Position numbers and translations under genes: made by a program. Source: Candidatus Poribacteria bacterium (GTDB lineage Bacteria; Poribacteria; WGA-4E; UBA9662). Taken from it: 64,000 bases of DNA. Below, piece by piece: positions 1 to 64,000 of this stretch. The stretch spans positions 56,286-120,285 of the forward strand of contig JAYZAL010000088.1 in assembly GCA_036339735.1 (NCBI GenBank). Direction: 5' to 3'. How positions within the stretch are numbered: the stretch's first letter is position 1; each line of letters begins with the position of its first letter. The notes under the pieces were generated by a model, which had not been told where the DNA came from, made no database searches, and saw only the letters and a list, made by a program, of their open reading frames with translations.

Positions 1-1531
1 TAGTCTTGTTCTTTTGAGCTTGTAAAATTTCATCAAGTCGTTTTTGATAATGTATATTATCAGGAGATTTTGATAATGCTTGTCGAATGGTGGCTTCAGC
101 CAGGTGCAACTTGTCTTGACGCAAGTAAACCAGAGCTAGAGTTGCTAATTCTGGTGATGATGGGTTGAGTTTGACTGCTTTTTGTGCAAATTTTTCAGCA
201 TTAACCAAATAAGTTCCAGTTTCAGCGTAGATTTGGGCAATATATAGATAAGGGCGAGAATCGTTTCTCCCACCTTTTATGGCTGTTTGAAAAGCCACTA
301 AAGCTTCATTGGTTTGTCCATTTTCGATACGCAATTGACCAAGCGTTATCATGACATCAGGCCCACAATCACCAAGCTTTACAATCTGTTCATAAACGGA
401 GAGTGCTAAATCAGAATTGCCTTCAGCCAAATGAACTTCGGCCAATCCATGATAAGCTAAAGTTAAACTAGGAGACAATCGAATAGCTTTTTGTAGTAAC
501 TGCTTAGCTTCTTCAAAACGTTGTTGTTTTGTGTAAATCCAACCCAATCTCAGATGTGTTTCCAAAGATTCTGGGCGTAATTGGATGAGACGATCAAAAG
601 CTGAAATAGCAGTCTCAAAATCTCCCATCTGCATATAAATACGACCTAATTGATCCCAAGCCTCACCTATTTCGGGTTGTTCTAATGTAATCATTCTATA
701 GTCGTTCAGGCTAGCTGTCAAATTTTGGTTACGATAATGTAGTTCGGCTATTTCTAGGCGAATTTGGACGTTAGTCGGCTCATCAACTAACATCATTTGT
801 AAATCATGGATTTGGTCAAAGTATTTTTTCAGCGTTTTAAATTGTTTCTGATGATGATTGGCTAACTCACGATTATCTATTTGCTGATAGACTTTTATTA
901 AACCAAAGTGTGGTCGATGATCAAAGGGGTCTAGATCGATCATTTTTTTGAAGTGCTCAATAGCTTTCTGCGTCCGATTTTGTATAAGGGCAATATGACC
1001 CAGTTCTTGATAAGCATCGGAGAAAGTAGAATTTTGTTGGATAGATTGAATGAAAGCGGAGCGAGCATCATCCAATTGTCTCCAAAAGAGATAGACTTTC
1101 CCTATATAGTAATGCGATTCAGCTAAATTAGGCAGAGTTTTTGTGGCTGATTTAGCCTGTTGAAACGCTAAGTCGAGCTGACCTAACTGAAGATAAATTT
1201 CAGCTAACATTACGTGTGTCTGATTAGAAATTAACTCAGTTGGACTAAGATCGAATATTGGGCTTAAAATCTCTGACGCCTTGTGGTAACGGCGCTGCCG
1301 ACGATAACAATCACCCAAATAATAGCGGATCAGAAAGGAAGACGGATTTTTTCTAAGAAGAGGGGACAAGACTCCGATTGCTAAAGGATATGACTCTTGC
1401 TCTATATAGCCAATTGCCAGCTCTAGCTGATGCTTATCGGATGTTGCTGCTGAAAAAAGGAGATTGGAGATTAAGCAGAGTCCAAAAGTCAGACTAAATA
1501 ACTTAGCCGGTGTAGAACCTATACGTTCCAT
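1..1531 (-). CDS. TPR repeat protein with N-terminal signal-like segment (partial; C-terminus lies beyond window start)
   Basis: Minus-strand ATG at 1531-1529 gives MERIGSTPAKLFSLTFGLCLISNLL... followed by repeated TPR-like 34-aa motifs (A/Y/L-rich helices) along the whole 1.5 kb. The ORF runs off the window edge, which is probably why it is absent from the ORF track. It overlaps the stop of the neighbouring gene by 13 nt. Confidence 0.6.
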   Translation of the reverse strand, partial: MERIGSTPAKLFSLTFGLCLISNLLFSAATSDKHQLELAIGYIEQESYPLAIGVLSPLLRKNPSSFLIRYYLGDCYRRQRRYHKASEILSPIFDLSPTELISNQTHVMLAEIYLQLGQLDLAFQQAKSATKTLPNLAESHYYIGKVYLFWRQLDDARSAFIQSIQQNSTFSDAYQELGHIALIQNRTQKAIEHFKKMIDLDPFDHRPHFGLIKVYQQIDNRELANHHQKQFKTLKKYFDQIHDLQMMLVDEPTNVQIRLEIAELHYRNQNLTASLNDYRMITLEQPEIGEAWDQLGRIYMQMGDFETAISAFDRLIQLRPESLETHLRLGWIYTKQQRFEEAKQLLQKAIRLSPSLTLAYHGLAEVHLAEGNSDLALSVYEQIVKLGDCGPDVMITLGQLRIENGQTNEALVAFQTAIKGGRNDSRPYLYIAQIYAETGTYLVNAEKFAQKAVKLNPSSPELATLALVYLRQDKLHLAEATIRQALSKSPDNIHYQKRLDEILQAQKNKT

Positions 1532-2403
1532 TTTTGACGAGCTTGGTGCATAGGGACAGTTTCGCCTTTTTGCCAAGCATAATGACCAATTGGTTCCGAT
1601 CCAACCCAGCGTTCGTCAACCGGTTCATTAGCTGGTTGATAACGTGTATCAGCCGTTAGACGGAAGCGATTAGTTGTATTATCTAATGAGGCATGCATAG
1701 TAAACATACCAAATATTAGAACATCACCAACTTGAAAATTAGTTGTCTGCCACTGTCCACCATATTTATCAATCAATTCGAAAGGGTCGTTTGAAAATGA
1801 ACCAGTAACATGATCTCGGTCCACGTCCATTTGTCCGTATGTTTCTTTGATTATATCAAAACGATGTGAACCCACCAAGATTGCCAGTGGACCTAGCTCT
1901 ATTGGAATATCACCTATGGGCGTCCAACAAGTCAAAACATTATCTGTTCCACGACCCATATAGACAATATCATAATGTGCTCCAGTGAACCCTTTTGGTG
2001 GAACAACCCTTAACCATTTATAATCATAAGTCAAAGCAGTTGTTCCGAAAAATTGGTCAAAAAAATTCATAATCTGTGGGGATTCGACTAAATCTAAAAA
2101 ATTATCATCTCTTGTCATCTCTTTATGACCACCGAAGAAACCACCCCGATGACTGGTTTTTGCCACACCATTCAATAAGGGGAAATCAGTATCAATTTGT
2201 CCTTGAATTGAAAGTTGATTTATCAGGTGCTGTCGAGCGGTCTCCACCAAATTGGCTGGTTGCAGTTTGCGAATCAGTAAATATCCATCTTCTTTGAATC
2301 TCTGATGCAAAGCACTCACTGAATCTAAGATGTCGTTTGATTCTCTTAACCAGCCTAGATATTTCCCACCTAACGTCATTTGGAATTGGTTCATGGTAAC
2401 CAT
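1519..2403 (-). CDS. phytanoyl-CoA dioxygenase (PhyH) family Fe(II)/2-oxoglutarate dioxygenase
   Basis: 294 aa. HxD facial-triad-like motif (GAHYDIVY) plus a distal His (FTMHASLDN) in a PhyH-like double-stranded beta-helix layout. Confidence 0.6.
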   Translation of the reverse strand: MVTMNQFQMTLGGKYLGWLRESNDILDSVSALHQRFKEDGYLLIRKLQPANLVETARQHLINQLSIQGQIDTDFPLLNGVAKTSHRGGFFGGHKEMTRDDNFLDLVESPQIMNFFDQFFGTTALTYDYKWLRVVPPKGFTGAHYDIVYMGRGTDNVLTCWTPIGDIPIELGPLAILVGSHRFDIIKETYGQMDVDRDHVTGSFSNDPFELIDKYGGQWQTTNFQVGDVLIFGMFTMHASLDNTTNRFRLTADTRYQPANEPVDERWVGSEPIGHYAWQKGETVPMHQARQKWNV

Positions 2404-2487
2404 TTATGACTTCTCCTAGATAACAACGTTCTATACAAAAAATTGATGTCGGTTGAAAACAATCATACACTGAATATACTACGGTCT

Positions 2488-3336
2488 TCAACTCACAATG
2501 TTAGTTGTCTCTATTGAGGGCCAAGACCAAATCCTTAGCGCAGTACGCCCTAAAACCCAGGTGAGTTCATCAGCAGTGAAAAATGGCATTTCATTTCTTA
2601 CCACTGACAACGTCTCCGTATAGCTTGCTTTATCAAGACAAACTGGCCAATCCGTTCCCCACATGATTCGATTCGCCCCAAACGATTGATGAACAGATTC
2701 TACAAGGTCGTAAGTATCAACCCACGGGTATTGCTTATGTGAAATAGACCAAGTATGGCTAATTTTGATAAAAACGCGTGGGTAACGGGCTAAATCAATT
2801 AGAAGTTGGCGCTGATTTCTATCATTAATTGGACAGTCTGCCATGTGATCGACAACCACATCCACATCATTATATTGATCTAAAATGTTAGTCAAATCAG
2901 GAAGTCGTTTCGGTTTAGTCAAGACCAGAATAGGAATATTGTGTTTCTCAGCTCTATTAAAAATCGGTCCCATCAAATCTGGTCGAGAAAACCAATCACC
3001 CGAGGAGTCTATTGATGGGCTTAACCGCATTCCTTGCAAACCATGTTCTTCGACCCAGTAACTTAGATGGTCAGCAGCAGATGGGTCTTCAGGGTTAATT
3101 CTTCCTACTCCCACAAATTTGTGAGGGTATTTCCTAACGGTATGAGATACGAAACTGTTATCCCAACGGTAGTGAATAACTTGGACCAAAACTGTTTTTT
3201 CCACGCCGTTTTTATTCATTAGGTCGAGCAACATTTCTGGTGTTGCGTCATCTTTGGGTGGGTTAATCGTCTCTTTAGCCCATGGAAATTTAGGATCATT
3301 TTTCCAAACGTGAACATGAGGGTCAATTATTCTCAC
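2488..3336 (-). CDS. amidohydrolase_2 family metal-dependent hydrolase (TIM-barrel)
   Basis: 282 aa. N-terminal IDPHVHVW metal-binding signature and C-terminal MWGTDWP motif typical of PF04909. Confidence 0.65.
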   Translation of the reverse strand: MRIIDPHVHVWKNDPKFPWAKETINPPKDDATPEMLLDLMNKNGVEKTVLVQVIHYRWDNSFVSHTVRKYPHKFVGVGRINPEDPSAADHLSYWVEEHGLQGMRLSPSIDSSGDWFSRPDLMGPIFNRAEKHNIPILVLTKPKRLPDLTNILDQYNDVDVVVDHMADCPINDRNQRQLLIDLARYPRVFIKISHTWSISHKQYPWVDTYDLVESVHQSFGANRIMWGTDWPVCLDKASYTETLSVVRNEMPFFTADELTWVLGRTALRIWSWPSIETTNIVS

Positions 3337-3715
3337 AGGAAGTTTCCTCTTTTTAAATTTTGGACGATTTCTATAAATAGATTTTCAGCAAGAGAAAACA
3401 AATATCCAGCAACCACAGGGTACCTCTTCACAACTATCTTAGTAATCGTCCGATCAGTTGGTTTACTTCATAAGTACTTTAATCTATCTTGTATCGAGAA
3501 TAAAACCGTAAACGCATGACTGAGTGTTTACTCTTACCTAAGGCTTTCTGGTTTCACGAAGAAGGATAAAAAGACAATCTATCATTCGTTTTCATTTGGA
3601 CTAACGTCGACTGAATCGATTTGATTATCGAGGAATTGCGATTTTGTAATTCTTCACTTTTACGACCGAACGAAAATAACTTAACTGATTATAAATCAAT
3701 ATATTCAGGTGGTGT

Positions 3716-6118
3716 CTATCCTAGAAGCGATTGTTCTAAGACCTGATCAATATGCTTAACAAAAACAAACTTAAGACCACGCTGTGCTTCTTTTGGAATC
3801 TCTGATAAATCTTTTCGATTCTTTTCTGGGGCAATAACTGTTTTGATACCAGCTTGTTTGGCCGCTAACACTTTCTCCTTGAGGCCACCAATCGGTAAGA
3901 CTCGGCCTCGTAACGAAATCTCTCCAGTCATCGCAACCTCATTGGAAACAACCTGATTGGTAGCTAGGGAAGCCAAAGCTGTTGCAATGGTTATACCCGC
4001 AGAAGGACCATCTTTAGGTGTAGCTCCAGCTGGTACATGCAAATGAAAATCGTTTTTTTTGAAAAAATCAGTGTCAATCAACAAGTCTTCAGCCTGTGAT
4101 TTGACATAACTCAGTGCGGCTTGCGCTGACTCTTGCATTACACTTCCAAGCTGACCCGTAACAGTCATTTTACCTTCTCCTTTCATTCGTGTACACTCTA
4201 CAAAGAGAACTTCACCTCCATATGGAGTTACAGATAGACCTGTAACTACACCAATATCACCTTCGCGTTCAGCTACTTCCGATTGAAATTTAATTGGACC
4301 TAAATACGTCTCGATTTTAGAAGCGGAAACATCAATCCGTCGTTTTCGTCCTTGAGCAAACTGGCGGGCTACTTTGCGACAGACAGTCCCCAATTCTCGC
4401 TCCAGGTTTCGTAACCCAGCTTCTCGAGTATAACTACTGATCACTTCTTCTATGGCAGGGTCTTCAAACTGAAGATTTTTGGCCGAAATCCCATTGGCGT
4501 CCAGTTGGCGCGGTACTAGATACTGTTTGGCTATCATCAGTTTTTCTTTTTGAGTATATCCAAGTAATTGCAGAATCTCCATCCGATCCTTTAAAGGCGG
4601 TGGAATAGTATCGAGCTGGTTAGCTGTAGCAATGAACATTACTTTAGAAAGATCAAATGGAACATCAAGGTAATTATCAGCAAAATTATGATTCTGTTCA
4701 GGATCCAATACTTCCAAGAGTGCAGATGCTGGATCTCCCCGAAAATCAGAACTCATTTTATCAAGTTCGTCCAGCATGAAAATCGGATTCTTTGATTCTG
4801 CTTGCCTTAGGCTTTTGATAATTCGACCCGGCATTGAACCAATATAAGTTCTTCGATGTCCACGGATTTCAGCTTCATCATGAACACCACCCAGAGATAT
4901 ACGAACGAACTCTCGTCCCATTGAACGAGCAATCGACCGACCTAAGGACGTCTTACCAACTCCTGGTGGGCCAACAAAACATAGAATTGGGCCTTTCATA
5001 TCTGACTTCAAAGACCGAACAGCTAGATATTCCAGAATTCGGTCTTTGACCTTAGTCAAATTGTAATGATCTTCGTCTAAAATCTGTTGAGCTCGGTCGA
5101 GGTCCAAGTTATCTTTTGTTTCGTGTTCCCAAGGTAAATTAACCATCCAGTCTAGATAGTTTCGACAAACAGTGGCTTCTGGAGAGAATGACTGCATCTG
5201 AGATAAACGTTTTAGCTCTCGCTCAGCTGATTTTAGCGCTTTTTCCGGCATTTCCATTTGCTGTAGTTTATCTCGATATTCTTCAATTTCAGCAGATAAA
5301 TCTTCGGTATCACCTAATTCTTTTTGAATGGCTCGTATTTGCTCTCGCAAGAAATATTCCTTCTGAGACTGATTGATTTCAGCTTCAGCGTCGGACTGGA
5401 TTTTACTCTCTAATTCAACTAAATTCAGTTCCTTGGTTAACATTTTAACCAAGTTTTCCAGTCTTTCCTCGACAGTAACATTTTCGAGCAGTTGCTGCTT
5501 ATCTTCTGTTTTTAAGCTTATGATAGAAGCAATGTAGTCAGCAAGCCGCCCAGGATGATCAATATTATCGGCAATAATGGCAAATTCTTCTTGATAACGA
5601 GAAGAAATAGTTACTATTTGGCTAAATAGATCATTTGCGCTTCTTACCAAGGCTTCAGACTCCATATCACCAAATTTTTCCGAAATCTCATCTTCTAACA
5701 GGGAGACTTCGGCCTTCATGAAGGGGGCTGTATGTAATACTTCATTAATTTCGACCCGAGCTTTGCCTTGAGCCAAAAAGAGAACACTATCGCCATCCTT
5801 TTTATAACGTACAATATGAACCAGTGTTCCGACAGGGCTTAGATCATCAGCAGTTAATTGTTTTGGGTCTTTTTCAATGCTTTGGCGAAACAAACAAAGA
5901 AACCTTTGTTCATTTACCATCGCATATTCAACTGCAGACGACACATTTTCACCTGACAACGCTACATGGTGAGGTGAAAATGGTGGGACTGGGGGCATGA
6001 AGGGGTAAACAACTAAATCTCCTAATACTGGAATAATAGGCAGCTCGTTGCTGATATCAAAGCGAGCTATACCTTCTGATTCTTCGTTTTCCAATGGATT
6101 TTGGTCACTCATCTTCAT
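3716..6118 (-). CDS. lon: ATP-dependent Lon protease (La)
   Basis: 800 aa. LON N-domain, Walker A GPPGVGKTS, and a C-terminal protease domain with PKDGPSAGIT (catalytic Ser) and the lysine region. Confidence 0.95.
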   Translation of the reverse strand: MKMSDQNPLENEESEGIARFDISNELPIIPVLGDLVVYPFMPPVPPFSPHHVALSGENVSSAVEYAMVNEQRFLCLFRQSIEKDPKQLTADDLSPVGTLVHIVRYKKDGDSVLFLAQGKARVEINEVLHTAPFMKAEVSLLEDEISEKFGDMESEALVRSANDLFSQIVTISSRYQEEFAIIADNIDHPGRLADYIASIISLKTEDKQQLLENVTVEERLENLVKMLTKELNLVELESKIQSDAEAEINQSQKEYFLREQIRAIQKELGDTEDLSAEIEEYRDKLQQMEMPEKALKSAERELKRLSQMQSFSPEATVCRNYLDWMVNLPWEHETKDNLDLDRAQQILDEDHYNLTKVKDRILEYLAVRSLKSDMKGPILCFVGPPGVGKTSLGRSIARSMGREFVRISLGGVHDEAEIRGHRRTYIGSMPGRIIKSLRQAESKNPIFMLDELDKMSSDFRGDPASALLEVLDPEQNHNFADNYLDVPFDLSKVMFIATANQLDTIPPPLKDRMEILQLLGYTQKEKLMIAKQYLVPRQLDANGISAKNLQFEDPAIEEVISSYTREAGLRNLERELGTVCRKVARQFAQGRKRRIDVSASKIETYLGPIKFQSEVAEREGDIGVVTGLSVTPYGGEVLFVECTRMKGEGKMTVTGQLGSVMQESAQAALSYVKSQAEDLLIDTDFFKKNDFHLHVPAGATPKDGPSAGITIATALASLATNQVVSNEVAMTGEISLRGRVLPIGGLKEKVLAAKQAGIKTVIAPEKNRKDLSEIPKEAQRGLKFVFVKHIDQVLEQSLLG

Positions 6119-6695
6119 CCTCCTGACGGTTCACTTGAATACCAATCGGTTGTCGTCCAGTTATCATATTTGCTTCAGCCTCGCTATCTAGATTTTGATT
6201 AGTCTTAACTTCAACTACAATCTCCTTAGATTTTCGTTCTTTTTTGGGTATTTTAATTTCCAGAAATCCATTGTCATAACTAGCGGTTGGTGTAACTTCT
6301 TCTACATGAACATTAGGTAAAACTACTCTCCGTTCAAAATGGCCATAGCTTAATCCAGCTTGGTGATAGTGTTGTTTCTTTAGCTCAGTTTTATCTTGAC
6401 GAAAACCACGTATGACCAAGTTATTTTCCTCTAGGCGAATTTTGACGTCATTCTCAGGATCAATTCCAGCGACTTCTAGCTTAACGATAAAACTATCTAC
6501 GGTCTCGTAAATATCCATTGGTGGTCGCCACAAGTCGGTCTCGACATTGGAAGAGGAGAAAGCATCAAATAGTCGCTCAGCCTCACCTTGCATTTCAATT
6601 TTCATTTCAAAAAATTGGTCAATCAGTTCTTTGGAAAACTTCATGCTAATTTTACTCCTGTCGCTGTTGATTTCTCGATTAATGTCTATTTTCAT
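6105..6695 (-). CDS. Hsp20/alpha-crystallin family small heat-shock protein
   Basis: Alpha-crystallin domain motifs (PMDIYET, VKLEVAGI, GFLEIKIPK) and an acidic C-terminal tail. Overlaps the lon start by 14 nt, suggesting translational coupling. The true start may be the internal Met at 6644 (MKFSKEL...). Confidence 0.8.
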   Translation of the reverse strand: MKIDINREINSDRSKISMKFSKELIDQFFEMKIEMQGEAERLFDAFSSSNVETDLWRPPMDIYETVDSFIVKLEVAGIDPENDVKIRLEENNLVIRGFRQDKTELKKQHYHQAGLSYGHFERRVVLPNVHVEEVTPTASYDNGFLEIKIPKKERKSKEIVVEVKTNQNLDSEAEANMITGRQPIGIQVNRQEDEDE

Positions 6696-6737
6696 GTAGT
6701 TAAGTTACTTTTATTGGTTCATATTGTATCGACATCA

Positions 6738-8690
6738 TTAAGGCCAAAATTGATAGAGTGGGGTATTAGTAATGATACTAGCAATGCTCCAAATGCTCCC
6801 GAGGATGTAATCGCCTAGTGCTAAGCCTAGAAAAAACGGAATGGCACGGCGGTAAGACTGTAGACCGCCTTGTTTTAATATCACAGCTTTTAAAAACCAA
6901 GCAACAAATAAACAACACCATAAATTTGCCATCCCCCAGCTATTTGCCATAGCGTAACCAAGAGGGTGGAGAGGCCACCACAAAAACTTAGTTCGAATCA
7001 ACATCATCAAGGTCGTTATTATTACGCCTACTCCCATAAATGCTAAGCCAGGAATATCAACCTCGCGAGGAAATGTTAACCAGCCTTCTAGTTGTCGATA
7101 AACACCTCTTCCGAACCCGAGTGCCCAAGTTTCATAATAACCTGATTCTGCCCCATGGCGATAGTAGCTGTCAAGTAATAGCCAGAATACTACTATTGCA
7201 CCAACTAAAGTAGCCATCAAAATGGAAATCACTATTTGCTTTGAAGGAATCGACCGAGTTTGTGAAATCTTAAATGCTTCCAACATTTGCGGCATTGGAT
7301 GGGCTCGGTAGGCTCGATTAAAAAACATATATAAGGAAAATCCAATGAGGCTACCTGTTCCTATCCGCTGAGTACCGAAAGCCGTCACTAAAATACTATG
7401 TGGATCTATCCTGTGCAAGTCATGTACCAAGAAACCGAGTTCAGCTCTCACACGTGCTATCATAATAGCCAACAAAAAGTAAATCGTAAAAAATAGTAAA
7501 ATTACCCAAGGAGACATACCAATCTGGTAGGAAAAAACACTTAAAAAAGAACAGCCAAAGACAATACCTAGAAAGGCAAATCGGTAGTAAGTGAATTCTC
7601 TAACATCTTCGATTATAGGTTTTAAACCATACTTTATTCCTAAAAGAGACAATAGGTAACGCATGAGAGATTTAAAATGTCCTCTACCGGCCCATAAAGC
7701 AAAGCATAATAAGCCTATGTAAGCACCAAAAGCCTGCTCATTATCGTAAGGGAAACGAGGTATACCACGAAACCCAACTATTTTGCCTACCATCAATTCG
7801 ATCTTGAAAAGAGCATAAAAAAACCAACAAGAAAAAAGTAAATCAAGCGGTATTAAGAAGGCGATACCAATAGCAAATGGGTAAAAGGCAATCTTTACTC
7901 CACCCATCGCATTCCAAGGTCGGGCAGTGAAATAGTGTTGAATAGACTGACGTTTGACCGGTAAATATGGGACTTCAGGGTAAATCGAATTCATCAAATT
8001 CAGAATGCTAATTCCTGCTGCTAAACCGAAACCGAACCAAACTATCCTTCGATGAAAAAATCTGGAATCTGGATTTACCATTTCGAGCGGTAACTGAATG
8101 ATCGGATAAGTTAACCGCTCTCGTTCAGTCCATTGTAATCTCAACAAAATGTTTAGGCAGAGCATGACAATCATTAACACAAGGATAAAAGCAATCCACC
8201 AAACCGCGGGTTTCAGCCATGCATAAATATGATCTTGGGTATAGAGAGTAGAACCTCCTTCGTAATAATGGCGAAGTGCTTTTTCGTCACTGACAGTAAG
8301 CCATTCTGGCAGTTGACGAAGGAATATCTCTCGCCACTCATTTTCTGGTGTGGCGAAACGAAATGGGTGTCCCAAAATCGTGATTAAAATCTCCATCATA
8401 TCGTGGGAACAGAGAGATGAAACCACACATAGCATCACGTAAATAGTTAAAACTTCGGCTTGTGTTAGAACTAGTAAGGAGGAAAGTTGATTCAAAAACA
8501 GACCAATCAAAAGCAACCAGAAAATTATAAAAATAACATTTGATAATGGGTGAATAAGAGTTGGGTGAGTGTATCGAACGACCTCCAACTGTATCAGCCA
8601 AAATACATTAATTGGAATTAAACAGAGAACAATTAGAAAGGATTTGACTGTTAGACCATTCTCGGAAGGTGGATTCACTGATGAATCCAT
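6738..8690 (-). CDS. uncharacterised polytopic membrane protein, paralog 1 of 3 (about 14 predicted TM segments)
   Basis: 650 aa, highly hydrophobic. Shares the conserved motifs FATPENEW...LP.WLTV, RPWNAMG, HPMP.MLE.FKI, WWP.HP.GY and a C-terminal LGDY..GS.WS with the ORFs at 39367..41241 and 50934..52868. Confidence 0.5.
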   Translation of the reverse strand: MDSSVNPPSENGLTVKSFLIVLCLIPINVFWLIQLEVVRYTHPTLIHPLSNVIFIIFWLLLIGLFLNQLSSLLVLTQAEVLTIYVMLCVVSSLCSHDMMEILITILGHPFRFATPENEWREIFLRQLPEWLTVSDEKALRHYYEGGSTLYTQDHIYAWLKPAVWWIAFILVLMIVMLCLNILLRLQWTERERLTYPIIQLPLEMVNPDSRFFHRRIVWFGFGLAAGISILNLMNSIYPEVPYLPVKRQSIQHYFTARPWNAMGGVKIAFYPFAIGIAFLIPLDLLFSCWFFYALFKIELMVGKIVGFRGIPRFPYDNEQAFGAYIGLLCFALWAGRGHFKSLMRYLLSLLGIKYGLKPIIEDVREFTYYRFAFLGIVFGCSFLSVFSYQIGMSPWVILLFFTIYFLLAIMIARVRAELGFLVHDLHRIDPHSILVTAFGTQRIGTGSLIGFSLYMFFNRAYRAHPMPQMLEAFKISQTRSIPSKQIVISILMATLVGAIVVFWLLLDSYYRHGAESGYYETWALGFGRGVYRQLEGWLTFPREVDIPGLAFMGVGVIITTLMMLIRTKFLWWPLHPLGYAMANSWGMANLWCCLFVAWFLKAVILKQGGLQSYRRAIPFFLGLALGDYILGSIWSIASIITNTPLYQFWP

Positions 8691-9811
8691 CCCCGTCCAG
8701 ATTCGATCTGGACGTCTGTGTTTAAACCTTCACACAATTTCTGATATTTTTGGAGTGTAGATGTAGCCTGTTGTCCTTCTGAAATCTGAGGTTGGTATTT
8801 CACCTTTGGGTTTCCGACCCAGACAGGAACTAACTCTATATGCTTAAATTGTCGTTTTTGAAAAACAACTTTTGGTATAACAATTTGGCTGTGTTGCTTG
8901 TCGTATGTTTCGTATATGAGGTCAGCCAAGCTATAAATTATCGGCTTGCCTTCAAATATTTGGATTCCTTGTAGAGTATGTAGGCGTTGAGATAGAACCA
9001 AATCAGCACCTGCAGAGATTAGTGATTGCGCAAAAAACTGCTGCCTTTGGCTGACGATCTCACTTTTTGATTCTTTTCCCCAATGCATCATCACCACCAA
9101 CAAGTCAGCTTGATTCGCCATTTCTTCAGTTCGTTTTATCATGTGAGTATAGAGTGCGCGTGCCACCTTAATCTGTCCATCTTGGCTGAAAGCACCCGCG
9201 TGATAGTAAGTAACAAAGGCAACTTGGACTACTTGACCATTTTTTTGTAGGTTGAACCTGGCAGGTTGTTGTGCTGCATAATCGGAAAGCCCAACACCAA
9301 TTGTCTTAACTCCCATGCGAGTTAAGTGCTGGATAGTATCTTCAACGGCTACTGGACCAAAATCATGCAGGTTGGGGGTTGACAGCGATATCAGGTCCCA
9401 TCCAGCTTGGGCGATAGACGTTGATAGACCAGGTATCGCACGAAAAGACTGTTTTCCTTTCACTTTAGAAAGAGATTGATACTGTGGCTCACCATTTTCA
9501 GAGATACTGGTATTAAGTGTAGCTAACGCAATATCAGCTCCTTGAACCTCGCCCTTAATTAGTTTAAATAGAACATCTAAACCTTGTCGGCGTAGGATAG
9601 GAGTTAATCGACTACCAACTGTAATATCACCACCAACGAGTATTGAAACTTGATCGTTATTCGGATCAGCTTCAGCTAATCCAGTCAGATTGAACCCAAC
9701 AATAAGAAAAGTTATAGGAAGAATAAATCGACGGAGGCTGACCAATAATGAGGGGATTCGACGACATAGAGACATCGTCGCTTCCAGATTCTGGTGAAAA
9801 ATTCTTTTCAT
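8675..9811 (-). CDS. CapA/PGA_cap family metallophosphatase-like protein (poly-gamma-glutamate capsule synthesis-like)
   Basis: 378 aa. Signal peptide from the alternative start at 9775 (MSLCRRIPSLLVSL...), then VGGDITVG, NTSISENG and MMHWGKES (HWGxE) motifs typical of the CapA family. Confidence 0.65.
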   Translation of the reverse strand: MKRIFHQNLEATMSLCRRIPSLLVSLRRFILPITFLIVGFNLTGLAEADPNNDQVSILVGGDITVGSRLTPILRRQGLDVLFKLIKGEVQGADIALATLNTSISENGEPQYQSLSKVKGKQSFRAIPGLSTSIAQAGWDLISLSTPNLHDFGPVAVEDTIQHLTRMGVKTIGVGLSDYAAQQPARFNLQKNGQVVQVAFVTYYHAGAFSQDGQIKVARALYTHMIKRTEEMANQADLLVVMMHWGKESKSEIVSQRQQFFAQSLISAGADLVLSQRLHTLQGIQIFEGKPIIYSLADLIYETYDKQHSQIVIPKVVFQKRQFKHIELVPVWVGNPKVKYQPQISEGQQATSTLQKYQKLCEGLNTDVQIESGRGWIHQ

Positions 9812-9816
9812 CCAGT

Positions 9817-10890
9817 CTAGGGATAGTTATATAGATTACCGGTTTCTGATGAAGATTCCGTAGAGCTAGGATCGGTCGTACTTGTCTGATCTAGCTCTGG
9901 TAACTGGTTAGCCGCAAATTCATCCAAAATGCAAGAGACAGTTTCTTCTGAGTACGCTTGTGAGTCGATGCTAGTTTGGTTTGCTTCCCAGGCCATCCGA
10001 GCAGCAGCTTCGAAATACTCAGCATGACGATAGCTATCGAGGATATCAACACCACGGGAGAAAGTACCGTGACCAGTCCAATACACGACATGACGAAATT
10101 GATCAGAATTCTTATCTGGAAGATCCTTCCCTTGGAATAGTCGTAGACTCTGAAACGACAATTCAGGTATACCTGGAGCTTTCTCCATCACCAATCCAAT
10201 TCCACCAACGCTATCGTATATTATCGGTGTCTCTGGTTCATAACCCTTCAAGAAATCATAAAACTTCTCAGGAACACCATGTTCTGATCGAGAAATCAAA
10301 TTTAGAAACTTAGGTTGTAGGTGTACCAAAGCATTAAATTCGTAATCCCCGAGCTGATCAAAAACTAACATATAGTGAAAAAACTCACTGGTGGGTTTAG
10401 GTAGTTTGTTCCCTGTTCTTTCGAGTTCTGAAATGGTTGGAGTACCATACCTCATCCGGTAGTGAACACCATCTGATTCCATTTCTAATATTGTTACGTT
10501 CAGGGAAGGATGTTCTAATCCAACCAAGTCTAATCTGCATCCAGACTTAGTCAACAAGACATGACGACCAACTAGGTTATTGACAGTAATCGCAGCAGGT
10601 AATCTACCACGTGGAGATTCTTCGATAGGTAGCAGGTAATCCGACCCGACTATTTCTGTCATTAGAGCCCCCATGTTACCAGCTGACCCCCATAAATATC
10701 CATTACGATGGGCATGGCTGCCAGCCCAGCCCATCTGCCCGATCAATGTTCCGATCTCGCTATCAACTCCAATGGGAGCCAAAGTCGGTTGGTATCCTCG
10801 CTCTAGCCACTTTCGATAGCGATAGCTTTGGGCAACAGGAGGGAACTTCTCTTGTGTCAAATAAGGATTGGTTAAACCCGCTGTACTCAT
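9817..10890 (-). CDS. class II aldolase/adducin-family domain protein (divergent; N- and C-terminal extensions)
   Basis: 357 aa. Its motifs align to FucA-type class II aldolases. The phosphate-binding segment WGSAGNMG matches GTAGNVS. SEFFHYMLVFDQLGDYEFNALVHLQP matches SEWRFHMAAYQSRPDANAVVHNHAV, with the second zinc His replaced by Gln. HVVYWTGHGTF matches LLQHHGLI. It ends in an S/T/E-rich low-complexity tail. Confidence 0.55.
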   Translation of the reverse strand: MSTAGLTNPYLTQEKFPPVAQSYRYRKWLERGYQPTLAPIGVDSEIGTLIGQMGWAGSHAHRNGYLWGSAGNMGALMTEIVGSDYLLPIEESPRGRLPAAITVNNLVGRHVLLTKSGCRLDLVGLEHPSLNVTILEMESDGVHYRMRYGTPTISELERTGNKLPKPTSEFFHYMLVFDQLGDYEFNALVHLQPKFLNLISRSEHGVPEKFYDFLKGYEPETPIIYDSVGGIGLVMEKAPGIPELSFQSLRLFQGKDLPDKNSDQFRHVVYWTGHGTFSRGVDILDSYRHAEYFEAAARMAWEANQTSIDSQAYSEETVSCILDEFAANQLPELDQTSTTDPSSTESSSETGNLYNYP

Positions 10891-10903
10891 CCTACTTTTT
10901 TCT

Positions 10904-11191
10904 CTACTTCTTATAAATGATTTGGCCCTCTATTTCGACCATATCCACGATTGCCATAACTACCGAATCTATCGGTTTCCCACTCGTTGAATCGGTATAT
11001 CGAGCGGAACTACCCGCTGCAGTCAAAACCATTTCGCCAATACCAGCTCCCACAGCATCCATTGCAACTGTGTATTGACGTACTAAATGACCGTCTATAT
11101 CAACTGACTGAACAATCATCAATTTGCTACCGATTAGTTTCTCATCTTTCCGAGTGGCAACTAGCGTGCCAACCACCTTTCCCAACGTCAT
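10904..11191 (-). CDS. EutN/CcmL/PduN-family bacterial microcompartment vertex (BMC-P pentamer) protein
   Basis: 95 aa. Aligns along its full length with E. coli EutN. KLMIVQSVDIDG...VAMDAVGAGIGEMVLTAAGSSAR...IDSVVMAIVDMVEIEGQIIYKK matches KLLMVEMIDPQG...VAIDNIGAGTGEWVLLVSGSSAR...VDLCVIGIVDEV..GGQVIF.K. Confidence 0.8.
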   Translation of the reverse strand: MTLGKVVGTLVATRKDEKLIGSKLMIVQSVDIDGHLVRQYTVAMDAVGAGIGEMVLTAAGSSARYTDSTSGKPIDSVVMAIVDMVEIEGQIIYKK

Positions 11192-11923
11192 CTAAATGCT
11201 CTTTTTTCATTGAATAGGCTGTTATGGTAAACTGAAATACAGATCAAAGTCAAGCTTACAATTTGGGTATTCTTCCTCTACATCTTGTTAATCAACATAA
11301 TTTGATCAGTGGATCATAAGAAATCAGAGAAGTAAGAAATTTCTCATCTTATGAAGTAAATATTCCACTGTACATCTCGGGTCAAAAACAATCGAGAATC
11401 GCTTCACACAACGTTACTTACAAAGTAAATGACGTAAAAATTTTATACTGAAGATATTCAGTTTTTCTTCGCTGACACACAGATTACCTGTATGATTGAT
11501 ACAATTTCGTTATGAATTTTTTATCTAACAAAACCAGTATAGCTCTAGCGTCTCTCGTATAATTTAATATCATTGCGTGAGTTTTCAAAAGAGATTAAAA
11601 ATCTCGGAGCCAATAGCTCAAATACATTTTGTCAGCTTTTATATTCTGAGAAGAATACGTTCAGGTGTGTAATAAGATAGACAAATTAGGTATTGACAAC
11701 TATGAATTACACGGTTCATCGTACTATGCGCAGTTGATCAAATTTTTAGACCTATTTTTCTTAAAGTAGACTGACTTATTGGAATGATTTGAAAACGAAC
11801 ACACCAAAAGAGAATAATAATACACAACTAGATAATACTATTTTATTCGTCCGTTGAACCTTGCTAATCCTGTTCGATTTCATATGATTCGATTATATAG
11901 AGTTGTCAAAAACTGATTCGGTT

Positions 11924-13084
11924 CTAGAAATTAAGCATTATCTGTCGATAAATGTCGACGGCTTGAATTACCTGTTGACATTCCACCCATTCTACTGCCG
12001 AATGGGCTTGGTCTATACTGCCAGGGCCAAGCACAATCGATGGAATACCACGAATGGTAAATTTGCTTGCATCAGTACCATAAGGCACACCAGTAATAGT
12101 TGACTGTCCCAAGATATTTTGACAGGCCCGATGACTAATCTGAACAATTTCCTCATGTTCTTCAGTTTCCATCGCATTATCTAATATGATAGCCTCGACT
12201 GTAGCTTCAAATTCTCTATCTTCATTGGTCATCTGTTCAATTAACTGTTGGAATGGGAATATTGCATCAGATGGTTTCTCTCCGGGTATGGTACGACGGT
12301 CGATCTCAATTACACACTGGTCGGGAACAAAGTTGATTTGCGTTCCTCCTGAAATGAGTCCAATGTTCAATGTTGGGCTCCCAACTAGTGGGTGGTCCTG
12401 GTCATGATATGTAGGAAGAATTTGTTCTTCAATTGCCTTAATTATCTTTGTCATTTGAAGAATAGCATTGACTCCTAAATAAGGCTTAGAACTATGGGCA
12501 GCGACACCTTGTGCTCGGATACGGAATCTGGCTAATCCCTTGTGGCTACGAACCACGGATAAATCAGTTGGTTCAGCTACCACCACTGCGGTAACTGATG
12601 ATTCGTTGGCCAATGCTAAGGCCCCACCAAACCCATTCTCTTCATCGACAACTCCGGCATATTGTATGGTAGAATTTGGCTTAATTCCCGCAATTTTCAG
12701 ATCCTTCATGGCCATCATCATGGCTGCGCCACCCGCCTTAGTATCACAAGATCCTCTACCATACAAGTTTCCTTTTCGGATATGTGGATCAAAAGGTGGT
12801 ATATTCATCATTTCAGCAGATGCTGTATCCATATGACATTCAAAGAGCAAAGTCCGGTCTGAGCGTTTTCCTGGTAAAGTAGCAATCACATTATCTCGGC
12901 CAGGGTAAACAGGTTGTCTTTGGCATGTAATATCTAAATCTGTGAAGAATTTTTCAATGTAGTTAGCTACTTCTACCTCTCCTCTTTGACCACCAGGTAA
13001 ACCAGGATTGACACTCTCAATAGATACTAAATCCTGTAATCTAGCCAAAACTTCGTTACTATGTCTGGACCAAGAGTTATTCAT
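11924..13084 (-). CDS. M20 family metallopeptidase (ArgE/DapE-like deacylase)
   Basis: 386 aa. HMDT metal-binding region, GRGSCDTKAGGAAM, VVDEENG and the overall M20 peptidase/dimerisation layout. Confidence 0.8.
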   Translation of the reverse strand: MNNSWSRHSNEVLARLQDLVSIESVNPGLPGGQRGEVEVANYIEKFFTDLDITCQRQPVYPGRDNVIATLPGKRSDRTLLFECHMDTASAEMMNIPPFDPHIRKGNLYGRGSCDTKAGGAAMMMAMKDLKIAGIKPNSTIQYAGVVDEENGFGGALALANESSVTAVVVAEPTDLSVVRSHKGLARFRIRAQGVAAHSSKPYLGVNAILQMTKIIKAIEEQILPTYHDQDHPLVGSPTLNIGLISGGTQINFVPDQCVIEIDRRTIPGEKPSDAIFPFQQLIEQMTNEDREFEATVEAIILDNAMETEEHEEIVQISHRACQNILGQSTITGVPYGTDASKFTIRGIPSIVLGPGSIDQAHSAVEWVECQQVIQAVDIYRQIMLNF

Positions 13085-13466
13085 AAAATTGACCGATTTT
13101 TGTTCTTCATCCTTGTTAGTATTTCAATGAAGGTTAATTCTAGATCTAGATATGTCTGATTTTGGTCTTATTGGTAGCGTCTGTAGTCTAAAGATATTGA
13201 TAACCAATTCTACGAAAGAAAAACTGAAAGAGCCACTACCAAGAATCTTATCAAACTATTCATACGAATTTCATTACTGTAAAAAGGTCTACTACAGTCC
13301 CCACACTCTGATTAGGCAAAACCTGTTTCGAAAACCTTATCTCTCTGGCTAGACTTAGATTTGGTTCACCATGTTTCCAAATGTATCTTTTGTTTTTCAA
13401 TTTCTTCCGGTTGATCATTTTATTGTAAACGGAATCGTCAAACAGCCTGAGTTTTTTACAATAATT

Positions 13467-14648
13467 TCACTTGTTAATCATATTTATGATCAAGGTAGTC
13501 ACGGATATAAAGCTCAAAACTTGAGACCAATTGACTTGGAACTTTTCTGGTATTTCGACTGTATCTCCAGGAGCAAGCCAAATTTGTCCTGACGACTGAT
13601 TCCTTAGATCGTACACTTCTGATTTACCTTCTTTTCTATAAACTAGGACTTTTCGTCGATTCGCGTATTGATCGATCCCACCAGCTAGAGAAATAGCCTG
13701 ACGAACCGAAACCTGCGTTCGATTGCCTTCAGATGTTACCCGTACTAATTGTGGGCCAGGTTGATTAACACGACCTAAAACGTAGATTGGCTCAATTTTG
13801 AAGGCATTAGGAATATACAGAACATCGTTGGGTAATAAATATACGGAGCCCGATCCATCGTCTGAAAGTGGTAAATCTTGCCAAAATTTTTCGGTAGCAG
13901 AGATCGTTTCAATTTTTCCATTTTGGCGCATAATAATACAATTATGTAGGTCAGCCTTATCATGAATAGGGCCACCGGATTTAGCTAACGCTTGATCAAT
14001 CCGAATCTGTTGTCTAAAAAAAACCGGCCCAGGTTTTTGTACTTCCCCTTGAACCTCGGCTCTTTGTAATAAAGGCACATAAACTAGATCACCTGAATGA
14101 ACTAGGATTTGTTCTCTATCGTTTTCTGTGAAGTCATGAGAGCTGAGTTTTCCTTTATAGATCAAAATTACCGATTCCAAATCAGAGTTAATTAAAGTAC
14201 CTCCACCCAAAGCTATTGCTCTATACAAGTCAGTTTTTTCTTCTAGTCCGATACTATAACGACCTGGATTTTTTACATTTCCTCCTACGTATATTTCATT
14301 CTCTTTTAGAATCGGAGCAACCATGACTACCGGGTTTGTGAGTAGCCCTAGCTGTATCAGGTGATCTCGAATCAGCAAATCTGCCTTTCCTTGGCCTACG
14401 ATCATTATATCGCCACCGAAATAGCTGACTTTTCCATCTGGCTGTACAGTAACAGTTTGATTGAAATCTGGTGAGTCAACAACCACAATTTGCAATTGGT
14501 CATTTGGCTTAATTTGGTAAGTCAGAGAGTCCGAAAAGCAGTAAATCGGTAGAAGAAAAATGAGAAAGTGAAAAACTGGTAAATTCAACGGTAGAATAGT
14601 CGGATTTGAATAGGCAAGTATTAGTCGATCAAAAAATCTCTGGTACAT
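13467..14648 (-). CDS. polysaccharide export protein (Wza-like; Poly_export plus SLBB domains)
   Basis: 393 aa. Signal/TM N-terminus, a YQIKPNDQLQIVVVDSPDFN Poly_export signature, and repeated SLBB-like G..PG.Y motifs. Confidence 0.7.
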   Translation of the reverse strand: MYQRFFDRLILAYSNPTILPLNLPVFHFLIFLLPIYCFSDSLTYQIKPNDQLQIVVVDSPDFNQTVTVQPDGKVSYFGGDIMIVGQGKADLLIRDHLIQLGLLTNPVVMVAPILKENEIYVGGNVKNPGRYSIGLEEKTDLYRAIALGGGTLINSDLESVILIYKGKLSSHDFTENDREQILVHSGDLVYVPLLQRAEVQGEVQKPGPVFFRQQIRIDQALAKSGGPIHDKADLHNCIIMRQNGKIETISATEKFWQDLPLSDDGSGSVYLLPNDVLYIPNAFKIEPIYVLGRVNQPGPQLVRVTSEGNRTQVSVRQAISLAGGIDQYANRRKVLVYRKEGKSEVYDLRNQSSGQIWLAPGDTVEIPEKFQVNWSQVLSFISVTTLIINMINK

Positions 14649-14891
14649 ATGTCGCTAAAACACAGAAAGTCCACAAACGATCTCAGCCAAAATTTTATAT
14701 TTTTTCCAGCCTAATCGAGAGACGATCAATGGTTAATTATCCTCTCATAATCTTTACTATTTTTTTTCAGAAAATTATCTGATTTGAAGTAATTTTTCTA
14801 GCGGTTACCAACTCATTTAATCCAATCTGATCTTAAGCCTTAGCCCTTTAACTAGCCCTCAATTATAACTGAGATTGACTGTTTGGGCAAT

Positions 14892-15872
14892 TCACTTGGG
14901 CCAATTATGACTAACCCAACCAATCAATCCGACCAATGTAGCATAAGTTAGAATAATAAGGTGTAAGCTCAAACCGATCGTTAAGGCCGTTTCAAAAGGA
15001 ATGTGACAAGTAATTAACGCCCATGTGAAGGGAACTTCTATTGTTCCTAAATTCCCTACCGATTGGATTGGTAATAAGTTACAAAGATTTGTAAATGAAA
15101 GTGCAAAAATAATTTCTGAAATAGAAAGATCACTTGCCATAAGATGAATCAAGTAGACTTGGAAACTGAACCTTACGAATAAGCTAAGTATTGATAATAC
15201 CCAAATACCTAATTGTCGCTTCCTGATTTGTGGATTAGTTAATGACGCCCACAGATTATCTAAAACGGGTAAGAACCATCGTGAAACGAGAAAATCCAGT
15301 TTGGTATTGATCAGGAAATTCTCAAGAAAAGATCGTAGAGGAAACATAGGTTTCGAGGCCAAGTTACCTACTATAATTATTATTAAGATGAATACAAAAC
15401 TGCAAAAAATCGGCAAATAAAATAAAAAGACATAAGATAAATTCGCAATACCTGCGAAGAAACTGGTGATTGCTAAAATTACTAAAATTAATGATAGATC
15501 AATTACACTAGCTAAAATCAGAGAAATTACACCACTTGAGCTACCAACTGATTCTTCCTTTTTCATCATGTAAAGATAAGAGAGGTCAGCACTTCTGAAG
15601 GGTAATATATTAGAAAGAAAGGTATGAATGGAAAATATAGGAAAGAGAGCCAAAATTGATCTATCTAACCCCAAAATGGCACTAAATCGACCAGCCTTAG
15701 TTGCAACAAAAAATAGGTAGCAGACAAATCCAATAAATAATGAATAAATAGGCAAATTGTTAAGCTGTTTAATTACCTGATCTAGTTCAATTTTAGTTAC
15801 CAACCAGGCAACAGCTATCAGCGCAATTCCAATTGCTAAAATGACTTTTAGGTAATGTTGTAGCAATTTCAT
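14892..15872 (-). CDS. flippase-like / lysylphosphatidylglycerol-synthase-TM-domain (UPF0104) membrane protein
   Basis: 326 aa with about 8 TM helices and an internal charged loop (MMKKEESVGSSSG), typical of PF03706-like proteins found in polysaccharide loci. Confidence 0.5.
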   Translation of the reverse strand: MKLLQHYLKVILAIGIALIAVAWLVTKIELDQVIKQLNNLPIYSLFIGFVCYLFFVATKAGRFSAILGLDRSILALFPIFSIHTFLSNILPFRSADLSYLYMMKKEESVGSSSGVISLILASVIDLSLILVILAITSFFAGIANLSYVFLFYLPIFCSFVFILIIIIVGNLASKPMFPLRSFLENFLINTKLDFLVSRWFLPVLDNLWASLTNPQIRKRQLGIWVLSILSLFVRFSFQVYLIHLMASDLSISEIIFALSFTNLCNLLPIQSVGNLGTIEVPFTWALITCHIPFETALTIGLSLHLIILTYATLVGLIGWVSHNWPK

Positions 15873-16040
15873 TTTTATTTCTTAGGAAACCAATTTTCTA
15901 ATTTTAGATCTTTCTTCCTGAAAATTATAGTTAGGAAACAGCTAAATCGATAATCAATGATACCAAATTAGATTTTTCATCGTTGTATCTGTCGGAGTTG
16001 ATATCAAAATTAGATAAACAACCTAGATGGAGATGATCAA

Positions 16041-16613
16041 ATGCTTTATCTTAACTCACTAGAGAATTCAGCCCTGAGTAATCCAGAGAATCGTTTTGCT
16101 ATTTGCCGTAAAACGACGGAGGACATGCCAACGATTCCAGAACTGGCACCAACAGAACCACTATATACTTTGTGGCAAGATAAATCGATTGCGTGGACAG
16201 AGTTCAAGAATCGATACTTGCATGAAATGCGGCAGGAGTTTACAAATAAACTAAGTCAGTTGAAAAGGATTGCTGAATACAGTTTAAAAAACGATCTTAC
16301 TCTCCACTCTCCGGAACCTAATGGCCAAAACACCTATCGATCCTTGTTAGGTGGGATTATCGATGGTATTTGGCAAAAAAACCAACAAACTGGACAAATT
16401 ATTGATTTGGCGTTAGCTCCAGCTGTCAAATCTCAACACAGCCCAGAAAACCAGAAAATGATGCGGACCATAGCGGAAAAATGCGACTATTTTTCCGCTA
16501 TTAAACATTGGTCTGGTGGTCCTGTTAGCTGCGAAGGATGTTATTATTTGGATCGACAAGTATTGGTTTGCCCGCCAACTAATCAAGTTGTGGTCAACTA
16601 TCATTGGGTTTAG
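16041..16613 (+). CDS. DUF488-like protein with C-terminal Cys-rich extension
   Basis: 190 aa. PELAPTEPLYTLW...WTEFKNRYLHEMRQ resembles the second half of the YeaO/DUF488 fold (E..PS.EL...F......W.EF...Y..EL). Its 3' end overlaps the convergent gene at 16594 by 20 nt. Confidence 0.4.
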   Translation: MLYLNSLENSALSNPENRFAICRKTTEDMPTIPELAPTEPLYTLWQDKSIAWTEFKNRYLHEMRQEFTNKLSQLKRIAEYSLKNDLTLHSPEPNGQNTYRSLLGGIIDGIWQKNQQTGQIIDLALAPAVKSQHSPENQKMMRTIAEKCDYFSAIKHWSGGPVSCEGCYYLDRQVLVCPPTNQVVVNYHWV

Positions 16614-17403
16614 TCGGTCTTTTTGATTTTATCCGATTATTCAAAAAAAATTCAATAATTGATGGAACGAGATGGTCAACGGAATGACCAGATTCTAATC
16701 TTTGTCGAATTTCTGTCGATGAGATCTCAGTATAACAATCCTCGAGTTCCACTAAGTCTACAAAAGGCACAAAATCTGGCCAATTCAACAAAAAACTACT
16801 AATGTCTTCTTTGTTGAAAGTTGATCGATTTGCGACGACTAAACGGCATTGGCCGAACAATTGTTTCAGTGCCTTATTCGGGTCCTTATAATATTTGGAA
16901 TCAAAAATTCGTACCAAGGTATCGTAACCAATAATAAAATTATATTCGGTAAACTGAGTTAATTCTTGTTTCAGAGCCTTGATCTTATCAATAAAACGAC
17001 CATGACTAGACAGCGCTACAGAATAATTGCTCAAAGGGTCGACATACGCAGCCATCATCCTTAATCGTTCAGACAAAGAGAAACCAAAAACACTTTTGTC
17101 AACATTATTCCTAGCTAATAGGAGAATGATTTCGTCTAGCTGGAATTTTTTATGTGCTAACTTCATCATTTGTTCGTGCGCAATTGTTAGAGGGTTGAAA
17201 GATGCGGAAAAGATTCCTACCTTTTTTAGCTTTATGGTATGATCTCCACTAGCTCTTTTAACCCAACGAATAGTCGGCTCGTCATTTTTGTTGAGAGAAT
17301 TAACCAAATCCTGTAAATGTTCCTCTGTGGGTATGGATAAAGACTCGAAAAATGTATTCATGTTTTCACTATCATTAAAATTTAGAATTGTATTGTTTTT
17401 CAT
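16594..17403 (-). CDS. NadD-like nicotinate/nicotinamide-nucleotide adenylyltransferase-family nucleotidyltransferase with about 60-aa N-terminal extension
   Basis: 269 aa. GIFSASFNPLTIAHEQM matches the (H/T)xGH cytidylyltransferase motif of NadD, and the C-terminal SSTEIRQRL matches the ISST/SxxxIR ATP-binding motif. Confidence 0.65.
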   Translation of the reverse strand: MKNNTILNFNDSENMNTFFESLSIPTEEHLQDLVNSLNKNDEPTIRWVKRASGDHTIKLKKVGIFSASFNPLTIAHEQMMKLAHKKFQLDEIILLLARNNVDKSVFGFSLSERLRMMAAYVDPLSNYSVALSSHGRFIDKIKALKQELTQFTEYNFIIGYDTLVRIFDSKYYKDPNKALKQLFGQCRLVVANRSTFNKEDISSFLLNWPDFVPFVDLVELEDCYTEISSTEIRQRLESGHSVDHLVPSIIEFFLNNRIKSKRPTKPNDS

Positions 17404-17407
17404 TATT

Positions 17408-18007
17408 ATGGTACCAGCATTACTAATTCTAATGCTGTCCTCAGTAGGATGCCAAGCGAAACCAACTCCTAACTCACCAATTACTGTCTCAGGAACTGAT
17501 CAACTAAATCAGAGAATAACTGCTATTGAAACCTGGGTGAATGCACGAAACGAGTCCAATAAAAAAGAGTCGAAGGACCTTGAAATACAACCTGATCAAG
17601 TAACAACAGGCCTAGAAATTCAACTTCAATTAATACAAAAGCAGCTAACGGACCTCAAAAATCAATCGCGATTACTAACGACCTTAGATCAAAATATCAC
17701 CCAAATAGAAAAAAGAACGCAAGCCTTAGAGGAACGGGTGAACTTTATTTTATCAAAAACTGACGCAGGCCAGAAAGTTAGACCACCAGATTGGTTGTAC
17801 AAAACGGTTTGGGAAAAAGAGAATATCGTCTATGCAGTCGGAACCGCTAATAATAAAAAATTAGCAATATTGAATGCCAAGAATAAATTGCGTAATTATT
17901 TTAACCACCAGATTATTGACCAAGTACAGGTGCTAGAAGTTTTTAATCAAGGGCAAGAATTGTATATTTTAGTTGCTAAAAACAAAACAGCTGTCAAAGA
18001 ACCGTGA
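17408..18007 (+). CDS. coiled-coil lipoprotein (hypothetical)
   Basis: Starting at the ATG at 17408 gives MVPALLILMLSSVGCQ, a signal peptide plus lipobox-like Cys, followed by heptad-rich Q/L/E/K coiled-coil sequence. The longer track ORF from 17288 would overlap the divergent gene. Confidence 0.5.
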   Translation: MVPALLILMLSSVGCQAKPTPNSPITVSGTDQLNQRITAIETWVNARNESNKKESKDLEIQPDQVTTGLEIQLQLIQKQLTDLKNQSRLLTTLDQNITQIEKRTQALEERVNFILSKTDAGQKVRPPDWLYKTVWEKENIVYAVGTANNKKLAILNAKNKLRNYFNHQIIDQVQVLEVFNQGQELYILVAKNKTAVKEP

Positions 18008-18045
18008 AACTTCTAATTTAGACTGATTTTAGTAAACCCTAGAGT

Positions 18046-19137
18046 CTAAACGTTAAATCGAATTGTTAGAACATCACCATCTTGTACCACGTATTCCTTA
18101 CCTTCCAAACGAAGTTTCCCAGTTGATTTGGCTTCGCTGAAACCACCCAACTGAACTAGGTCTTTCCAAAATATAGTTTCAGCCCGAATGAATCCACGTG
18201 CTAGGTCGCTATGAATAGCACCAGCAGCTTCTATTGCTGTTGATCCTTTTGGCAAAGTCCATGCTCTAACTTCATTTGGTCCACCAGCGGTCAAAAATGT
18301 AATTAGGCCTAACAATCGGTAAGAAACTTGAATGAATCGACTAAGAGCTGGTTCAGGTAGCCCCATTTCTTCCTGAAATATAACAGCCTCATCTGATTCC
18401 AGTTGAGCAATTTCCATCTCAAGTCGAGCTGACAATGCAAAAATTTCGGTTTCCGACCTTTCAGCATAAGATGAAAAAACACCTTCAATTTTTTCTACTC
18501 GTTCGATTTCATCCTCTGCGATATTTAGAATGATCAGTAATGGCTTTTGAGACAAAAACTGATAACCACGGATCATTTTTTCCTCAACCTCAGAGAAATT
18601 TAACTCCCGAATAGCTGTACCACCTTGTAAGGATTCTTCGCACCTACGTAGCACCTCAAGTTGATTTTGCAGATCGGCGTTGTTTTGAACCCTTAAGTCT
18701 CTTTCTATCCGTTCAATTCGTTTTTCAATAATCTGTAAATCTGCAACAGCAAATTCTAACTCGATTGTTTCGATATCTCTAATTGGATCGATTGAACCGT
18801 CGATGTGTGGCACAGACTCGTCCGCAAATACACGCACAACTTGAGCCAGAGCATCAACTTCTCTTAGGTCCGCGAGAAAACTGGCTTCGAACCCGATTCT
18901 TTCAGAGTCGCCCTTAGAAAGACCCGCCACGTCAATATAGTCAATGGTAGTTGGTGTTACTTTTTTAGGCTTAAAAAGTTCTGCTAACTTTGTCAAACGA
19001 GGATCTGGTACTTGTACGGAATTTACGTTCGAGGATTGGCTAGCAGCGTAATTACCGGTTTCTGCATCCGATCGGGTCAAAGCATTAAAAATGGTAGTCT
19101 TCCCTACGAAAGGTAAACCGACGATACCTACTTTCAT
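18046..19137 (-). CDS. ychF: redox-regulated ribosome-binding ATPase YchF (Obg-like GTPase family)
   Basis: 363 aa. N-terminal G1 motif GLPFVGKTT and a C-terminal TGS domain (YVVQDGDVLTIRFNV). Confidence 0.9.
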   Translation of the reverse strand: MKVGIVGLPFVGKTTIFNALTRSDAETGNYAASQSSNVNSVQVPDPRLTKLAELFKPKKVTPTTIDYIDVAGLSKGDSERIGFEASFLADLREVDALAQVVRVFADESVPHIDGSIDPIRDIETIELEFAVADLQIIEKRIERIERDLRVQNNADLQNQLEVLRRCEESLQGGTAIRELNFSEVEEKMIRGYQFLSQKPLLIILNIAEDEIERVEKIEGVFSSYAERSETEIFALSARLEMEIAQLESDEAVIFQEEMGLPEPALSRFIQVSYRLLGLITFLTAGGPNEVRAWTLPKGSTAIEAAGAIHSDLARGFIRAETIFWKDLVQLGGFSEAKSTGKLRLEGKEYVVQDGDVLTIRFNV

Positions 19138-19161
19138 ATTTATCTTTTCCTGTGTCCTGAA

Positions 19162-20241
19162 TTAACATAATCCGAGTTCGCGTCTGACAACATCTACACC
19201 AGCTACCATATTAGTTAACTTTTTCCTCGCAGCCCAACGTGCTGTTTGGCTTAATCCACAATCAGGAGCAAAAGACAATTTTTCCGCTGGTGCATAAGCC
19301 AAGCATCTACGTACTCGGTCAGCAATGTCTGATACGGTTTCTATATAGTAGCTTTTTACATCGATAATACCGACAGCTACATCTTTTACCTTGGCTATTG
19401 AACTAATAATATCCAGCTCAGAAAATTCACGGCTAGCCATTTCCAAGTGTATTTCATTTACATCCATTTCTAGAAAATGAGGGAACATTGGCTTATATTG
19501 GCGCAATCCAACAGCCCTTCCCTTATAGTTTCCAAAACAAAGATGAATCGAGAGTCTAACCTTCCCAGAAACAGGTGCTACTGTTCGGTTGAAAATATCA
19601 ACCAACCGAATTGGATCCTCTCGGTGTGCGTAACAACTCATAGATGGCTCGTCAACGGTAAGTTCTTGACAGCCGGCATTCACTAAATTTACTATCTCTT
19701 GTTGGACAATAGGTATGAGTGCTTCAGTGATGGCGTACCGATCGATATAGTCTGAGTTTGGTAATAATCGACCACTCAGCGTATATGGACCTGGTACGGA
19801 GGCCTTAAGAATGGGTGTAGTATCTAGATGTGCAACTGACTGTTTCAGTTTTTTGAAATCAGATAAGGTTCCAAGACCTTTGGGTGCTGATAGCTGACCG
19901 ACAATTTGATGTTTACCTCTTTGGTCGTGAGCAGGAGGTCCAAAAAGGCGGGATGTAGTCGACTCCATTTTAATGCCTTGTAGAAAACCATAAAATGAGA
20001 GATTAAAATCTAGTCGACTCTGCTCACCATCTGTGATCATATCTAAACCGGCTCTCAATTGATCTTGAACTACGGTTGTAACCGCATCACTTTGCAATTC
20101 AGCTAAATCTTCTGAGCCAAACTGATCTAGGTTTTGTGCTGAAAACTCTAACCATCCTGGCAATGGGTAGCTACCAATAACGGTAGTTTGCAAGGGTTTT
20201 CGTGGAAATTGATTAATGTCATATTTTTTCATTTTGCTCAA
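19162..20241 (-). CDS. cobalamin-independent methionine synthase II family protein (MetE C-terminal-like, short form)
   Basis: 359 aa. VIGSYP..GWL N-terminal motif, IHLCFGNY zinc-ligand region and CGL near the C-terminus, typical of the Meth_synt_2 family. Confidence 0.75.
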   Translation of the reverse strand: MSKMKKYDINQFPRKPLQTTVIGSYPLPGWLEFSAQNLDQFGSEDLAELQSDAVTTVVQDQLRAGLDMITDGEQSRLDFNLSFYGFLQGIKMESTTSRLFGPPAHDQRGKHQIVGQLSAPKGLGTLSDFKKLKQSVAHLDTTPILKASVPGPYTLSGRLLPNSDYIDRYAITEALIPIVQQEIVNLVNAGCQELTVDEPSMSCYAHREDPIRLVDIFNRTVAPVSGKVRLSIHLCFGNYKGRAVGLRQYKPMFPHFLEMDVNEIHLEMASREFSELDIISSIAKVKDVAVGIIDVKSYYIETVSDIADRVRRCLAYAPAEKLSFAPDCGLSQTARWAARKKLTNMVAGVDVVRRELGLC

Positions 20242-20254
20242 TCAAGACTAATTT

Positions 20255-20812
20255 TTAGGTGTTTTCCCAAGGTGATGGCAAGGCCGCGGTTAACGTAAAA
20301 GTTGATTTTGCTAGTTCATCTAATCTTTCGTTGATCTTCTCTGACTGTACAAACATTTGTGGCGTCCGGTCATTACCAAAATCATCCCCAGTAGCGTAAA
20401 CAAATCGAGGATTAATTAAGCAACGAAAATCAAGCATCAGACTATTAGCAATACTCATTACCGACATATAACTAGAATGACCACCTGCAGCACAGGCGAA
20501 CCCAACAACTTTTTGACTCCACCTGCGGCCAGTTAATTCGATCATATTCTTGGCAGCAGAGTTAATGTCGTAGTTATAAATTGGTACAGTTAAGATAATT
20601 GCCCGAGCTTGTTCGATACTTTCTTGCAGAAACTGCACATGTGGATTTTCAGATGCACCGCTTGTGCCGCATAGTGGGGCTGGGTGTTTCCGTAGATCAA
20701 CCAAAGGTGACTCTGCTCCCAAATGGGATAGTTTTTCACTTAATTCTTTAGCTAGCACATAAGACCGACTTTGCGGATGAAGCGAACAACTAATAATAGT
20801 AATATTCATCAC
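20255..20812 (-). CDS. NAD(P)H-dependent FMN reductase (flavodoxin-like fold)
   Basis: 185 aa. N-terminal ITIISCSLHPQSRS flavodoxin-like phosphate-binding loop and PIYNYDI motif. Confidence 0.7.
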   Translation of the reverse strand: MMNITIISCSLHPQSRSYVLAKELSEKLSHLGAESPLVDLRKHPAPLCGTSGASENPHVQFLQESIEQARAIILTVPIYNYDINSAAKNMIELTGRRWSQKVVGFACAAGGHSSYMSVMSIANSLMLDFRCLINPRFVYATGDDFGNDRTPQMFVQSEKINERLDELAKSTFTLTAALPSPWENT

Positions 20813-20835
20813 TCTATGATACTCTTAATTTTTTT

Positions 20836-22671
20836 CTAATTGAATATTTGGTTAAGTTCTGGATGATTCTCCACTATTTGATCAACTCTTTGGTTAACTG
20901 ATTTTGATTCTATAAGTGGAGGTGCATTGTGGGGCTTGAAACGAGCATCAATCACTAATGGCCCTTTCGTTCCCCAGTGCTTATCTATTATGAATGAACT
21001 GGCGCCATAAATATCGGTAGCAGGATTAGAACGTGTGAATGTCAGCCACAGAAAATTTGACCAATCATCTACACAAAATTCTATATCATCTACAAGTACG
21101 ACTAATGGAAGACTAGACCATCGACGTGGTTCAATAGCAGAACATAGACTCTCAACTTGACCTTTTGCTATTTCATAATTTTCAGTAAATCTTGGTGCTC
21201 CCACAGCACATATGCCAGGTATAACGATCTTTGAATGATTAAAAGGTGAAGCTAACTGTTGTGGGATTTCAGTTGCTAAGTCCCTAATTTTTGAGCCGGC
21301 CGCAGCAATCACGACCTTAGAGCCGAGATTTAGCTCAGGGGTAGAGTAATCTAAGGTATCTATAGTCGTTTGGGTTTGAAAGTGAAGATCTCGACTCAAA
21401 TCAACTCGCTCTAATAAATGAACAAAAAAAGATTGGGTACATTGCGTTGACAGGTCAGAATTATCTTCTTGGGCTACGATAAACAAATACTTAGCTAGGC
21501 TACATTGATTGAATCCTAAAATTGCGTTAGCTTGGGTCAATAGTTCCATTGGTAATCGTTGTTGATAAGGCACATACCGCTCACTACCAATGGCGAGTAG
21601 CAATGGATGTACCCCTGCTTCATCAACAGCGTTTAGTTCTTTTACACCGGGTATTTCAACTGGTACCATAGGTTTGGTAATTTCGTGTATTAAATGACCA
21701 AAAGTGCTGTCTTCTTGTGGTGGACGACCAACGACGGTAAACGGCCAAATAGCATTTGGCCGATGGAAAACCTTTTCGACCTTCATATAAGGAAATTCGT
21801 GAGTTAGGCTATAATAACCCAGATGATCTCCAAAGGGGCCTTCTGGTTTGGTTTTTTGGGGATCAATCGTTCCAACCAGACAGAAGTCAGCGTCAGCTAA
21901 AATCGGGTACTCGTTCCAACGAGTATAACGTACATTACGATCAGCCATCATACCAGCAAAGACAATTTCAGATAAGCCTTCTGGTAAGGGCATTACGGCA
22001 GCCAAAGTGTGGGCAGGGGGGCCACCAACAAAAATACATACTTTCAAAGGTTGCTTTTTCTTGATGGCTTTGGCGTGATGTATACCAATACCTCTATGAA
22101 TCTGGTAGTGAAGCCCAACTTCTTCATTGTATCGGTAGTCATTACCCGACAGCTGTACCCGATACATACCTAGATTTGTATTAAATAAACCTCCCTTTTC
22201 TGGATCTTCGGTCAAAACCTGAGGCAAGGTGATGAAAGCACCGCCATCCATTGGCCAACTAATAATTTGTGGGAGTTGGGATACCGTTGTCTGGCTGGCC
22301 AATACTGGGGCTAAACGAGTCGGTATCGGTAAGGATCGTAAACCTGCGGTAGATAACGGAAACAGATTCTTCAGATCGGAAAAAACACTCGCCGGTCTGG
22401 CTTTGAATCGGACCGCAGTTTTTACTGGAGAAAGGCTCTTTCTAAAAATGTATCGGCTGCGTTCGATCGTACCAAACAAGTTGGATGTAGCACGGAACGG
22501 TGTACCAATCACTTTCTCAAAAAAGAGCGCAGGTCCACCAACTTTGTAAACTCGACGGGTGAGTTCAGCCATCTCTAGATTGGGGGAGATTGGTTCTGTT
22601 ACCCGAATCAATTGGTTTGTTTTATCTAAATCTCGGATGCAGTCTTCGGTACATCGATAGGCTTTGGTCAC
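20836..22671 (-). CDS. UbiD-family (prFMN-dependent) decarboxylase with C-terminal extension
   Basis: 611 aa. The N-terminal region matches 3-octaprenyl-4-hydroxybenzoate carboxy-lyase-family proteins (GGPALFFEKV, WPMDGGAFITLP, FGDHLGYYS). Confidence 0.75.
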   Translation of the reverse strand: MTKAYRCTEDCIRDLDKTNQLIRVTEPISPNLEMAELTRRVYKVGGPALFFEKVIGTPFRATSNLFGTIERSRYIFRKSLSPVKTAVRFKARPASVFSDLKNLFPLSTAGLRSLPIPTRLAPVLASQTTVSQLPQIISWPMDGGAFITLPQVLTEDPEKGGLFNTNLGMYRVQLSGNDYRYNEEVGLHYQIHRGIGIHHAKAIKKKQPLKVCIFVGGPPAHTLAAVMPLPEGLSEIVFAGMMADRNVRYTRWNEYPILADADFCLVGTIDPQKTKPEGPFGDHLGYYSLTHEFPYMKVEKVFHRPNAIWPFTVVGRPPQEDSTFGHLIHEITKPMVPVEIPGVKELNAVDEAGVHPLLLAIGSERYVPYQQRLPMELLTQANAILGFNQCSLAKYLFIVAQEDNSDLSTQCTQSFFVHLLERVDLSRDLHFQTQTTIDTLDYSTPELNLGSKVVIAAAGSKIRDLATEIPQQLASPFNHSKIVIPGICAVGAPRFTENYEIAKGQVESLCSAIEPRRWSSLPLVVLVDDIEFCVDDWSNFLWLTFTRSNPATDIYGASSFIIDKHWGTKGPLVIDARFKPHNAPPLIESKSVNQRVDQIVENHPELNQIFN

Positions 22672-22695
22672 TCTTCTGGGTCGTTCAACTTGTTG

Positions 22696-22974
22696 CTAAC
22701 AACCCCCTCCCATAGCCGGCAAAAAATGTACTTCTGAGTTAGGTCCGATAGTTGATCGCATACCTCTGTCGATCAACACACCATCAACATAGACACCAAT
22801 ATAAGGGCTAATACGTTCAATACCATCATCGTGGTGGCATAGCCGATCTTTCACACCAGGGAACTCCGCTTCCATATTGTCCAATAATTCTCGTATCGTT
22901 GTTCCCGTAATTTCAACTTGACTTTTTTCGTTAGTCAAATCACGCATCAAGGAAGGAATAGAAACAATGGCCAA
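22696..22974 (-). CDS. MoaD/ThiS-family ubiquitin-like sulfur-carrier protein
   Basis: 92 aa beta-grasp-like sequence ending ...FLPAMGGGC. The glycine-rich C-terminus is typical of the family, with one extra Cys after the Gly run. Confidence 0.55.
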   Translation of the reverse strand: MAIVSIPSLMRDLTNEKSQVEITGTTIRELLDNMEAEFPGVKDRLCHHDDGIERISPYIGVYVDGVLIDRGMRSTIGPNSEVHFLPAMGGGC

Positions 22975-23058
22975 AACTTAACCCATAGTTGAAGTGTTCG
23001 GATAATTTTCCCAATCTATAAACCAAAGGTAATCAATAATCGCAATAGAGAGGGGTCT

Positions 23059-25299
23059 CTAAATTTTATCTAGAGCTTTAAGAACTACACCCGGGTTCAT
23101 CGGCAAATCAGTCATTCGAACACCAATGGCGCGCGAAACTGCATTGGCAATAGCTGCTAAGGGGGGTACCAATGGTACTTCACCAACGCCACGCACTCCA
23201 AATGGATGACCAGGGTTCGGTACTTCGACCAAAACAGTATCAATCATCGGAGTATCGTAGCAAGTCGGCATCCGATAGTCAAGAAAGCTAGAGTTTTTCA
23301 TTTCTCCATTTTCACCAAAAACGTACTCTTCACTCAAAGCCCAACCAATTCCTTGTACCACTCCACCCTGCATCTGTCCTTCGACGTAACTAGGGTGGAT
23401 AGCAGTCCCAACGTCTTGCACGGCCGTATAGCGTAAAATTTCAACTTTTCCTGTTTCTTCATCAACTTCTACGTCCACAATATGTGTACCGAAACCACCA
23501 CCAGCTCCACCAGTAGATTCAGTAACAGAACCAACAACCGGAGCACATATTTTTGCCGCTTCCTTGAAATCACAGCTCTTATTACTGCTCGAGAAGACCC
23601 CATCTGCGAATTCTACTTGATCCGCTTCCCAATGATCTGCCATTTGATCTATCATCTGGGCAATAACATCTTCTGCTGCTCGGATTGCGACTAAACCTGT
23701 AGCATGAGTAGTTCGACTGCCTCCAGTCACACCAGTCTCTCCGATAGTATTAGTATCAACTACTGCTGGTCGCACATCTTCCGACGCAATTCCTAAAACC
23801 TCCGCGGCTTGCATCGCAATTGAGGCACGAGAACCACCGATATCCGTCGACCCCTCGAGTAGCATAATGGTCCCATCTCCATTAACGGTTAGATTAACGC
23901 TTGACCGACCTGCCCCATTTCCCCAATACCCAGACGCAATACCGCGACCTTGTCGCTTAAGAATATCAATCTCACTTTGGTAGTGTTTGTGTTTTTGTGC
24001 TGCTGAAACAGTTTCTAGGTAACCTATTTTTCCGTGAATGGGTCCAGTCGGTCGACGGTCACCTTCTTTAGCTCCATTGAATAGACGAAATTCTAGAGGG
24101 TCAATCTCTAATTTTTGACAAATTTCGTCTATTACACACTCTGCAGCAAATGATCCATTTGGGGCACCAGGAGCTCGATAAGCCGATGAACGTGGTTTGT
24201 TAACGACAACATCAAATCCATCTATCCTTAAGTTGGGTATCTTATAAGCTGTAAACATACAGTTAGCACCAGCTCCAACAGCAGATCCTGGGTAGGCACC
24301 AGCTTCGTAGAATAGGTCAGCCTCAGCTGCGGTAATACGTCCATCTTTTGTTGCTCCGATCTTGACTCGAATCAAAGTCGCAGGAGCTGGCCCAGTCCCT
24401 TCAAATACTTCTTCCCGACTCATGGTGATTTTGACCGGAAATCCAGTTCTAATAGAGATCAGCGCTGCTAGTGGGCTAACATAAACACGTATTTTACCAC
24501 CGAATCCTCCACCAATCTCTAGTGGAACTACCTTGATTTTACTAGCAGGATGTCGCAGAATTTCAGCCACTTGATCACGGACAGCAAATGCCCCCTGCGT
24601 ACTAGTCCAAACTGTCAATTCTCCATCAGGATTATATTTTGCCGTTGCCGTATGGGGTTCAATATATCCTTGATGTACGGTTTGAGTTGTAAATGTTCTT
24701 TCAACAATTACCCCATTAGTCTCGGCCTGTGAGAAACCTAGACTCAAGTCGCCATTTTCGTGTCGAAAATGAGAGGCAATGTTGGTAGGTGTTTCTGTTT
24801 TCTCACCAAGTGTGTTTGTTGTCAAAGACTGGTGAAGTACTACTGCATCTGGGGCAATTGCTTCTTCTACGGAAGTTACCGATGCAAGTATTTCATATTC
24901 AACGTCAATTAGATCAACCGCTTCTTGGGCTGTGTGAATATCAGTAGCTGCAACGACTGCAATCGGCTGTCCCTTATAAAAAACTTTTTCACTAGCCAAC
25001 ACATTGTCGCTCAGGAAACGCATATTTTCTGGTATCTCACCAAATTCTGCGATTCTTTCTTCCACAATAGGTAAGTCACTACCAGTGATAATATCCTTAA
25101 CTCCTGGATATTCCAGAGCCTGACTAACATCTAGAGAAATTATCTTGGCATGTGCGTGAGGGCTACGTAGGACTTTTCCATATAACATATCCGGAAAATT
25201 CAGATCGGCTCCATACTTTGCCCTACCAGTTACTTTGTCTACCCCATCATGACGAATAGGTCGACTACCAATAACTTTGTAACCATTTCCATTTTTCAT
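23059..25299 (-). CDS. xanthine dehydrogenase/CO dehydrogenase-family molybdopterin-binding large subunit (CoxL-like)
   Basis: 746 aa. Ald_Xan_dh_C/C2 hallmarks (GGGFGGK, the SAYRAPGAP active-site loop in the AYRGAGR position of form II CoxL, and the GHPFGVRGVGE C-terminus). Confidence 0.9.
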   Translation of the reverse strand: MKNGNGYKVIGSRPIRHDGVDKVTGRAKYGADLNFPDMLYGKVLRSPHAHAKIISLDVSQALEYPGVKDIITGSDLPIVEERIAEFGEIPENMRFLSDNVLASEKVFYKGQPIAVVAATDIHTAQEAVDLIDVEYEILASVTSVEEAIAPDAVVLHQSLTTNTLGEKTETPTNIASHFRHENGDLSLGFSQAETNGVIVERTFTTQTVHQGYIEPHTATAKYNPDGELTVWTSTQGAFAVRDQVAEILRHPASKIKVVPLEIGGGFGGKIRVYVSPLAALISIRTGFPVKITMSREEVFEGTGPAPATLIRVKIGATKDGRITAAEADLFYEAGAYPGSAVGAGANCMFTAYKIPNLRIDGFDVVVNKPRSSAYRAPGAPNGSFAAECVIDEICQKLEIDPLEFRLFNGAKEGDRRPTGPIHGKIGYLETVSAAQKHKHYQSEIDILKRQGRGIASGYWGNGAGRSSVNLTVNGDGTIMLLEGSTDIGGSRASIAMQAAEVLGIASEDVRPAVVDTNTIGETGVTGGSRTTHATGLVAIRAAEDVIAQMIDQMADHWEADQVEFADGVFSSSNKSCDFKEAAKICAPVVGSVTESTGGAGGGFGTHIVDVEVDEETGKVEILRYTAVQDVGTAIHPSYVEGQMQGGVVQGIGWALSEEYVFGENGEMKNSSFLDYRMPTCYDTPMIDTVLVEVPNPGHPFGVRGVGEVPLVPPLAAIANAVSRAIGVRMTDLPMNPGVVLKALDKI

Positions 25300-25781
25300 T
25301 ATAGGTCGTCCTCTCCGTTATCTGCAGCATCCAAGACAGCACGCACAATCTTGTCATATCCGGTGCAACGACAGAGGTTTCCAGCCAACCAGAACCGAAC
25401 TTCCTTCTCAGTTGGATTGGGGTTACTCTCAAGTAAAGCTTTTGCATTCATAATGAACCCTGGTGTACAAATACCGCATTGCAAGGCGGCATGCTCCAAG
25501 AATTTTTGCTGCAGTGGGTGTAACCCTTCAGGTGAAGCAACACCTTCGATAGTTTCGATTTTATTTCCCTCGGCCTCTACACCTAACATACAACATGAGT
25601 TAACAGGTCGACCTTCGACCATTATGGTGCACGCACCACAGTTCCCATTGTTACATCCTTCTTTAGCACCTGTTAAATCAAGATCGTCTCGAAGAACTTC
25701 GAGCATACTCTGTCGGGGCTCGCATAAAAACTCAACACTGTCACCGTTAATTTGCGTCTGTACATGAACTTTTCTTGACAT
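25299..25781 (-). CDS. (2Fe-2S)-binding small subunit of molybdenum hydroxylase (CoxS-like)
   Basis: 160 aa. Two [2Fe-2S] cysteine clusters: CNNGNCGAC (plant-ferredoxin type) and CGICTPG...CRC. Confidence 0.9.
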   Translation of the reverse strand: MSRKVHVQTQINGDSVEFLCEPRQSMLEVLRDDLDLTGAKEGCNNGNCGACTIMVEGRPVNSCCMLGVEAEGNKIETIEGVASPEGLHPLQQKFLEHAALQCGICTPGFIMNAKALLESNPNPTEKEVRFWLAGNLCRCTGYDKIVRAVLDAADNGEDDL

Positions 25782-26653
25782 TAAGCAGTCTCCTTAATTC
25801 GGCTGATGGCACCATTCAACGCCCGCTTAGTCAATACACCAACCAAATGTTTCCTCTGTTCTGCACTACCTCTCATATCGCTAATTGGACGAGCGACGTC
25901 TTGTGCTGCAGAACATGCTGTTTGAATCGATTCCTCGCTAACCGGTTGTCCAGCTAATATGCTACCAGCTTCCTCCGCAAAGAGTGGCGTCGCAGCAACT
26001 GCTCCGAGAGCAATACGTGCTGAAACGAAGGTTCTGTGATCGGAGGTCAACTCTACCGAGGCTCCTACACCAACTACAGCAATATCCATTTCATTACGAG
26101 GAATAAAGCGAAGGTAGAAACTACTAGAGTTGTCAGCTGGTTTAGGTAAAACTAACTTGACCAATAGTTCATTACTAGATAGTGCCGTCTGTCCAGGCCC
26201 AGTACAGAATTCTTCCACTGCGACTTTTCGATCTCCGTTTGGTCCTTGAATAACACAGCTCGCTCCAAGTGCAATCAGTGCTGGGATAGAATCTGCAGCC
26301 GGCGACGCATTACACAAGTTGCCTCCAATGCTGGCCCGACTTTGAATTTGCACTCCACCGATGATACTCGTGGAATCAACTAGAGCTGGAAATAATCTTT
26401 GCACATCCTCATTGCCATAAACTTGATAGCAAGGAACGGAAGCCCCGATCTGCAAATCCCCATTGTAAGAAATCTCGTTGAATTCGGGAATTTTTTTGAT
26501 ATCGACTAATAAGTCAACTTGGCGACGGTTTTCTCGAACCTGAACAATCAGGTCTGTTCCACCACTCAAAATTCGAGCTTGATCTCCGTGCTTATCTAAG
26601 AGGCCTATGGCTTCCCCCAAACTTTCGGCTGCCACATATTCGAATGCTTGCAA
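25781..26653 (-). CDS. FAD-binding medium subunit of molybdenum hydroxylase (CoxM-like)
   Basis: 290 aa. ILSGGTDL FAD-binding motif and GGNLCNASP motif of FAD_binding_5/CO_deh_flav_C. Start and stop codons abut the neighbours, giving M-S-L order. Confidence 0.85.
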   Translation of the reverse strand: MQAFEYVAAESLGEAIGLLDKHGDQARILSGGTDLIVQVRENRRQVDLLVDIKKIPEFNEISYNGDLQIGASVPCYQVYGNEDVQRLFPALVDSTSIIGGVQIQSRASIGGNLCNASPAADSIPALIALGASCVIQGPNGDRKVAVEEFCTGPGQTALSSNELLVKLVLPKPADNSSSFYLRFIPRNEMDIAVVGVGASVELTSDHRTFVSARIALGAVAATPLFAEEAGSILAGQPVSEESIQTACSAAQDVARPISDMRGSAEQRKHLVGVLTKRALNGAISRIKETA

Positions 26654-26834
26654 ATCGAACTCCTTTAATCTGTTTCAGTTATGTACCCAAATCTATAACA
26701 CACTAAACTAATTAAGGTCGTTTAAGACCCAGAGAGACTATCATCATTCTCTCACATCAAGGTTTATCAAATCGAAAAGAGCGTGCAAGACACACACCTC
26801 TGATTTTCGATTGTATCTGATACCCAAATAAATG

Positions 26835-27347
26835 TCAACGGCTAAAGCCACCAAGCAATAGGTCAATATAGGACTCGCCGACGGGGATTATAGAACAAAT
26901 TTTTAATCGTTGTTTTATCTGATTATGCTCATTTGTAGCTGTTTGGATTGAATGATGTTGTATCACTGTTTCAAGCTCGATGAACTGCCCCAAATCTTTA
27001 ACAAAGTCAAGATGAATGCGAGTATTGTCAAGAAGCCAGAGATATCGTTTCTTTACTACTACTCCTCTTACGCCTAGGGTTTTCTTCAAGATTTGTTTAA
27101 GAATTGAGGGGTTCGAGACAGGCATTACTTGATAATTACTAAGCCGGGAAGATTGGTCGTTAGCTCTATGGTAACCTATCAATTCCGAGCAATCATCCAT
27201 TTGCCGTAACTTCAAACGGCCAGAAGAAACTCGGAAATATGTGTCAATTTGGTGTAACTCGGATTCGAATCGAGCTGACATCTTCTCTAATTCGTTAATG
27301 CAACCTTCATAGTCGTTAAGGGGGACTTTCAGCTCCAGGTTTTTCAC
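26835..27347 (-). CDS. CYTH-domain protein (class IV adenylyl cyclase / triphosphate tunnel metalloenzyme-like)
   Basis: 170 aa. N-terminal NLELKVPL (ExK-like) and alternating charged beta-strands typical of the CYTH/CyaB fold. Confidence 0.55.
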   Translation of the reverse strand: MKNLELKVPLNDYEGCINELEKMSARFESELHQIDTYFRVSSGRLKLRQMDDCSELIGYHRANDQSSRLSNYQVMPVSNPSILKQILKKTLGVRGVVVKKRYLWLLDNTRIHLDFVKDLGQFIELETVIQHHSIQTATNEHNQIKQRLKICSIIPVGESYIDLLLGGFSR

Positions 27348-27360
27348 AGCTCGTTCCCTC

Positions 27361-28224
27361 TTACTTCACTCTCAATTTCCCTTCAAGGTCATCGATAAAC
27401 TGGCGAGCAATTCGCCCAGAACGATCACTAGAACTCGCTTCCCACTGTAACGCTAATCGCTGCACATCTGATTCCTCTATATCCAGATTCCGTTTTTTAG
27501 CGTAGTAATTGACAATTTTAAGGTACATTGGACGGGAAATACGCGTGAAGGCTAAACGCAAACCGAAACGATCACTCAACGACACTTTCTCTTCAGTTGA
27601 TTCTCGTGGGTAAAGCTCATCTTCTTGACTAATTGGATACTTGTTATCATTGACTTGGCGAGGCATCAAATGTCTCCGATTCGATGTTGCATATACCAAC
27701 ACATTTTCAGGTAGAGCTGAAACACCACCTTCCAACATAGCTTTTAATTCACGGTAGGTAGAATCCTCATTACTGAAGGACAAGTCATCACAAAACAGGA
27801 TATACTTTTCTGGTCGACTCCAAACTGCTTCAACAATCTCTGGCAGGAATAGTAACCCTTGTTTACTTACCTCAATCATACGCAGTGCGTCTTTCGAGTA
27901 ACGCGTCAATAACCCTTTCACTAAGGATGATTTTCCTGTCCCACGATCACCCCATAGCAAAACATGATTAGCTGGTAGATTCTGTAAAAACTGTCGTGTA
28001 TTTCGATCTAATTGCTGAATTTGTCGATCAATTCCAATTAAATCTGAAATATCAGTTAAGTCTGGGTGTAAAACTGCTGTCAGTTGTTTGTGCTGATGAT
28101 GCCATCGAAAGGCTAAATGTTGATCAAAGTCAGGTAATTGATCAATAGAAGTAGATTGTTGAATGAATTCATCTAGGTGATGTATCAGTCGCTCAAGTTG
28201 ATTGATAAGAATGTTTAGGCTCAT
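27361..28224 (-). CDS. DUF815-family P-loop ATPase
   Basis: 287 aa. Walker A LWGDRGTGKSSLVK and Walker B-like ILFCDDLSF in the DUF815 layout. Confidence 0.6.
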   Translation of the reverse strand: MSLNILINQLERLIHHLDEFIQQSTSIDQLPDFDQHLAFRWHHQHKQLTAVLHPDLTDISDLIGIDRQIQQLDRNTRQFLQNLPANHVLLWGDRGTGKSSLVKGLLTRYSKDALRMIEVSKQGLLFLPEIVEAVWSRPEKYILFCDDLSFSNEDSTYRELKAMLEGGVSALPENVLVYATSNRRHLMPRQVNDNKYPISQEDELYPRESTEEKVSLSDRFGLRLAFTRISRPMYLKIVNYYAKKRNLDIEESDVQRLALQWEASSSDRSGRIARQFIDDLEGKLRVK

Positions 28225-28390
28225 TGATAACTGAAGTATTAGATTGATTAATTATATTTTATTGGATTAGTGCTACATACCCAAAGTGGGCTCAACAAAG
28301 TGAAGACACGGTCTCCTACAATCATGAAAGCGTGTAGTTAATTTTCTTCGTACTACATTCTTTTTATTGAATTAGTTTGGAAACTGGTTA

Positions 28391-29377
28391 TCACTCACCC
28401 ACTGTTTCAGCGTGCGTGATGATAGCTTCAGCAACGTTAATTTTTGTAACAGCTTCTATTTCTTCTAATCCTGGAGAAGGATTGACTTCCAACACAACAT
28501 ATTCTGCGTCAGCTATCATGTTATGTGCTTCGAGTAGATCTACACCAGCTACATCCAGCCCCAGAGCCTTCGTAGAACGAACAGCGAGATCAGATAATTG
28601 GTTTGAAATGTTAATCGGTCGACCTTGACCACCTCTGTGGACATTGGCCCTATACTCCCCGCTAGCAGCAGTTCGTTTCATCGCGGCTACAACACGACCA
28701 CCGGCCACGATAATCCGAATATCTTGACCGGAAGCTTTACCAATGAACGGTTGCATCATGTAGTCTTGGTGAAACTCGCACATGGCTTCCACAGATGAAT
28801 GTAGAGATAAAGGGGTATCCATCAGCATGAAACCTCGACCATGTGTACCTTGGAATGGCTTCATTAAAATTGGATAATCTCCTATCTCGTTTACTGATGC
28901 GTCTAAAAAATCCGGAGAACCTATTGTAAAGCTTGGAACCACTGGTATGTCGTTTTCGGCTAATCGGCGTAAACTACGAAACTTATGTCGTGCCACTAAA
29001 ATTTCTTGTGACCGATTTAACAGAGGTACACCTATGCTTTCAAAATGCGAGAGCACTTCAGTAGCAAACGTTACGGTCGTGCTACTGAGACGAGGTATAA
29101 TCAAGTCGAGATCAAAAATAGGTTTTCCATCGTACAGTATATGTAAGCAGTCAATGTTACCGTGTTCACTTGTTCTACCCACTCCAGCACTTTTTGGTTG
29201 TTTAGTCTGATCTGGTCTAAAACGAAGCTGTCTTTGGTAACAAGTGGGCAAATCGATATGAAGTGAAAATCGAAAAGGATCCAAGACAATAACCTGATGC
29301 TGTGCTGACTTAGCCGCTTCGACTAACCTTCTGGTCGAATAACTATGACTAGCCCGAGACAAAATGCCAATTCTCAT
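28391..29377 (-). CDS. rimK: RimK-family alpha-L-glutamate ligase (ATP-grasp) with an internal insertion of about 30 aa
   Basis: 328 aa. Colinear with E. coli RimK: MRIGILSR matches MKIAILSR, DIRIIVAGGRVVAAMKR matches DIRCLVVGDEVVAAIER, ANVHRGG matches SNLHRGG, and LDVAGVDLL and EVNPSPGLE also match. There is an extra segment between residues about 45 and 95. Confidence 0.8.
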   Translation of the reverse strand: MRIGILSRASHSYSTRRLVEAAKSAQHQVIVLDPFRFSLHIDLPTCYQRQLRFRPDQTKQPKSAGVGRTSEHGNIDCLHILYDGKPIFDLDLIIPRLSSTTVTFATEVLSHFESIGVPLLNRSQEILVARHKFRSLRRLAENDIPVVPSFTIGSPDFLDASVNEIGDYPILMKPFQGTHGRGFMLMDTPLSLHSSVEAMCEFHQDYMMQPFIGKASGQDIRIIVAGGRVVAAMKRTAASGEYRANVHRGGQGRPINISNQLSDLAVRSTKALGLDVAGVDLLEAHNMIADAEYVVLEVNPSPGLEEIEAVTKINVAEAIITHAETVGE

Positions 29378-29397
29378 TCGAATCAGTGATAGGGCAG

Positions 29398-30465
29398 CTA
29401 GATGGTAACTATCTTTCCTGTTATGACTGATTCGGCTTCCTTATAGCATAAAGCCAGAGCATCCCTAGCTTTTGTACCTGACAAGAAACCAGAATCGGCC
29501 GATTGTCCACTATTGAGGTGTGAAATCGCATAATCGATTTCGTTAGTGAAAGCATCTACCGGATCAACCTCTCCCAAATCTGGATAGTATACATCACCCG
29601 TATTTTGTATCAGCGTCAATGGTTGCGAAACACCTTGGCCACCTAAAGTAGACGATGAAAAAGTCAACGTTGCTTTCTCGAAGAAAATTTCAAAACCGTG
29701 ACTGAATGAACGCCCTTTTGCTGAAATCCCGCCCGACCAAGTAGAAACTGCTAACTGTGGTCTTTCGGGATAAATATATTGGGTTGAAAGGTAGTCCACA
29801 AACTGAGTATTCTTTCCATCTTCAGTTGTGGCAATTTTACCCTGAGAAAAAACTGCTGAAGGCATTCCACACAACAGCTGAATAAAGTGAGTATCGTGGA
29901 TATGTAAATCTATACCGGGTGCCCCACTTTTGGTGATCTCTTGCAGCGTTCGCTCCGACGGTTGGCTGATTAATCGACGTAAATGAAGTCCCAACAAATC
30001 TCCGTGTTCGCCACTTTGAACTGCTTTTAGAGCATAGTTGAATTCGGGGAAAAACGGCAAAACATGGGCAACCATAAAGTGTTTTTCACTCTGTTCGCTA
30101 ACTGCTACCATTTCGTTTGCAGACTGGATATCAACTTCAATGGGTTTCTCACATAGAACATGCTTACCAGCTTTTAGGGCTGCGATAGTTACTTCTTTGT
30201 GATATTGAGTGGGCAAACAGATGTCCACCAAATCTACGTTGGGATCGGCCAGTAAGTCATCAATCTGGTCGTATGTTGATAACCCTGACAAGTCTTCTAT
30301 TCCACCACGAGGTCCAAAGTTACCTTGAATACTACTCCAGTCCCCAGATAATTTTTTGGGATCCCGTGTACAGATAGCGGTTACTTGACATCCCTCAACT
30401 TTTTTGGCCCCATAATAGTGAATCATACCCATAAAACCAAGTCCAATAATGCCAATTCGAGTCAT
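29398..30465 (-). CDS. Gfo/Idh/MocA family NAD(P)-dependent oxidoreductase
   Basis: Start chosen at the internal Met (MTRIGIIGLGFMG, Rossmann GxGxxG) at 30465, which avoids overlapping the upstream gene. The track ORF extends to 30525. Confidence 0.8.
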   Translation of the reverse strand: MTRIGIIGLGFMGMIHYYGAKKVEGCQVTAICTRDPKKLSGDWSSIQGNFGPRGGIEDLSGLSTYDQIDDLLADPNVDLVDICLPTQYHKEVTIAALKAGKHVLCEKPIEVDIQSANEMVAVSEQSEKHFMVAHVLPFFPEFNYALKAVQSGEHGDLLGLHLRRLISQPSERTLQEITKSGAPGIDLHIHDTHFIQLLCGMPSAVFSQGKIATTEDGKNTQFVDYLSTQYIYPERPQLAVSTWSGGISAKGRSFSHGFEIFFEKATLTFSSSTLGGQGVSQPLTLIQNTGDVYYPDLGEVDPVDAFTNEIDYAISHLNSGQSADSGFLSGTKARDALALCYKEAESVITGKIVTI

Positions 30466-30502
30466 ATTTTTATCTCCAAATCTGATATTTTTTTTCAGGC
30501 AA

Positions 30503-31309
30503 TTAAAAAGGGAATGTACCAGCATAGCCTAGCTGATCCAGAGTAAATTGTGGATTACTAACGAATCTTATGCCTGGAAACATCGGATTTTGCTGATAGT
30601 GTAGAACAATATTGGCACGAGGTTGATTCGGCTCGTCGCTCCCAATTTTAGCTCCTTGATGTGGAATGTGGCTATAGAAAATGACAGCATCTCCAGCCAT
30701 AGGGTGCAGATCAACATATGATTGGTTGTCACACCAGGCCTGAAAAGGATTTTTTCGATCGTCTGTATAGTGGGCATGTGGACGTACGTCAGGTGGAATC
30801 GATTTAGAAAAAAAATCGCTCAAAAAACGCAATCGGCCCTTTTGTGGAGGGTTGTCTGTTAGATAAAAAGTCGTATTCATACACAACCCGATAACTGGTT
30901 GCTTAGATTCTGCTCGTTCTTCTTGGTACCAATAATCATAAAAATCCATATGCCACTCCTGTAGATAAGACCGTGGGTTCACATGAGCCCGTAGACTGCG
31001 GAGTTGACACTGTTTACCCAGAATAGATTTCAGGTACGGCGAGACACTCTCGTGAGCAATCAGTTCTTTTGACTTTTCAGGTTCTATCTCCAGTAATTTT
31101 TCAAAAGCTACATTACCAACACTATTGTCGATTTCATACCTTTCTTCTTGATATAAAGAATAGAGAATTTTTTGCCATTTGGTGACCAGACCAGTACTTA
31201 GAGCATTTCTAATCAACAGAAAACCGTGCCGGTTTAAATAATCTAATTTTTCTTCAAATATACTGTTCCCGTCCACGCTAATCTCCCTTTTAATGTTTTC
31301 ACTAATCAA
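30503..31309 (-). CDS. phytanoyl-CoA dioxygenase (PhyH) family Fe(II)/2OG dioxygenase
   Basis: 268 aa. WHMDFYD (HxD) and FYSHIPHQG (distal His) motifs. Confidence 0.6.
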   Translation of the reverse strand: MISENIKREISVDGNSIFEEKLDYLNRHGFLLIRNALSTGLVTKWQKILYSLYQEERYEIDNSVGNVAFEKLLEIEPEKSKELIAHESVSPYLKSILGKQCQLRSLRAHVNPRSYLQEWHMDFYDYWYQEERAESKQPVIGLCMNTTFYLTDNPPQKGRLRFLSDFFSKSIPPDVRPHAHYTDDRKNPFQAWCDNQSYVDLHPMAGDAVIFYSHIPHQGAKIGSDEPNQPRANIVLHYQQNPMFPGIRFVSNPQFTLDQLGYAGTFPF

Positions 31310-31372
31310 GTTAGAGGCCAGTTTAAGTGGCCGAACCCTTGGTGTTAATTAGCTTAGTTCAGAATTAGTAAG

Positions 31373-32149
31373 TTATTCCGGTGTTACATACGCTGATGAG
31401 ATTCCACCATCAACTACAAAATCTGCTCCATTGACATAACTTGAGTCATCACTAGCAAGAAACAGAGCGGCTTTTGCCATTTCTTCGGCTAAACCAAATC
31501 GCCCCATGGGAACATGAACCAGGCGCCGCTGTTTTTTTTCGTCGGTGTTTAAAAAGTCCATCAATAGTTTGGTATGAAGTGGTCCTGGACAGAGAGCATT
31601 ACATCGGATATTTTCCTTAGCATGAACAATCGCTAATTCTCGAGTCATCGCTAGAACCCCGCCTTTACTGGCAGTGTAAGCTAGCTGAGGTGTAGCAGCC
31701 CCCATCAGTGCCACAAAAGATGCGGTGTTGATTACACATCCTCCACCACTTCGTTGAATAGCAGGTATTCCAAATTTACAGCCTAGGAAGACTCCCTTTA
31801 GGTTGACATCCATCGTCAGATCCCAAATTTCTTCTGGAGTCTGCATTGCATTGCCGTCGTCTGGGTGCATTATGCCAGCATTGTTGAATAAAATGTGAAG
31901 GCCACCAAATCTTTCTTCAGCAATACTAATCATGTCCTTACAGTCATCAGACTTCGACACATCCGCATGGCAATAAATCACCTCAGAACTGATCTGTTTT
32001 ACTAAATCAATTGTCTCGTGTCCCTCTTCAGTATTTACATCTACTGCGACAATGCTTGCCCCTTCTTGCGCGAATAGCAATGCAGTCGCTCGACCAATAC
32101 CTCCGGAGGCTCCTGTTATTAGTGCAACTCGACCGTCTAATTTTCCCAT
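31373..32149 (-). CDS. SDR-family short-chain dehydrogenase/reductase
   Basis: 258 aa. TGASGGIGRA cofactor motif, NNAG, and the catalytic YTASK (YxxxK). Confidence 0.9.
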   Translation of the reverse strand: MGKLDGRVALITGASGGIGRATALLFAQEGASIVAVDVNTEEGHETIDLVKQISSEVIYCHADVSKSDDCKDMISIAEERFGGLHILFNNAGIMHPDDGNAMQTPEEIWDLTMDVNLKGVFLGCKFGIPAIQRSGGGCVINTASFVALMGAATPQLAYTASKGGVLAMTRELAIVHAKENIRCNALCPGPLHTKLLMDFLNTDEKKQRRLVHVPMGRFGLAEEMAKAALFLASDDSSYVNGADFVVDGGISSAYVTPE

Positions 32150-32151
32150 TT

Positions 32152-32874
32152 TTATGATTTTTCTTTATTGTTTTGGGGGCGGCAGTGCTGGACAAAATCT
32201 TCGAACAGCCGCCTCTGAATCAAATCATTAGGTTTACTCATTTCTGGGTGCCATTGTACAGCGATTCGCCAAATTTTACCATCCATCTCCACAGCTTCGA
32301 TCGTTCCATCTGGGGCCCAAGCAACAACGGATAATGAATCAGCTACAAAATCTAGCGCCTGATGGTGTAAAGACGGAGCTGAAAAATTCGTACTCTGAAC
32401 TATATCCGCTAACCGAGAATTAGTATCAACGGCAATCGAATGATTAGTTGGTTTACGTGGTGGCAGTCGGTGCTTAACCGATTCACCAACAATATCAGGC
32501 AAATTCTGAATCAATGTTCCTCCTAGAGCTACATTTAATATTTGGATGCCGCGACATATTCCGAACAATGGTTTTTCGGATTCAATCACTTTGTGTGTTA
32601 AAGAAAGTTCATGGCGGTCTCGCTCTAAATCCACACCGTAAACCAACTTGTGTGGTGGTTGATTGTAATGGCTTGGGCATATATCTCCGCCACCGATTAA
32701 CAACACGCCATCTACCGATTTTACTTGCTCTACTTCATCCCCTATTGGTGGTAACATGAGTGGTAGGCCACCAGCATCTGCAATAGATTTAATATAATCA
32801 TGTGGTATTGAATACCGCTGATCCTGATTGAGTCCGTACATGGTCAGCCCAATCACCGGCCTGTCAATTTTCAT
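32152..32874 (-). CDS. gamma-glutamyl-gamma-aminobutyrate hydrolase family protein (PuuD-like class I glutamine amidotransferase / peptidase C26)
   Basis: Start chosen at the Met at 32874 (MKIDRPVIGLTMYG), which abuts the upstream stop at 32876. GICRGIQILNVALGG nucleophile elbow and a C-terminal His (VQWHPE). Confidence 0.75.
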   Translation of the reverse strand: MKIDRPVIGLTMYGLNQDQRYSIPHDYIKSIADAGGLPLMLPPIGDEVEQVKSVDGVLLIGGGDICPSHYNQPPHKLVYGVDLERDRHELSLTHKVIESEKPLFGICRGIQILNVALGGTLIQNLPDIVGESVKHRLPPRKPTNHSIAVDTNSRLADIVQSTNFSAPSLHHQALDFVADSLSVVAWAPDGTIEAVEMDGKIWRIAVQWHPEMSKPNDLIQRRLFEDFVQHCRPQNNKEKS

Positions 32875-32875
32875 T

Positions 32876-34240
32876 TCAGATCCTTTCAAAATACCGTTTA
32901 CGTTCCCAATCAGTGACGGCATTCTCGTATTCACTCTGTTCATTTTGATAAAAATGGACGTAATGATCATGCACAGGTTCGCCTAAAGTACGCCGTACAA
33001 AGTCACTGTTGGAAAAAACTTCTATAGCCTCTCTAAACGTCGTGGGTACAGCTTTCGTTGTTTCCAGATCGTAGGCATTTCCGACGAACTCATCTGGCGG
33101 ATTTAGTTGCCTTTGTATGCCGTCTAGGCCAGAAGCAAGCGAGGCTGCCAAGGCCAGATACGGGTTGCAGTCTGCCCCCGGTATACGACATTCAATCCGC
33201 AAGGAGTCACCACTACCAACCACTCGGAATCCCGCAGTTCTGTTATCATGACTCCAAGCGAGTGTAGTTGGTGCCCAACTACCATGTTGGTATCTTTTGT
33301 AAGAGTTTACAGTCGGAGCATAAAAAGGCATAAATTCTGGTGCATGCTCGATCCATCCTGCAAGGAATTTCAGGAAAAGATCAGAACATTTGATCCGTCC
33401 AAATACTTGATTGCCAGCAAAGACATTTCGTCCATTTGACCACAAACTCAGATGAATATGGCAACTCGATCCTGCCTGATCCTGTTCTTGTTTTGCCATA
33501 AAAGTTACGCTAATGTCGTTCTGATCGGCTAGTTCTTTGGCACATTGCTTGATTAATAGGTGGCGGTCCGCCATTTCGCCAATTTCAGCATATGCCACAT
33601 TAATTTCATGTTGTCCTAGCCCCCACTCACCTTTAGTAGATTCAACGGGAATGCCGGATCGTTTCAATTGTCGACGTAATTCCCCGTGATAACTCTCTCG
33701 GCGTGCACCTTGTAAGATGTGATAGTCCTCTAAGTACCATCCGCTTGGTGTTAAATTTACAAAATTTTGTTGATGTGCTTGTTCGAAGCTTTGCCGAAAT
33801 AAATAGTATTCTAATTCTGTTGCGGCTTTAGCCTGGTAACCTTGTTCAGAGGTCAATTGAATCTGATTCTTCAGGATGCTACGTGGTAGCTGAGGGACCA
33901 ACTGATGTGATGACTCATCAACAATGTCGCAAATAACAACCGCTGTTCGATCTGCCCAAGACAGAACCCGTAAGGTAGAAATATCTGGTTGCATATGAAA
34001 ATCACCGTAACCCTCGTCCCAGTTAGCGAAAGTATATCCTTCTACCGGTTCCATTTCCATGTCAACAGTTGCCAGATAATTACAACCATGTGTTCCTTTC
34101 TGAGCCACAGAATTCAGAAAAAAATCGGCGTCAAATCGTTTTCCCAAGAGTGTGCCATAAAGGCCCGGAAACGCGACAACAACTGTATCTACCGATCCAG
34201 TATCTACTTTCTCCCTAAGTTGCTCAATGGATATAATCAT
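32876..34240 (-). CDS. glutamine synthetase-family gamma-glutamyl ligase (PuuA/GlnA3-like)
   Basis: 454 aa. GS catalytic-domain motifs (GSSCHIHLSLW, NSYKRY, and a C-terminal region resembling the GS ATP/NH3 site) without a canonical GSI N-terminus, as in gamma-glutamylpolyamine synthetases. Confidence 0.8.
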   Translation of the reverse strand: MIISIEQLREKVDTGSVDTVVVAFPGLYGTLLGKRFDADFFLNSVAQKGTHGCNYLATVDMEMEPVEGYTFANWDEGYGDFHMQPDISTLRVLSWADRTAVVICDIVDESSHQLVPQLPRSILKNQIQLTSEQGYQAKAATELEYYLFRQSFEQAHQQNFVNLTPSGWYLEDYHILQGARRESYHGELRRQLKRSGIPVESTKGEWGLGQHEINVAYAEIGEMADRHLLIKQCAKELADQNDISVTFMAKQEQDQAGSSCHIHLSLWSNGRNVFAGNQVFGRIKCSDLFLKFLAGWIEHAPEFMPFYAPTVNSYKRYQHGSWAPTTLAWSHDNRTAGFRVVGSGDSLRIECRIPGADCNPYLALAASLASGLDGIQRQLNPPDEFVGNAYDLETTKAVPTTFREAIEVFSNSDFVRRTLGEPVHDHYVHFYQNEQSEYENAVTDWERKRYFERI

Positions 34241-34373
34241 TCTGGCCTCCCATTAGAAATGATTTCTCTAAAATTGCAGATTCATTTTCAAATTGTTTGT
34301 TCCTTAGCCTAACTTTTTTATTACTAAGTTAAGCTCTGAGAAAATAAACATATGATAATTGAAAAGTCCATTT

Positions 34374-35600
34374 TTAGCCTTCTAAAGAGAAACAAATCAG
34401 TTTATCAAGAGAACGAACATAAATCTTGTCTCGACTGACTGCCAGATGAGCCCAAGTTTCTGACTTGCTAATTTTCTGCTTATCAATAACTTCAAATTTT
34501 TCAGGTGAAGCGTTTACCAGATACAAAACACCTCTCTGGTCAAGACCTAAGATTCGATCTCCATCTGTAACCATGCTCCAGTATTTACCAAATGGTTTAC
34601 TAGTCCAAGCGATTTCTCCGGTCTGAAGATCCATACAGATCACACGTTGGTTACGCAAATGCATGTAAACGTGATCTTTGAGAATTAAAGGACTAGACAT
34701 ATAACCCTGGATGGTATTAGACCATTTTGATTCTTTGGCTAGAACACCGGAATCTAATTCGTACAAAAAGGACCCACCACCGTATGAACTGGTAAAAAAA
34801 CTATTTTCGTAGCGTGAAGGGGTTTGAATGTTCATACCACGAAATGCAGGAATTGTGACACCCCACAATTTTTCACCATTATGCCAATTGATGCTGGCTA
34901 ACTCTGTACGAGTTTGAACTATCAATTGAAGATCATTATCAATTACTTCAATAATTGGAGATGAAAATGCGCCCCCATACATTCCCCCACTATCTTTTAG
35001 CGCTTGCCAAATAACCTCACCTGTATCAACATTCAATTGAAAAACACCACCGGAGGCTTGAACTACGACCTTATCTTGATATACTAGAGGTGAACAAACA
35101 AAACCAAAAGAAGACATAGTTGTTTCGAATTGCTCGACGAAGTCTACTTGCCAAATCTTCTCACCATCCTCCACACTAAGACAAGTTAAAACGTCTCTCA
35201 TGCCAGCTACAAAAATCTTGTCCCCAGCCACTGTAGGTGTAGACTTGATCCAACTTCCGTTCGAGGCTGCAAAAAAAGGTACTTTCATGGCACCAAGCCA
35301 CTTGGAAGTCCATATTAATTCACCAGTTGCTGCATTATAGCAATAAACAACTTCGTATTTCTCATCAACTGTCGCCGTGGTAAAAACTTTTCCTTCGTAA
35401 GTTACAGGTCCTGAATAACTAGGGCTAAGATCTATTTCCCACTTTTTCTGCAAACCAGATAGGTGTTCTGGCAATTCAGAAATAAGCATTCCATCTCGGC
35501 TTGGTCCTCTCCACTGACTCCAATCTAGTTTTTCAGCAGCAGGCAAGCTATTATAACTCAAAAACAGCAGAAGCATAAAAGCATTCAAAAAAAATATCAT
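34374..35600 (-). CDS. secreted PQQ-like beta-propeller repeat protein (BamB-like fold), paralog A
   Basis: 408 aa. Signal peptide, then DWSQWRGPSRDG, then repeated (Y/W)xxxxG..W beta-propeller blades. Confidence 0.7.
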   Translation of the reverse strand: MIFFLNAFMLLLFLSYNSLPAAEKLDWSQWRGPSRDGMLISELPEHLSGLQKKWEIDLSPSYSGPVTYEGKVFTTATVDEKYEVVYCYNAATGELIWTSKWLGAMKVPFFAASNGSWIKSTPTVAGDKIFVAGMRDVLTCLSVEDGEKIWQVDFVEQFETTMSSFGFVCSPLVYQDKVVVQASGGVFQLNVDTGEVIWQALKDSGGMYGGAFSSPIIEVIDNDLQLIVQTRTELASINWHNGEKLWGVTIPAFRGMNIQTPSRYENSFFTSSYGGGSFLYELDSGVLAKESKWSNTIQGYMSSPLILKDHVYMHLRNQRVICMDLQTGEIAWTSKPFGKYWSMVTDGDRILGLDQRGVLYLVNASPEKFEVIDKQKISKSETWAHLAVSRDKIYVRSLDKLICFSLEG

Positions 35601-36044
35601 TATATTTCCCTTTTTAATAAATAATAAGGTCTTAAAAAAATAGCTATCAGCTCTCGTTTGTAACTCAGATTGTTTAAACTAAAAATAATTTGCAACACAT
35701 TCATTTATTGTTCATCAAATCATTTTGTACTGGAGGGAATATTATTAGTCACATATTAGTCACAGCTGAATGATTTTTCCCTTCTCTGAACCAAACTCAA
35801 ATTGTAAGACGAGATTAATCGATAGTCCAAAAAATTAGCACCATTAACCTAGGTTATTTATCGGCAAGAAAGCATCCAAGGATTTTTAGCCCCATGTAAT
35901 GGAAAAAATATAATGGGAACTGTCCTATGTAGATTCTTTATAAAAAGTTATCTATACAGGACTACTAATCTACAGAAAAGACGAAAAGTAGCTAGTATGG
36001 GAAAGGAATATATTGATAGGCAAATCTGGCTAAAACGCGAAATC

Positions 36045-36890
36045 TTATGGAATCGACCCGATATTCACCTCTGCAATAACAGGAAGATGATCAGATGGAA
36101 ATCTTCCGGACCAAGAATCGCTTAAAGTTGCGTAACTCAAGACGGTAACGTTGTGTTTGACGAAAATATAGTCAATTCGACTTCCTGGTATACCGGGAAA
36201 CTGAAACTTGCTTACCGTGCCTTCTGGCCCATGTGGGGGTTGAAGCGACAGTGATCTCGCATCACTCACAACTCCTGACTCATCACCTTCTGTGAGAATT
36301 CGATAAGGGCTAGACGTCGGCGATGTATTAAAATCACCAGTCAATAAAACAGGAAGATATTCTGAGTTCATCTGTTCGATCTTGGATCGAATGAGTTCAG
36401 CACTTTTTACTCTTGCTATTTCTCCCCGATGATCAAGATGTGTGTTAAAGTGAAAAAAGACCTGGTTTGTATGTGAATCATGAAATTTCACCCAAGTGAC
36501 GATGCGGGGCAAACTAGCATCCCATCCAGTTGTTGGCATTTTAGGTGATTCAGATAACCAAAAGGTATCACTTTGCAAAACCTGAAAACGATTTCTCCGA
36601 AACCAGATGGCACTATATTCGCCGTCGGTTAGACCATCGTTTCGACCAACTCCTACAAAATCATAGTCTGGTAATAACTTAACTAAGTCTTCCATTTGCT
36701 CATGTAATGCTTCTTGTACACCAATCAAATCAGCTCGGTGAAATAGGATGGTACTTTGTACCATCTGTTTTCGATGAGGCCAAGAATTGTACCCATCGCT
36801 GGAAGTGTTAAGTCGGATATTAAAGCTCATGACTCGTACAGGATGATGCTGGTCGTGTGAAACCGATGGCGATGAATTAGATGAAATCAT
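36045..36890 (-). CDS. endonuclease/exonuclease/phosphatase (EEP) family protein
   Basis: 281 aa. VMSFNIR N-terminal motif, GDFN, and SDHLPV C-terminal motif of the EEP fold. Confidence 0.75.
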   Translation of the reverse strand: MISSNSSPSVSHDQHHPVRVMSFNIRLNTSSDGYNSWPHRKQMVQSTILFHRADLIGVQEALHEQMEDLVKLLPDYDFVGVGRNDGLTDGEYSAIWFRRNRFQVLQSDTFWLSESPKMPTTGWDASLPRIVTWVKFHDSHTNQVFFHFNTHLDHRGEIARVKSAELIRSKIEQMNSEYLPVLLTGDFNTSPTSSPYRILTEGDESGVVSDARSLSLQPPHGPEGTVSKFQFPGIPGSRIDYIFVKHNVTVLSYATLSDSWSGRFPSDHLPVIAEVNIGSIP

Positions 36891-37153
36891 AAATAATTAA
36901 GATATGCATTAGAAAAGAGTTAATAAAACAGTTACCCCTTTCAGGATAACAAAATTTCGATTTTTTTTAAATAGTGAATAGGTACACATAAAAGTAATAG
37001 AAGCTTTTTCTATCTTCCACTTCTATACTCAAAGATTACCCACATATTTCACGAAAATATCATAACGAATTTCGATTGGCATCGAAATCATCAGAAGACA
37101 ATCCGGCTACAGTACACAAAAAAGATACCTGAAACATTTAGGTGCTCACTGGC

Positions 37154-38251
37154 TCAAGTAATTGTATCGAAAGTAGTACATAGTTCTTGTGCTTGACCTG
37201 TTTTTGCTGACCTATAACCCGCGTCGAAGATTTCAATCACGTGTCGAGCATGCTCAGCCGTTGCAAGCGTTGGTTTATCAGTTCGGATCCAATCCACTAA
37301 CTGCATGATGTCTTCGTAAACATGGGCTTCTTCTATTTGGAGGTGTTCACCAACAACATGTGGCAGACTAGCCCTAGGCGTATTTATGTCGATCGGTTGA
37401 CCGTTCAATTCGCCTCCAGATATAGTACCTTTTGTACCAAAAATAGCAAATCGACCTATATTTGGTAAACCGCCTGCTGCAGTACCATATACAAACCCAA
37501 ACAAAGATTGCCCAAAGTCAATTGTTAACAAGGTATTATCATCCATATCACAGGGAAGCATTTCACCTCGAAACTCTCTCTCATTGATTCGTATGCCGGA
37601 AAATGCAGTCACACGTTTAGCTGGACCTAAAATACCAGTCAACGCATGCAGCCCATAAACAGTCATGTCGTACAGTGGTCCACCACCAGGCTTCCGATAA
37701 TACCAAGCCGGATTTATATTAGAAAGGATATCTTCACCATGTCTCACAGATTCCTTTTCATGATACTGACCAAAAGCTGATCCAGCTACGGCCCAAGTTA
37801 GTTGTCCTAGTGCACCTTCCAGAATCAATTGCCGTATTCTCTGGTTAATAGGTCGTAACATTTCGCCGGGAGAAGAAACTAATTTCACGCCTTTTTTTTG
37901 TGCTAGTTCAATTAAGTTATTAGCTTCATCGACTGTTGTAGTCATCGACTTATTAAAATGCACGTGCACACCGGATTCAATTGCCATTTTTCCTTGCTGG
38001 TAGTGAAAGCTAATAGGGGACGCAATGGTGACAGCATCTACTTTTTTAGAATCTAGTAAATCTCGGTAATCTTCAAAGGCATAGGGAATATTAAATCGAT
38101 TACTAGCAGCTACAGCTCGACCTGGAACAGGGTCGCAGACAGCAGTCATTATTACACGATCATGCACATCATCTAAAGATAAATGAGGCATAATACCACG
38201 CACAGAGATACTACCAGCCCCAACTATACCAAGCCTGACAACTTCACTCAT
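37154..38251 (-). CDS. Gfo/Idh/MocA family oxidoreductase
   Basis: Start at the internal Met at 38251 (MSEVVRLGIVGAGSIS) forms an ATGA overlap with the upstream epimerase stop. The track ORF extends to 38314. Confidence 0.8.
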   Translation of the reverse strand: MSEVVRLGIVGAGSISVRGIMPHLSLDDVHDRVIMTAVCDPVPGRAVAASNRFNIPYAFEDYRDLLDSKKVDAVTIASPISFHYQQGKMAIESGVHVHFNKSMTTTVDEANNLIELAQKKGVKLVSSPGEMLRPINQRIRQLILEGALGQLTWAVAGSAFGQYHEKESVRHGEDILSNINPAWYYRKPGGGPLYDMTVYGLHALTGILGPAKRVTAFSGIRINEREFRGEMLPCDMDDNTLLTIDFGQSLFGFVYGTAAGGLPNIGRFAIFGTKGTISGGELNGQPIDINTPRASLPHVVGEHLQIEEAHVYEDIMQLVDWIRTDKPTLATAEHARHVIEIFDAGYRSAKTGQAQELCTTFDTIT

Positions 38252-39162
38252 GATAGGTGGCCTCTCCAGCTGGTTTGGTGTTTCCAACCAACTGCTTGTT
38301 CTAGTTTTTGACAATTCAAAAAGGATTGGTATCCTACCAAATCCTGAGTGATTTCCAACAAATCAGGTCTGAAACGCTCGACTAACTCAGCGGACGATTC
38401 TAAAGCTGTTGTATCCTCTGAGTTCAGGAAATATACATCATGATCAGGGATAGAGTTGCCGCGTTGGCCCGTTGAGGATTCCATAATTAGGCGATGAGCG
38501 GAAGCCACATCCTCACTACCTACCCAACACCAAAGCCACGGGTTCCAGCTTCTGGCTGGTTGAACGTCTTCCGCCATAGTTACACGTCGTTCGGGTGGCG
38601 TAATACCTGCCGGTCGGGTCATATAAGTTCGAATACCATAAGCTCTAGTGTAGGTGGCTAATAGTTCTTCACCGGCACGTTTTGAATAGCTATAGGAGTC
38701 TTCAGGAAAGCAGGGATGAGTTTCGTCAATTGGTAATTGTTGGATTGGGAATGGTGTATTACTAATTCTAAAACCATGTCCTAAGGCACAGTTGCTACCT
38801 GACATGATAACACTTTTTACACCAGCCTCGACTGCTGCTTGTAGTAGATAATATGTACCAAGCATATTAGTCTTAAAAGTCGTATCGAATGGTACACCTT
38901 TTTCTTCCGCTGCAGTCCTGAGGTCCGGATGATCGACTGGATTAGGTTGGGCTCCCAAATGTTGGATGGCATCTATTCCTTGGACAGCTTTTTGACAGTC
39001 AGAAAAATTATTAAGATCGCCTTGAATCCATTGCAAATCAGCAAATTCCGCGCTAGGTGGACGACGAGAAGTCAATACTAGTTCGTAACGACTTTTTAAC
39101 TCACTAATGACATAGCCCGATAGTCGACCACTAGCTCCTGTAACCAAAACTTTCATAAACAC
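38248..39162 (-). CDS. NAD-dependent epimerase/dehydratase family protein
   Basis: 304 aa. VLVTGASGRLSGYV Rossmann motif and the catalytic YSYSK (YxxxK). Confidence 0.8.
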   Translation of the reverse strand: MFMKVLVTGASGRLSGYVISELKSRYELVLTSRRPPSAEFADLQWIQGDLNNFSDCQKAVQGIDAIQHLGAQPNPVDHPDLRTAAEEKGVPFDTTFKTNMLGTYYLLQAAVEAGVKSVIMSGSNCALGHGFRISNTPFPIQQLPIDETHPCFPEDSYSYSKRAGEELLATYTRAYGIRTYMTRPAGITPPERRVTMAEDVQPARSWNPWLWCWVGSEDVASAHRLIMESSTGQRGNSIPDHDVYFLNSEDTTALESSAELVERFRPDLLEITQDLVGYQSFLNCQKLEQAVGWKHQTSWRGHLS

Positions 39163-39366
39163 CTTTTAGATCTGAATTTTGTCGAATCAATAATGAGAGA
39201 AAAAACTGTTAACATTGAATAGAGACTGACACCTAATTTTATATACGGTTGACACGGATCGATAAGTGTCTGTATTATAATCATCAGATTTACCAACGAC
39301 AAGTCTCTCCTCAAAAAGTAGGCTTTCCTTTCGACCAAATCTATCAAGGAAAATCCCATACGATCA

Positions 39367-41241
39367 TTGAGTCAGCAACCAGAACTTGGTTCAAGTACCC
39401 GTTTCATTTCACGCGTTTTAATTTTTGGATCTCTCCTTATTGCATTAAATTGCTATTGGATTATTTCAGCGGAGAACCGAGTCGTATGGGAACTAACCGA
39501 TTTTTCGGTGTTTCCTACTGTTCTTTTTACTTTATTTGCTGTTTCTGGCGTAAATTTATTACTTAAGCGAACGTTCACCAGTCTGGCTTTACAAAACTCA
39601 GAGATCGCTACTATTTACATTATGGTCTCGGTATCGACCGCCTTGGCTGGACACGATATCATTCGACAGTTAGTGCCACTGATGGCAAATCCATTTTGGT
39701 TTGCCACTCCAGAAAACGAATGGGAGGAGCTATTTTTTCGTTATCTGCCTGATTGGTTAACAGTTCCAAATAGAAGTTTATTACGTGGTTACTTTGAAGG
39801 AGACGAAAATTTTTGGCAACCTCAATATTTTAATGCTTGGATTTTTCCTATATTGGCTTGGAGCGTTTTTGTAATTCTGTTGCTATTCGTCACTCTATGT
39901 ATTAATATCATTATCCGTCAACAATGGATTGAGCATGAGAAACTCAGTTATCCACTGACAGTCATGCCAATTGAGGTCATTTCAGATACCTCCAAACTCT
40001 TTTCAAATAAACTCGTGTGGATCGGGTTTTTGATAGCATTTGGTTTAGAGATAATAGCTGGCTTAAACTACCTCTACCCTTCAGTTCCCCCGCTAAAGAT
40101 AAAATATATAGTTCCCACAAACATTCGCCCTTGGAATGCTATGAGTTGGGGATTTGCTATTTACATTTATCCGTTTGCCATAGGGTTAGCTTACCTAATG
40201 CCGTTGGATCTTTCTCTGTCCCTTTGGTTTTTCCTACTAACCTGGAAGTTACAACCGGTGATTTTAACTGTGCTTGGATTTAATACGGCCGTTGGGCTGA
40301 TGAATGAACAACGATCAGGAGCTTGGATCGGTATTGGCGTAATTGCACTGTTAACCAGTCGTAATCACATTATCAAAATAGTGAAAGGTGTATTGACTCG
40401 AAGAGAAAATAGCAGTTTATACTATCTAGCCGTTTTTGGCATGATTTTTGGCACTGCACTGATGGTTCTATTTTGGTATCAAGCCGGTCTATCTCCTTGG
40501 GTTGCCATAACTTACTTCTTGATTTACTTTGTAATTTGTATTGGAATGACCCGAATGCGAGCTGAATTGGGACCACCAACTCACGAACTACACGGTGCAC
40601 ATCCAGACCGATTAATGGCCGGTTTTCTTGGCACACGCGCAATTGGTCCCGCTAACTTAACTAATACTACCCTACTTTCTTGGTTAGCTTATGGATACCG
40701 ATGCCACCCGATGCCGCACCAATTAGAAGGATTCAAAATTGGTTCCTATTTTGATGTCCGCTATCGCCGTTTGATAATTTCCATGATTGTTGCCTCGATC
40801 GTTGGAGCTTTCCTATCAATTTTGCTTCATGTCTCTCTTTATCACCGTTTTCAGTTTGCTCGATGGGGAGTTGGTGAATTCAACCATTTGAGAAATCAGA
40901 TTTTATTTCCTAAAGAAGCAAATCTTGAAGCCATGCAGCATGTAGGCATTGGGTTTGTAATCACAGCAGTTTTGACGGTACTTAAACGTCGTTTTATTTG
41001 GTGGCCTTTCTATCCAGCTGGTTATGCTGTTAGTAAAGGATGGGCTATGACTTGGATGTGGTTCTCTATTTTACTAGGATGGCTAGCCAAAAGACTAATG
41101 TTTGCCACCGGTGGTGTGAAATATTACCGAATAATGCTACCTCTATTTCTGGGTTTTATATTTGGACAATTCTCAGCAGGTAGTTTATGGAGTTTGATAG
41201 CCATAATCACTGGTAAAAACATGTATACGATGTTCCCCTGA
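39367..41241 (+). CDS. uncharacterised polytopic membrane protein, paralog 2 of 3
   Basis: 624 aa. Same motif set as 6738..8690 (FATPENEWEELFFRYLPDWLTV, RPWNAMSW, HPMPHQLEGFKIG, WWPFYPAGY, ending ...YTMFP). Divergently transcribed from the epimerase/Gfo pair. Confidence 0.5.
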   Translation: MSQQPELGSSTRFISRVLIFGSLLIALNCYWIISAENRVVWELTDFSVFPTVLFTLFAVSGVNLLLKRTFTSLALQNSEIATIYIMVSVSTALAGHDIIRQLVPLMANPFWFATPENEWEELFFRYLPDWLTVPNRSLLRGYFEGDENFWQPQYFNAWIFPILAWSVFVILLLFVTLCINIIIRQQWIEHEKLSYPLTVMPIEVISDTSKLFSNKLVWIGFLIAFGLEIIAGLNYLYPSVPPLKIKYIVPTNIRPWNAMSWGFAIYIYPFAIGLAYLMPLDLSLSLWFFLLTWKLQPVILTVLGFNTAVGLMNEQRSGAWIGIGVIALLTSRNHIIKIVKGVLTRRENSSLYYLAVFGMIFGTALMVLFWYQAGLSPWVAITYFLIYFVICIGMTRMRAELGPPTHELHGAHPDRLMAGFLGTRAIGPANLTNTTLLSWLAYGYRCHPMPHQLEGFKIGSYFDVRYRRLIISMIVASIVGAFLSILLHVSLYHRFQFARWGVGEFNHLRNQILFPKEANLEAMQHVGIGFVITAVLTVLKRRFIWWPFYPAGYAVSKGWAMTWMWFSILLGWLAKRLMFATGGVKYYRIMLPLFLGFIFGQFSAGSLWSLIAIITGKNMYTMFP

Positions 41242-41367
41242 AGAGATTGTTTATGTGGGATTCAGGATTTTGAATAAAATCTATGTCCAGAATTTATTAG
41301 GTCAAAAATTGCACAATATCTACTCGTAGTAGTTAAGCTTAGTATAGATAAAAAGTGTAATATTGGA

Positions 41368-41398
41368 ATGACACGGATGCTGGTGAAAATGGTATAAT
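41368..41398 (+). promoter_or_regulatory. candidate sigma70-like promoter (aTGACA, 19-bp spacer, TGgTATAAT extended -10) about 230 bp upstream of the LamG-like gene
   Basis: ATGACA at 41368-41373. TG at 41390-41391 followed by TATAAT at 41393-41398. Pattern match only. Confidence 0.25.
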
Positions 41399-41630
41399 CT
41401 TCGCTTCTTTCAAAAAGAACACAAAATCTTGTTTTCTAGTATGTACTTATATCCAACTACAATGGAACGGGAACGATGTATAACAAGTAGATGTCTTGCT
41501 CGAGAAGATATTTGTGTGTGATGAACAAGCCTAACTATTTTGTTTATCCTAAACCAATCGAAATCAACCAATTGGCTAGCGTAGTTAAAAAATAAATGAT
41601 AATAAATAAATAGCCAAAAAGGGGAAAATT

Positions 41631-42407
41631 ATGTTTTTCAATCATAAAGCTAATAAACTATTCATACTACTGTTAATAGGTATTGTTTCTTCATTGCAAA
41701 CTCTCAGTTGGTCAGTAGAACCTGATAAAGATTTACTTCTATATTTTCCAATGGAAAAAGATCTCTTAGATGCCAGTGGAAACAAAAATGATGGAGAACT
41801 TGCAAATGGAAAAGTATCTTTGCAAAAAGGAAAATTTGGAAAAGCTATTGAATTAGCAACGGATCAGCCAATTGTAATCGAACCTTCGGATAGCTTACAT
41901 GGGGATATATTTCTCGAACCGTTTACTTATACCTTATGGATAAACCCAGATTTCAAAGGAACGGAGTGGGGCCATTTATGGCGTAGTTTGCCTGGAGCTT
42001 CTGGGCATAATACTTTATTTCTCAACTCGGCTCAAGGATTATTCTCTTTTAGAGGTGTCGTCGGTGGGTGGACCATTCTCTGTCAAACTGACGGTGGATT
42101 AGTCAAAAAGAACACTTGGTACCAAGTTACTCTAACTTCTGATACTAAGAAATTTAGAATCTATCTCAATGGAAAGCTAGAAAAAGAAGCTGACTACCAA
42201 AAGACAGCAGGAAAAATTGCGGAGTTTCGCATCGGTGGTTCTGGTGGTGAAACTTATTCAGGTTTGATAGATGACGTTGCTTTTTACAGACGAGCCTTGG
42301 GCAAAAACGAAATCGAATCCATTACCGAAAGTGGAATGGAAGCGTTTCTCTCAGTCGATCCTAAAAGAAAACTAACGGTCAGTTGGTCCAGAATAAAGAC
42401 AGAATAG
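41631..42407 (+). CDS. secreted LamG-like (concanavalin A-like lectin/glucanase fold) domain protein
   Basis: 258 aa. Signal peptide, then a jellyroll-type pattern ending with the DD.AFY (LIDDVAFYRRAL) motif characteristic of LamG/laminin-G_3 domains. Confidence 0.55.
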   Translation: MFFNHKANKLFILLLIGIVSSLQTLSWSVEPDKDLLLYFPMEKDLLDASGNKNDGELANGKVSLQKGKFGKAIELATDQPIVIEPSDSLHGDIFLEPFTYTLWINPDFKGTEWGHLWRSLPGASGHNTLFLNSAQGLFSFRGVVGGWTILCQTDGGLVKKNTWYQVTLTSDTKKFRIYLNGKLEKEADYQKTAGKIAEFRIGGSGGETYSGLIDDVAFYRRALGKNEIESITESGMEAFLSVDPKRKLTVSWSRIKTE

Positions 42408-42491
42408 ATGATGTCCAAGGTATCAGCTATCAACTCGATTCCTCGTACAATTTAAATCATCAATATTTGAATCACAATATTTATTGATGGT

Positions 42492-42547
42492 CTTTCGTTG
42501 CAGTTACTTATCGGTCAATGCCGAATGGCAAGTAACTGCAACGAAAG
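42492..42547. terminator. 18-bp perfect inverted repeat (20-nt loop) between convergent genes, with a T-run 15 nt downstream on the plus strand
   Basis: CTTTCGTTGCAGTTACTT at 42492-42509 pairs with AAGTAACTGCAACGAAAG at 42530-42547. GTTTTTCTC follows at about 42560. Confidence 0.45.
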
Positions 42548-42711
42548 GACTGATCCGTCAAGTTTTTCTCGATTGTTTAGAATGTAACTAGTAATCGATG
42601 TTCAATTTTGGTATCTGGAACAATTTAATAAAACTTGCGTTTGTCGACTTGTGTAAACTCAGTACGAAACAACAAACACGAAAATTTTATTAGGATGAAT
42701 AATTCTTTGAA

Positions 42712-43872
42712 TTAACAAAAATCGTTCCCGCCTCTGATAATTGTGTAAACGTTTGTAGCACTTGCCACATAGTTGGGCACTTTAAAGTAATCCTTATTCA
42801 CACATTCGTTTATACCGTTTTCCCTGAAGTCTTGTATTACTTCGTTCAAGATTTCTTTCGCAATCCTGAGGCTTTTTCGGGAAATGACCGGTATGACCCA
42901 TGCTAACGGTGTTGCCCAAAAAGCTCCATTCTGGTACGTGCCAGTTTCACACGAGATAAATGTTTTATCCCAACCTTTATCTCTTGGCGACAAGTGCTTC
43001 AGCTGACCTTTAAAAAATAGTTTTTCCTTATTATCAATTAAATATTGGATAATTCTGTTCGTTTGCTCTGGGGTTGTTATTCCTACAGCAACAGCAAATG
43101 CACTCCCCCAAATATCAATTTGTCGACAATCGATAGTAGCAGCCAAAAACATTCCTGATTCGCTATCATAAAGCTTGCTGATATTTTTCTTAATGTTTTC
43201 TCTCCAAATCCTGTAGCATTCCCCGCTATCTATGGAATATTTCATGCATAATTTTTCCATTTCCATACTAGATTGAAAAAACAAAAGAGATGAGAATAAA
43301 AGATTACCAGTCTTTTTCACAATATCCGTGAATCCATAGTTACACTGAGGATTCAAGGGGTCATTGAATACTAAACCATCTTTATCTCTATTAACAAATC
43401 GTAACCCATCTTTAATAACCGTTTGCATTTTCGTAAAGAATTCATCATCTTCAAAACGGTTAGTGTACGAACATAAAAGCAATGCCGTGAATGGACCATT
43501 ATCAAGTGCATGATCGGCTAGCGGACTTAAATCTCCTCCAGGACTATATATTGGTTGACCATCGGAATTTACTCGGTCAGGCATGCAACCATCTTTTCTC
43601 TGTCCATTTATCAAATACTTGATGCAAATCTTGATTTCTTCTGGATCCATCAGGTCTCCAGCATATTCGACCATATAGTAGAAATCTCTCGTCCATAAGG
43701 CTTTGTAATTACCTATACCGTCTGGTGTATAAAGCCATAAACCTGATGATGACCTTATTCTAGACCCATTTAGTTGATCCTTGGTCGCCTGCGTTAACCA
43801 ATATGTATCAGCTCGAGAAGGGCCATATGTATTTTCAGAAAAATTAAAGTCTTTTGGGTAATGATCCGACAC
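42712..43872 (-). CDS. hypothetical protein, possibly (alpha/alpha)6-barrel glycoside hydrolase-like
   Basis: 386 aa, no signal peptide. WTRDFYYM and W/Y-rich segments reminiscent of six-hairpin glycosidases, but no catalytic signature could be confirmed. Confidence 0.3.
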   Translation of the reverse strand: MSDHYPKDFNFSENTYGPSRADTYWLTQATKDQLNGSRIRSSSGLWLYTPDGIGNYKALWTRDFYYMVEYAGDLMDPEEIKICIKYLINGQRKDGCMPDRVNSDGQPIYSPGGDLSPLADHALDNGPFTALLLCSYTNRFEDDEFFTKMQTVIKDGLRFVNRDKDGLVFNDPLNPQCNYGFTDIVKKTGNLLFSSLLFFQSSMEMEKLCMKYSIDSGECYRIWRENIKKNISKLYDSESGMFLAATIDCRQIDIWGSAFAVAVGITTPEQTNRIIQYLIDNKEKLFFKGQLKHLSPRDKGWDKTFISCETGTYQNGAFWATPLAWVIPVISRKSLRIAKEILNEVIQDFRENGINECVNKDYFKVPNYVASATNVYTIIRGGNDFC

Positions 43873-44196
43873 CCATCGCTCCTTAAATACCTGTATTATA
43901 GGTTAAAAAAGTTTCGGATTTTCGAACTGTCTGGCTATTTCAGCGAATTTTTGTCATGATGTTTATTACTTAACTTTTAATTTGGTCACTTTGAACGAAA
44001 TAAGATGAACGCTGAATTAGTCGTAGGGATAATGAAATTCAAAAATGAATATTATTGTTCAAAAAGAAGATATCATTCATAAGATATTACTTTCATAGTT
44101 CTAACGCAAATGGTTTTATTGTAAAATAACCTCGTTTGAGAATTCTATAGATTTAAGTTTTAAATATCCATATAAAATGGGAGCTTTCATAATATT

Positions 44197-46203
44197 ATGC
44201 AAACTTTTTCTTCTTCCCTCCTATCAAACGATAAAGATACAGATCAACAACTTGTATTGAAAGGTACAAATGTCACACCACATCTTATCGCGGAATCGAT
44301 GAGATACAGTGAACCCCCTGAACCAGCCTCAGGTGCCAAAGTTCAGCTTTTTTTGTACAATAATAGCTCTAAATCTTTGTCGATCACCAATCAAACTCCT
44401 GTTCAGTTTGCTGGAAAATCTGCCCAAGAGTTATTGGAAGAAAATATTTGGTCTTGGCATGACACTCCGTCAGTACGAAACGATTTGGACCTTCTCGATT
44501 CAGATCAGATGACCGTTTGGACTTTCAATAGCAAACACCCAACTTTTGGTCCTAATGCAGAACTGAACATGAAAATTGGTCCTACTAACGAACCATGGCT
44601 TTCGGGAAATCTAAGCCTAAAACCTTCTAAGTGCTGGATGTCATCTGTGACTTTTTTAGCGCCAGAAGGCGAAATCCATCCAGAAAATTTAGTCATTCAT
44701 ATGGCAAACACATCTGAAAAAGATATTTCTATTAGTTCTTGTCGGCTTTGGCTAGCCAATGAGCCCTCAACTCCCCGTATACTTTCACTACAAAAAATAT
44801 TGGAGCCAATCAAATTATTCAATGATCAAGAGGTAATTCCCGCGAGCGAACTTGGTGGGTTCATGATCAAAACTGATCCACTACCGCTGACATATGCAGC
44901 TATTGAGATTATTATTACACCAACTGATGGTCCCTCCTATTCTATCTGGTCTTATCTTCGTATCAAAGTGGAACAATTTGATATTTCAGGAGGATGGGTC
45001 AACGATTCAGGAAATCATCTTCAAAATGAGAATTTTCTTAAAACACTTAAACGACTATATGTCAACACTTCACATAATTCCATTATGGACGGCTATAGCG
45101 ATACTGATTTGTATGAAAAGTATCCTTTGAAGTATTTTGGTGGCTTACAGCCTTTTGAAGTTTATGATACCGATGAGATGTTGCCCAAAATCCATGCTGT
45201 CGAGTTTTTGGGAGAGCCACAATATGGCGGAGGAACTCCCGTACCTCCACAAGACGTTTGGGAAGCTCTGTCACCTTACGCTGTTACCCGATTAGCCACT
45301 ACCTTGACACACAGCGAAGAACGAATATGGCGTGATTACGCAGGTTTAAGTGATTACCCACATTATGACGCTTATCGTGTGTCGGCACCTTCTCCTGATT
45401 CTTGGAGAAAATATGATCGTTGGAATGGAAACATAATTGGTTGGGGTTCGCCTCTTGAAACTATTGGAGACATGTGCCGATCACTCAAGGAACTCAATCG
45501 ACCAATGCCTTGCGCGATTTGGTCTCAGGGACCTCATCACAATTGGTCGGTATATGATCATCGAACAAGGACCTCTCCGACCCCAACGGAAATTAGAATG
45601 CAAGCCTACCACGCTATTTCAACACGTATTACTTCGCTTTACTGGTTTAATCTTAGTTTGAAGTCTCTATGCTCATGGAGAGATACTATGGAGGAACTGG
45701 TACATATTGGGCGCGAACTCAGACTGATTGATGAATTTTTATTGGAAGGCGATGCTTATGAGCATAAACGTCTGACGGATACAAATGGACATTTAGATTG
45801 GGATATTTCTTCTGTTTTTGGCCCCAGAGCAGGGATCTTGTTCGCAATGGATATTAACTACGAGCCTGACTTAGAAGAAAGGGTTTTCAAATACGGACCT
45901 CCCAGAAATGCACAATGGTCATTCTCACTTCCTACTTATTTACAAAAGGTCAGTGATGTATTTAGGATAGATGCTGATGGGGTCTATGATGTCGACTGGA
46001 ACCTAGTTGACAACTCGATCGAAATTTCTAACCAAGCCAGTCAAGTTATGGTTTATCTCGCAACTGAGGATCCGAAACTACGATTTAAGCTAGAAGTCAA
46101 ACGTCAGCAATTATTGGAAGAAGAAAGCAGAATTGGATTTGATCCTGTGAAAAACGATGCAGACTTTCATACTTTGCAGGAAGTTCTTGGATCTGCAGAT
46201 TAA
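44197..46203 (+). CDS. large hypothetical protein (668 aa), no recognisable family
   Basis: Long ORF of coding-like composition, with no signal peptide, TM segment or motif I can assign. Confidence 0.5.
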   Translation: MQTFSSSLLSNDKDTDQQLVLKGTNVTPHLIAESMRYSEPPEPASGAKVQLFLYNNSSKSLSITNQTPVQFAGKSAQELLEENIWSWHDTPSVRNDLDLLDSDQMTVWTFNSKHPTFGPNAELNMKIGPTNEPWLSGNLSLKPSKCWMSSVTFLAPEGEIHPENLVIHMANTSEKDISISSCRLWLANEPSTPRILSLQKILEPIKLFNDQEVIPASELGGFMIKTDPLPLTYAAIEIIITPTDGPSYSIWSYLRIKVEQFDISGGWVNDSGNHLQNENFLKTLKRLYVNTSHNSIMDGYSDTDLYEKYPLKYFGGLQPFEVYDTDEMLPKIHAVEFLGEPQYGGGTPVPPQDVWEALSPYAVTRLATTLTHSEERIWRDYAGLSDYPHYDAYRVSAPSPDSWRKYDRWNGNIIGWGSPLETIGDMCRSLKELNRPMPCAIWSQGPHHNWSVYDHRTRTSPTPTEIRMQAYHAISTRITSLYWFNLSLKSLCSWRDTMEELVHIGRELRLIDEFLLEGDAYEHKRLTDTNGHLDWDISSVFGPRAGILFAMDINYEPDLEERVFKYGPPRNAQWSFSLPTYLQKVSDVFRIDADGVYDVDWNLVDNSIEISNQASQVMVYLATEDPKLRFKLEVKRQQLLEEESRIGFDPVKNDADFHTLQEVLGSAD

Positions 46204-46235
46204 TATCGTTTATTAAATCACTGATATCTTCCTTG

Positions 46236-46301
46236 AAAATAACTTTGTTCAGTTATTAGTCATGTTGATTCATTCAGTCATCAATTGAACAAAGTTATTT
46301 T
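46236..46301 (+). terminator. 16-bp perfect inverted repeat with 34-nt loop followed by a T-run, 3' of the 668-aa ORF
   Basis: AAAATAACTTTGTTCA at 46236-46251 pairs with TGAACAAAGTTATTTT at 46286-46301, followed by TTTATC. Confidence 0.4.
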
Positions 46302-46476
46302 TTATCATACTGATTGTTCAAAGCTAAAAATCACCTAGATTGTCGTGCCTTCATCGGCGCGATATTACTAATCATATTAATTCATTTTCTCAGCTCAGAA
46401 CAGATTGAAAGATAATAAATTGATAAGCTTATACATTGAGTATCAAAAAGTCCTATTCACTTGATAACTAGTTTAA

Positions 46477-47178
46477 ATGAAAAACCAAACAATATTTACT
46501 ATAGGCCACTCAAGGCACAAAATTGATTGCTTTATAAAGCTATTGCGTTGCTATCAGTGTAATATCATCATCGATGTCAGAAGCCTTCCATATAGTCGAA
46601 TTGCCCCACAGTTTAACAGAAATAGATTGAGTTTATCCTTAAGAGAAAACAAGATACACTATATGGATTTTCAAAACGAATTCGGTGCAAGACAAACGAG
46701 TGCTTACTTGCTGGACCCTAATGGGAAAGTCGATTTTGATAAAGTAAGATTGAGTTCTTCATTCAGGGATGGGATAGCTAGACTCACAAGAGGGTTAGAT
46801 TTAGGATATAGAATTGCATTAATGTGTTCAGAAGCTGACCCTTTTGAATGCCACCGTTTCTCTTTAATTTCATATCAGATTATTCAAGAAGGTGGTCGAG
46901 TCAGTCATATATTGAAAGATGGCGATCTGAAGGAAAATGGAAAAATGGAAGACGAACTAATTTCTAAATATAAAAACAAACTACCACAGAGCGACTTATT
47001 TAAACAAATTACAAGGAAAGATCAAATTGAAAAAGCTTATCGACTTAGAGGTAAGGACATAGCTTTTTCTTTGGCAGAACAAAAAGAAAAAATGAAAGCT
47101 AAAGAAATAGAATATTCAGTACAGTTACCCAGTAATATTTTACAAAATCAACACTATAAAACACCTAATTTGTTTTAG
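46477..47178 (+). CDS. DUF488 (YeaO-like) family protein with C-terminal extension
   Basis: 233 aa. Classic DUF488 N-terminus IFTIGHS....F...L....IIIDVRSLPYSRIAPQFNR. Confidence 0.65.
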   Translation: MKNQTIFTIGHSRHKIDCFIKLLRCYQCNIIIDVRSLPYSRIAPQFNRNRLSLSLRENKIHYMDFQNEFGARQTSAYLLDPNGKVDFDKVRLSSSFRDGIARLTRGLDLGYRIALMCSEADPFECHRFSLISYQIIQEGGRVSHILKDGDLKENGKMEDELISKYKNKLPQSDLFKQITRKDQIEKAYRLRGKDIAFSLAEQKEKMKAKEIEYSVQLPSNILQNQHYKTPNLF

Positions 47179-47324
47179 AATGATGTTTGTGGGCAAGATT
47201 AAATTCGATATAAATTCCACTAGTGTAGTAAAAGACCTAGTCACAGAAGCTAGTGTCGCCGAGATTAAGCGTAAATCCCAAAATCAATCTTATTTTTTAT
47301 TTATGCAATAATAAAATTTGTTCA

Positions 47325-48341
47325 TCAAGTTTCTGCTGATTTTTGTTCTAGAGAATCCATTTTGGGATGAATCAGCCGTCTCCACAATGGAGGTATCATA
47401 CAAGGCCAAAAGCAAGCAAAATACCCTGATGGAAGTTTAAGTGACTTAGTTGTTGATTTAAGTTGCCAGAATGGGATATTTGCTTTTAAATGATGCGATG
47501 AATGCCGACTCAGTTCCAACAACATCCACCGACTCCAACGAGCTTCAGAATCCCAGCTATGGAGTTCTGAAACAGATTCTCCATCCTCTCGGCGAAGTCC
47601 ATAGTGCCGAATATAGTTTACATATTCGAGAAGAAATACCGCTGATGCTGAATAAATCAACCATGCCGAACTCATGAAGGGATCATATAAAAAGAGCGCC
47701 ACGACAATAACAAGTGATAATGCAGTTCTCAGCAAAATAGGGTTGCGAATACCAGAAGATTTTTGTTCCATTTCTCTATATATACTGACCCATTGAAGAG
47801 GAATAGTTAATGCAAGATGTTTCCAGAACCCTCGGTTCCTAGGTGCGCTTGCACCGTCTTTACTCGTTGCCACGTATCGATGGTGATTTCGGTTATGTTC
47901 TTGTGTGAAGTGTGGGTAGGCTACCACTTGCATCATCAAATTTGCTAACCATCGACGTGGTCCTCGATTGTAATGCCCGAGTTCATGAGCCGGAACAATA
48001 CCCGAGACCCCAGCACAGAATCCACTAGAAATAGCCGCAATTTTTGTATGCCAAAAAGAATCATTATTATCAATTAATACAAATAATGAGGCCAAAATAG
48101 CCAGCTGAAAAACAACATGTAGAGCAGGTATCCATTCGAGATAGAATGGGGGGTGGAAGACTGGAAAATTTTCTTTTTCAACACTGAAAAACACATCCAG
48201 CAATGGGTATATAACAAGAGGAATTATAATTCCTAGGCAGGTTGTCCAACCGCCCACAAACATTGTGGTAAAGACAATTGTCGGTTGGATAAAACTGAGC
48301 AGGTAAATGTGGCTGAATTTCACTCGCTTTGATTCAAGCAT
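47325..48341 (-). CDS. AlkB-like integral-membrane alkane hydroxylase / fatty-acid desaturase family di-iron protein
   Basis: 338 aa. TM helices plus three histidine boxes HELGHY, EHNRNHH and LSRHSSHHL, matching the AlkB HELGHK / EHNRGHH / LQRHSDHH pattern. Confidence 0.75.
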   Translation of the reverse strand: MLESKRVKFSHIYLLSFIQPTIVFTTMFVGGWTTCLGIIIPLVIYPLLDVFFSVEKENFPVFHPPFYLEWIPALHVVFQLAILASLFVLIDNNDSFWHTKIAAISSGFCAGVSGIVPAHELGHYNRGPRRWLANLMMQVVAYPHFTQEHNRNHHRYVATSKDGASAPRNRGFWKHLALTIPLQWVSIYREMEQKSSGIRNPILLRTALSLVIVVALFLYDPFMSSAWLIYSASAVFLLEYVNYIRHYGLRREDGESVSELHSWDSEARWSRWMLLELSRHSSHHLKANIPFWQLKSTTKSLKLPSGYFACFWPCMIPPLWRRLIHPKMDSLEQKSAET

Positions 48342-48531
48342 AATTAGGGGTCTTCAGTATTTGACAGTTTTAATTTTCTTTTCCTTTATAGGAAATTAGC
48401 TTTCACACTTGTACAGATATTTTTATTTTTTACAATCAGATACCTGTGAGCGACAGACAAGATTAGATTAAAAACCCTACTAGTTGATTATGAACGAGAT
48501 AAGACGAATTAATTCTAGATCTATCCCCGGG

Positions 48532-49557
48532 TTAAAAAGACAGATTAGACAAAACTTCACTTATCCAATCTTCTGATATTTCTTCATCATCAATTACAGT
48601 AAACCATAGTTTAGGTCTACTCTTAACAAAAGATTTCAAATTTATTAACGATTTAAACAAGTCGTCATATTTCAGGTCCATGGATTTCGGCTGGTAATCT
48701 AATCTTACATCATCCATAATTTTAGTAATTTCTTCAGCTTTATTTTCTTGTAATCGACTCATCAAGTAGATTCCCAATCCTATGATGTGTCCGTGGATAA
48801 AAGGTCGTCTAAGCCGTTCTTCTAATTCGTAAAAAAGAAAATGTTCTGAACCTTCTTCTACACGATAGTGATTAATAGGAAGACATATTGTGTTCAGTTT
48901 CATGTAACCTTGAACAATAGCAAGTATTCCGTTATCGGTAACGTCTCTTATATCGGGAATAATTTCGTATAAATCATCTATGATCCCTCGGGCTTCCTGG
49001 ATTGCAGACGTAGAAAATGGGTACTTGGATTGATTTTTACTTTCTGCATATTCCCAATCAAAACTAGCAGTATGTATAGACAATAAGTCTCCAATACCTG
49101 CAATATTCAAGGTCGCAGGTGCTGTACGAATAATATCATAATCTATGATCAAAGGATCTGGGCTAGTTTGTCCAACATATTCGATTTCGTGATTAACTCG
49201 TACACCGGCAGCAGGGGTGACAAATGCGTCGACACTAATCACAGTTGGAATTGTCACTAATCTGATGCTACGTTTCCAAGAAAAGTATTTGGCTGCATCG
49301 ACGGCTTGCCCACCACCAATCCCAACTACAGTATCACAGGGTGGTAATTTTAGAAGTTTACTATCTAGTACGCTCTGATCCACAGAATCAATAAATACAA
49401 CTTCTTCTGGAGTACCGCCAAGCAAATTTTGTGTAACTTTCCATGGAATATCCATTGTCGCAACAACGAATCTTCCGATCTCATTACCGATACCTTTTAT
49501 ACTACCAGAACCGAATCGATATGATGATACGTTCGTCTGGCCTGATATTTGCCTCAT
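48532..49557 (-). CDS. iron-containing alcohol dehydrogenase-family protein (glycerol-1-phosphate dehydrogenase/AraM-like subgroup)
   Basis: 341 aa. GIGGGQAVDAAKY NAD-binding glycine motif, a VISVD-type loop and a C-terminal HG.IIGLG. The length and motif spacing fit G1PDH-like Fe-ADH_2 better than classical Fe-ADH. Confidence 0.55.
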   Translation of the reverse strand: MRQISGQTNVSSYRFGSGSIKGIGNEIGRFVVATMDIPWKVTQNLLGGTPEEVVFIDSVDQSVLDSKLLKLPPCDTVVGIGGGQAVDAAKYFSWKRSIRLVTIPTVISVDAFVTPAAGVRVNHEIEYVGQTSPDPLIIDYDIIRTAPATLNIAGIGDLLSIHTASFDWEYAESKNQSKYPFSTSAIQEARGIIDDLYEIIPDIRDVTDNGILAIVQGYMKLNTICLPINHYRVEEGSEHFLFYELEERLRRPFIHGHIIGLGIYLMSRLQENKAEEITKIMDDVRLDYQPKSMDLKYDDLFKSLINLKSFVKSRPKLWFTVIDDEEISEDWISEVLSNLSF

Positions 49558-50065
49558 CTTGCAATCTCCCTTGTCTAGAAATTAATTATAATTTTTATTG
49601 TTAAAGTAACCTGAATTTCCACTCGATTCGCCAGCAGAATTTCTCTTTAAGTCCCCACATCATACTAAAAATGATAATTCTGGCCAAATTTCTTTGGATG
49701 ATTTTCTGAATAACTAGAAACTGGAAACTAGAACCGCTAGCTTATAAGAATTAACCAATATCAAGTATCTAGTTTGAGATAGATGTAACCATGAGTTAAT
49801 CATGATTCCTTAAATATCCTTATGGTAGGAAACATGACCGTAGGAACTACTAAGAAATCTCGGACATAAGATTTATCGACAATACATTACCCGTAGGGGT
49901 TTATAATTTTTTAGTTTATCTCATTATTCTTCTGTCGGGTGATCAAATAAATTTATCACTGAGCAATCCTCACGGTAACATCTTCTTAGATACTATCTTC
50001 GCATTCTATTTTATATTTGAATGAGTTTAGCCTTGTGATTCAATCGTTTAAATGAGGAGCAAATT

Positions 50066-50557
50066 ATGAATGTATTTTACTTGGATCATGACACAAAAAT
50101 CTGCGCTGAGTACCACAACGATAAGCATTGTGTTAGGATGGTACTTGAATATGCCCAATTATTATCAACCGCACACAGAATTATTGATCGAGATATGGCA
50201 AATAGGTTCGTCTATAAAGCAACCCACAAAAATCATCCATCTACGATTTGGGTTAGACAAAATCAGTCAAATTACGATTGGCTTTACAGCCTATTTGTTG
50301 ACTTAGCTGAAGAATATACGTATCGGTATGGGAGAAAACATTTGAGTTATAAAAAACTCAAACATATTTTAGCTTATCCACCCAACAATATAGAGGAAGG
50401 TGCTTTCACACAACCGACCCCGGCTATGCCAGATCATTGCAAAATTCCAGGAGACTCACTCTCTTCTTATCGCCGTTATTACAAGCAAAATAAAAAACAC
50501 ATTTCTAAATGGACAAAAAGGCCAATTCCTAGTTGGTTCACCGATAACGTCGTATAG
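50066..50557 (+). CDS. orphan hypothetical protein (163 aa) inside an AT-rich, low-coding island
   Basis: ORF with basic C-terminal half and no assignable motif. It is flanked by about 500 bp and 375 bp of non-coding AT-rich DNA. Confidence 0.35.
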   Translation: MNVFYLDHDTKICAEYHNDKHCVRMVLEYAQLLSTAHRIIDRDMANRFVYKATHKNHPSTIWVRQNQSNYDWLYSLFVDLAEEYTYRYGRKHLSYKKLKHILAYPPNNIEEGAFTQPTPAMPDHCKIPGDSLSSYRRYYKQNKKHISKWTKRPIPSWFTDNVV

Positions 50558-50933
50558 TCTTTTTGCCGACGATATTTCGTATAACCTCCAAAAAATTACC
50601 TAACGGTCGTTGAGATCATGTAATGATTCAGTTGACAAAAGAGTTAGTATGCACATAATCAAAGAAGATTAGAGATAACCCCAATTAATTGATTATTGTA
50701 ATTCATCAAGTAATAGATCTAGATTGTTTTACTACGAGTAGTAATATGAAAGATTGAAGTAGACAAGGTACCACTTGTAAACGCTTATGCTTAATTTTAG
50801 ATTTGATACTCAGAATAGAGATAATTCGGGTTTTCAATTATCTTTCGTGAAAAACTTGCTCATCAATGGTAATTCAATCAGACGGTTCTTTGAGAATATC
50901 GCTAGTTTTTAATTTCAATTCCGATGCACCTGC

Positions 50934-52868
50934 TCAGTTCGGAAATACGCGGTACATTGGAATGTCGAGCAGGGTACCAATGAGGCTAAAAATACTACCG
51001 CTTAAGTAGTCCCCCAGCAGCAGACCAATAAAAAATGGCATTGCTTTTCGGTATAGACGAATCCCACCGTACTGGAGAATAACCTTTTTTAGGCACCAAG
51101 ACACAAACATTGGTGTCCAAATTAGGTCCATGTTAAAACTATGACCAACTGCATAACCAATTGGATGGATCGGCCACCACAAAAAGTGAGTACGTAAAAA
51201 CATCAGAAGGAAGGTTGCTAAAATCCCACCACTGATAAAGGGTAAGCTACTGAAACCAATGTCAGTTGGAAAATCCAGCCAGTTTTGCAACTGGCGATAT
51301 GGAATCAGCCCCATGTTCGTACGCCATGAGTTGACGTACGGTGTACCTGCCCCCTTAATATAATACATTCTGAGGATATTCCAGTAAGCAGCAATAATAC
51401 CGACGATCATTGCCAATACAATAATGCCTAACATAGATCGAGTTTCTATTTTACTGACTTTGCCAATTCGAAGACCTTCCAACTGGTGTGGCATCACTGC
51501 ACAACGATAATCTAGATTAAACCATTGAAAGTAAGCCAAAATAGTTAAGTCCCTTGGATTTAGTAATCTGGAACCAGCCACATGTACGATCAATTGTGGT
51601 GGATTTATATAGGGACCAAAATTCCATATTACGCCACCTTCCGAGCGTATTCTTGTCAATCCAATCATATAAAACAGAAACAAAGATATAAAGATAATAC
51701 CCACGATTAAGCGCAAGCCGGCCAAATAGGAAAAGGTTACTAGTACCAAAATGCCAATCAATAAACCTAACCAAGTATATCGCTCGTGAATAGGCTCATC
51801 CGAAGATTGACCCGACCAGGCAATATAGAAGGTTTGAAGTAAATGTTTTCGACTGATCCACAAAGCCAAAAAAGCCAGTCCGAGCCATGCTCCAACGCCC
51901 TGCTCAAGAATGGCTGGATAACGACCAGTTGGCCCCCAAACGGATCCTCCTCCACTAATTAATGCGGCTCCCAACACTTGTTGTCCTTTGCGAAATAGAA
52001 AGAAAAACCAGCAACTAAAAGAAATTTCAAGTGGAATGAAGTAAGTCAAACCAATGACACAAGGGTGAAAAGCCACCGGCAACCAACCTACCGCATTCCA
52101 CGGCTTTTGACTAAATAAGTGTCCAATATCAAAAGGCTTGACTTTTATATAAGGAAGATACGGATAGTAATACTGCAGCGAATTATTAATTTGTATAGTA
52201 GCAGCAATTAGGAAGCCAATCCACAGGTATCGATTTCTCAAGTAATCGCCGAAACGTTTCTCCCTGAGACTCAGTTCCACAGGCAACGTAGTGATGGGGA
52301 ATGACAGCTGTTCTTGTTCTAACCATCTCTTCCGTAGAAGTACGTTAATACATAGCATGACCCACAGAAAAGAAAAGGTGAATCCACTCCAAGTCAGGAT
52401 CGGAATCAGCCATGCTTTGAGATGGTCAACACGGTAAATAGTTGAATCGCCAAGATACAGTCGTTGAATTGCATCTTTACTTTGTGGCACGAACCAACTT
52501 GGTATATTAGGTAAAAAATCCCGCCAACTATTCTCCGGAGTTTCGTACCAGAATGGATTACACAATGCTGTAACCAGAAACCCGAACATACCAATACCAT
52601 TGATGCTCATGCCGATATTAAGCATGACAAAGATAGTTAGTATTTCGGCGGCCGAAAGAGCGGAATTAGGTACAATCTTTTCTAATACTGTATTAGTCAG
52701 TATTAAGAGAAACAAGATGAAAACGGAACCGATCAGAAGTGAAGTTGAGGTGATTTCAGTCACACCCGTAACCATCTCTGAGTTCGAAACCCAAAATGAG
52801 CTAGTAATAATTAGCAAAAGACCAATCAAAATTGACCTTTTAGTTGCCTTTTGCTCAAGGGTTTTCAT
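50934..52868 (-). CDS. uncharacterised polytopic membrane protein, paralog 3 of 3
   Basis: 644 aa. YETPENSWRDFLPNIPSWFV, KPWNAVGW, VMPHQLEGLRIGK, WWPIHPIGY, LGDYLSGSIFS, ending ...YRVFPN. Divergent from the Gfo/Idh/MocA gene at 53395. Confidence 0.5.
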   Translation of the reverse strand: MKTLEQKATKRSILIGLLLIITSSFWVSNSEMVTGVTEITSTSLLIGSVFILFLLILTNTVLEKIVPNSALSAAEILTIFVMLNIGMSINGIGMFGFLVTALCNPFWYETPENSWRDFLPNIPSWFVPQSKDAIQRLYLGDSTIYRVDHLKAWLIPILTWSGFTFSFLWVMLCINVLLRKRWLEQEQLSFPITTLPVELSLREKRFGDYLRNRYLWIGFLIAATIQINNSLQYYYPYLPYIKVKPFDIGHLFSQKPWNAVGWLPVAFHPCVIGLTYFIPLEISFSCWFFFLFRKGQQVLGAALISGGGSVWGPTGRYPAILEQGVGAWLGLAFLALWISRKHLLQTFYIAWSGQSSDEPIHERYTWLGLLIGILVLVTFSYLAGLRLIVGIIFISLFLFYMIGLTRIRSEGGVIWNFGPYINPPQLIVHVAGSRLLNPRDLTILAYFQWFNLDYRCAVMPHQLEGLRIGKVSKIETRSMLGIIVLAMIVGIIAAYWNILRMYYIKGAGTPYVNSWRTNMGLIPYRQLQNWLDFPTDIGFSSLPFISGGILATFLLMFLRTHFLWWPIHPIGYAVGHSFNMDLIWTPMFVSWCLKKVILQYGGIRLYRKAMPFFIGLLLGDYLSGSIFSLIGTLLDIPMYRVFPN

Positions 52869-53394
52869 GTTTTATGTACGACCAAATAGATGCGACAACC
52901 AAGCAACCTTAGCTTAATAGGATTGTACACTTATTCCTTTTTTAATCTGCTTAAACCTATCCCGACAGTATAAATCACTTATAGCATTAATGGGAATTAT
53001 TTGATCGTAGGTCTGTGAATCCACAAATCTAAGACTTTGATTCTAAGTTCGTGAAATTTGGCCGGTTCAAAAACAATACAAGATTATCCGATGAATAGAA
53101 TACTTGGTAGATCTACATACCAACAGTACAACAATAGTCTAGTACTCTTCCGATATCGAAAGTAATACGAGATATTGAAAATCAAAGATATCTCATAACG
53201 TACTCCCATACAGAAGTTTATAACCTTTTAGGCTACCTATATTATTTAGCATTAAACCCAACTCAAGCCAATTTCTTAGGTCTTTACAGCAGCATCAGTT
53301 CTTGATAGAATCAAAATATGCGTCCTGCCAATTTGTAAACAAATTCACTACTTAGCTATCCTGTATTAACCTGCGCAACTAATAAGGATCAACT

Positions 53395-54555
53395 ATGAAA
53401 AATGAATTTTACCGTGTAGCAATTTTGGGGTGTCGTAGCCGAGGCCGAGCAGCAGCTCTAGCCTACCATGACCATCCTCGTACTAAGATTGTTGGTCTCT
53501 GTGATTTAATTCAAGACCGCCTTACTGAATTGGGAAACGAGCTTAGCATAACAGCCCAATACACAAATTTGGGTCGAATGATTGAAGAAACTAAGCCTGA
53601 TATTGTGGTAATTGCAACCGGTACAGAGTTTCACTATGATCTTTGTATGCAAGTTCTAGAATATGGGGTTCATATTGAGGTTGAAAAGCCGATGTGTGTT
53701 GACTTAGTTCAGGCTGATGAGGTAATAAGCAAAGCAGAATTAAAGAAATGCAAGATAGCGGTTCACCATCAAGGCCGCGTAGGTCCTGCAATGTTAGCTC
53801 TACAGAAGGCTATTGACCAAGAGAAAATTGGCGAAATTCGTTATCTATACGGAAGTGGTAAAGGATACTACGGTGGTTATGGACTAATGAACATTGGTAC
53901 TCATATGATAAATAACATGCTCCGGTTCACCCATCAATGCCAAAGTGTTGTCGCTCATACGACGACTAATGGTCGGTCGATTGAAACGAAAGATGTTTTA
54001 GCATCTCCAAGTGGCATGGGTACGATTACCGGAGAATATATTTCAGCCAGTTTTCAGTTTTCTAGTAATGTTACGGGAACACTTTTACAGCACCGATTTG
54101 ACAAAATGGATACCAGCGCTTACGTAATGGAAATTTACGGTTCTGAAGGGCGTTTATTCTGGAGATCCAATCAAGCTTGGTGGCTACCTCAACCTCATTA
54201 TGTTCCTGGCATGAAATGGGAACCCTTAGACCCAATTTTTCCTAAATGTTATCAGCCAGGAAATCTATCGGATGCCGACGATTTTAGTTTTGTCGATGAG
54301 TATGTACGAGCACTTGATAATGATGACCAGCATGAGTGTAGCGGTTATCAAGGCCGACATGTTTTAGAAATTATGATGGGAATCTTTGAATCGTCTACCG
54401 ATGGAACTAGAGTAAATCTGCCTCAAGTAGATCGACAACATCCACTCTTGCGCTGGAGCGCTGACAGCAGTTCAAACGAGAAGAGTGGAAATTTGGAATC
54501 GCTACCACGAGACTATCCATCATGGCTCTCAAAACTAGGAATTAATAGCTTCTAA
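53395..54555 (+). CDS. Gfo/Idh/MocA family oxidoreductase
   Basis: 386 aa. N-terminal Rossmann motif VAILGCRSRGRAAA and the EKP motif (HIEVEKPM). Confidence 0.8.
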   Translation: MKNEFYRVAILGCRSRGRAAALAYHDHPRTKIVGLCDLIQDRLTELGNELSITAQYTNLGRMIEETKPDIVVIATGTEFHYDLCMQVLEYGVHIEVEKPMCVDLVQADEVISKAELKKCKIAVHHQGRVGPAMLALQKAIDQEKIGEIRYLYGSGKGYYGGYGLMNIGTHMINNMLRFTHQCQSVVAHTTTNGRSIETKDVLASPSGMGTITGEYISASFQFSSNVTGTLLQHRFDKMDTSAYVMEIYGSEGRLFWRSNQAWWLPQPHYVPGMKWEPLDPIFPKCYQPGNLSDADDFSFVDEYVRALDNDDQHECSGYQGRHVLEIMMGIFESSTDGTRVNLPQVDRQHPLLRWSADSSSNEKSGNLESLPRDYPSWLSKLGINSF

Positions 54556-54953
54556 TTATTGAATTTAAGCACCCTTCGTAGAGAATATTAGATAAATACA
54601 GAAATAGAGTTGGGAAAACAATTCTATCAAGACTGTCACGTTCTGAAAAACAATATTAGGATCATGTATGATATAAATTTGTTTGAAGTAGGACTGGTTA
54701 CGATTGCAAACAAATTGGATCGATTATAATCCTAATTTCTATCGAAGAATTCAATTACACAATATTGCAAGTTAATTTTGGGTCTATGCTTGATCTTGCA
54801 GGAAAGACGAATAGATGGTACGATTTTGCGCTGACATCTTGTCAGTATTTCGGTCTAGGTGTGCTGGCTAAATCTTAGTATGATTTACTCATTCTCTATT
54901 TAGACCTAACTAAATTTAAAACTTTAAAAACGAAATTTTTCTGTAGGAGACTA

Positions 54954-55667
54954 ATGCACATGAAAAATAATATTATGTTGATCTTGGCAGGATTTCTATT
55001 ATTGGTCAGCACAATGACCAATATAGAAGCCGGGGTAAAAGTCCCAGGAACAATAATAGGAACAGGTACCAAAGCTTTATTAGGAGGAGACCTGACTGAT
55101 CCAGAAGATGATGGCGCACCTGAAGAAGATACAAATTACAATGCCAAATTCACCTCCAGTGATGAGCCAGGATTTGGAGGAGGAGAATTTGCCTTTAATG
55201 TATTTGATAATATACTTGGGCCAGGAAATGACAAGTGGTGTTGCGGTAAAGGTGGCATAGGAGATGGCGAAGGTATGCATATAACGGCCGAACTTGATGC
55301 TCCACATTTATTGACACATTTTACTTTATCTTCAGCCAACGACGTTCCTGATAGAGACCCTACAACTTGGGAAGTTCAAGGATCGAATGATGGCAAAAAA
55401 TTTACAACCATCTTTTCTTATGATGGCGATAACCTTTTTACTGATCGGCTTCAGGTCATTCGTTTCGATGCAGGAGAAGACTTCGATGCACAAACCACCG
55501 GGTATCGATTTTTCAGACATATCACTTTCAAAACAGCTAATTGGCCAAACGGAGCTTTCTTTCAAATTGGTGAAATTGAGTATTTTGGCACCCCAGCTGA
55601 CGATACTGCTGTGAATCCTAAGTCCAAGCTTGCAACACAGTGGGGAATATTGAAAAATAATCGGTAA
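54954..55667 (+). CDS. secreted discoidin (F5/8 type C)-like domain protein, tandem paralog 1
   Basis: 237 aa. Signal peptide, acidic linker (DLTDPEDDG), then the F5/8-C-like pattern FNVFDN...KWCCGKGG...MHITAELD...LTHFTLSSANDVPDRDPTTWEVQGSNDGKKFTT. Confidence 0.6.
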   Translation: MHMKNNIMLILAGFLLLVSTMTNIEAGVKVPGTIIGTGTKALLGGDLTDPEDDGAPEEDTNYNAKFTSSDEPGFGGGEFAFNVFDNILGPGNDKWCCGKGGIGDGEGMHITAELDAPHLLTHFTLSSANDVPDRDPTTWEVQGSNDGKKFTTIFSYDGDNLFTDRLQVIRFDAGEDFDAQTTGYRFFRHITFKTANWPNGAFFQIGEIEYFGTPADDTAVNPKSKLATQWGILKNNR

Positions 55668-55699
55668 ACCTTGTAAAACAATAGTGTTTACTATCTATA

Positions 55700-55737
55700 C
55701 AAGATTGAGGTGAAAATAACTAATCACCTCAATCTTG
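55700..55737 (+). terminator. 14-bp perfect hairpin (10-nt loop) in the spacer between the tandem discoidin paralogs
   Basis: CAAGATTGAGGTGA at 55700-55713 pairs with TCACCTCAATCTTG at 55724-55737. The trailing TCTTAGTT is only a weak U-tract, so this may be an attenuator or processing site rather than a strong terminator. Confidence 0.4.
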
Positions 55738-55786
55738 TCTTAGTTGGCACTTATTTTCAAACTTATTTTATGGGAGTCAATTACGA

Positions 55787-56470
55787 GTGAAAGTTAATAT
55801 TTCGATGTTGTTAGTGGTTTTACTATTGGTCTCTGTTGTTGATATTTCTATTGCTGAAAAGGACTTAGGTACAGGTACAGACTCACTTCTAGGAGGAGAC
55901 CTAACTGACCCAGAAGACGATGGAAAGCCAGAACAAGATAAAAATTACAATGCTAAATTTACTTCTAATGATGAACCTGGTTTCGGAGGAGGAGAATTTG
56001 CATTTAACGTATTTGATAATGTTCTTGGGCCAAGCAATGATAAATGGTGTTGTGGTAAAGGCGGTGGTGCCAAAGAAGGAATGTGGGTAACTGCAGAATT
56101 TGATAAGAAATATGCATTGACTCATTTTACCGTATCATCAGCTAATGATGTTCCTGCTAGAGATCCACTGGTATGGGAAGTTCAAGGATCAAACGATGGC
56201 AAGAAATTCACTACTATTTACTCACATGACGAGAAGAAACCCATTTGGACTCAGAGGCTTCAAGTCATCCGTTTCGACGCGGGAAAAGACTTCAAAAAGC
56301 AAACCGTCGGATACAAATTCTTCCGTCATATTACCACTGAAACTCAATCTTGGCCGAATGGAGCCTACTTCCAGATTGGTGAAATTGAATACTTTGGTGA
56401 TACGAATTTTCCAGTAGACCCTAAATCCAAACTAACAAGTTCATGGGGAAGGATCAAAAGTAATCGATAG
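55787..56470 (+). CDS. secreted discoidin (F5/8 type C)-like domain protein, tandem paralog 2
   Basis: 227 aa, about 70% identical to the upstream paralog by eye over the whole mature region (same KWCCGKGG, SSANDVPARDP, WEVQGSNDGKKFTT and QIGEIEYFG blocks). Confidence 0.6.
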   Translation: MKVNISMLLVVLLLVSVVDISIAEKDLGTGTDSLLGGDLTDPEDDGKPEQDKNYNAKFTSNDEPGFGGGEFAFNVFDNVLGPSNDKWCCGKGGGAKEGMWVTAEFDKKYALTHFTVSSANDVPARDPLVWEVQGSNDGKKFTTIYSHDEKKPIWTQRLQVIRFDAGKDFKKQTVGYKFFRHITTETQSWPNGAYFQIGEIEYFGDTNFPVDPKSKLTSSWGRIKSNR

Positions 56471-56567
56471 GCACTGCTAACTAGAGCTTGTCTAAAAACT
56501 CTGGCTGTGTCCTTCTATTGTAGGCATGGTGTCATTGTTTGTTTAATGATTAACAACTTCAGCACGG

Positions 56568-56600
56568 AAGGGACCTGTTCTATTAACGGGTCCCTTTTTT
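56568..56600 (+). terminator. rho-independent terminator downstream of the second discoidin paralog
   Basis: AAGGGACC at 56568-56575 pairs with GGTCCCTT at 56589-56596 (GC-rich 8-bp stem, 13-nt loop), running into TTTTTT at 56595-56600. Confidence 0.6.
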
Positions 56601-57545
56601 GATTCTACGAAAAGATTCTCTTAAAAGCTAAACTCACCGGATCAGATATTTGAGGAATTCGAGCAAGGTCATTTTGAGTGAAGTTAATCTGCTTGTCCCC
56701 TATCTCATTTTTAAACCACCGCGTTTGTTTTCTTCGTCTTGGTAACATTTATGTTATCTAAAACAAGAGAATGGATATTCCGATAGTTAAAGGAATAGTA
56801 TGTTGGCCCAAAAAGACACGTTAATTGGTCAGATTCAGCCTCTTCCATAGCTACTAATTAAGTCATACCAAGAGATTCTTGGTAAGGTTCCTCGAATAAA
56901 TCGAAACAATCAAATGCGATATACCTTCGAGAGTAACTCCAAATTTGGTATCCGTCCTAGTAATTCTTTCTAAAACTTCACGTGCTATGTAATCCCCTTC
57001 GGTTTAATTAGCAGGATTGTGGATCGACAAACAAAATTGACTTGAATAATTCTGGTACTTTTTATCTAATTAGAGAAAACTCAATATATTTAGGCCATGG
57101 ACCTGTTGGTGACATACGAAGATGTTTTAAATGATCCGGTGATCCATTTGGCTTATGTATGCAGTAGAACTAAGGCAACTGATTTTCATTCAGTAGACAA
57201 GCCCAATCTTTCGGATTGATTATAAGAATAATTGTGTCGCTGGTAATTGAAAGTTGATCAATGCCCGTCTAATCAGTTCCCATTATATTTTTTCCATTTG
57301 AAACACTAATTTCTTCCAGTAAATTCTCCCCCGAATCATACTTTTATCCTCATCCTCAAAAACTCTACCAGTAGCTGTCCGATTTTCAACATGATCTAGC
57401 AACGTAAAACACAAGAAAATTACAAGTTATTATAATAAATTATTTCATTCGAATATCCTCTTTGGGATTGCTGGATGAAAATAAATTTATTTCTAACATG
57501 TATCGTATTCCGGCGTTCGAAAAACTCATTTAAGTTTATGTTAAT

Positions 57546-58712
57546 TTACTTTCTAGAAAAATTCCATCTTTTGAAGATTAATCGAAAATCTTGAAGGATA
57601 CGTTTTTTACTCAGACCAAATTGAACAAGAGAATACTGGTGCCTACTTATATAGCGTGAGCTGTTCTCCATTATCTGTTTTACTTCTTGATCATAAACTG
57701 ATGAATACTCGAGATCTAATTGATGGTAGATACGTTTGATTTCGTTCCGAGGGTCATTACGAAATTCATCATAATTTAAAATTTTATACCGATTTTCTTT
57801 GTAGGCTGTGAGTTTAGTCAACGGATAGTGGTACCAATGACGAATCATTTCCATCGTGCTTTCAAAAATAGGAGTCCTATTTTTAAAGACTCCTTCATTA
57901 ACGTTAGCCAAGTGAGTACATAAGTACTGGAATACACTCAGATTAGAGGGAATTGTACTAATTGGATTACGGATAATTAAAATAAAACGAGATTCTGGCA
58001 AGAACGTCATTATAGATTCAATACGAGGACAAAAATGAGGATTTTTAGATAAAAAACTTTTGTTGGGTCCAAAAACATATAGGTGCCGACGGACGCAATT
58101 CTTGTAAAATTCCATTTGCTTTTTTCTAATACTATAAGGCACTTCCTGATCATAGTAGATATAAGGTTTAAAATCTTCCTGATAAGGAAATAAATAGATT
58201 AAGAAAAAGCTAGAAAACTGGTGAAGAAATATCGCTTCGTCTTCTTCCATGTCGAACCAAGATAACTGATGAAGTTGATGTAGGTTTTTAAACCACCAAG
58301 ACTCAAAATTCGCCATCAATTGAAAAATAGAAGAACCGAACAGACGGTCCAACCGACCTAAAAATAAGAAAATGTACTTCTGGCAAATGGCTGGAGCAAC
58401 GCATACTTCCCAAAGGCTCATACCTGTAAATTGGGCATGGTCTTTCGAAATAATTCTTTGCAGAAAAGTTGTACCGCTTCTTGGCACACCGATGATAAAG
58501 AGCGGTTTAACTTCGATCTTTTTATAACTATTAAAGAAAATATCGTCGAGATAAAAGCATATCCAGTTAAATATCTGTTGAGGTATAAACCAAATTGAGA
58601 AAAGGAAAAGTACGAATAATTGCTTAAAACGTGGCTTATTTGGTTGCCGAATTGTGTCTGAGAAAAGTTTAGACATCAAGGTTATAAAAAACCGGTAATT
58701 AAATACATTCAT
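57546..58712 (-). CDS. sulfotransferase family protein (PAPS-dependent)
   Basis: 388 aa. N-terminal TM segment, 5'-PSB motif GVPRSGTTFL and 3'-PB-like IIRNPISTIPS. Confidence 0.7.
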   Translation of the reverse strand: MNVFNYRFFITLMSKLFSDTIRQPNKPRFKQLFVLFLFSIWFIPQQIFNWICFYLDDIFFNSYKKIEVKPLFIIGVPRSGTTFLQRIISKDHAQFTGMSLWEVCVAPAICQKYIFLFLGRLDRLFGSSIFQLMANFESWWFKNLHQLHQLSWFDMEEDEAIFLHQFSSFFLIYLFPYQEDFKPYIYYDQEVPYSIRKKQMEFYKNCVRRHLYVFGPNKSFLSKNPHFCPRIESIMTFLPESRFILIIRNPISTIPSNLSVFQYLCTHLANVNEGVFKNRTPIFESTMEMIRHWYHYPLTKLTAYKENRYKILNYDEFRNDPRNEIKRIYHQLDLEYSSVYDQEVKQIMENSSRYISRHQYSLVQFGLSKKRILQDFRLIFKRWNFSRK

Positions 58713-59572
58713 CTAGTCTGGTAGGTATGTTCGCACTTTCTCTTGATTTCATTTAGTTAATTTGTAGATTCATCACAGTAGGAAACAACTAATACCCTTG
58801 ATGACAGCACCAGTTCAAGAGGATAAAAGAAAGAATAATGTTTTATTGTGAAAAGAATAAATTTAGGTTACAAAAAAATACGATCTAGTTTTGTCTGCAC
58901 TCTGAATTAATTATTTTTCTGGTTATGAATAGAACGGACATAAGATGATAAGCGGCTTTTGTCTATCGTCTTTGGGCTAAATTAAATATAAAAATATCAA
59001 AAGAACAAAGGATATCACACTCGAAAATATAGAGCATTAGTTGTACCAAAATAATTTACTCGATATCGAATGATCGTAGTTTCTGTTTTGCTAAATTGAT
59101 TTAATTATGAACACTAGGTCGTTTAGATGATTAGCACAATTAGTTTGGTAGCTGTTTATCAACTATTGGCGGTCAAGCCTTAGGGGTCAAATAACCAAAA
59201 CAGAAGAGTGCAAAATCAATGCTAATTTTTTACTGGTAAATCAAGTGGTCTATCTTGACAAGAAAATTTATGACGATAGTCTCTTAGTTCAAATACTATC
59301 GATCCTGGCGCCTATGGTAAACCAAAAGTATAAGCTAACACCTAATGTAGACCTGTGCTTTTCCAACATAATACTGACTTAATAACTAACAGAAACTGAT
59401 TATCTTTTCTAAATATATGGATAATGTTCATAGAATGATACTATCGCAGAATTGGTTGAGTTTTCTACAAAAAACTATAGGTCAATCAGGGTAAAATGAA
59501 ATCTATTTTAAGATAAGCTGAAAACAAAATCATATCCAGGCAGAGGTGGAATCATAATCTATTTGGTCCCAC

Positions 59573-61111
59573 CTATCTATTCGATATTTTTTTCCTAGTC
59601 AGATGTAGGTTGCCTTTAGGGATGGAAAAAATGAATGCAGTAACAGCAGTGGCTGCAATTCTAGAGTCGCTTCCATAACCAGCATTATCACGATTAGGCT
59701 GATAGTAGAAGCTACCATCAGGACACTGGGCGAGTGTGAACCACCAACGGTTGGCCTCCATCAACTGGCGAAAGCAGTCGGAATCGACGTTAGCTCCGAT
59801 AGCTGTATAACCCATACCCATAATTGGTGAGCCATGGGTGTCAGGAAAGCTCTGTGGATGTTGGCCTATTACCTTAGCCTGTAAAAAAGCAAACTTACTA
59901 TGTTCATTCCCCTGATAAGGGCTCAATTGGTGAGCGATGGCAGAAGCTCCTGTACGTCCCATATCAGCCCAATCATTTGGCCCAGCAGGTTGGTCTTTAT
60001 ACCAGACGTAACCATTGGCTCCAGCAGAACGTCGCAAAAAGTTATAGGCCGCTACATGCCGGTCTGGGTCAACATCGATTCCACAACGGTGCATCAAGGA
60101 GAAAGCTAAAGCCCCTTGAGCGGTTAGCATACTGATCGGTCCATAACCTTCAAATCCGGGATTGTGTCCCCATCCACCGTGAGAATCCATCTTATCTTTT
60201 GGATAAGCGTGAGGATGTGTCTCTTTTACTTTTTCATTAATCTGATTCATATCGATGTATTGGGTGGATACCAGAAATTCATATACTTCCTGAATTTCTT
60301 TCAGTACCCATTTTTCTCTTGTGAATAAGTAGTATTCACTCATAACGATAGCTGCAGACATATAACGCCAGTTTATCAGCCAAGAGCTGTCTTCTGAACT
60401 TGTGGTCCGTGCGTGCATCTTTACGTTTTTCTTAACAGCATCTAGATATCGTTTTTCACCGCTAGCCAAAAGAGCTAATGGTGCAAAAGTGTTCTGTGGT
60501 GGTATCCCCCAAGAACCATCTTCGCCTTGATGGTCGACCAGATACTGATACAGTTGATCCCGAATAAGATTTGTTTTTTTGCAGTCGAATGGGAAATTTT
60601 GACCATAGGTTCCAGATTGATGCCCGATATTGAGTAGGACATTCTCTGTAGCCCCTCGACGATCTAGAGTTACAGATAAAGCTCCCATCGCTGAGGTGTT
60701 TTGGCAATTTTCCAGTGCGATAGCAAAGTCAAGGACTGGTCCATCAGCGCCAAACTTATCCATACCGTATCCATTTTTGTGTTCGGTATTGAACAGTTCG
60801 TTGTTAACACCAATTATTAAATCACCAGGAGAGATTTTTCCGTCAGCCGGCGAGCGGGGAAATACATATTTGACTAAAAGATACTTAGGTTTATCAGCTA
60901 CTAGTTCAACACGGATGCCAGTAACACCCAAATTGTAGTACCAGCCCCCAACCACAGCGTCAGGACCAGTTTCAGATTTTTGATTCCAAGGGCTACCATT
61001 ACCCAAGTAGTGGACCTGGGCTGAAGAAAAAGGGACACTACCAAGAATTAGCATAATACCTAGAATTAACAAGATAGGACATTGAAACAATAAAAATAAC
61101 GTGTTTTTCAT
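59573..61111 (-). CDS. secreted prenyltransferase/squalene-oxidase (terpenoid-cyclase-like QW) repeat protein
   Basis: 512 aa. Signal peptide plus QW-type motifs (LVDHQGEDGSWG, LAQCPDGSFYY) characteristic of alpha-alpha toroid repeat proteins. Confidence 0.5.
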   Translation of the reverse strand: MKNTLFLLFQCPILLILGIMLILGSVPFSSAQVHYLGNGSPWNQKSETGPDAVVGGWYYNLGVTGIRVELVADKPKYLLVKYVFPRSPADGKISPGDLIIGVNNELFNTEHKNGYGMDKFGADGPVLDFAIALENCQNTSAMGALSVTLDRRGATENVLLNIGHQSGTYGQNFPFDCKKTNLIRDQLYQYLVDHQGEDGSWGIPPQNTFAPLALLASGEKRYLDAVKKNVKMHARTTSSEDSSWLINWRYMSAAIVMSEYYLFTREKWVLKEIQEVYEFLVSTQYIDMNQINEKVKETHPHAYPKDKMDSHGGWGHNPGFEGYGPISMLTAQGALAFSLMHRCGIDVDPDRHVAAYNFLRRSAGANGYVWYKDQPAGPNDWADMGRTGASAIAHQLSPYQGNEHSKFAFLQAKVIGQHPQSFPDTHGSPIMGMGYTAIGANVDSDCFRQLMEANRWWFTLAQCPDGSFYYQPNRDNAGYGSDSRIAATAVTAFIFSIPKGNLHLTRKKISNR

Positions 61112-61260
61112 AATTCAACCAAATTTCTCAATCCTTTGATGTCAATTCGTGAAAAAGAATTAACATGATATTTTTATAATTGTCTACCAATATCTAGGCA
61201 TTAATCTGATAAATTACAACAAACGCTCTTAAATTTTATTTGTAGACGTATTACAAGAGT

Positions 61261-62553
61261 TTATTTGCTCAGATTAATGCAGATTAACTCTTCATCATTG
61301 CGGACAAATATATGCTTATTAGCAAAAGCGGGGTGCGACCAGCAGACACCGCCACGGCGGTTCAACTGATCTTTTGTTGGCTTAATGATTTGGGAACGAC
61401 TGATCAAATTAACTTTTTCCGGAGAAAGTTTAGTTAGTAATAATTCTCCTTTCTCATTAAATATCCATACATAATCCCTGTTTTTAACGAAGTGAGCTGT
61501 ACTCCATCTTTCAATAGGAGCAATAGTAACGTCTTCAAAAACACGGTCCCCAGTAGCAATATCTAGACAGCGAAAATGGCCATAGCTATCAATACCGTAA
61601 ATAAAATCTCCAATTAATATGGGAGTAGAAATCAGAGAGTGAAGACTATCTGTTTGATGCTCGTCTTCTCCTCTTCGGTGCCACACCTTTTCTGCTCGTA
61701 ATTCAGATGAGTCAAGACGAACTAGCATTGAACCATCAAAAAAATTGCTGATAAACACATGGCCTTGATGATGAACTGGGGTCGCAATACCAATGGCCAT
61801 TCGAGAAGGATGGCAATCAATTTCCCAATAAGTTTTTCCACTTTCAGGAGACAAACCAACTAGATGGTTACCCGTATAACATACCAAGACTTTTTCGTTG
61901 GCCTGCTTGATCAAAATTGGTGTGGAATACGATGCAGGATCTGATCTAGCAGTCCACAATTCCTCACCAGTCTGACGGTCTAATGCCACCAAGCAAGCAC
62001 TCTTTCCACCGATTTGTAAAAACAATTTATTTTCTTCTACTACTGGTGAGGCTGCAATCCCCCAAGTTGGCATCTGGATTTGGTAAATCTGATTGAGGTC
62101 TTTTTTCCACTTCACTTGTCCCGTTTCTGCTACGAAACAATGGAGGTGGCCCATTGTTCCCAAGGCATAAGCCAATCCATCGACAATAACCACAGAGGTT
62201 CGTGGACCAGCGGTATAACCCACATTTTGATACTGACATTCATAACTATAACTCCAAACACGATGACCTGTTTCGGCTGAGAAACAGTGAACATTTTCTA
62301 CCTGTTTGGGTTTTGTTTCTCGGTCCATGACATAAACTCGACCTTCGGATACCGTTGGTCCACTGTACCCACTACCAATAGGTACTCGCCAAGTAGGCTT
62401 TTGTAAATCTTCGGTATCAAAATGATTAATAATTCCAATTTCATTCCAAGTACCATCCCTGTTAGGTCCTCGCCATTGATACCAATCTTCAGCTGGGAGC
62501 CAAACAGATAACAAGCCAAGTAGGAATAAACATAGCAGGAAACGTCCATTCAT
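61261..62553 (-). CDS. secreted PQQ-like beta-propeller repeat protein, paralog B
   Basis: 430 aa. Signal peptide, then WYQWRGPNRDGTW (the same N-terminal box as paralog A at 34374..35600) and repeated propeller blades. Confidence 0.7.
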   Translation of the reverse strand: MNGRFLLCLFLLGLLSVWLPAEDWYQWRGPNRDGTWNEIGIINHFDTEDLQKPTWRVPIGSGYSGPTVSEGRVYVMDRETKPKQVENVHCFSAETGHRVWSYSYECQYQNVGYTAGPRTSVVIVDGLAYALGTMGHLHCFVAETGQVKWKKDLNQIYQIQMPTWGIAASPVVEENKLFLQIGGKSACLVALDRQTGEELWTARSDPASYSTPILIKQANEKVLVCYTGNHLVGLSPESGKTYWEIDCHPSRMAIGIATPVHHQGHVFISNFFDGSMLVRLDSSELRAEKVWHRRGEDEHQTDSLHSLISTPILIGDFIYGIDSYGHFRCLDIATGDRVFEDVTIAPIERWSTAHFVKNRDYVWIFNEKGELLLTKLSPEKVNLISRSQIIKPTKDQLNRRGGVCWSHPAFANKHIFVRNDEELICINLSK

Positions 62554-62865
62554 GTCACTAGTCCTTGATAAATGAATAATAAAGATATAATTTTAGAAAA
62601 AAATCGGGAATGTAAAAGAAAGACCTAGTTTGATTTATCGATTTTTGTTTCATCTCGCCTTCTGATTCTAACTAAATTTGTTGACCTGTCAAGGTCCTGC
62701 GATCAGAATAATCATTCTCAAAAGTAAAAAGAAGCCAAGATAGTTTACAAAAAACTTTGATTTGTCGGCTATTGTCTATCAGTGGTAAAAGTAGAGGAAT
62801 CATTGGAATACTTGATTTTGATTTGAGCTGACTAAATCTATAAGTTGAGATAATTCGTATTTATT

Positions 62866-64000
62866 TTATCTGCTAATTGGCTTACTCGCGACCAGACTAT
62901 TTATATACTCTTCTAAGTTGGTGTAACCATCACCGTCTTGATCGCTAATGCCATCACTAGGATCTTCCGCGTCTAGTCCGTTTGATTTTTCCCAGTAATT
63001 AGGTATACCATCTCGGTCAATATCCCAATCTTTCGGTCTTTGTTCTGTTGGGTAATGATCCCAACCACCAACTTGTCTTTGTGAGTCAATCAGTACGCCT
63101 TTCTGCATAACGATATTTTCGATAACTCGTTCGTCTACTGTATCTCGCACTAATGAACAACCTGAATACTTTAGACAGTTTGAATAGGCATCTTTAGCGG
63201 TTTGTGTTGGCACAGAAAACTCACCGCAATCGATTTCTGATTTCAATTCCCATCGATTGCGTGATGTCGACATATAACTCCCAGTATTCGTATATTCTAT
63301 TGCTGTAAAGTTATCTGAGTTGAAAACTTCTGACATCCCATCAAAGTAGTTACCTTGAATAAAACCTTTAGCTCTAGTTGTATCATGATCCTTAATTCGT
63401 AATGGTGGCGTAGAATAATTTTTTGTACATGGACCAGGTCTATAATAGTTATTGATGCAGTTAATTTGTACTCCACCCAAATTCGTTGGACCACTCCAGT
63501 TATAATTAACGCAGTTTCGAAAGTCAACAATCCAGTTCGATCCACCTTTTTTAGCACCAGACCCTATAGTTGGATGACGATTTCTAGAAGTGGAGTAGAT
63601 ATTGCCGTAAATGGTCGTGTTACCAAAACAGTCTCGTAGCGAAGTGGCCATGGCATGTGCTCCCTTTCGATGGAGCGATCGATTAAGTGCTTCGCTATAA
63701 ATTAACCACTGTAACGTCATGTTCTTATTACCGCGATAATCAGAATTACCATCAATCCCCCAACTTAGCGAAAGATGATCTAGGATAATTTGGTCATTAT
63801 AGTTTACTGTCATAACGTCTGGTGCCGCCCCCTGTTCTTTGTTTTCATCTCCTAGCCTTACGCGAATGTAGCGGACAATGATTTGTTTACTTTCTTTGAT
63901 AGAAAAATTTTGATCACGTAATGTAATTCCTTTACCCGGAGCTGTTTGACCAGCTAAAGTCAAATAACTCTTACCTTTAATTTCCATTGGACTCTTTAAG
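62866..64000 (-). CDS. pectate lyase (PL1-like beta-helix) with C-terminal Ca-binding dockerin/TSP3-like D-x-D-G-D repeats; N-terminus lies beyond window end
   Basis: IILDHLSLSWGIDGNSD resembles the PL1 vWIDH...DG..D motif. C-terminal DIDRDGIPNYWE...DQDGDGYTNLEEY. The frame stays open upstream of the listed Met to the window edge, and the protein lacks a signal peptide at that Met. Confidence 0.55.
   Translation of the reverse strand, partial: LKSPMEIKGKSYLTLAGQTAPGKGITLRDQNFSIKESKQIIVRYIRVRLGDENKEQGAAPDVMTVNYNDQIILDHLSLSWGIDGNSDYRGNKNMTLQWLIYSEALNRSLHRKGAHAMATSLRDCFGNTTIYGNIYSTSRNRHPTIGSGAKKGGSNWIVDFRNCVNYNWSGPTNLGGVQINCINNYYRPGPCTKNYSTPPLRIKDHDTTRAKGFIQGNYFDGMSEVFNSDNFTAIEYTNTGSYMSTSRNRWELKSEIDCGEFSVPTQTAKDAYSNCLKYSGCSLVRDTVDERVIENIVMQKGVLIDSQRQVGGWDHYPTEQRPKDWDIDRDGIPNYWEKSNGLDAEDPSDGISDQDGDGYTNLEEYINSLVASKPISR

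What the first reader, a model, noticed from the sequence alone, without database searches (positions are those of the whole stretch)
6738..8690. Three-member paralogous family of large uncharacterised polytopic membrane proteins (member 1; inside the eutN-to-lon gene string)
Three ORFs of 624-650 aa (6738..8690, 39367..41241 and 50934..52868) share co-linear motifs: ATPENEW..LP.WLTV, RPWNAM, HPMP.QLEGFKI, FLWWP.HP.GY and a C-terminal LGDY..GS.WS...I. They have about 14 hydrophobic segments each and appear to be roughly 30-40% identical by eye. I cannot assign them to any characterised transporter or glycosyltransferase family from the motifs. A threefold expansion within 46 kb suggests a lineage-specific function.
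Basis: seen in the sequence. Interest (0 to 1): 0.7.

Follow-up and report, generated by a model that had tools for sequence, protein, structure and literature searches.

The report
Divergent OPT-fold transporters of Poribacteria
Three distantly related copies of an uncharacterised bacterial membrane-protein family (Pfam DUF6785/DUF6784) have the otherwise unique fold of the plant Yellow-Stripe/OPT nutrient importers, so they are most likely proton-driven uptake carriers whose substrates are still unknown.

Summary
Three intact ORFs of 650, 624 and 644 aa are co-linear homologues, 32-37% identical, with BLASTP E-values of 1e-94 to 1e-141.

They belong to a catalogued but uncharacterised family. 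All three match Pfam DUF6785 (E about 1e-150) plus DUF6784. No paper in the searched library mentions either name.

The most likely function is cation-coupled, elevator-type secondary transport by a deep bacterial branch of the OPT superfamily.

The three copies are not a local expansion. Each belongs to its own orthologue group conserved across Candidatus Poribacteria. The family has more than 5,000 clusters at 50% identity and also occurs in Armatimonadota and SAR202.

Substrates are unresolved because gene neighbourhoods vary. Only paralog 1 has conserved synteny: CapA-like PGA_cap, then the DUF6785 gene, then Lon, with Hsp20 between them in the pelagic genomes.

Interest is moderate: a large DUF family is assigned by fold to a known transporter superfamily.

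The parts
6738..8690 (-). Paralog 1, 650 aa. DUF6785 covers residues 15-513 (nt 7152..8648) and DUF6784 covers residues 550-650 (nt 6741..7043). The predicted fold is OPT/Yellow-Stripe.
39367..41241 (+). Paralog 2, 624 aa, with a TTG start (N-terminus uncertain by a few residues). DUF6785 covers residues 16-494 (nt 39412..40848) and DUF6784 covers residues 525-623 (nt 40939..41235). The predicted fold is OPT/Yellow-Stripe.
50934..52868 (-). Paralog 3, 644 aa. DUF6785 covers residues 9-506 (nt 51351..52844) and DUF6784 covers residues 544-643 (nt 50940..51239). It is assigned to the same fold by homology; no model was made.
   Evidence: ORF. Pfam E 1.9e-147 and 6.4e-34. It is 100% identical to P0121 on Tara Oceans contig k127_1537754. 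Orthologues are 80% and 55% identical.
8675..9811 (-). CapA-like PGA_cap protein (metallophosphoesterase-type) with an N-terminal membrane anchor. Its stop overlaps the start of paralog 1 by 16 nt. It is the only conserved operon-type partner found.
   Evidence: Pfam PF09587, E 1.6e-40. The overlap is read from the coordinates. The PGA_cap-then-DUF6785 order is kept in L008-L014, where the orthologues are 67-96% identical.
6105..6695 (-). Hsp20 small heat-shock protein, 42 nt downstream of paralog 1. It overlaps lon by 14 nt.
   Evidence: Pfam PF00011, E 2.1e-19. It is kept in the two pelagic relatives L008 and L009.
3716..6118 (-). Lon protease, the last gene of the same-strand string.
   Evidence: Translation. 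The Lon cluster lies downstream of the DUF6785 orthologue in L008-L013.
9817..11191 (-). Upstream end of the string: a class-II-aldolase-like ORF (9817..10890) and a lone EutN/CcmL microcompartment vertex protein (10904..11191).
   Evidence: Aldolase_II E 6e-8. EutN_CcmL E 2.5e-27. The aldolase-like gene is syntenic in L008 and L010-L014.

Best explanation
The three ORFs are ancient paralogs of the DUF6785/DUF6784 family. This family is a very divergent, bacteria-specific branch of the OPT (oligopeptide transporter / Yellow-Stripe-like, TC 2.A.67) superfamily.

Shown here:
- Each protein is one continuous fold of about 14-16 helices. Pfam's two DUF models are the two ends of a single fold, not separate domains.
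- That fold superposes over more than 500 residues on barley HvYS1 and on no other solved fold.

Inferred by analogy with HvYS1 and other OPTs:
- A transport ('core') domain is built from two inverted-repeat halves containing discontinuous helices and hairpins. It slides against a scaffold domain like an elevator.
- This movement carries a small organic solute inward together with protons or another cation.
- The invariant acidic and basic residues in the putative core are the best candidates for coupling-ion and substrate sites. They are E79, E116/N117 in TPENEW, R413-x-R415-A-E417 and P467...E471 in PMPxQLEGF.
- The three copies belong to different orthologue groups and so probably carry different substrates.

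Substrate identity is not resolved. Candidates are oligopeptides or gamma-glutamyl compounds, and carbohydrate-derived solutes. Paralog 1 is probably co-expressed with a membrane-anchored CapA-like ectoenzyme. It may take up, or less likely export, that enzyme's product.
For: Sequence family: DUF6785 plus DUF6784 at E 1e-147 to 1e-158 in all three.

Fold:
- The AF2 models were built without templates: pLDDT 91.1 / pTM 0.92 and pLDDT 90.0 / pTM 0.91.
- In Foldseek against the PDB, only 7wsr_A and 7wst_A are significant (E 2e-8, probability 1.0, TM 0.65-0.70). All other hits have E above 0.1 and TM about 0.1.

Sequence bridge to OPT:
- 5 of 48 family members hit Pfam OPT PF03169, best E 2.3e-6.
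- The hits are co-linear. Residues 350-657 match profile positions 342-616 of 623, spanning DUF6785 into DUF6784. Two reach 27.0 bits against the cut-off of 25.8.

Family is real and old:
- 5,184 clusters at 50% identity with E<=1e-3, of which 1,213 have E<=1e-30.
- At least 581 loci in GTDB species representatives, in Poribacteria, Armatimonadota and SAR202.
- Each paralog has separate orthologue series.

Transporter-like behaviour:
- The genes are mostly stand-alone with varying neighbours.
- One gene overlaps by 4 nt the end of a CUT1 sugar ABC operon in SAR202. One lies next to a LacI regulator. Three lie in tandem after an Opp-type ABC operon.

Specificity positions: positions fixed within each orthologue group but different in all three groups are about twice as dense in the putative core as in the scaffold (13/250 against 9/368, Fisher p=0.08). 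This is suggestive only.
Against: - No window protein hits Pfam OPT even at E<=1.
- A profile of 48 family members finds no PDB sequence, HvYS1 included.
- The classical OPT motifs NPG and KIPPR are absent from all 48 aligned members.
- The structures are predictions and only one OPT-superfamily structure was available for comparison.
The core/scaffold boundaries and the equivalence of conserved Glu/Arg residues to HvYS1 Asp446/490/494 are therefore inferred from helix order, not measured.
- No transport, energy-coupling or substrate data exist for any family member.
- Neighbourhoods give no consistent substrate signal. The Gfo/Idh/MocA adjacency seen at paralogs 2 and 3 is not enriched family-wide: 4 of 86 loci within +-2 genes.
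Confidence: 0.75

Rival explanations
1. OPT-like fold but a different job. The protein could act as an exporter, for example of peptides produced by the co-located Lon protease or of a polymer handled by the CapA-like partner. It could instead be a non-transporting sensor ('transceptor') or a membrane scaffold for the PGA_cap ectoenzyme.
For: Paralog 1 overlaps PGA_cap and is followed by hsp20-lon. The PGA_cap, DUF6785, Lon order is conserved in L008-L013, and PGA_cap-then-DUF6785 also in the truncated L014. CapA homologues have been linked to poly-gamma-glutamate export (general knowledge, not tested here).
Against: This synteny is confined to one orthologue group: 8 of 86 loci have PGA_cap adjacent, all in Poribacteria. 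All characterised OPT members are cation:solute uptake symporters (PMC3061005). Most family members are stand-alone genes beside catabolic or uptake genes. No poly-gamma-glutamate synthetase genes (CapB/CapC) were identified next to PGA_cap among the annotated ORFs.
Confidence: 0.13
2. GT-C-type glycosyltransferase, O-antigen/polysaccharide polymerase or another lipid-linked-sugar enzyme. The first reader listed this as an alternative.
For: The proteins are large and polytopic with conserved loop motifs rich in Pro, Trp and Glu. Polysaccharide-related genes lie in the window (Poly_export/SLBB at 13467..14648, an epimerase at 38248..39162, a sulfotransferase). A single E=1.4 phmmer hit to a glycosyltransferase chain was found.
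Confidence: 0.02
3. Member of the APC/LeuT, MFS or another common secondary-transporter fold that is merely too divergent for sequence detection.
For: The Foldseek list contains BetP, ApcT, DUR3, vSGLT and similar proteins at ranks 3-50.
Confidence: 0.02
4. Spurious ORFs or pseudogenes with no function.
For: None, beyond the unusual TTG start of paralog 2.
Against: All three are full-length and match Pfam models end to end. There are thousands of homologues with conserved length and more than 60 positions that are at least 90% conserved across 96 sequences.
Confidence: 0.005

Closest known systems
Barley Yellow Stripe 1 (HvYS1, PDB 7wsr/7wst) and the YSL clade of the OPT superfamily
   Different: Only 11-14% identity, and no sequence-level hit between the family profile and HvYS1. 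It is bacterial rather than plant. The substrate is very unlikely to be Fe(III)-phytosiderophore. The Cys250-Cys671 disulphide, the sterol-dependent dimer and the Asp446/490/494 proton sites of HvYS1 could not be mapped. In this family the conserved acidic residues are glutamates.
OPT family sensu Pfam PF03169 / TC 2.A.67, including the fungal/plant PT clade (Opt1/Hgt1 and others) and the prokaryotic clusters 4 and 5 of Gomolplitinant & Saier 2011
   Same: Size matches that of prokaryotic OPTs (about 590-650 aa; PMC3061005). About 16 membrane helices. Weak co-linear PF03169 matches in some members. A role as a stand-alone secondary carrier is likely. A non-peptide substrate (xylo-oligosaccharide) has already been proposed for a prokaryotic OPT subcluster from gene context.
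   Different: The window proteins do not reach PF03169 at all. The NPG and KIPPR signature motifs are absent. The family has its own invariant motifs: TPENEW, PWNA, TRxRAELG, PMPxQLEGFK and WWPxHPxGY. PF03169- or BLAST-seeded surveys, such as that described in bioRxiv 10.64898/2026.08.27.747422, would probably miss this family, given its weak or absent PF03169 signal.
Pfam DUF6785 (PF20581) + DUF6784 (PF20580); NCBI 'DUF6785 family protein'
   Same: The three ORFs are full-length, high-scoring members. NCBI names close homologues exactly this way.
   Different: These entries carry no function, and the fold is split into two models. Here the two models are shown to be one OPT-like fold. Some JGI records label members 'Ca2+/Na+ antiporter', which nothing in this analysis supports.

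Membership tests
Pfam DUF6785/DUF6784 family | Whole-protein score above the gathering cut-offs of PF20581 (25 bits) and PF20580 (26.4 bits), in that order along the protein | tested here: met
   Scores are 527/126.8, 491/103.6 and 492.3/116.6 bits for paralogs 1-3, with essentially full-length profile coverage.
OPT superfamily (TC 2.A.67; Pfam PF03169) | Sequence match to PF03169 above its gathering score (25.8 bits) | tested here: not met
   The three window proteins have no PF03169 hit at E<=1. Among homologues, 5 of 48 hit (best E 2.3e-6). P0028 and P0165 reach 27.0 bits and P0160 reaches 22.9 bits, all co-linear with the C-terminal half of the profile.
OPT superfamily (TC 2.A.67; Pfam PF03169) | Three-dimensional fold of the only solved member found (HvYS1: YS-core plus scaffold, inverted repeats) | tested here: met
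OPT superfamily (TC 2.A.67; Pfam PF03169) | Conserved NPG and KIPPR motifs (Koh et al. 2002, as cited in PMC3061005) | tested here: not met
   A regular-expression scan found 0 of 3 window proteins and 0 of 48 aligned family members with NPG or K[ILV]PPR.
OPT superfamily (TC 2.A.67; Pfam PF03169) | About 16 transmembrane segments in a protein of about 590-800 aa | tested here: inconclusive
   Length is 624-650 aa. The DSSP assignments of the models show about 14-17 long helices, some of them broken. Hydropathy gives about 12-13 peaks. An exact count needs membrane-embedding analysis of the coordinates.
OPT superfamily (TC 2.A.67; Pfam PF03169) | Internal duplication detectable between the two halves | tested here: not met
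   hhalign of the N-half profile against the C-half profile gives probability 0.3% and E 0.22. The repeat, if present, is structural only, as in HvYS1.
OPT superfamily (TC 2.A.67; Pfam PF03169) | Cation (H+):solute symport of peptides, glutathione, metal chelates and similar substrates | not testable with these tools
   This requires uptake assays. Only context evidence is available, and it is inconsistent.
GT-C glycosyltransferases / O-antigen polymerases | GT-C membrane core fold or a Pfam match (PMT, ArnT, Wzy_C and similar) | tested here: not met
APC/LeuT-fold transporters | 5+5 inverted-repeat LeuT fold | tested here: not met

The most novel reading that the evidence does not exclude
DUF6785/DUF6784 may be a third deep clade of the OPT superfamily, beside PT and YSL, that Pfam-OPT-based surveys have missed. 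It has diversified into many orthologue groups in Candidatus Poribacteria, with several copies per genome, tandem triplets and three copies in this 64-kb window. Under this reading it would be a major route for uptake of dissolved organic matter in that phylum. It would also carry substrates outside the known OPT repertoire, for example breakdown products of sulfated glycans or sugar acids. One subfamily would be functionally coupled to a CapA-like ectoenzyme and the Lon/Hsp20 stress module.
Probability: 0.3. Interest if true: 0.55.

Novelty: new variant of a known kind. Interest (0 to 1): 0.4.

Why it matters
A family with more than 5,000 clusters at 50% identity is currently labelled only 'domain of unknown function'. 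Here it receives a concrete, testable mechanistic assignment: an OPT/Yellow-Stripe-fold, elevator-type secondary transporter.

This assignment extends the OPT superfamily well beyond what its Pfam model detects. According to Gomolplitinant & Saier (2011; PMC3061005), prokaryotic members had not been characterised biochemically. HvYS1 was the only OPT-fold structure found in the PDB copies searched.

It also points to a multi-copy transporter family in Poribacteria, an uncultivated phylum of sponge symbionts and pelagic heterotrophs. Knowing the substrates would bear on what these organisms take from their host or from seawater.

The advance is an annotation by fold, not a new kind of biological system, so its importance is moderate.

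Tried and rejected
- NCBIfam scan of the three proteins gave no hits.
- Literature search for DUF6785, DUF6784, PF20581 or PF20580 found 0 papers.
- phmmer and profile hmmsearch against all PDB sequences found no HvYS1 hit. Queries were paralog 1, the 48-sequence profile, and the two most OPT-like homologues. Only chance-level hits appeared, so residue-level mapping onto HvYS1 proton and substrate sites was not possible.
- The afdb50 fold library was not available.
- hhalign of the N-half against the C-half showed no significant internal repeat.
- An Rfam scan of the whole window, looking for a riboswitch that might reveal a ligand, gave 0 hits.
- A promoter/terminator scan of the eutN-lon string found counts equal to the shuffled expectation, so it is uninformative about operon structure.
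- Neighbour clustering over 86 loci found no family-wide partner. Recurrent neighbours were Gfo/Idh/MocA, Laminin_G_3, FG-GAP/ASPIC, FGE-sulfatase, PhyH, sulfatase, SGL, MR_MLE and SDR. These reflect synteny blocks among related Poribacteria and generally abundant gene families. Gfo/Idh/MocA is not enriched next to the gene.
- The idea that the repeated 386-aa ORFs were IS transposases was rejected. They are an M20 peptidase, two Gfo/Idh/MocA oxidoreductases and one ORF without a Pfam hit.
- The GT-C, APC/LeuT and artefact readings were rejected (see rival explanations).
- The distribution of specificity-determining positions between core and scaffold shows only a trend (p=0.08).
Full report
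**1. The observation**

The three ORFs are present at exactly the stated coordinates. They are 6738..8690(-) of 650 aa, 39367..41241(+) of 624 aa, and 50934..52868(-) of 644 aa.

Paralog 2 begins at a TTG, the first possible start after the upstream stop. An AAGGA lies about 15 nt upstream. Its N-terminus aligns in register with the other two.

The proteins align over their whole length with few gaps (A1). BLASTP gives 35%, 37% and 32% identity with E-values of 3e-141, 2e-141 and 3e-94. Paralog 3 deviates most.

The 'eutN-to-lon string' is real. EutN_CcmL lies at 10904..11191, followed on the same strand by a weak class-II-aldolase-like ORF, PGA_cap, paralog 1, hsp20 and lon.

**2. Sequence family**

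All three proteins are full-length members of Pfam DUF6785 (PF20581, 491-527 bits). Each also carries the C-terminal DUF6784 (PF20580, 104-127 bits).

NCBIfam has no model for them. No paper in the searched library mentions either DUF name or accession. NCBI names close homologues 'DUF6785 family protein'. Some JGI records call members 'Ca2+/Na+ antiporter', which nothing here supports.

**3. Source organism and distribution**

Paralog 3 is 100% identical to a protein on a 72.9-kb Tara Oceans contig (ERR868426, k127_1537754). Paralog 1 is 96% identical to a gene of the Candidatus Poribacteria MAG SAT10 (L008). The window therefore comes from a pelagic poribacterium.

The family is large:
- An exhaustive phmmer search of 1.84 billion representatives finds 5,184 clusters at 50% identity with E<=1e-3. 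Of these, 1,213 have E<=1e-30.
- A scan of GTDB species representatives returns at least 581 loci. The best 80 are almost all Poribacteria, often with several loci per genome. A few come from Armatimonadota/Chthonomonadaceae and one from a SAR202 MAG.

Each window paralog has its own orthologue series:
- Paralog 1: 95-96%, 77-79% and 59-71% identity.
- Paralog 2: 98%, 89%, 81% and 64-69%.
- Paralog 3: 80-85%, 69-78% and 55%.

The paralogs are only 32-37% identical to each other. They are ancient subfamilies, not a recent local triplication. Elsewhere, true tandem triplets do occur (L001-L003).

**4. Fold**

An AlphaFold2 model of paralog 1 was built from a 48-sequence alignment without templates. 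It is confident: pLDDT 91.1, pTM 0.92.

**5. Sequence bridge to OPT**

The window proteins do not hit Pfam OPT (PF03169). However, 5 of 48 aligned family members do, with a best E of 2.3e-6.

The matches are co-linear:
- P0028 residues 350-500 match profile positions 342-487.
- P0160 residues 355-614 match positions 344-596.
- P0165 residues 394-657 match positions 357-616 of 623.

Two of these just exceed Pfam's gathering score, at 27.0 against 25.8 bits. The matched stretch runs from the C-terminal half of DUF6785 through DUF6784. Together with the more than 500-residue structural alignment, this shows that the two DUF models describe one fold.

Three tests came out negative:
- The classical OPT signature motifs NPG and KIPPR are absent from all 48 sequences (motifs as cited in PMC3061005).
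- A family profile does not find HvYS1 by sequence.
- No sequence-level internal repeat is detectable.

The family is thus best described as a very divergent branch of the OPT superfamily, not an ordinary PF03169 member.

**6. Likely mechanism**

HvYS1 is a proton-driven symporter proposed to work as an elevator. A transport domain built from two inverted-repeat halves, with helical hairpins and a discontinuous helix, moves against a scaffold/dimerisation domain. All characterised OPTs are cation:solute uptake symporters. By analogy, I infer the same mode of action here.

Across 96 family members, the residues conserved in at least 90% of sequences include a small set of charged or polar positions in the regions that correspond, by helix order, to the transport domain. 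These are E79, T114-P-E116-N117-x-W119, R413-x-R415-A-E417-L-G419 and P467...E471. Elsewhere the conserved set includes R184/E189/E191, Q319, R566, H575 and K601.

TPENEW and PMPxQLEGF each follow a broken helix in their half of the protein. They look like pseudo-symmetric partners. I propose them as the ion- and substrate-binding elements. This is inference, because model coordinates could not be inspected.

Positions fixed within each of the three orthologue groups but different among all three are about twice as dense in the putative core as in the scaffold. The counts are 13/250 against 9/368, with Fisher p=0.08. This is compatible with substrate diversification but not significant.

**7. 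Substrate clues from gene context**

Most family genes are stand-alone with changing neighbours. Clustering of all ORFs in 86 loci found no family-wide partner.

Recurrent neighbours include Gfo/Idh/MocA, Laminin_G_3, FG-GAP/ASPIC, FGE-sulfatase, sulfatase, PhyH, gluconolactonase-like SGL, MR_MLE, SDR, xylose-isomerase-like TIM and fucosidase. These have a carbohydrate-catabolism flavour, but they are also generally abundant in these genomes.

The Gfo/Idh/MocA genes next to paralogs 2 and 3 in the window are not an enriched association. Only 4 of 86 loci have one within two genes.

Context outside Poribacteria is independent of this synteny and also mixed:
- In a SAR202 MAG the gene overlaps by 4 nt the MalK-type ATPase of a CUT1 sugar ABC operon.
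- In another MAG it lies between an ABC ATPase and a LacI regulator.
- In three Poribacteria loci a tandem triplet follows an Opp-type ABC operon.

Known OPT substrates include oligopeptides, glutathione, metal-nicotianamine/phytosiderophores, folate and peptidoglycan fragments. Xylo-oligosaccharides have been proposed for one prokaryotic subcluster from gene context. The substrate here remains open.

**8. The paralog-1 locus**

Paralog 1's start overlaps by 16 nt the stop of a membrane-anchored CapA-like PGA_cap gene. It is followed after 42 nt by hsp20, which overlaps lon by 14 nt.

The order aldolase-like, PGA_cap, DUF6785, Lon is conserved in other Poribacteria species representatives whose orthologues are 67-96% identical (L008-L014). 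Some of these carry an extra 223-aa gene, and some lack hsp20. This is the one robust functional link found. It is restricted to this orthologue group.

It suggests co-expression with an extracytoplasmic phosphoesterase-like enzyme and with a proteostasis module. Whether the carrier imports that enzyme's product or exports something cannot be decided here. Simple promoter and terminator scans were uninformative, and no riboswitch was found anywhere in the window.

**9. Comparison with known families, and verdict**

By mechanism and fold, these proteins resemble HvYS1/OPT carriers. By strict sequence membership they are members of DUF6785/DUF6784 and fail the PF03169 threshold and the NPG/KIPPR motif tests. 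GT-C, APC/LeuT and artefact readings are excluded.

Novelty is that of a new, deep variant of a known transporter superfamily, obtained by fold assignment of a large DUF family. Interest is moderate (0.4). Confidence in 'OPT-fold secondary transporter' is about 0.75. It is higher, about 0.9, for the fold alone, and much lower for any specific substrate.

Noticed in passing
window 44197..46203 (+): A 668-aa soluble ORF has no Pfam hit at E<=1e-3. It lies between an unannotated 386-aa ORF and a DUF488 gene. It is large and completely unannotated.
   Followed up: partly
window 42712..43872 (-) and 50066..50557 (+): Two further ORFs, of 386 aa and 163 aa, have no Pfam hit. The 163-aa ORF lies about 380 nt beyond the 3' end of paralog 3, on the opposite strand (convergent).
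   Followed up: no
window 10904..11191 (-) with 9817..10890 (-): A lone EutN/CcmL microcompartment vertex gene sits beside a weak class-II-aldolase-like ORF. No BMC shell (BMC-H) genes were identified among the annotated ORFs of the window. The aldolase-like gene is syntenic with the PGA_cap-DUF6785-Lon block in other Poribacteria.
   Followed up: partly
window 8675..9811, 11924..13084, 28391..29377, 32152..32970: Glutamyl-themed genes are scattered through the window: CapA-like PGA_cap, an M20 peptidase, a RimK-type glutamate ligase and a C26 gamma-glutamyl hydrolase. This could hint at poly- or gamma-glutamyl metabolism relevant to paralog 1. It was not tested.
   Followed up: no
window 29398..30525, 37154..38314, 53395..54555; also 1519..2403, 30503..31309; 54954..55667, 55787..56470; 16041..16613, 46477..47178: Other multi-copy families occur in the same 64 kb: three Gfo/Idh/MocA oxidoreductases, two PhyH dioxygenases, two adjacent F5/8-type-C lectin-like proteins and two DUF488 proteins. 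The window is generally rich in paralogous families.
   Followed up: partly
L001-L003 (ENA ERZ25766727 / ERZ25074053), locus positions about 5900-12000: In further Poribacteria genomes from ENA metagenomes, three DUF6785 genes lie head to tail. In two loci they come directly after an Opp-type ABC operon and a PhyH gene. This is a true tandem expansion, unlike the dispersed copies in the window.
   Followed up: partly
L075 (SAR202 MAG JASMAO010000047.1), 1781..6885: The DUF6785 gene start overlaps by 4 nt the stop of a MalK-type ATPase in a CUT1 sugar ABC-transporter operon. This is an unusual pairing of a primary and a putative secondary transporter in one operon.
   Followed up: partly
window 20836..26653 (-): A UbiD-family decarboxylase with an FMN reductase lies next to a three-subunit xanthine-dehydrogenase/CO-dehydrogenase-type molybdoenzyme operon (MoCoBD, Fer2_2, FAD_binding_5). 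This is ordinary catabolic content and was noted only for annotation.
   Followed up: no

What the first reader, a model, noticed from the sequence alone, without database searches (positions are those of the whole stretch)
9817..11191. Orphan microcompartment vertex gene (EutN/CcmL) paired with a class II aldolase-like gene, with no shell-hexamer genes in 64 kb
The 95-aa ORF at 10904..11191 aligns end to end with EutN/CcmL/PduN pentamer proteins. The gene 13 nt downstream encodes a class II aldolase/adducin-like domain, the signature enzyme type of the Planctomycetes-Verrucomicrobia (PVM) fucose/rhamnose microcompartment. No BMC-H (Pfam00936-type), aldehyde dehydrogenase, PduL or acetate kinase gene occurs anywhere in the window. 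Instead the pair heads a tightly packed co-directional string (gaps of -16 to 42 nt) made up of a CapA-like protein, a 650-aa polytopic membrane protein, Hsp20 and Lon. This is either a satellite BMC-P/aldolase module far from the main shell locus or a repurposed pentamer.
Basis: partly seen in the sequence, partly recalled or inferred. Interest (0 to 1): 0.75.

Follow-up and report, generated by a model that had tools for sequence, protein, structure and literature searches.

The report
Scattered microcompartment vertex gene, seawater Poribacteria
This is a genuine microcompartment vertex-protein gene from a free-living marine Poribacterium, a phylum already known to scatter its shell genes around the genome; what is new is that in seawater lineages only it sits directly in front of a very divergent, Poribacteria-only aldolase-like gene.

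Summary
Window 10904-11191(-) encodes a full-length EutN/CcmL (BMC-P) protein. Thirteen nt downstream lies a 357-aa protein with a weak class II aldolase match. No BMC-H, AldDH, PduL or acetate kinase gene occurs in the 64 kb, nor in about 8.5 kb beyond the near edge.

The window comes from a seawater Candidatus Poribacteria. Published work already describes this phylum's shell genes as scattered: the "satellite-like" loci of Kamke 2014 and Axen 2014, and the FRAG2 type of Sutter 2021. An isolated vertex gene is therefore expected here.

The aldolase-like protein is not the PVM signature enzyme:
- It is 24% identical to a real PVM-type aldolase.
- One zinc histidine is replaced by an invariant Gln.
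- It has no amphipathic encapsulation peptide.
- It belongs to a tight family found only in Poribacteria.

Across 80 poribacterial species, this gene's usual neighbours are CapA-like, DUF6785 and Lon genes. EutN abuts it only in the 7 seawater loci, and there the pair survives where both flanks differ.

Most likely this is a satellite vertex gene co-transcribed with a phylum-conserved gene string. A functional BMC-P/aldolase module, or a shell-less pentamer, remains possible. I could not test whether seawater Poribacteria carry BMC-H genes.

The parts
11224..11253 (-). Sigma-70-like promoter candidate (TTGACT, 18 nt, TACCAT), about 30-60 nt upstream of the EutN start codon
   Evidence: Consensus scan hit. 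The scan found no more promoter-like sites than shuffled sequence gives (26 found, 22.1 expected), so the hit alone means little. The -35 and -10 boxes are conserved in the window, L019, L020 and L021, although the upstream gene differs in L021 (alignment A3). They are not conserved in L022, L027 or L041. Function is inferred, not shown.
10904..11191 (-). BMC-P / EutN-CcmL vertex (pentamer) protein, 95 aa
   Evidence: PF03319 full length, 95.6 bits. Best solved relative is the H. ochraceum shell pentamer 5v74, 91.6 bits over residues 1-95. Many of the top hits are 95 aa at 65-75% identity, and every named one in that band is Poribacteria. GC is native.
9817..10890 (-). Poribacteria-specific class II aldolase-fold protein (RhaD-like), 357 aa. 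It has an N-terminal extension, an H190-x-Q192 ... H274 metal motif, and a disordered C-terminal linker.
   Evidence: PF00596 33.2 bits, partial. Profile search against PDB gives 1pvt and RhaD at E about 1e-4; Foldseek gives 1pvt and RhaD at E about 1e-7. NCBIfam RhaD 44 bits against a cutoff of 170. In alignment A1, E169, H190, Q192 and H274 are invariant. The family is one 50%-identity cluster among 1.84 billion representatives.
9820..9837 (-). Conserved C-terminal tail NLYNYP-COOH of the aldolase-like protein
   Evidence: The last three residues (NYP) are invariant in the 26 aligned homologues, and the preceding positions are conservative (N or G, L/V, Y/F). The tail follows a linker that varies in length and sequence (A1). 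L022 ends ...NLFNY. It is modelled as coil with pLDDT below 50. Its role is unknown.
8675..9811 (-). CapA/PGA_cap-family metallophosphatase-fold protein with an N-terminal signal anchor, 378 aa
   Evidence: PF09587 139.7 bits. Hydrophobic segment at residues 22-40 followed by AEA|D. Found downstream of the aldolase-like gene in most poribacterial species.
6738..8690 (-). DUF6785+DUF6784 polytopic membrane protein, 650 aa
   Evidence: PF20581 527 bits and PF20580 126.8 bits. About 12 hydrophobic segments. Syntenic with the aldolase-like gene in about 49 of 80 species loci.
6105..6695 (-). Small heat-shock protein (Hsp20)
   Evidence: PF00011 69.9 bits. Present in the string in the seawater clade and a few sponge lineages only.
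3716..6118 (-). LonA protease (endopeptidase La), last gene of the tightly packed string
   Evidence: TIGR00763 959 bits, above the 608 cutoff. Overlaps hsp20 by 14 nt and is followed by a 379-nt gap. Syntenic in about 49 of 80 species loci.

Best explanation
The window comes from a free-living (seawater) Candidatus Poribacteria.

**The vertex gene.** The 95-aa gene encodes a canonical BMC-P vertex pentamer. It belongs to the phylum's fragmented, FRAG2-type microcompartment system, whose shell genes normally sit at several unlinked sites. The lack of hexamer genes in 64 kb is therefore the usual state for this phylum, not an anomaly. The gene is the orthologue of the solitary "group C" EutN of sponge Poribacteria.

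**Its position in seawater lineages.** Here the gene lies 9-13 nt (30 nt in one locus) upstream of a Poribacteria-only aldolase-fold gene. That gene heads a phylum-conserved string: aldolase-like, exported CapA-like phosphoesterase, DUF6785 membrane protein, Hsp20 in some lineages, then LonA. A promoter-like element precedes EutN, and no terminator-like site lies between EutN and the aldolase-like gene, so the pentamer gene is probably co-transcribed with at least the aldolase-like gene.

**Proposed mechanism.**
- The pentamer caps shells built from BMC-H proteins encoded elsewhere. This is inferred from sponge Poribacteria and the FRAG2 definition, and was not shown for this genome.
- The aldolase-like protein is a strongly diverged RhaD-type protein with an altered metal site.
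- Its link to the compartment is unproven. It may reflect no more than shared expression.
For: **Identity of the pentamer.**

**Taxonomy.** All 80 best genome loci are Poribacteria. The closest is seawater MAG SAT10, at 92-100% aa identity.

**Literature on scattered shell genes.**
- Kamke 2014 (PMC3909097) found BMC-H and EutN in different regions, with 3 EutN against 1-2 BMC-H per genome.
- Axen 2014 (PMC4207490) calls every poribacterial locus satellite-like.
- The Sutter 2021 (PMC8217296) supplement defines FRAG2 as 33 loci, 21 of them Poribacteria, with a BMC-P triplet plus two BMC-H. It lists a 95-aa poribacterial BMC-P as "FRAG2 (sat)".

**Orthologues in sponge symbionts.** At 69-71% identity they are solitary. 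They sit next to a 5-FTHF cyclo-ligase, with or without a two-component system, exactly as in Kamke's group C.

**Synteny over 80 species loci.**
- EutN is adjacent in 7 loci from 6 MAGs, all seawater.
- About 49 show Ald followed by CapA, DUF6785 and/or Lon.
- 25 show Ald alone.

**Transcription unit.** Tight spacing, a conserved promoter-like element and native base composition.

**Expression.** Orthologues of both genes are transcribed in a sponge symbiont: Ald at FPKM 382 and the 288-bp EutN at FPKM 300 (supplement of Jahn 2016, PMC5087111).
Against: - I could not show that seawater Poribacteria possess BMC-H genes or the other two BMC-P paralogues.
- The EutN-Ald pair is kept in all 7 seawater loci, down to 64% Ald and 69% EutN identity. 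It persists even in L021, where both flanks differ and the CapA-to-Lon string is missing. That argues for selection on the pair itself, which is more than passive co-location.
- Co-transcription is inferred from spacing only.
Confidence: 0.6

Rival explanations
1. Functional BMC-P/aldolase module. The aldolase-like protein is the aldehyde-generating signature enzyme, or a cargo, of the poribacterial FRAG2 microcompartment. This would parallel the class II aldolases of PVM, ACI and HO-type BMCs. The protein would be recruited by its conserved C-terminal NLYNYP tail on a flexible linker, a non-canonical targeting peptide. Seawater lineages would simply have kept the two genes together.
For: - The pair is conserved with 9-13 nt spacing (30 nt in L021) in all 7 seawater loci, and in L021 it survives rearrangement of both flanks.
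- There is precedent: HO type I satellite loci hold two BMC-P plus an aldolase. ACI and PVM loci use PF00596 aldolases. FRAG types have no known signature enzyme.
- The closest solved relatives are sugar-phosphate aldolases, 1pvt and RhaD.
- A variable linker followed by a conserved terminal peptide is the general layout of targeting peptides.
- The family is phylum-wide, as FRAG2 is.
Against: - The two genes are not adjacent in 73 of 80 species loci.
- The tail is 6 residues and predicted as coil, not the roughly 18-residue amphipathic helix seen in the real PVM-like aldolase P0223.
- One of three zinc ligands is an invariant Gln.
- No AldDH, PduL or sugar kinase/isomerase gene lies nearby.
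- The conserved neighbours are an exported CapA-like protein, a membrane protein and Lon.
- Sutter et al. report that EP HMMs find nothing in FRAG genomes.
Confidence: 0.22
2. Repurposed, shell-less pentamer. Streamlined seawater Poribacteria have lost BMC-H genes. The EutN homologue then acts on its own, for example as a small oligomeric partner of the aldolase-like protein or of the downstream envelope and proteostasis genes.
For: - No BMC-H gene occurs in 64 kb plus 8.5 kb.
- The gene heads an operon-like string that has no BMC enzymes.
Against: - The protein aligns over its full length, at 51% identity, with a pentamer seen in a solved shell (5v74) and shows no insertions.
- It is the orthologue of the sponge-lineage EutN, whose genomes do carry BMC-H and PduL.
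- The catalogue lists a 95-aa poribacterial BMC-P as FRAG2 satellite. Its locus tag (CMK10) looks to me like the Tara-MAG series, but I did not check that.
- Seventy kilobases is a small fraction of the genome.
Confidence: 0.12
3. Decaying or meaningless remnant. The EutN ORF is a relic with no function, and its adjacency to the aldolase-like gene is chance.
For: - Its neighbourhood differs between lineages.
- Kamke 2014 raised possible lack of function for poribacterial BMC genes.
Against: - Its length is exactly 95 aa, with 65-75% identity across the phylum and no frameshifts.
- The identical protein occurs in 533 sample blocks of ocean metagenomes.
- The orthologue is transcribed in situ.
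Confidence: 0.03

Closest known systems
FRAG2 fragmented BMC type (Sutter et al. 2021, Nat Commun 12:3809), equal to the 'satellite-like' poribacterial BMC loci (Axen et al. 2014) and to Kamke et al. 2014 BMC group C
   Same: - Same phylum.
- A 95-aa BMC-P encoded alone, far from BMC-H genes.
- The closest sponge-lineage orthologues lie in exactly the group C context: EutN next to a 5-FTHF cyclo-ligase, with or without a two-component system.
   Different: - Here the BMC-P is fused onto the head of the aldolase-like/CapA/DUF6785/Hsp20/Lon string instead of the group C neighbours. This is seen only in seawater genomes.
- I could not verify that this genome holds the rest of the FRAG2 inventory, namely two more BMC-P and two BMC-H.
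HO type I satellite locus (two BMC-P plus a class II aldolase) and ACI/PVM/PVM-like BMC loci with PF00596 aldolases
   Same: - A BMC-P gene sits immediately next to a PF00596-fold gene.
- The pentamer's best solved relative is the H. ochraceum BMC-P.
   Different: - There is one BMC-P, not two or three.
- The aldolase-like protein is 24% identical to a PVM-like locus aldolase.
- It has H-x-Q instead of H-x-H.
- It has no amphipathic EP.
- It is about 100 aa longer.
- No AldDH, BMC-H or BMC-T gene lies in the locus. Compare the canonical locus L098.
E. coli rhamnulose-1-phosphate aldolase RhaD and Thermotoga TM1072 sugar-phosphate aldolase (PDB 1gt7, 1pvt)
   Same: - Same fold (Foldseek probability 1.0).
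- The catalytic Glu in the P-T-S-E motif, the G-N phosphate motif, and the first and third metal histidines are kept.
   Different: - Profile E-value is only about 1e-4.
- NCBIfam score is 44 against a cutoff of 170.
- The second metal His is replaced by an invariant Gln192.
- There is a 45-aa N-terminal extension.
- There is a disordered C-terminal linker ending in NLYNYP.

Membership tests
BMC-P (EutN/CcmL/PduN pentamer, PF03319) | Single PF03319 domain covering the whole protein of about 90-100 aa, above the curated cutoff | tested here: met
   95.6 bits against a cutoff of 25, profile positions 1-83 of 83.
BMC-P (EutN/CcmL/PduN pentamer, PF03319) | Close, gap-free similarity to a protein shown structurally to occupy shell vertices | tested here: met
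   5v74 (H. ochraceum shell BMC-P), 91.6 bits, residues 1-95 against 1-95. Alignment A2.
BMC-P (EutN/CcmL/PduN pentamer, PF03319) | Forms pentamers that cap a shell made of BMC-H | not testable with these tools
   This needs biochemistry or a multimer prediction, and only monomer prediction was available.
FRAG2 fragmented BMC (Sutter 2021) | Shell genes dispersed, with BMC-P remote from BMC-H and from known BMC enzymes | tested here: met
   No PF00936, Aldedh or PduL in 64 kb or in 8.5 kb beyond the window.
FRAG2 fragmented BMC (Sutter 2021) | Host phylum is mainly Candidatus Poribacteria | tested here: met
   The closest genomes are all Poribacteria MAGs. FRAG2 comprises 21 Poribacteria loci out of 33.
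FRAG2 fragmented BMC (Sutter 2021) | Genome also holds the grey and orange BMC-P paralogues and two standard BMC-H | not testable with these tools
The BMC-H protein search returned no Poribacteria in its top 120. The trait is known for sponge SAGs only.
PVM / PVM-like BMC locus | One locus holding BMC-H, BMC-T, a BMC-P triplet, AldDH and a class II aldolase | tested here: not met
   Only one BMC-P is present. L098 shows a real example for contrast.
PVM / PVM-like BMC locus | Aldolase carries a terminal amphipathic encapsulation helix | tested here: not met
   P0223 ends ...EALVDRIVERVRARLES. The window protein ends ...SSETGNLYNYP, predicted as coil.
Class II aldolase (PF00596; FucA/RhaD/AraD type) | PF00596 match and fold | tested here: met
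   33.2 bits against a cutoff of 22.2, partial. Foldseek gives 1pvt and RhaD at E about 1e-7. The model is only moderate: pLDDT 60.8, with residues 193-275 poor.
Class II aldolase (PF00596; FucA/RhaD/AraD type) | Three-histidine metal site (H-x-H ... H) | tested here: not met
   H190-L-Q192 ... H274. Q192 is invariant in 26 homologues. It aligns to the second His of 1pvt (VHTHP) and of P0223 (VHAHP).
Class II aldolase (PF00596; FucA/RhaD/AraD type) | Catalytic Glu and phosphate-binding motifs | tested here: met
   P-T-S-E169 aligns to the P-T-S-E of RhaD and 1pvt. G71-N72 is conserved.
Rhamnulose-1-phosphate aldolase (NCBIfam NF002963 equivalog) | Score above the curated equivalog cutoff | tested here: not met
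   44.2 bits against a cutoff of 170.

The most novel reading that the evidence does not exclude
The Poribacteria-only aldolase-fold protein is the missing signature enzyme or cargo of the functionally unassigned FRAG2 microcompartment. It would be recruited through its conserved C-terminal NLYNYP tail, a new, non-helical targeting peptide, possibly by docking on the adjacent BMC-P pentamer. Seawater lineages would preserve the ancestral or selected gene pairing. A variant of this reading: in streamlined seawater Poribacteria the pentamer works with this protein and no shell at all.
Probability: 0.15. Interest if true: 0.65.

Novelty: new member of a known kind. Interest (0 to 1): 0.33.

Why it matters
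FRAG-type microcompartments have no assigned substrate or signature enzyme, according to Sutter 2021.

A vertex gene is kept glued to one enzyme-like gene across a whole seawater clade. That pairing offers a rare, cheap experimental handle on what the poribacterial compartment does, by testing the aldolase-like protein's activity, metal content and shell binding.

If the link is only co-location, the finding is ordinary. It would be one more satellite shell gene in a phylum already known for them. A previously undescribed, phylum-conserved gene string (aldolase-like, CapA-like, DUF6785, Lon) would remain as a by-product.

Tried and rejected
1. **Heat-shock or RNA control.** I looked for CIRCE elements and for known RNA elements in the 732-nt AT-rich leader and across the whole window. 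There were no CIRCE matches and no Rfam hits.
2. **Finding poribacterial BMC-H genes.**
   - The second EutN paralogue I followed (P0181) led to a textbook PVM-like locus.
   - That contig is 71% GC, and its BMC-H relatives are named Gemmatimonadota, so it is not Poribacteria.
   - It served only as a positive control for what a real locus, aldolase and EP look like.
   - The final protein search with its BMC-H returned no Poribacteria.
3. **Podell 2019 pangenome paper.** The library does not hold it.
4. **CapA-like protein modifying the aldolase tail.**
   - NCBIfam showed a partial hit to MslH, a C-terminal Trp epimerase of the same fold (44 bits against a cutoff of 700).
   - I rejected the idea. 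The hit is generic family similarity, and the CapA-like protein has a signal anchor, so it is probably extracytoplasmic.
5. **Tail as a Lon degron.** From memory, the tail resembles the C-terminus of SulA. I did not test this, so it stays speculation.
6. **Tail shared with DUF6785.** That protein ends ...LYQFWP. The paralogues end ...MYTMFP and ...MYRVFPN, so this is a feature of the DUF6784 domain and probably coincidence.
7. **AlphaFold model.** Built from a 26-sequence, low-diversity alignment, it is only moderate (pLDDT 60.8; residues 193-275 below 50). I based the active-site statements on sequence alignments instead.
8. **Horizontal transfer of EutN.** Rejected, because its GC and GC3 are native.
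Full report
**Observation**

The ORF at window 10904-11191 on the minus strand (95 aa) matches PF03319 EutN_CcmL over the whole profile (95.6 bits, E 2.5e-27). Its best solved relative is the vertex pentamer of the Haliangium ochraceum shell, 5v74 (91.6 bits, residues 1-95 against 1-95).

Thirteen nucleotides downstream, 9817-10890(-) encodes 357 aa with a weak, partial PF00596 Aldolase_II match (33.2 bits).

The same strand continues with four more genes:
- a PGA_cap/CapA-like protein with a signal anchor;
- a 650-aa DUF6785+DUF6784 polytopic membrane protein;
- Hsp20;
- a canonical LonA.

The gaps along the string are 13, 5, -16, 42 and -14 nt. A 379-nt gap follows lon.

A six-frame search with four BMC-H proteins found nothing. 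Pfam scans of 50 ORFs, the larger non-nested ones, found no PF00936, aldehyde dehydrogenase, PduL or acetate kinase. Near-identical ocean metagenome contigs show no shell gene in the 8.5 kb beyond the window's near edge.

**Where it comes from**

The identical EutN protein occurs in hundreds of marine metagenome sample blocks, including Tara Oceans, always in the same gene string. Homologues of the aldolase-like protein that carry names are all Candidatus Poribacteria.

A scan of one genome per GTDB species found 149 loci. The best 80 are all Poribacteria, and the closest is the seawater MAG SAT10 at 92-100% amino-acid identity. Base composition of the two genes is native.

**What is already known**

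- Kamke et al. 2014 (PMC3909097) reported that poribacterial genomes carry 3 EutN-type and only 1-2 BMC-H genes. These lie in different regions, none next to classical BMC enzymes. Their "group C" is a lone EutN next to a 5-formyl-THF cyclo-ligase, sometimes split by a two-component system.
- Axen et al. 2014 (PMC4207490) classed every poribacterial locus as satellite-like.
- Jahn et al. 2016 (PMC5087111) showed that the BMC-H/PduL region is expressed.
- Sutter et al. 2021 (PMC8217296) defined the fragmented type FRAG2. It has 33 loci, 21 of them from Poribacteria, with a BMC-P triplet plus two BMC-H. Their BMC-P tree lists a 95-aa poribacterial protein as "FRAG2 (sat)".
- The same paper describes HO-type satellite loci made of BMC-P genes plus a class II aldolase. 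It also notes that FRAG types lack a known signature enzyme.

An orphan vertex gene in a poribacterial genome is therefore the expected condition.

**Orthology and context of the pentamer gene**

Many of the top hits are 95 aa at 65-75% identity, and every named one in that band is Poribacteria.

I inspected two such orthologues in large sponge-metagenome contigs. One is followed by a histidine kinase, a sigma-54 response regulator and then the 5-FTHF cyclo-ligase (L016). The other is followed directly by the cyclo-ligase (L017). This is Kamke's group C arrangement. Neither has the aldolase-like gene within 10 kb.

**The aldolase-like gene**

Alignment of 26 homologues (A1) shows a very tightly conserved family with 68% mean column identity.

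An exhaustive HMM search of 1.84 billion 50%-identity representatives returned one full-length cluster plus fragments. Scores then drop from 654 bits to about 60 bits, where ordinary aldolases of 230-300 aa begin. The family is therefore an isolated, Poribacteria-restricted offshoot.

Its nearest solved relatives are Thermotoga TM1072 (1pvt) and E. coli RhaD (profile E about 1e-4; Foldseek E about 1e-7 on a moderate model).

Features kept:
- the catalytic Glu (P-T-S-E169);
- the G-N phosphate motif;
- the first and third metal histidines (H190, H274).

Features changed:
- The second metal histidine is an invariant Gln192: V-H-L-Q-P against V-H-T-H-P in 1pvt and V-H-A-H-P in a BMC aldolase.
- There is a 45-residue N-terminal extension.
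- There is a C-terminal disordered linker of variable length and sequence. It ends in a conserved tail, NLYNYP-COOH, whose last three residues are invariant in the 26 sequences. Some seawater species end NLFNY.

For contrast I recovered a genuine PVM-like locus with two BMC-H, one BMC-T, three BMC-P, AldDH and a 251-aa aldolase. It comes from an unrelated 71%-GC bacterium. Its aldolase has H-x-H and ends in a textbook amphipathic encapsulation helix. It is only 24% identical to the window protein.

The RhaD equivalog model scores 44 bits against a cutoff of 170. The neighbour is therefore not the PVM signature aldolase.

**Synteny across the phylum**

I ran tblastn with the window's proteins against the 80 species loci.

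| Arrangement | Loci |
|---|---|
| Ald followed by CapA-like, DUF6785, LonA (no Hsp20) | 37 |
| Same with Hsp20 | 7 |
| Ald then Hsp20-Lon, or CapA-Hsp20-Lon | 5 |
| Ald then CapA-like and DUF6785, Lon not detected (the three loci end soon after) | 3 |
| Ald with CapA-like only, or DUF6785 only | 2 |
| Ald alone | 25 |
| EutN-Ald pair without the string (L021) | 1 |

- In sponge lineages an acidic low-complexity ORF usually lies between Ald and CapA.
- In the "Ald alone" group, at least six of the loci have a sigma-54-type regulator homologue 1-5 kb downstream.
- EutN lies immediately upstream of Ald in exactly 7 loci from 6 MAGs: SAT10 (two contigs), SRP092796_co5_610, Arabian9_MAG_50, SP142, OC6_3000m_MAG_233 and NP41.
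- All 7 are seawater genomes. They span Ald identities of 64-93% and EutN identities of 69-100%. The intergenic gap is 9-13 nt, or 30 nt in one.
- In Arabian9_MAG_50 (L021) the pair persists although the upstream gene is different and the CapA-to-Lon string is absent.

A sigma-70-like element (TTGACT, 18 nt, TACCAT; window 11253-11224) is conserved upstream of EutN in four of these loci, including L021.

In a sponge symbiont transcriptome, the orthologues of Ald, DUF6785 and the 288-bp EutN are all transcribed at 0.4-0.65 times the housekeeping level (supplement of PMC5087111).

**Interpretation**

Shown:
- the pentamer gene is real, conserved and native;
- it is orthologous to a known scattered poribacterial shell gene;
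- the aldolase-like gene belongs to a distinct poribacterial family whose phylum-wide partners are envelope and proteostasis genes, not shell genes;
- the EutN-Ald juxtaposition is specific to, and stable within, the seawater clade.

Inferred:
- the pentamer caps shells made from BMC-H genes located elsewhere, by analogy with sponge Poribacteria and the FRAG2 definition;
- EutN is co-transcribed with the string, judged from spacing and the promoter-like site.

I commit to [quoted passage not shown] at about 0.6.

The main rival is that the aldolase-like protein is a real BMC partner or signature enzyme recruited by its unusual tail (about 0.2). The stability of the pair in L021 and the HO, ACI and PVM precedents support it. 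The altered metal site, the lack of an EP-like helix and the absence of adjacency in 73 of 80 species weaken it.

A shell-less, repurposed pentamer (about 0.1) cannot be excluded, because I could not survey the whole genome for BMC-H.

**Novelty and score**

The "orphan vertex gene" is explained by published knowledge. The seawater-specific pairing and the phylum-conserved aldolase-like/CapA/DUF6785/Lon string appear undescribed in the papers I could read. They are modest additions.

The finding is a new member of a known kind, and its interest is moderate to low. Its main value is as a lead to the unknown function of FRAG2 compartments.

Noticed in passing
window 6738-8690(-), 39367-41241(+), 50934-52868(-): The window holds three paralogues of the uncharacterised DUF6785+DUF6784 polytopic membrane protein. 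The two outside the string sit next to GFO/IDH/MocA-type sugar oxidoreductases (37154-38314, 53395-54555), which hints at a carbohydrate-transport role.
   Followed up: partly
window 9820-9837(-); alignment A1: The aldolase-like family has a conserved C-terminal tail, NLYNYP (last three residues invariant in 26 sequences), after a hypervariable acidic and polar linker of roughly 25-70 residues. No function is known. From my own knowledge, class II aldolase FucA uses a mobile Tyr-bearing C-terminal tail in catalysis, so a lid role is an alternative to a targeting role.
   Followed up: partly
L075:11048-11797, L011:11177-11800 (sponge-lineage loci): Sponge-associated Poribacteria carry an extra acidic, low-complexity ORF of 207-249 aa between the aldolase-like and CapA-like genes. 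It has no confident family match (faint PHA-granule/phasin-like hits only) and is absent from the window.
   Followed up: partly
L025, L028, L031, L033, L037, L038 (1-5 kb downstream of the aldolase-like gene): In at least six of the 25 loci that lack the CapA-to-Lon string, a sigma-54-type response regulator homologue lies 1-5 kb downstream of the aldolase-like gene, and histidine-kinase-like hits occur in some of them. The regulator is 37-42% identical to the one beside the group C EutN in L016.
   Followed up: no
L099:14096-19349 (about 3-8.5 kb beyond window position 1): Just outside the window lies a cluster on one strand: an ABC ATPase, a PqqD-like protein, three unannotated proteins (356, 246 and 663 aa) and a 56-aa ORF. 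The layout is reminiscent of a RiPP biosynthetic cluster.
   Followed up: no
L017:11285-14258 and L099:10873-14050: A TPR protein and FG-GAP/UnbV_ASPIC gene pair lies near EutN both in a sponge symbiont (within 1-4 kb, opposite strand) and in the seawater lineage (about 10 kb downstream). The UnbV_ASPIC proteins are 46.5% identical. This could be remnant synteny, or simply a multi-copy family.
   Followed up: partly
window 11192-11923: A 732-nt, 31.6% GC intergenic region lies upstream of EutN. It has no Rfam match and no long ORF. Only the proximal 60 nt or so (the promoter-like element) is conserved among seawater lineages.
   Followed up: partly
L018 and L020 (MAG SAT10, contigs PAYP01000030 and PAYP01000105): The same MAG carries the whole EutN-to-Lon locus on two contigs that differ slightly (Ald 92% and 93% identical to the window). 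This suggests mixed strains in the bin.
   Followed up: no
window 32152-34240(-): A glutamine-synthetase-family gene overlaps a peptidase C26 / class I glutamine amidotransferase gene by 95 nt. From my own knowledge this pairing resembles PuuA/PuuD gamma-glutamyl polyamine catabolism.
   Followed up: no
window 20255-26653(-): A run of redox genes: a three-subunit molybdopterin dehydrogenase of xanthine/CO dehydrogenase type (23059-26653), a ThiS-like small protein (22696-22974), a UbiD-family decarboxylase (20836-22671) and an FMN reductase-like flavoprotein (20255-20812).
   Followed up: no

What the first reader, a model, noticed from the sequence alone, without database searches (positions are those of the whole stretch)
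9817..10890. Aldolase-like protein has a Gln in place of the second zinc-ligand His, plus long terminal extensions
Aligning to FucA, the phosphate loop (GSAGNMG), Glu (SEFFH), first His (VHLQP) and third His (GHG) are present, but HNH has become HLQ. The protein also carries a roughly 60-aa N-terminal extension. Near the C-terminus a predicted amphipathic helix (TVSCILDEFAANQL) is followed by an S/T/E-rich tail, which could act as an encapsulation or targeting segment. The protein may be a catalytically altered aldolase or a non-catalytic adducin-like scaffold.
Basis: partly seen in the sequence, partly recalled or inferred. Interest (0 to 1): 0.55.

Follow-up and report, generated by a model that had tools for sequence, protein, structure and literature searches.

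The report
Poribacterial aldolase beside microcompartment vertex gene
This gene encodes a probably active sugar-phosphate aldolase found only in Poribacteria, whose "missing" zinc histidine is a common natural variant, and whose conserved tail and neighbouring shell-protein gene make it a candidate key enzyme for a protein organelle of unknown function.

Summary
The ORF (9817..10890, minus strand, 357 aa) is real and is a class II aldolase of the rhamnulose-1-phosphate aldolase (RhaD) type. The Gln-for-His change is confirmed: H190-L-Q192 aligns with RhaD His141/His143, E169 with Glu117 and H274 with His212.

The change does not indicate a dead or altered enzyme. H-x-Q is the rule in a very large RhaD-like clade (>4,500 clusters). 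Three of three members examined sit in rhamnose operons beside RhaA and a sugar kinase. All other catalytic and phosphate-binding residues are invariant in the family.

What is unusual:
- The family is restricted to Poribacteria.
- It has an ordered ~44-aa N-terminal extension.
- It has a disordered acidic tail (21-55 aa) ending in [VLI][YF]NY(P)-COOH in 95/95 loci.
- In the free-living marine clade, a microcompartment vertex gene (BMC-P) lies 13 nt upstream, and this pair persists in three different gene neighbourhoods.

Poribacterial microcompartments (type FRAG2) have no assigned signature enzyme, and this aldolase is a plausible candidate. That link is inferred, not shown.

The parts
9817..10890 (-). 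Complete ORF, 357 aa plus stop: Poribacteria-specific RhaD-type class II aldolase
10759..10890 (-). N-terminal extension, residues 1-44 (NPYLT...W..RGY...). It is conserved in the family and absent from all RhaD-like outgroups.
   Evidence: Conserved in the alignment. hhalign matches start at residue 45. Ordered in the deep-MSA model, with block pLDDT 94-96 for residues 11-40. Translation checked.
9904..10758 (-). Aldolase core, residues 45-329.
   Evidence: hhalign covers 45-326/327. NCBIfam RhaD profile covers 50-328. Helix 315-329 in the model. MAFFT alignment to RhaD residues 252-266.
10669..10689 (-). Phosphate-binding loop GSAGNMG, residues 68-74. N72 aligns with the invariant Asn of the RhaD G-G-N loop.
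   Evidence: G71 and N72 are invariant across the family and the H-x-Q clade.
10384..10386 (-). E169, equivalent to the catalytic Glu117 of RhaD (PTSE motif)
   Evidence: The role of Glu117 is taken from PMC3870299.
10315..10323 (-). Metal motif H190-L191-Q192, aligning with RhaD His141-x-His143. Gln replaces the second His ligand.
   Evidence: Invariant.
10069..10071 (-). H274, equivalent to the third metal ligand His212 of RhaD (W-x-G-H-G)
9841..9903 (-). Disordered acidic, Ser/Thr/Pro-rich linker, residues 330-350. Its length and sequence vary within the family.
   Evidence: Block pLDDT falls from 60 to 43 across residues 331-357. Tail length after CILxEF is 21-55 aa. Linker composition (tail minus its first 4 and last 6 residues): D 15%, S 14%, E 14%, P 12%.
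9820..9840 (-). C-terminal motif G-N-L-Y-N-Y-P-COOH. Family consensus is [DE]N[VL][YF]NY(P).
   Evidence: 95/95 family loci carry [VLI][YF]NY at the C-terminus, and 92/95 add a final Pro. Pro, Asn, Leu/Val and stop codons vary synonymously. No other ORF in 1.95 Mb of fetched DNA ends this way. Translation checked.
10904..11191 (-). BMC-P (EutN/CcmL) microcompartment vertex protein, 95 aa. Its stop codon lies 13 nt upstream of the aldolase start.
   Evidence: Pfam PF03319, E = 2.5e-27, full-length match. The pair is kept in all 14 pelagic-clade loci. It is 62% identical to a BMC-P in a complete AldDH + aldolase microcompartment locus.
3716..9811 (-). Co-directional, tightly packed downstream genes: PGA_cap (8675..9811), DUF6785/DUF6784 (6738..8690), HSP20 (6105..6695) and Lon (3716..6118). 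This order is conserved in most Poribacteria, but a functional link to the aldolase is uncertain.
   Evidence: The block is absent downstream of the aldolase in L014 and L018.

Best explanation
The gene encodes a catalytically competent, metal-dependent class II aldolase of the RhaD type. It most likely cleaves a 6-deoxy-ketose-1-phosphate (L-rhamnulose-1-P or L-fuculose-1-P-like) into dihydroxyacetone phosphate and L-lactaldehyde. Its 2-His/1-Gln metal site is an inherited lineage variant, not a defect.

The family is confined to Poribacteria. It adds an ordered ~44-aa N-terminal extension. It also adds a disordered acidic tail ending in an invariant short motif, [VLI][YF]NY(P)-COOH. I read this motif as a tethered docking motif.

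In the free-living marine clade, which includes this window, the gene is co-transcribed with a microcompartment vertex protein. I infer that the enzyme is the so-far unassigned aldehyde-producing signature enzyme of the scattered FRAG2 microcompartment of Poribacteria, and that the tail recruits it to the shell or cargo core.

Shown here: fold, residue equivalences, conservation, distribution and gene order. Inferred: catalytic activity and substrate (about 0.8 that it is an active aldolase), encapsulation, and the role of the tail (about 0.4).
For: Fold and family:
- Pfam hit above cut-off.
- Best NCBIfam and PDB matches are RhaD and 1pvt.
- Model with pLDDT 89 matches RhaD at TM 0.79-0.81 and 1pvt at TM 0.87.

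Active site:
- N72, S116-G117, T167-S168-E169, H190, Q192, E220 and H274 align with the RhaD phosphate loop, Glu117, His141, His143, Glu171 and His212.
- They are invariant or near-invariant.

Gln is a normal variant:
- 11 of 38 nearest outgroup representatives have H-x-Q.
- 120 of 120 listed members of a clade of >4,500 clusters have it.
- Three of three contexts examined lie next to RhaA and an FGGY kinase, together with RhaM and rhamnosidases.

Tail:
- The motif is present in 95/95 loci, with synonymous codon variation and a variable linker.
- The tail is disordered in the model.

Microcompartment link:
- BMC-P lies 13 nt upstream.
- The pair is retained across three different flanking contexts in a clade with 96/100 NJ bootstrap support.
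- The closest non-poribacterial BMC-P examined lies in an AldDH + class II aldolase microcompartment locus.
- Literature: class II aldolases are signature enzymes of PVM, GRM5, ACI and HO microcompartments and usually carry a C-terminal extension after a variable linker (PMC4594438; PMC8217296).
- HO type I has BMC-P + aldolase satellite loci.
- Poribacteria carry FRAG2 microcompartments, for which the catalogue describes only shell proteins. FRAG1-7 are listed among types with no obvious aldehyde-generating signature enzyme, and no FRAG aldolase model is listed.
Against: - No enzyme assay exists for this family or for any H-x-Q RhaD-like protein.
- NCBIfam's RhaD equivalog score is far below cut-off (44 against 170).
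- No rhaA, rhaB, fucI or fucK, and no BMC-H, AldDH or PduL, was found in the 64-kb window.
- In the sponge-associated majority of Poribacteria the BMC-P gene is not adjacent. The orthologous BMC-P sits elsewhere, next to a histidine kinase and a sigma-54 regulator.
- Linkage therefore reflects one evolutionary event.
- The terminal motif is 6-7 residues, non-helical, and usually ends in Pro. It does not meet the ~15-20-aa amphipathic-helix definition of an encapsulation peptide.
- No other protein with the motif was found in the DNA available.
- In one rhamnose operon an H-x-Q protein coexists with a RhaEW-like aldolase fusion. The exact role of the H-x-Q clade is therefore not proven.
Confidence: 0.5

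Rival explanations
1. It is an ordinary cytosolic RhaD-like aldolase of deoxy-sugar catabolism with no link to microcompartments. Adjacency to BMC-P in one clade is an accident of genome compaction. The tail motif serves the enzyme itself, for example as a mobile Tyr-containing lid reaching an active site of the tetramer (as the C-terminal Tyr209 tail does in FucA), or as an oligomerisation or regulatory element.
For: - BMC-P is not adjacent in most Poribacteria.
- There is no BMC-H in 64 kb.
- The motif is not a classical encapsulation peptide.
- H-x-Q relatives are plain operon enzymes without tails.
- The C-terminal Tyr209 tail of FucA was targeted by mutagenesis (PDB entries 1dzv and 1e48 carry Y209F; listed). 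Its role as an active-site lid is from my own knowledge.
Against: - A 21-55-aa disordered linker of variable length is unlike a precise lid. In FucA the tail follows the last helix directly.
- The BMC-P/aldolase pair survives three rearrangements of its flanks.
- Class II aldolases with C-terminal extensions are recurrent microcompartment enzymes.
Confidence: 0.3
2. The C-terminal motif is a degradation or regulatory tag read by an AAA+ protease, most obviously the Lon encoded a few genes downstream. Aldolase levels would then be controlled by proteolysis.
For: - HSP20 and Lon lie downstream in the same orientation in most Poribacteria.
- Lon recognises short, flexible, aromatic C-terminal degrons. 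Sul20 ends in ...SNLYH, with Tyr19 and His20 contacting the Lon N-domain.
- Five C-terminal residues are enough for the LarA degron.
- The tail here is flexible and ends in N-L-Y-N-Y-P.
Against: - The resemblance to Sul20 is only three residues (N-L-Y).
- In sponge lineages, gaps of ~400 and ~720 bp separate the aldolase from HSP20-Lon, which suggests separate transcription units.
- In L014 and L018 the aldolase keeps the motif but is no longer near Lon.
- Lon is a housekeeping gene, so conserved order within one phylum is weak evidence.
Confidence: 0.12
3. It is a non-catalytic, adducin-like scaffold that has lost metal-dependent catalysis because of the His-to-Gln change.
For: One of the three canonical His ligands is missing. 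The score against curated RhaD models is far below cut-off.
Against: - The catalytic Glu, the two remaining His, the Gln itself, Glu220 and all phosphate-binding residues are invariant over ~40% sequence divergence.
- The same H-x-Q site characterises thousands of proteins embedded in rhamnose operons.
Confidence: 0.05

Closest known systems
[quoted passage not shown]
   Same: Same fold (TM 0.79-0.87). Same phosphate loop, PTSE catalytic Glu, first and third His ligands, Glu171 equivalent and C-terminal helix.
   Different: - Second His ligand is Gln.
- ~18-20% sequence identity.
- Far below the NCBIfam equivalog cut-off.
- An extra ordered 44-aa N-terminus, two internal insertions, and a disordered tail with a terminal motif.
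- Not in a rha operon.
Uncharacterised 'H-A-Q-P' clade of RhaD-like proteins (Chloroflexota/Anaerolineae, Bifidobacteriaceae and others), auto-annotated as rhamnulose-1-phosphate aldolase or class II aldolase/adducin
   Same: Same H-x-Q-P metal motif. It is the best profile match to the family (hhalign E = 9e-26), with 25 invariant columns shared, including G71, N72, R119, T167, E169, H190, Q192, P193, E220, W271, H274 and G275.
   Different: These proteins are 267-292 aa with no N-terminal extension and no tail. They sit beside RhaA, RhaB-type kinase, RhaM and rhamnosidases. They are only ~25% identical to the poribacterial family.
Microcompartment signature class II aldolases (PvmN of PVM, and those of GRM5, ACI and HO), for example the 251-aa aldolase in locus L102
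   Same: Pfam PF00596 enzyme encoded next to BMC-P genes, with a C-terminal extension after a poorly conserved linker. The L102 BMC-P is 62% identical to the window's BMC-P.
   Different: - The L102 aldolase is a short FucA-type protein with canonical H-A-H.
- It ends in a classical amphipathic helix (DEALVDRIVERVRARLES).
- It is only 24% identical to the window protein over 182 aa.
- The window protein is RhaD-type with H-x-Q, and its terminal element is a 6-7-residue non-helical motif.
- The catalogue's aldolase models do not include a FRAG2 type.
FRAG2 bacterial microcompartment (Sutter et al. 2021), the scattered shell-gene set typical of Poribacteria
   Same: Same phylum. BMC-P genes are dispersed as satellites. 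The sponge-clade orthologue of this BMC-P corresponds to Kamke's 'group C' locus.
   Different: The published description of FRAG2 covers shell proteins only (a BMC-P triplet plus two BMC-H) and names no signature enzyme. The aldolase link proposed here is not in that description.
Sul20 / LarA C-terminal Lon degrons
   Same: Short, flexible, aromatic C-terminal element. The N-L-Y tripeptide is shared with Sul20.
   Different: No terminal His. Ends in Tyr-Pro or Tyr. Resemblance is minimal and untested.

Membership tests
Class II aldolase/adducin superfamily (Pfam PF00596) | Significant match to the family profile above the curated cut-off | tested here: met
   33.2 bits against a cut-off of 22.2, E = 6e-8. 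All 90+ homologues carry the precomputed PF00596 assignment.
RhaD (rhamnulose-1-phosphate aldolase) equivalog | Score above the NCBIfam equivalog cut-off (NF002963, TIGR02624) | tested here: not met
   44.2 bits against 170, and 23.6 against 400.95. It is RhaD-like in fold, but not a member of the curated equivalog.
RhaD (rhamnulose-1-phosphate aldolase) equivalog | Three-histidine metal site (His141, His143, His212) | tested here: not met
   H190, Q192 and H274: the second ligand is Gln. The ligand list is from PMC3870299.
RhaD (rhamnulose-1-phosphate aldolase) equivalog | Catalytic Glu117 and DHAP phosphate-binding residues | tested here: met
   E169, N72, S116/G117 and T167/S168 are aligned and invariant or near-invariant.
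RhaD (rhamnulose-1-phosphate aldolase) equivalog | RhaD-type tertiary fold | tested here: met
   Model pLDDT 89. Foldseek TM (target-normalised) 0.79-0.81 at rmsd 3.4-3.5 A to RhaD, and 0.87 at 2.6 A to 1pvt. Metal-site geometry could not be inspected because coordinates are not exposed.
RhaD (rhamnulose-1-phosphate aldolase) equivalog | Genomic association with rhaA / rhaB (rhamnose operon) | tested here: not met
   No RhaA or FGGY kinase among the ORFs of the 64-kb window scanned with Pfam, nor among the genes called in related poribacterial loci. The rest of the genome is not testable here.
RhaD (rhamnulose-1-phosphate aldolase) equivalog | Aldol cleavage of L-rhamnulose-1-phosphate | not testable with these tools
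   Requires an enzyme assay.
Microcompartment cargo carrying a classical encapsulation peptide | Gene encoded next to shell-protein genes | tested here: inconclusive
   Met for BMC-P in the pelagic clade (14 related loci plus the window). Not met in the sponge-associated clade. No BMC-H in the window.
Microcompartment cargo carrying a classical encapsulation peptide | Terminal extension separated from the enzyme domain by a poorly conserved, hydrophilic linker | tested here: met
   Tail of 21-55 aa after CILxEF. Its linker part is D/S/E/P/T-rich and variable. This matches the linker description in PMC4594438.
Microcompartment cargo carrying a classical encapsulation peptide | The terminal element is a ~15-20-residue amphipathic alpha-helix | tested here: not met
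   The conserved element is 6-7 residues, [DE]N[VL][YF]NY(P). It is predicted as coil with pLDDT below 50. The only amphipathic helix (315-329) is RhaD's own core helix.
Microcompartment cargo carrying a classical encapsulation peptide | Physical encapsulation in, or binding to, the shell | not testable with these tools
   Needs pull-down or encapsulation assays, or multimer modelling.
Adducin-like non-catalytic Aldolase_II proteins | Loss of catalytic and metal-binding residues | tested here: not met
   Only one ligand differs, and it is itself invariant. All other catalytic residues are conserved.
Lon C-terminal degron | Exposed, flexible, aromatic or hydrophobic C-terminus recognised by Lon | tested here: inconclusive
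   A flexible aromatic C-terminus is present. Recognition by Lon is not testable here. Gene linkage to Lon is partial.

The most novel reading that the evidence does not exclude
The invariant [VLI][YF]NY(P)-COOH motif on a disordered acidic tether is a new, non-helical type of microcompartment targeting signal. The aldolase would then be the missing signature enzyme of the FRAG2 microcompartment. That would make this scattered-gene organelle of Poribacteria a fucose/rhamnose-type, lactaldehyde-handling metabolosome, one built around a RhaD-type enzyme with a 2-His/1-Gln metal site.
Probability: 0.3. Interest if true: 0.65.

Novelty: new variant of a known kind. Interest (0 to 1): 0.45.

Why it matters
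The FRAG microcompartments are catalogued as organelles of unknown function, because their shell genes are scattered and no aldehyde-producing signature enzyme is known. Poribacteria are the main carriers of FRAG2 and are abundant sponge symbionts and ocean plankton.

A pan-poribacterial aldolase that is operon-linked to a vertex protein in the planktonic clade gives a concrete hypothesis that is cheap to test. The hypothesis is that FRAG2 is a deoxy-sugar/lactaldehyde metabolosome, and it comes with a defined peptide to test as a targeting signal.

Separately, a very large clade of RhaD-type aldolases uses His-x-Gln instead of His-x-His. This appears not to be discussed in the literature I could search. 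It bears on metal preference and on annotation rules that treat the three His as defining.

Tried and rejected
- A first AlphaFold model from the 37-sequence family alignment was poor (pLDDT 64, residues 193-275 below 50). I replaced it with a model from an 80-sequence alignment that adds the H-x-Q clade (pLDDT 89).
- The hmmsearch alignment to E. coli RhaD alone put Q192/K194 on the two His. I rejected it because three other alignments with bridging sequences agree on H190/Q192.
- My first tally of the C-terminal motif was circular, because the ORFs had been selected by the motif itself. I redid it without that filter. This showed that three loci end in ...NLFNY without Pro.
- I searched the window for BMC-H with PduA and CcmK2 queries and found none.
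- I looked for EutN remnants next to the aldolase in sponge lineages and found none.
- I looked for other ORFs ending in the motif in 1.95 Mb of fetched DNA and found none.
- A sigma-54 promoter search upstream of BMC-P found nothing above chance.
- Sigma-70 promoter and terminator scans were at background level.
- Rfam and tRNA scans of the window gave no hits.
- The afdb50 fold library was unavailable.
- Literature searches for Poribacteria plus rhamnulose or aldolase returned nothing relevant.
- I considered a metagenome-wide DNA pattern scan for the motif. I did not run it, because I estimated hundreds of chance matches plus swamping by the family itself.
- Metal-site geometry could not be inspected because model coordinates are not exposed.
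Full report
**Observation**

The ORF at 9817..10890 on the minus strand is real and encodes 357 aa.

The protein matches Pfam Aldolase_II above the curated cut-off (33.2 against 22.2 bits, E = 6e-8). Its best sequence matches among solved structures are T. maritima 1pvt and E. coli rhamnulose-1-phosphate aldolase, RhaD. Its best NCBIfam model is RhaD, over residues 50-328, but at 44 bits against a cut-off of 170. It is therefore RhaD-like rather than FucA-like, and it is not a curated RhaD equivalog.

**Register of the metal ligands**

- phmmer to 1pvt puts H190-L-Q192 on H-T-H.
- An hmmsearch of the family profile against E. coli RhaD alone shifted the alignment by two residues, putting Q192/K194 on His141/His143.
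- A search of 1.8 billion representative proteins gave 38 nearest RhaD-like outgroups of 229-292 aa.
- A 49-sequence MAFFT alignment including them and E. coli RhaD aligns the segment without gaps. V-H-L-Q-P-K-F-L-N-L-I-S lies on x-H-x-[HQ]-P-x-x-L-x-x-L-[ST].
- Profile-profile alignments to an H-x-Q subgroup (probability 99.7%, E = 9e-26) and to an H-x-H subgroup (99.5%, E = 4e-23) give the same register.

The equivalences are therefore:
- H190 = His141
- Q192 = His143
- H274 = His212
- E169 = Glu117
- E220 = Glu171
- N72 = the phosphate-loop Asn

The identity of the RhaD ligands and of Glu117 is taken from PMC3870299.

**What the Gln means**

The Gln does not single this protein out.
- Eleven of the 38 outgroup representatives also have H-x-Q.
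- A profile of such sequences retrieved more than 4,500 clusters. These come mostly from Chloroflexota, with some Bifidobacteriaceae, and are auto-annotated as rhamnulose-1-phosphate aldolase or class II aldolase/adducin.
- All 120 listed members carry H-x-Q-P (the single regex exception is a mis-hit, since P0232 has LVHAQP).

I examined four genomic contexts.
- P0286 sits in DeoR / ABC transporter / RhaM / FGGY kinase / aldolase / RhaA.
- P0328 sits in LutABC / FGGY kinase / aldolase / RhaA, next to a GH106 gene. It is the only class II aldolase in that locus.
- P0288 sits in GH78 rhamnosidase / aldolase / RhaA / a RhaEW-like fusion / RhaM / FGGY kinase.
- P0264 follows an FGGY kinase.

By context these are rhamnose-pathway enzymes. 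None has been assayed, and the coexistence with a RhaEW-like fusion in one operon leaves their exact step unproven.

Within the poribacterial family, the following are invariant or nearly so over 37 sequences down to 58% identity: G71-N72, S116-G117, T167-S168-E169, H190, Q192, P193, E220 and W271-x-x-H274-G275. Most stay invariant when 43 H-x-Q clade members at ~25% identity are added. That pattern is what an active site under selection looks like. It argues against an adducin-like scaffold.

**Structure**

With the 80-sequence alignment the model reached pLDDT 89 and pTM 0.87.
- It matches E. coli RhaD at TM 0.79-0.81 and rmsd 3.4-3.5 A.
- It matches 1pvt at TM 0.87 and rmsd 2.6 A.
- Residues 11-44 are confidently ordered (pLDDT 94-96), with a helix at 23-30. 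The N-terminal extension is therefore about 44 aa rather than about 60, is part of the folded body, and is conserved in sequence (NPYLT, W28, R-G-Y).
It is not an appended element.
- Residues 330-357 are predicted disordered, with pLDDT falling from 60 to 43.

Model coordinates are not exposed, so I could not inspect metal-site geometry.

**The tail**

Across the window and 94 related loci, chosen without reference to the C-terminus, every protein ends in [VLI][YF]-N-Y.
- 92 of 95 add a final Pro.
- Three loci from one subclade end in ...ENLFNY.
- The residue before the motif is usually Asn, preceded by Asp or Glu.
- Among the 91 Pro-terminated genes tallied, all four Pro codons, both Asn codons, ten different Leu/Val/Ile codons and all three stop codons are used. 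Conservation therefore acts on the protein, not on the DNA.
- The connecting segment varies from 21 to 55 aa (measured from CILxEF) and is rich in Asp, Ser, Glu, Pro and Thr.

This is the anatomy of a short linear docking motif on a flexible tether. My first tally selected ORFs by the motif and was circular for the last three residues. One search is the valid count. No other ORF in the 1.95 Mb of DNA fetched ends this way, but that DNA is mostly the neighbourhood of this one gene.

**Distribution and neighbourhood**

The family appears restricted to Poribacteria.
- All named homologues are from Candidatus Poribacteria.
- A scan of one genome per species found 151 encoding loci, and the best 80 are all Poribacteria or unnamed MAGs.
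- In the 50%-identity library the full-length family collapses to essentially one cluster. The next relatives are at about 60 bits.

The window matches Tara Oceans and other pelagic contigs. Its closest named genome is Poribacteria MAG SAT10.

Immediately upstream lies a 95-aa BMC-P (EutN/CcmL) gene at 10904..11191, with 13 nt between its stop and the aldolase start. There is no BMC-H anywhere in the 64 kb.

The BMC-P/aldolase pair occurs in all 14 related loci of the pelagic clade. These aldolases form one clade (96/100 NJ bootstrap) that is sister to the sponge-associated clade. Within the pelagic clade the flanks differ:
- M20 peptidase upstream and PGA_cap downstream in the window.
- MacB/FtsX upstream in L019.
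- MFS upstream and unrelated genes downstream in L014 and L018.

So the pair, not the wider block, is the conserved unit.

In sponge-associated Poribacteria the aldolase instead follows a divergent fumarase gene. It is followed by a coiled-coil hypothetical, PGA_cap, sometimes DUF6785, then HSP20 and Lon. In those lineages the orthologous BMC-P (67-69% identical) sits alone upstream of a PilS-like kinase and a sigma-54 regulator. That arrangement is Kamke's "group C".

**What is known about poribacterial microcompartments**

- Shell genes in Poribacteria are scattered and resemble no described locus (PMC3909097).
- They were classed as satellite-like (PMC4207490).
- The BMC-H/PduL region is highly transcribed (PMC5087111).
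[quoted passage not shown] It lists FRAG1-7 among types with no obvious signature enzyme. Its aldolase models cover only GRM, GRM5, PVM, ACI and HO (PMC8217296 and supplements).
- The same sources show that class II aldolases are the signature enzymes of PVM, GRM5 and ACI microcompartments. They usually carry a C-terminal encapsulation peptide after a 23-81-aa unconserved linker.
- HO type I has satellite loci made of BMC-P genes plus an aldolase.

One relative of the window's BMC-P (62% identical) lies in a compact locus: BMC-H x2, BMC-P, AldDH, BMC-T, BMC-P x2 and aldolase. That aldolase is a short FucA-type protein with H-A-H and a textbook amphipathic C-terminal helix. It is only 24% identical to the window protein.

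**Interpretation**

I conclude, with high confidence, that this is an active RhaD-type aldolase whose Gln ligand is a lineage trait.

I further propose, at about 0.4, that it is the aldehyde-generating signature enzyme of the FRAG2 microcompartment and that its tail is the tether. Four points support this:
- Operon linkage to BMC-P that survives rearrangement.
- The strong precedent of class II aldolases as microcompartment enzymes with C-terminal extensions.
- The pan-poribacterial distribution of both the aldolase family and the shell genes.
- The lack of any other candidate signature enzyme for FRAG2.

Three points count against it:
- Linkage is confined to one clade, so it reflects a single evolutionary event.
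- No other microcompartment gene lies nearby.
- The terminal motif fails the definition of an encapsulation peptide.

The rivals are a purely cytosolic enzyme whose tail acts on the enzyme itself (0.3), a protease tag, with Lon as the obvious reader (0.12), and a non-catalytic scaffold (0.05).

**Verdict**

The suspicion of a targeting tail in a microcompartment context is reasonable in a revised form.

This is a new variant of a known kind: a RhaD-type aldolase family with unusual appendages and a microcompartment link. I rate it of moderate interest, mainly because it offers a testable function for FRAG2.

Noticed in passing
window 6738..8690 (-), 39367..41241 (+), 50934..52868 (-): Three paralogous ~625-650-aa proteins of the uncharacterised DUF6785 + DUF6784 architecture lie within 64 kb. 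One is in the gene block directly downstream of the aldolase/PGA_cap pair, an arrangement also seen in other Poribacteria.
   Followed up: partly
L098/L099 8001-8825; L104 6001-6822; L105 6001-6822: A clade of more than 4,500 clusters of RhaD-like proteins carries His-x-Gln instead of His-x-His at the metal site and sits in rhamnose operons. In L104 it coexists with a RhaEW-like aldolase-dehydrogenase fusion. In L098 it coexists with a second 203-aa Aldolase_II and an aldehyde:ferredoxin oxidoreductase. Most score below NCBIfam's RhaD cut-off.
   Followed up: partly
L102 9355-13742: A compact microcompartment locus on a 4.7-Mb circular contig from a metagenome sample (ENA ERZ25072999): BMC-H x2, BMC-P, AldDH, tandem-domain BMC, BMC-P x2, and a FucA-type aldolase with a classical amphipathic C-terminal helix. 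Its first BMC-P is 62% identical to the window's. The organism was not identified.
   Followed up: partly
L095 10001-13429; L096 and L097 10001-13518: In sponge-associated Poribacteria the orthologous BMC-P gene stands alone, directly upstream of a PilS-like histidine kinase, a sigma-54-dependent response regulator and a 5-formyl-THF cyclo-ligase. This suggests regulated expression of a single vertex protein.
   Followed up: no
L001 11441-12073; L004 11112-11786; L005 12469-12939: An acidic, probably coiled-coil hypothetical protein of 156-224 aa lies between the aldolase and PGA_cap in the sponge-associated clade only. It has no homologue in the window.
   Followed up: partly
L019, L024, L038 (aldolase 10001-11047): One pelagic subclade ends the aldolase in ...QENLFNY, without the otherwise universal terminal Pro. 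In L019 the downstream PGA_cap protein is fused to a VWA domain (551 aa).
   Followed up: partly
window 11192..11923: A 730-bp AT-rich intergenic region lies upstream of the BMC-P gene. It has no Rfam hit, no sigma-54 promoter match and no ORF above 35 aa. A weak sigma-70-like site (TTGACT-18-TACCAT) lies at 11253..11224.
   Followed up: partly
window 1519..2403 (-), 30503..31309 (-): Two PhyH (phytanoyl-CoA dioxygenase) family genes lie in the window. This agrees with the reported expansion of PhyH proteins in Poribacteria.
   Followed up: no
window 20255..26653 (-): This stretch holds UbiD-like decarboxylase and flavin reductase genes, followed by a three-subunit xanthine-dehydrogenase/CO-dehydrogenase-type molybdoenzyme (MoCoBD, 2Fe-2S, FAD subunits) and a ThiS-like gene.
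   Followed up: no
window 42712..43872 (-), 44197..46203 (+), 62866..63987 (-): Three sizeable ORFs (386, 668 and 373 aa) have no Pfam match at E <= 1e-5.
   Followed up: no
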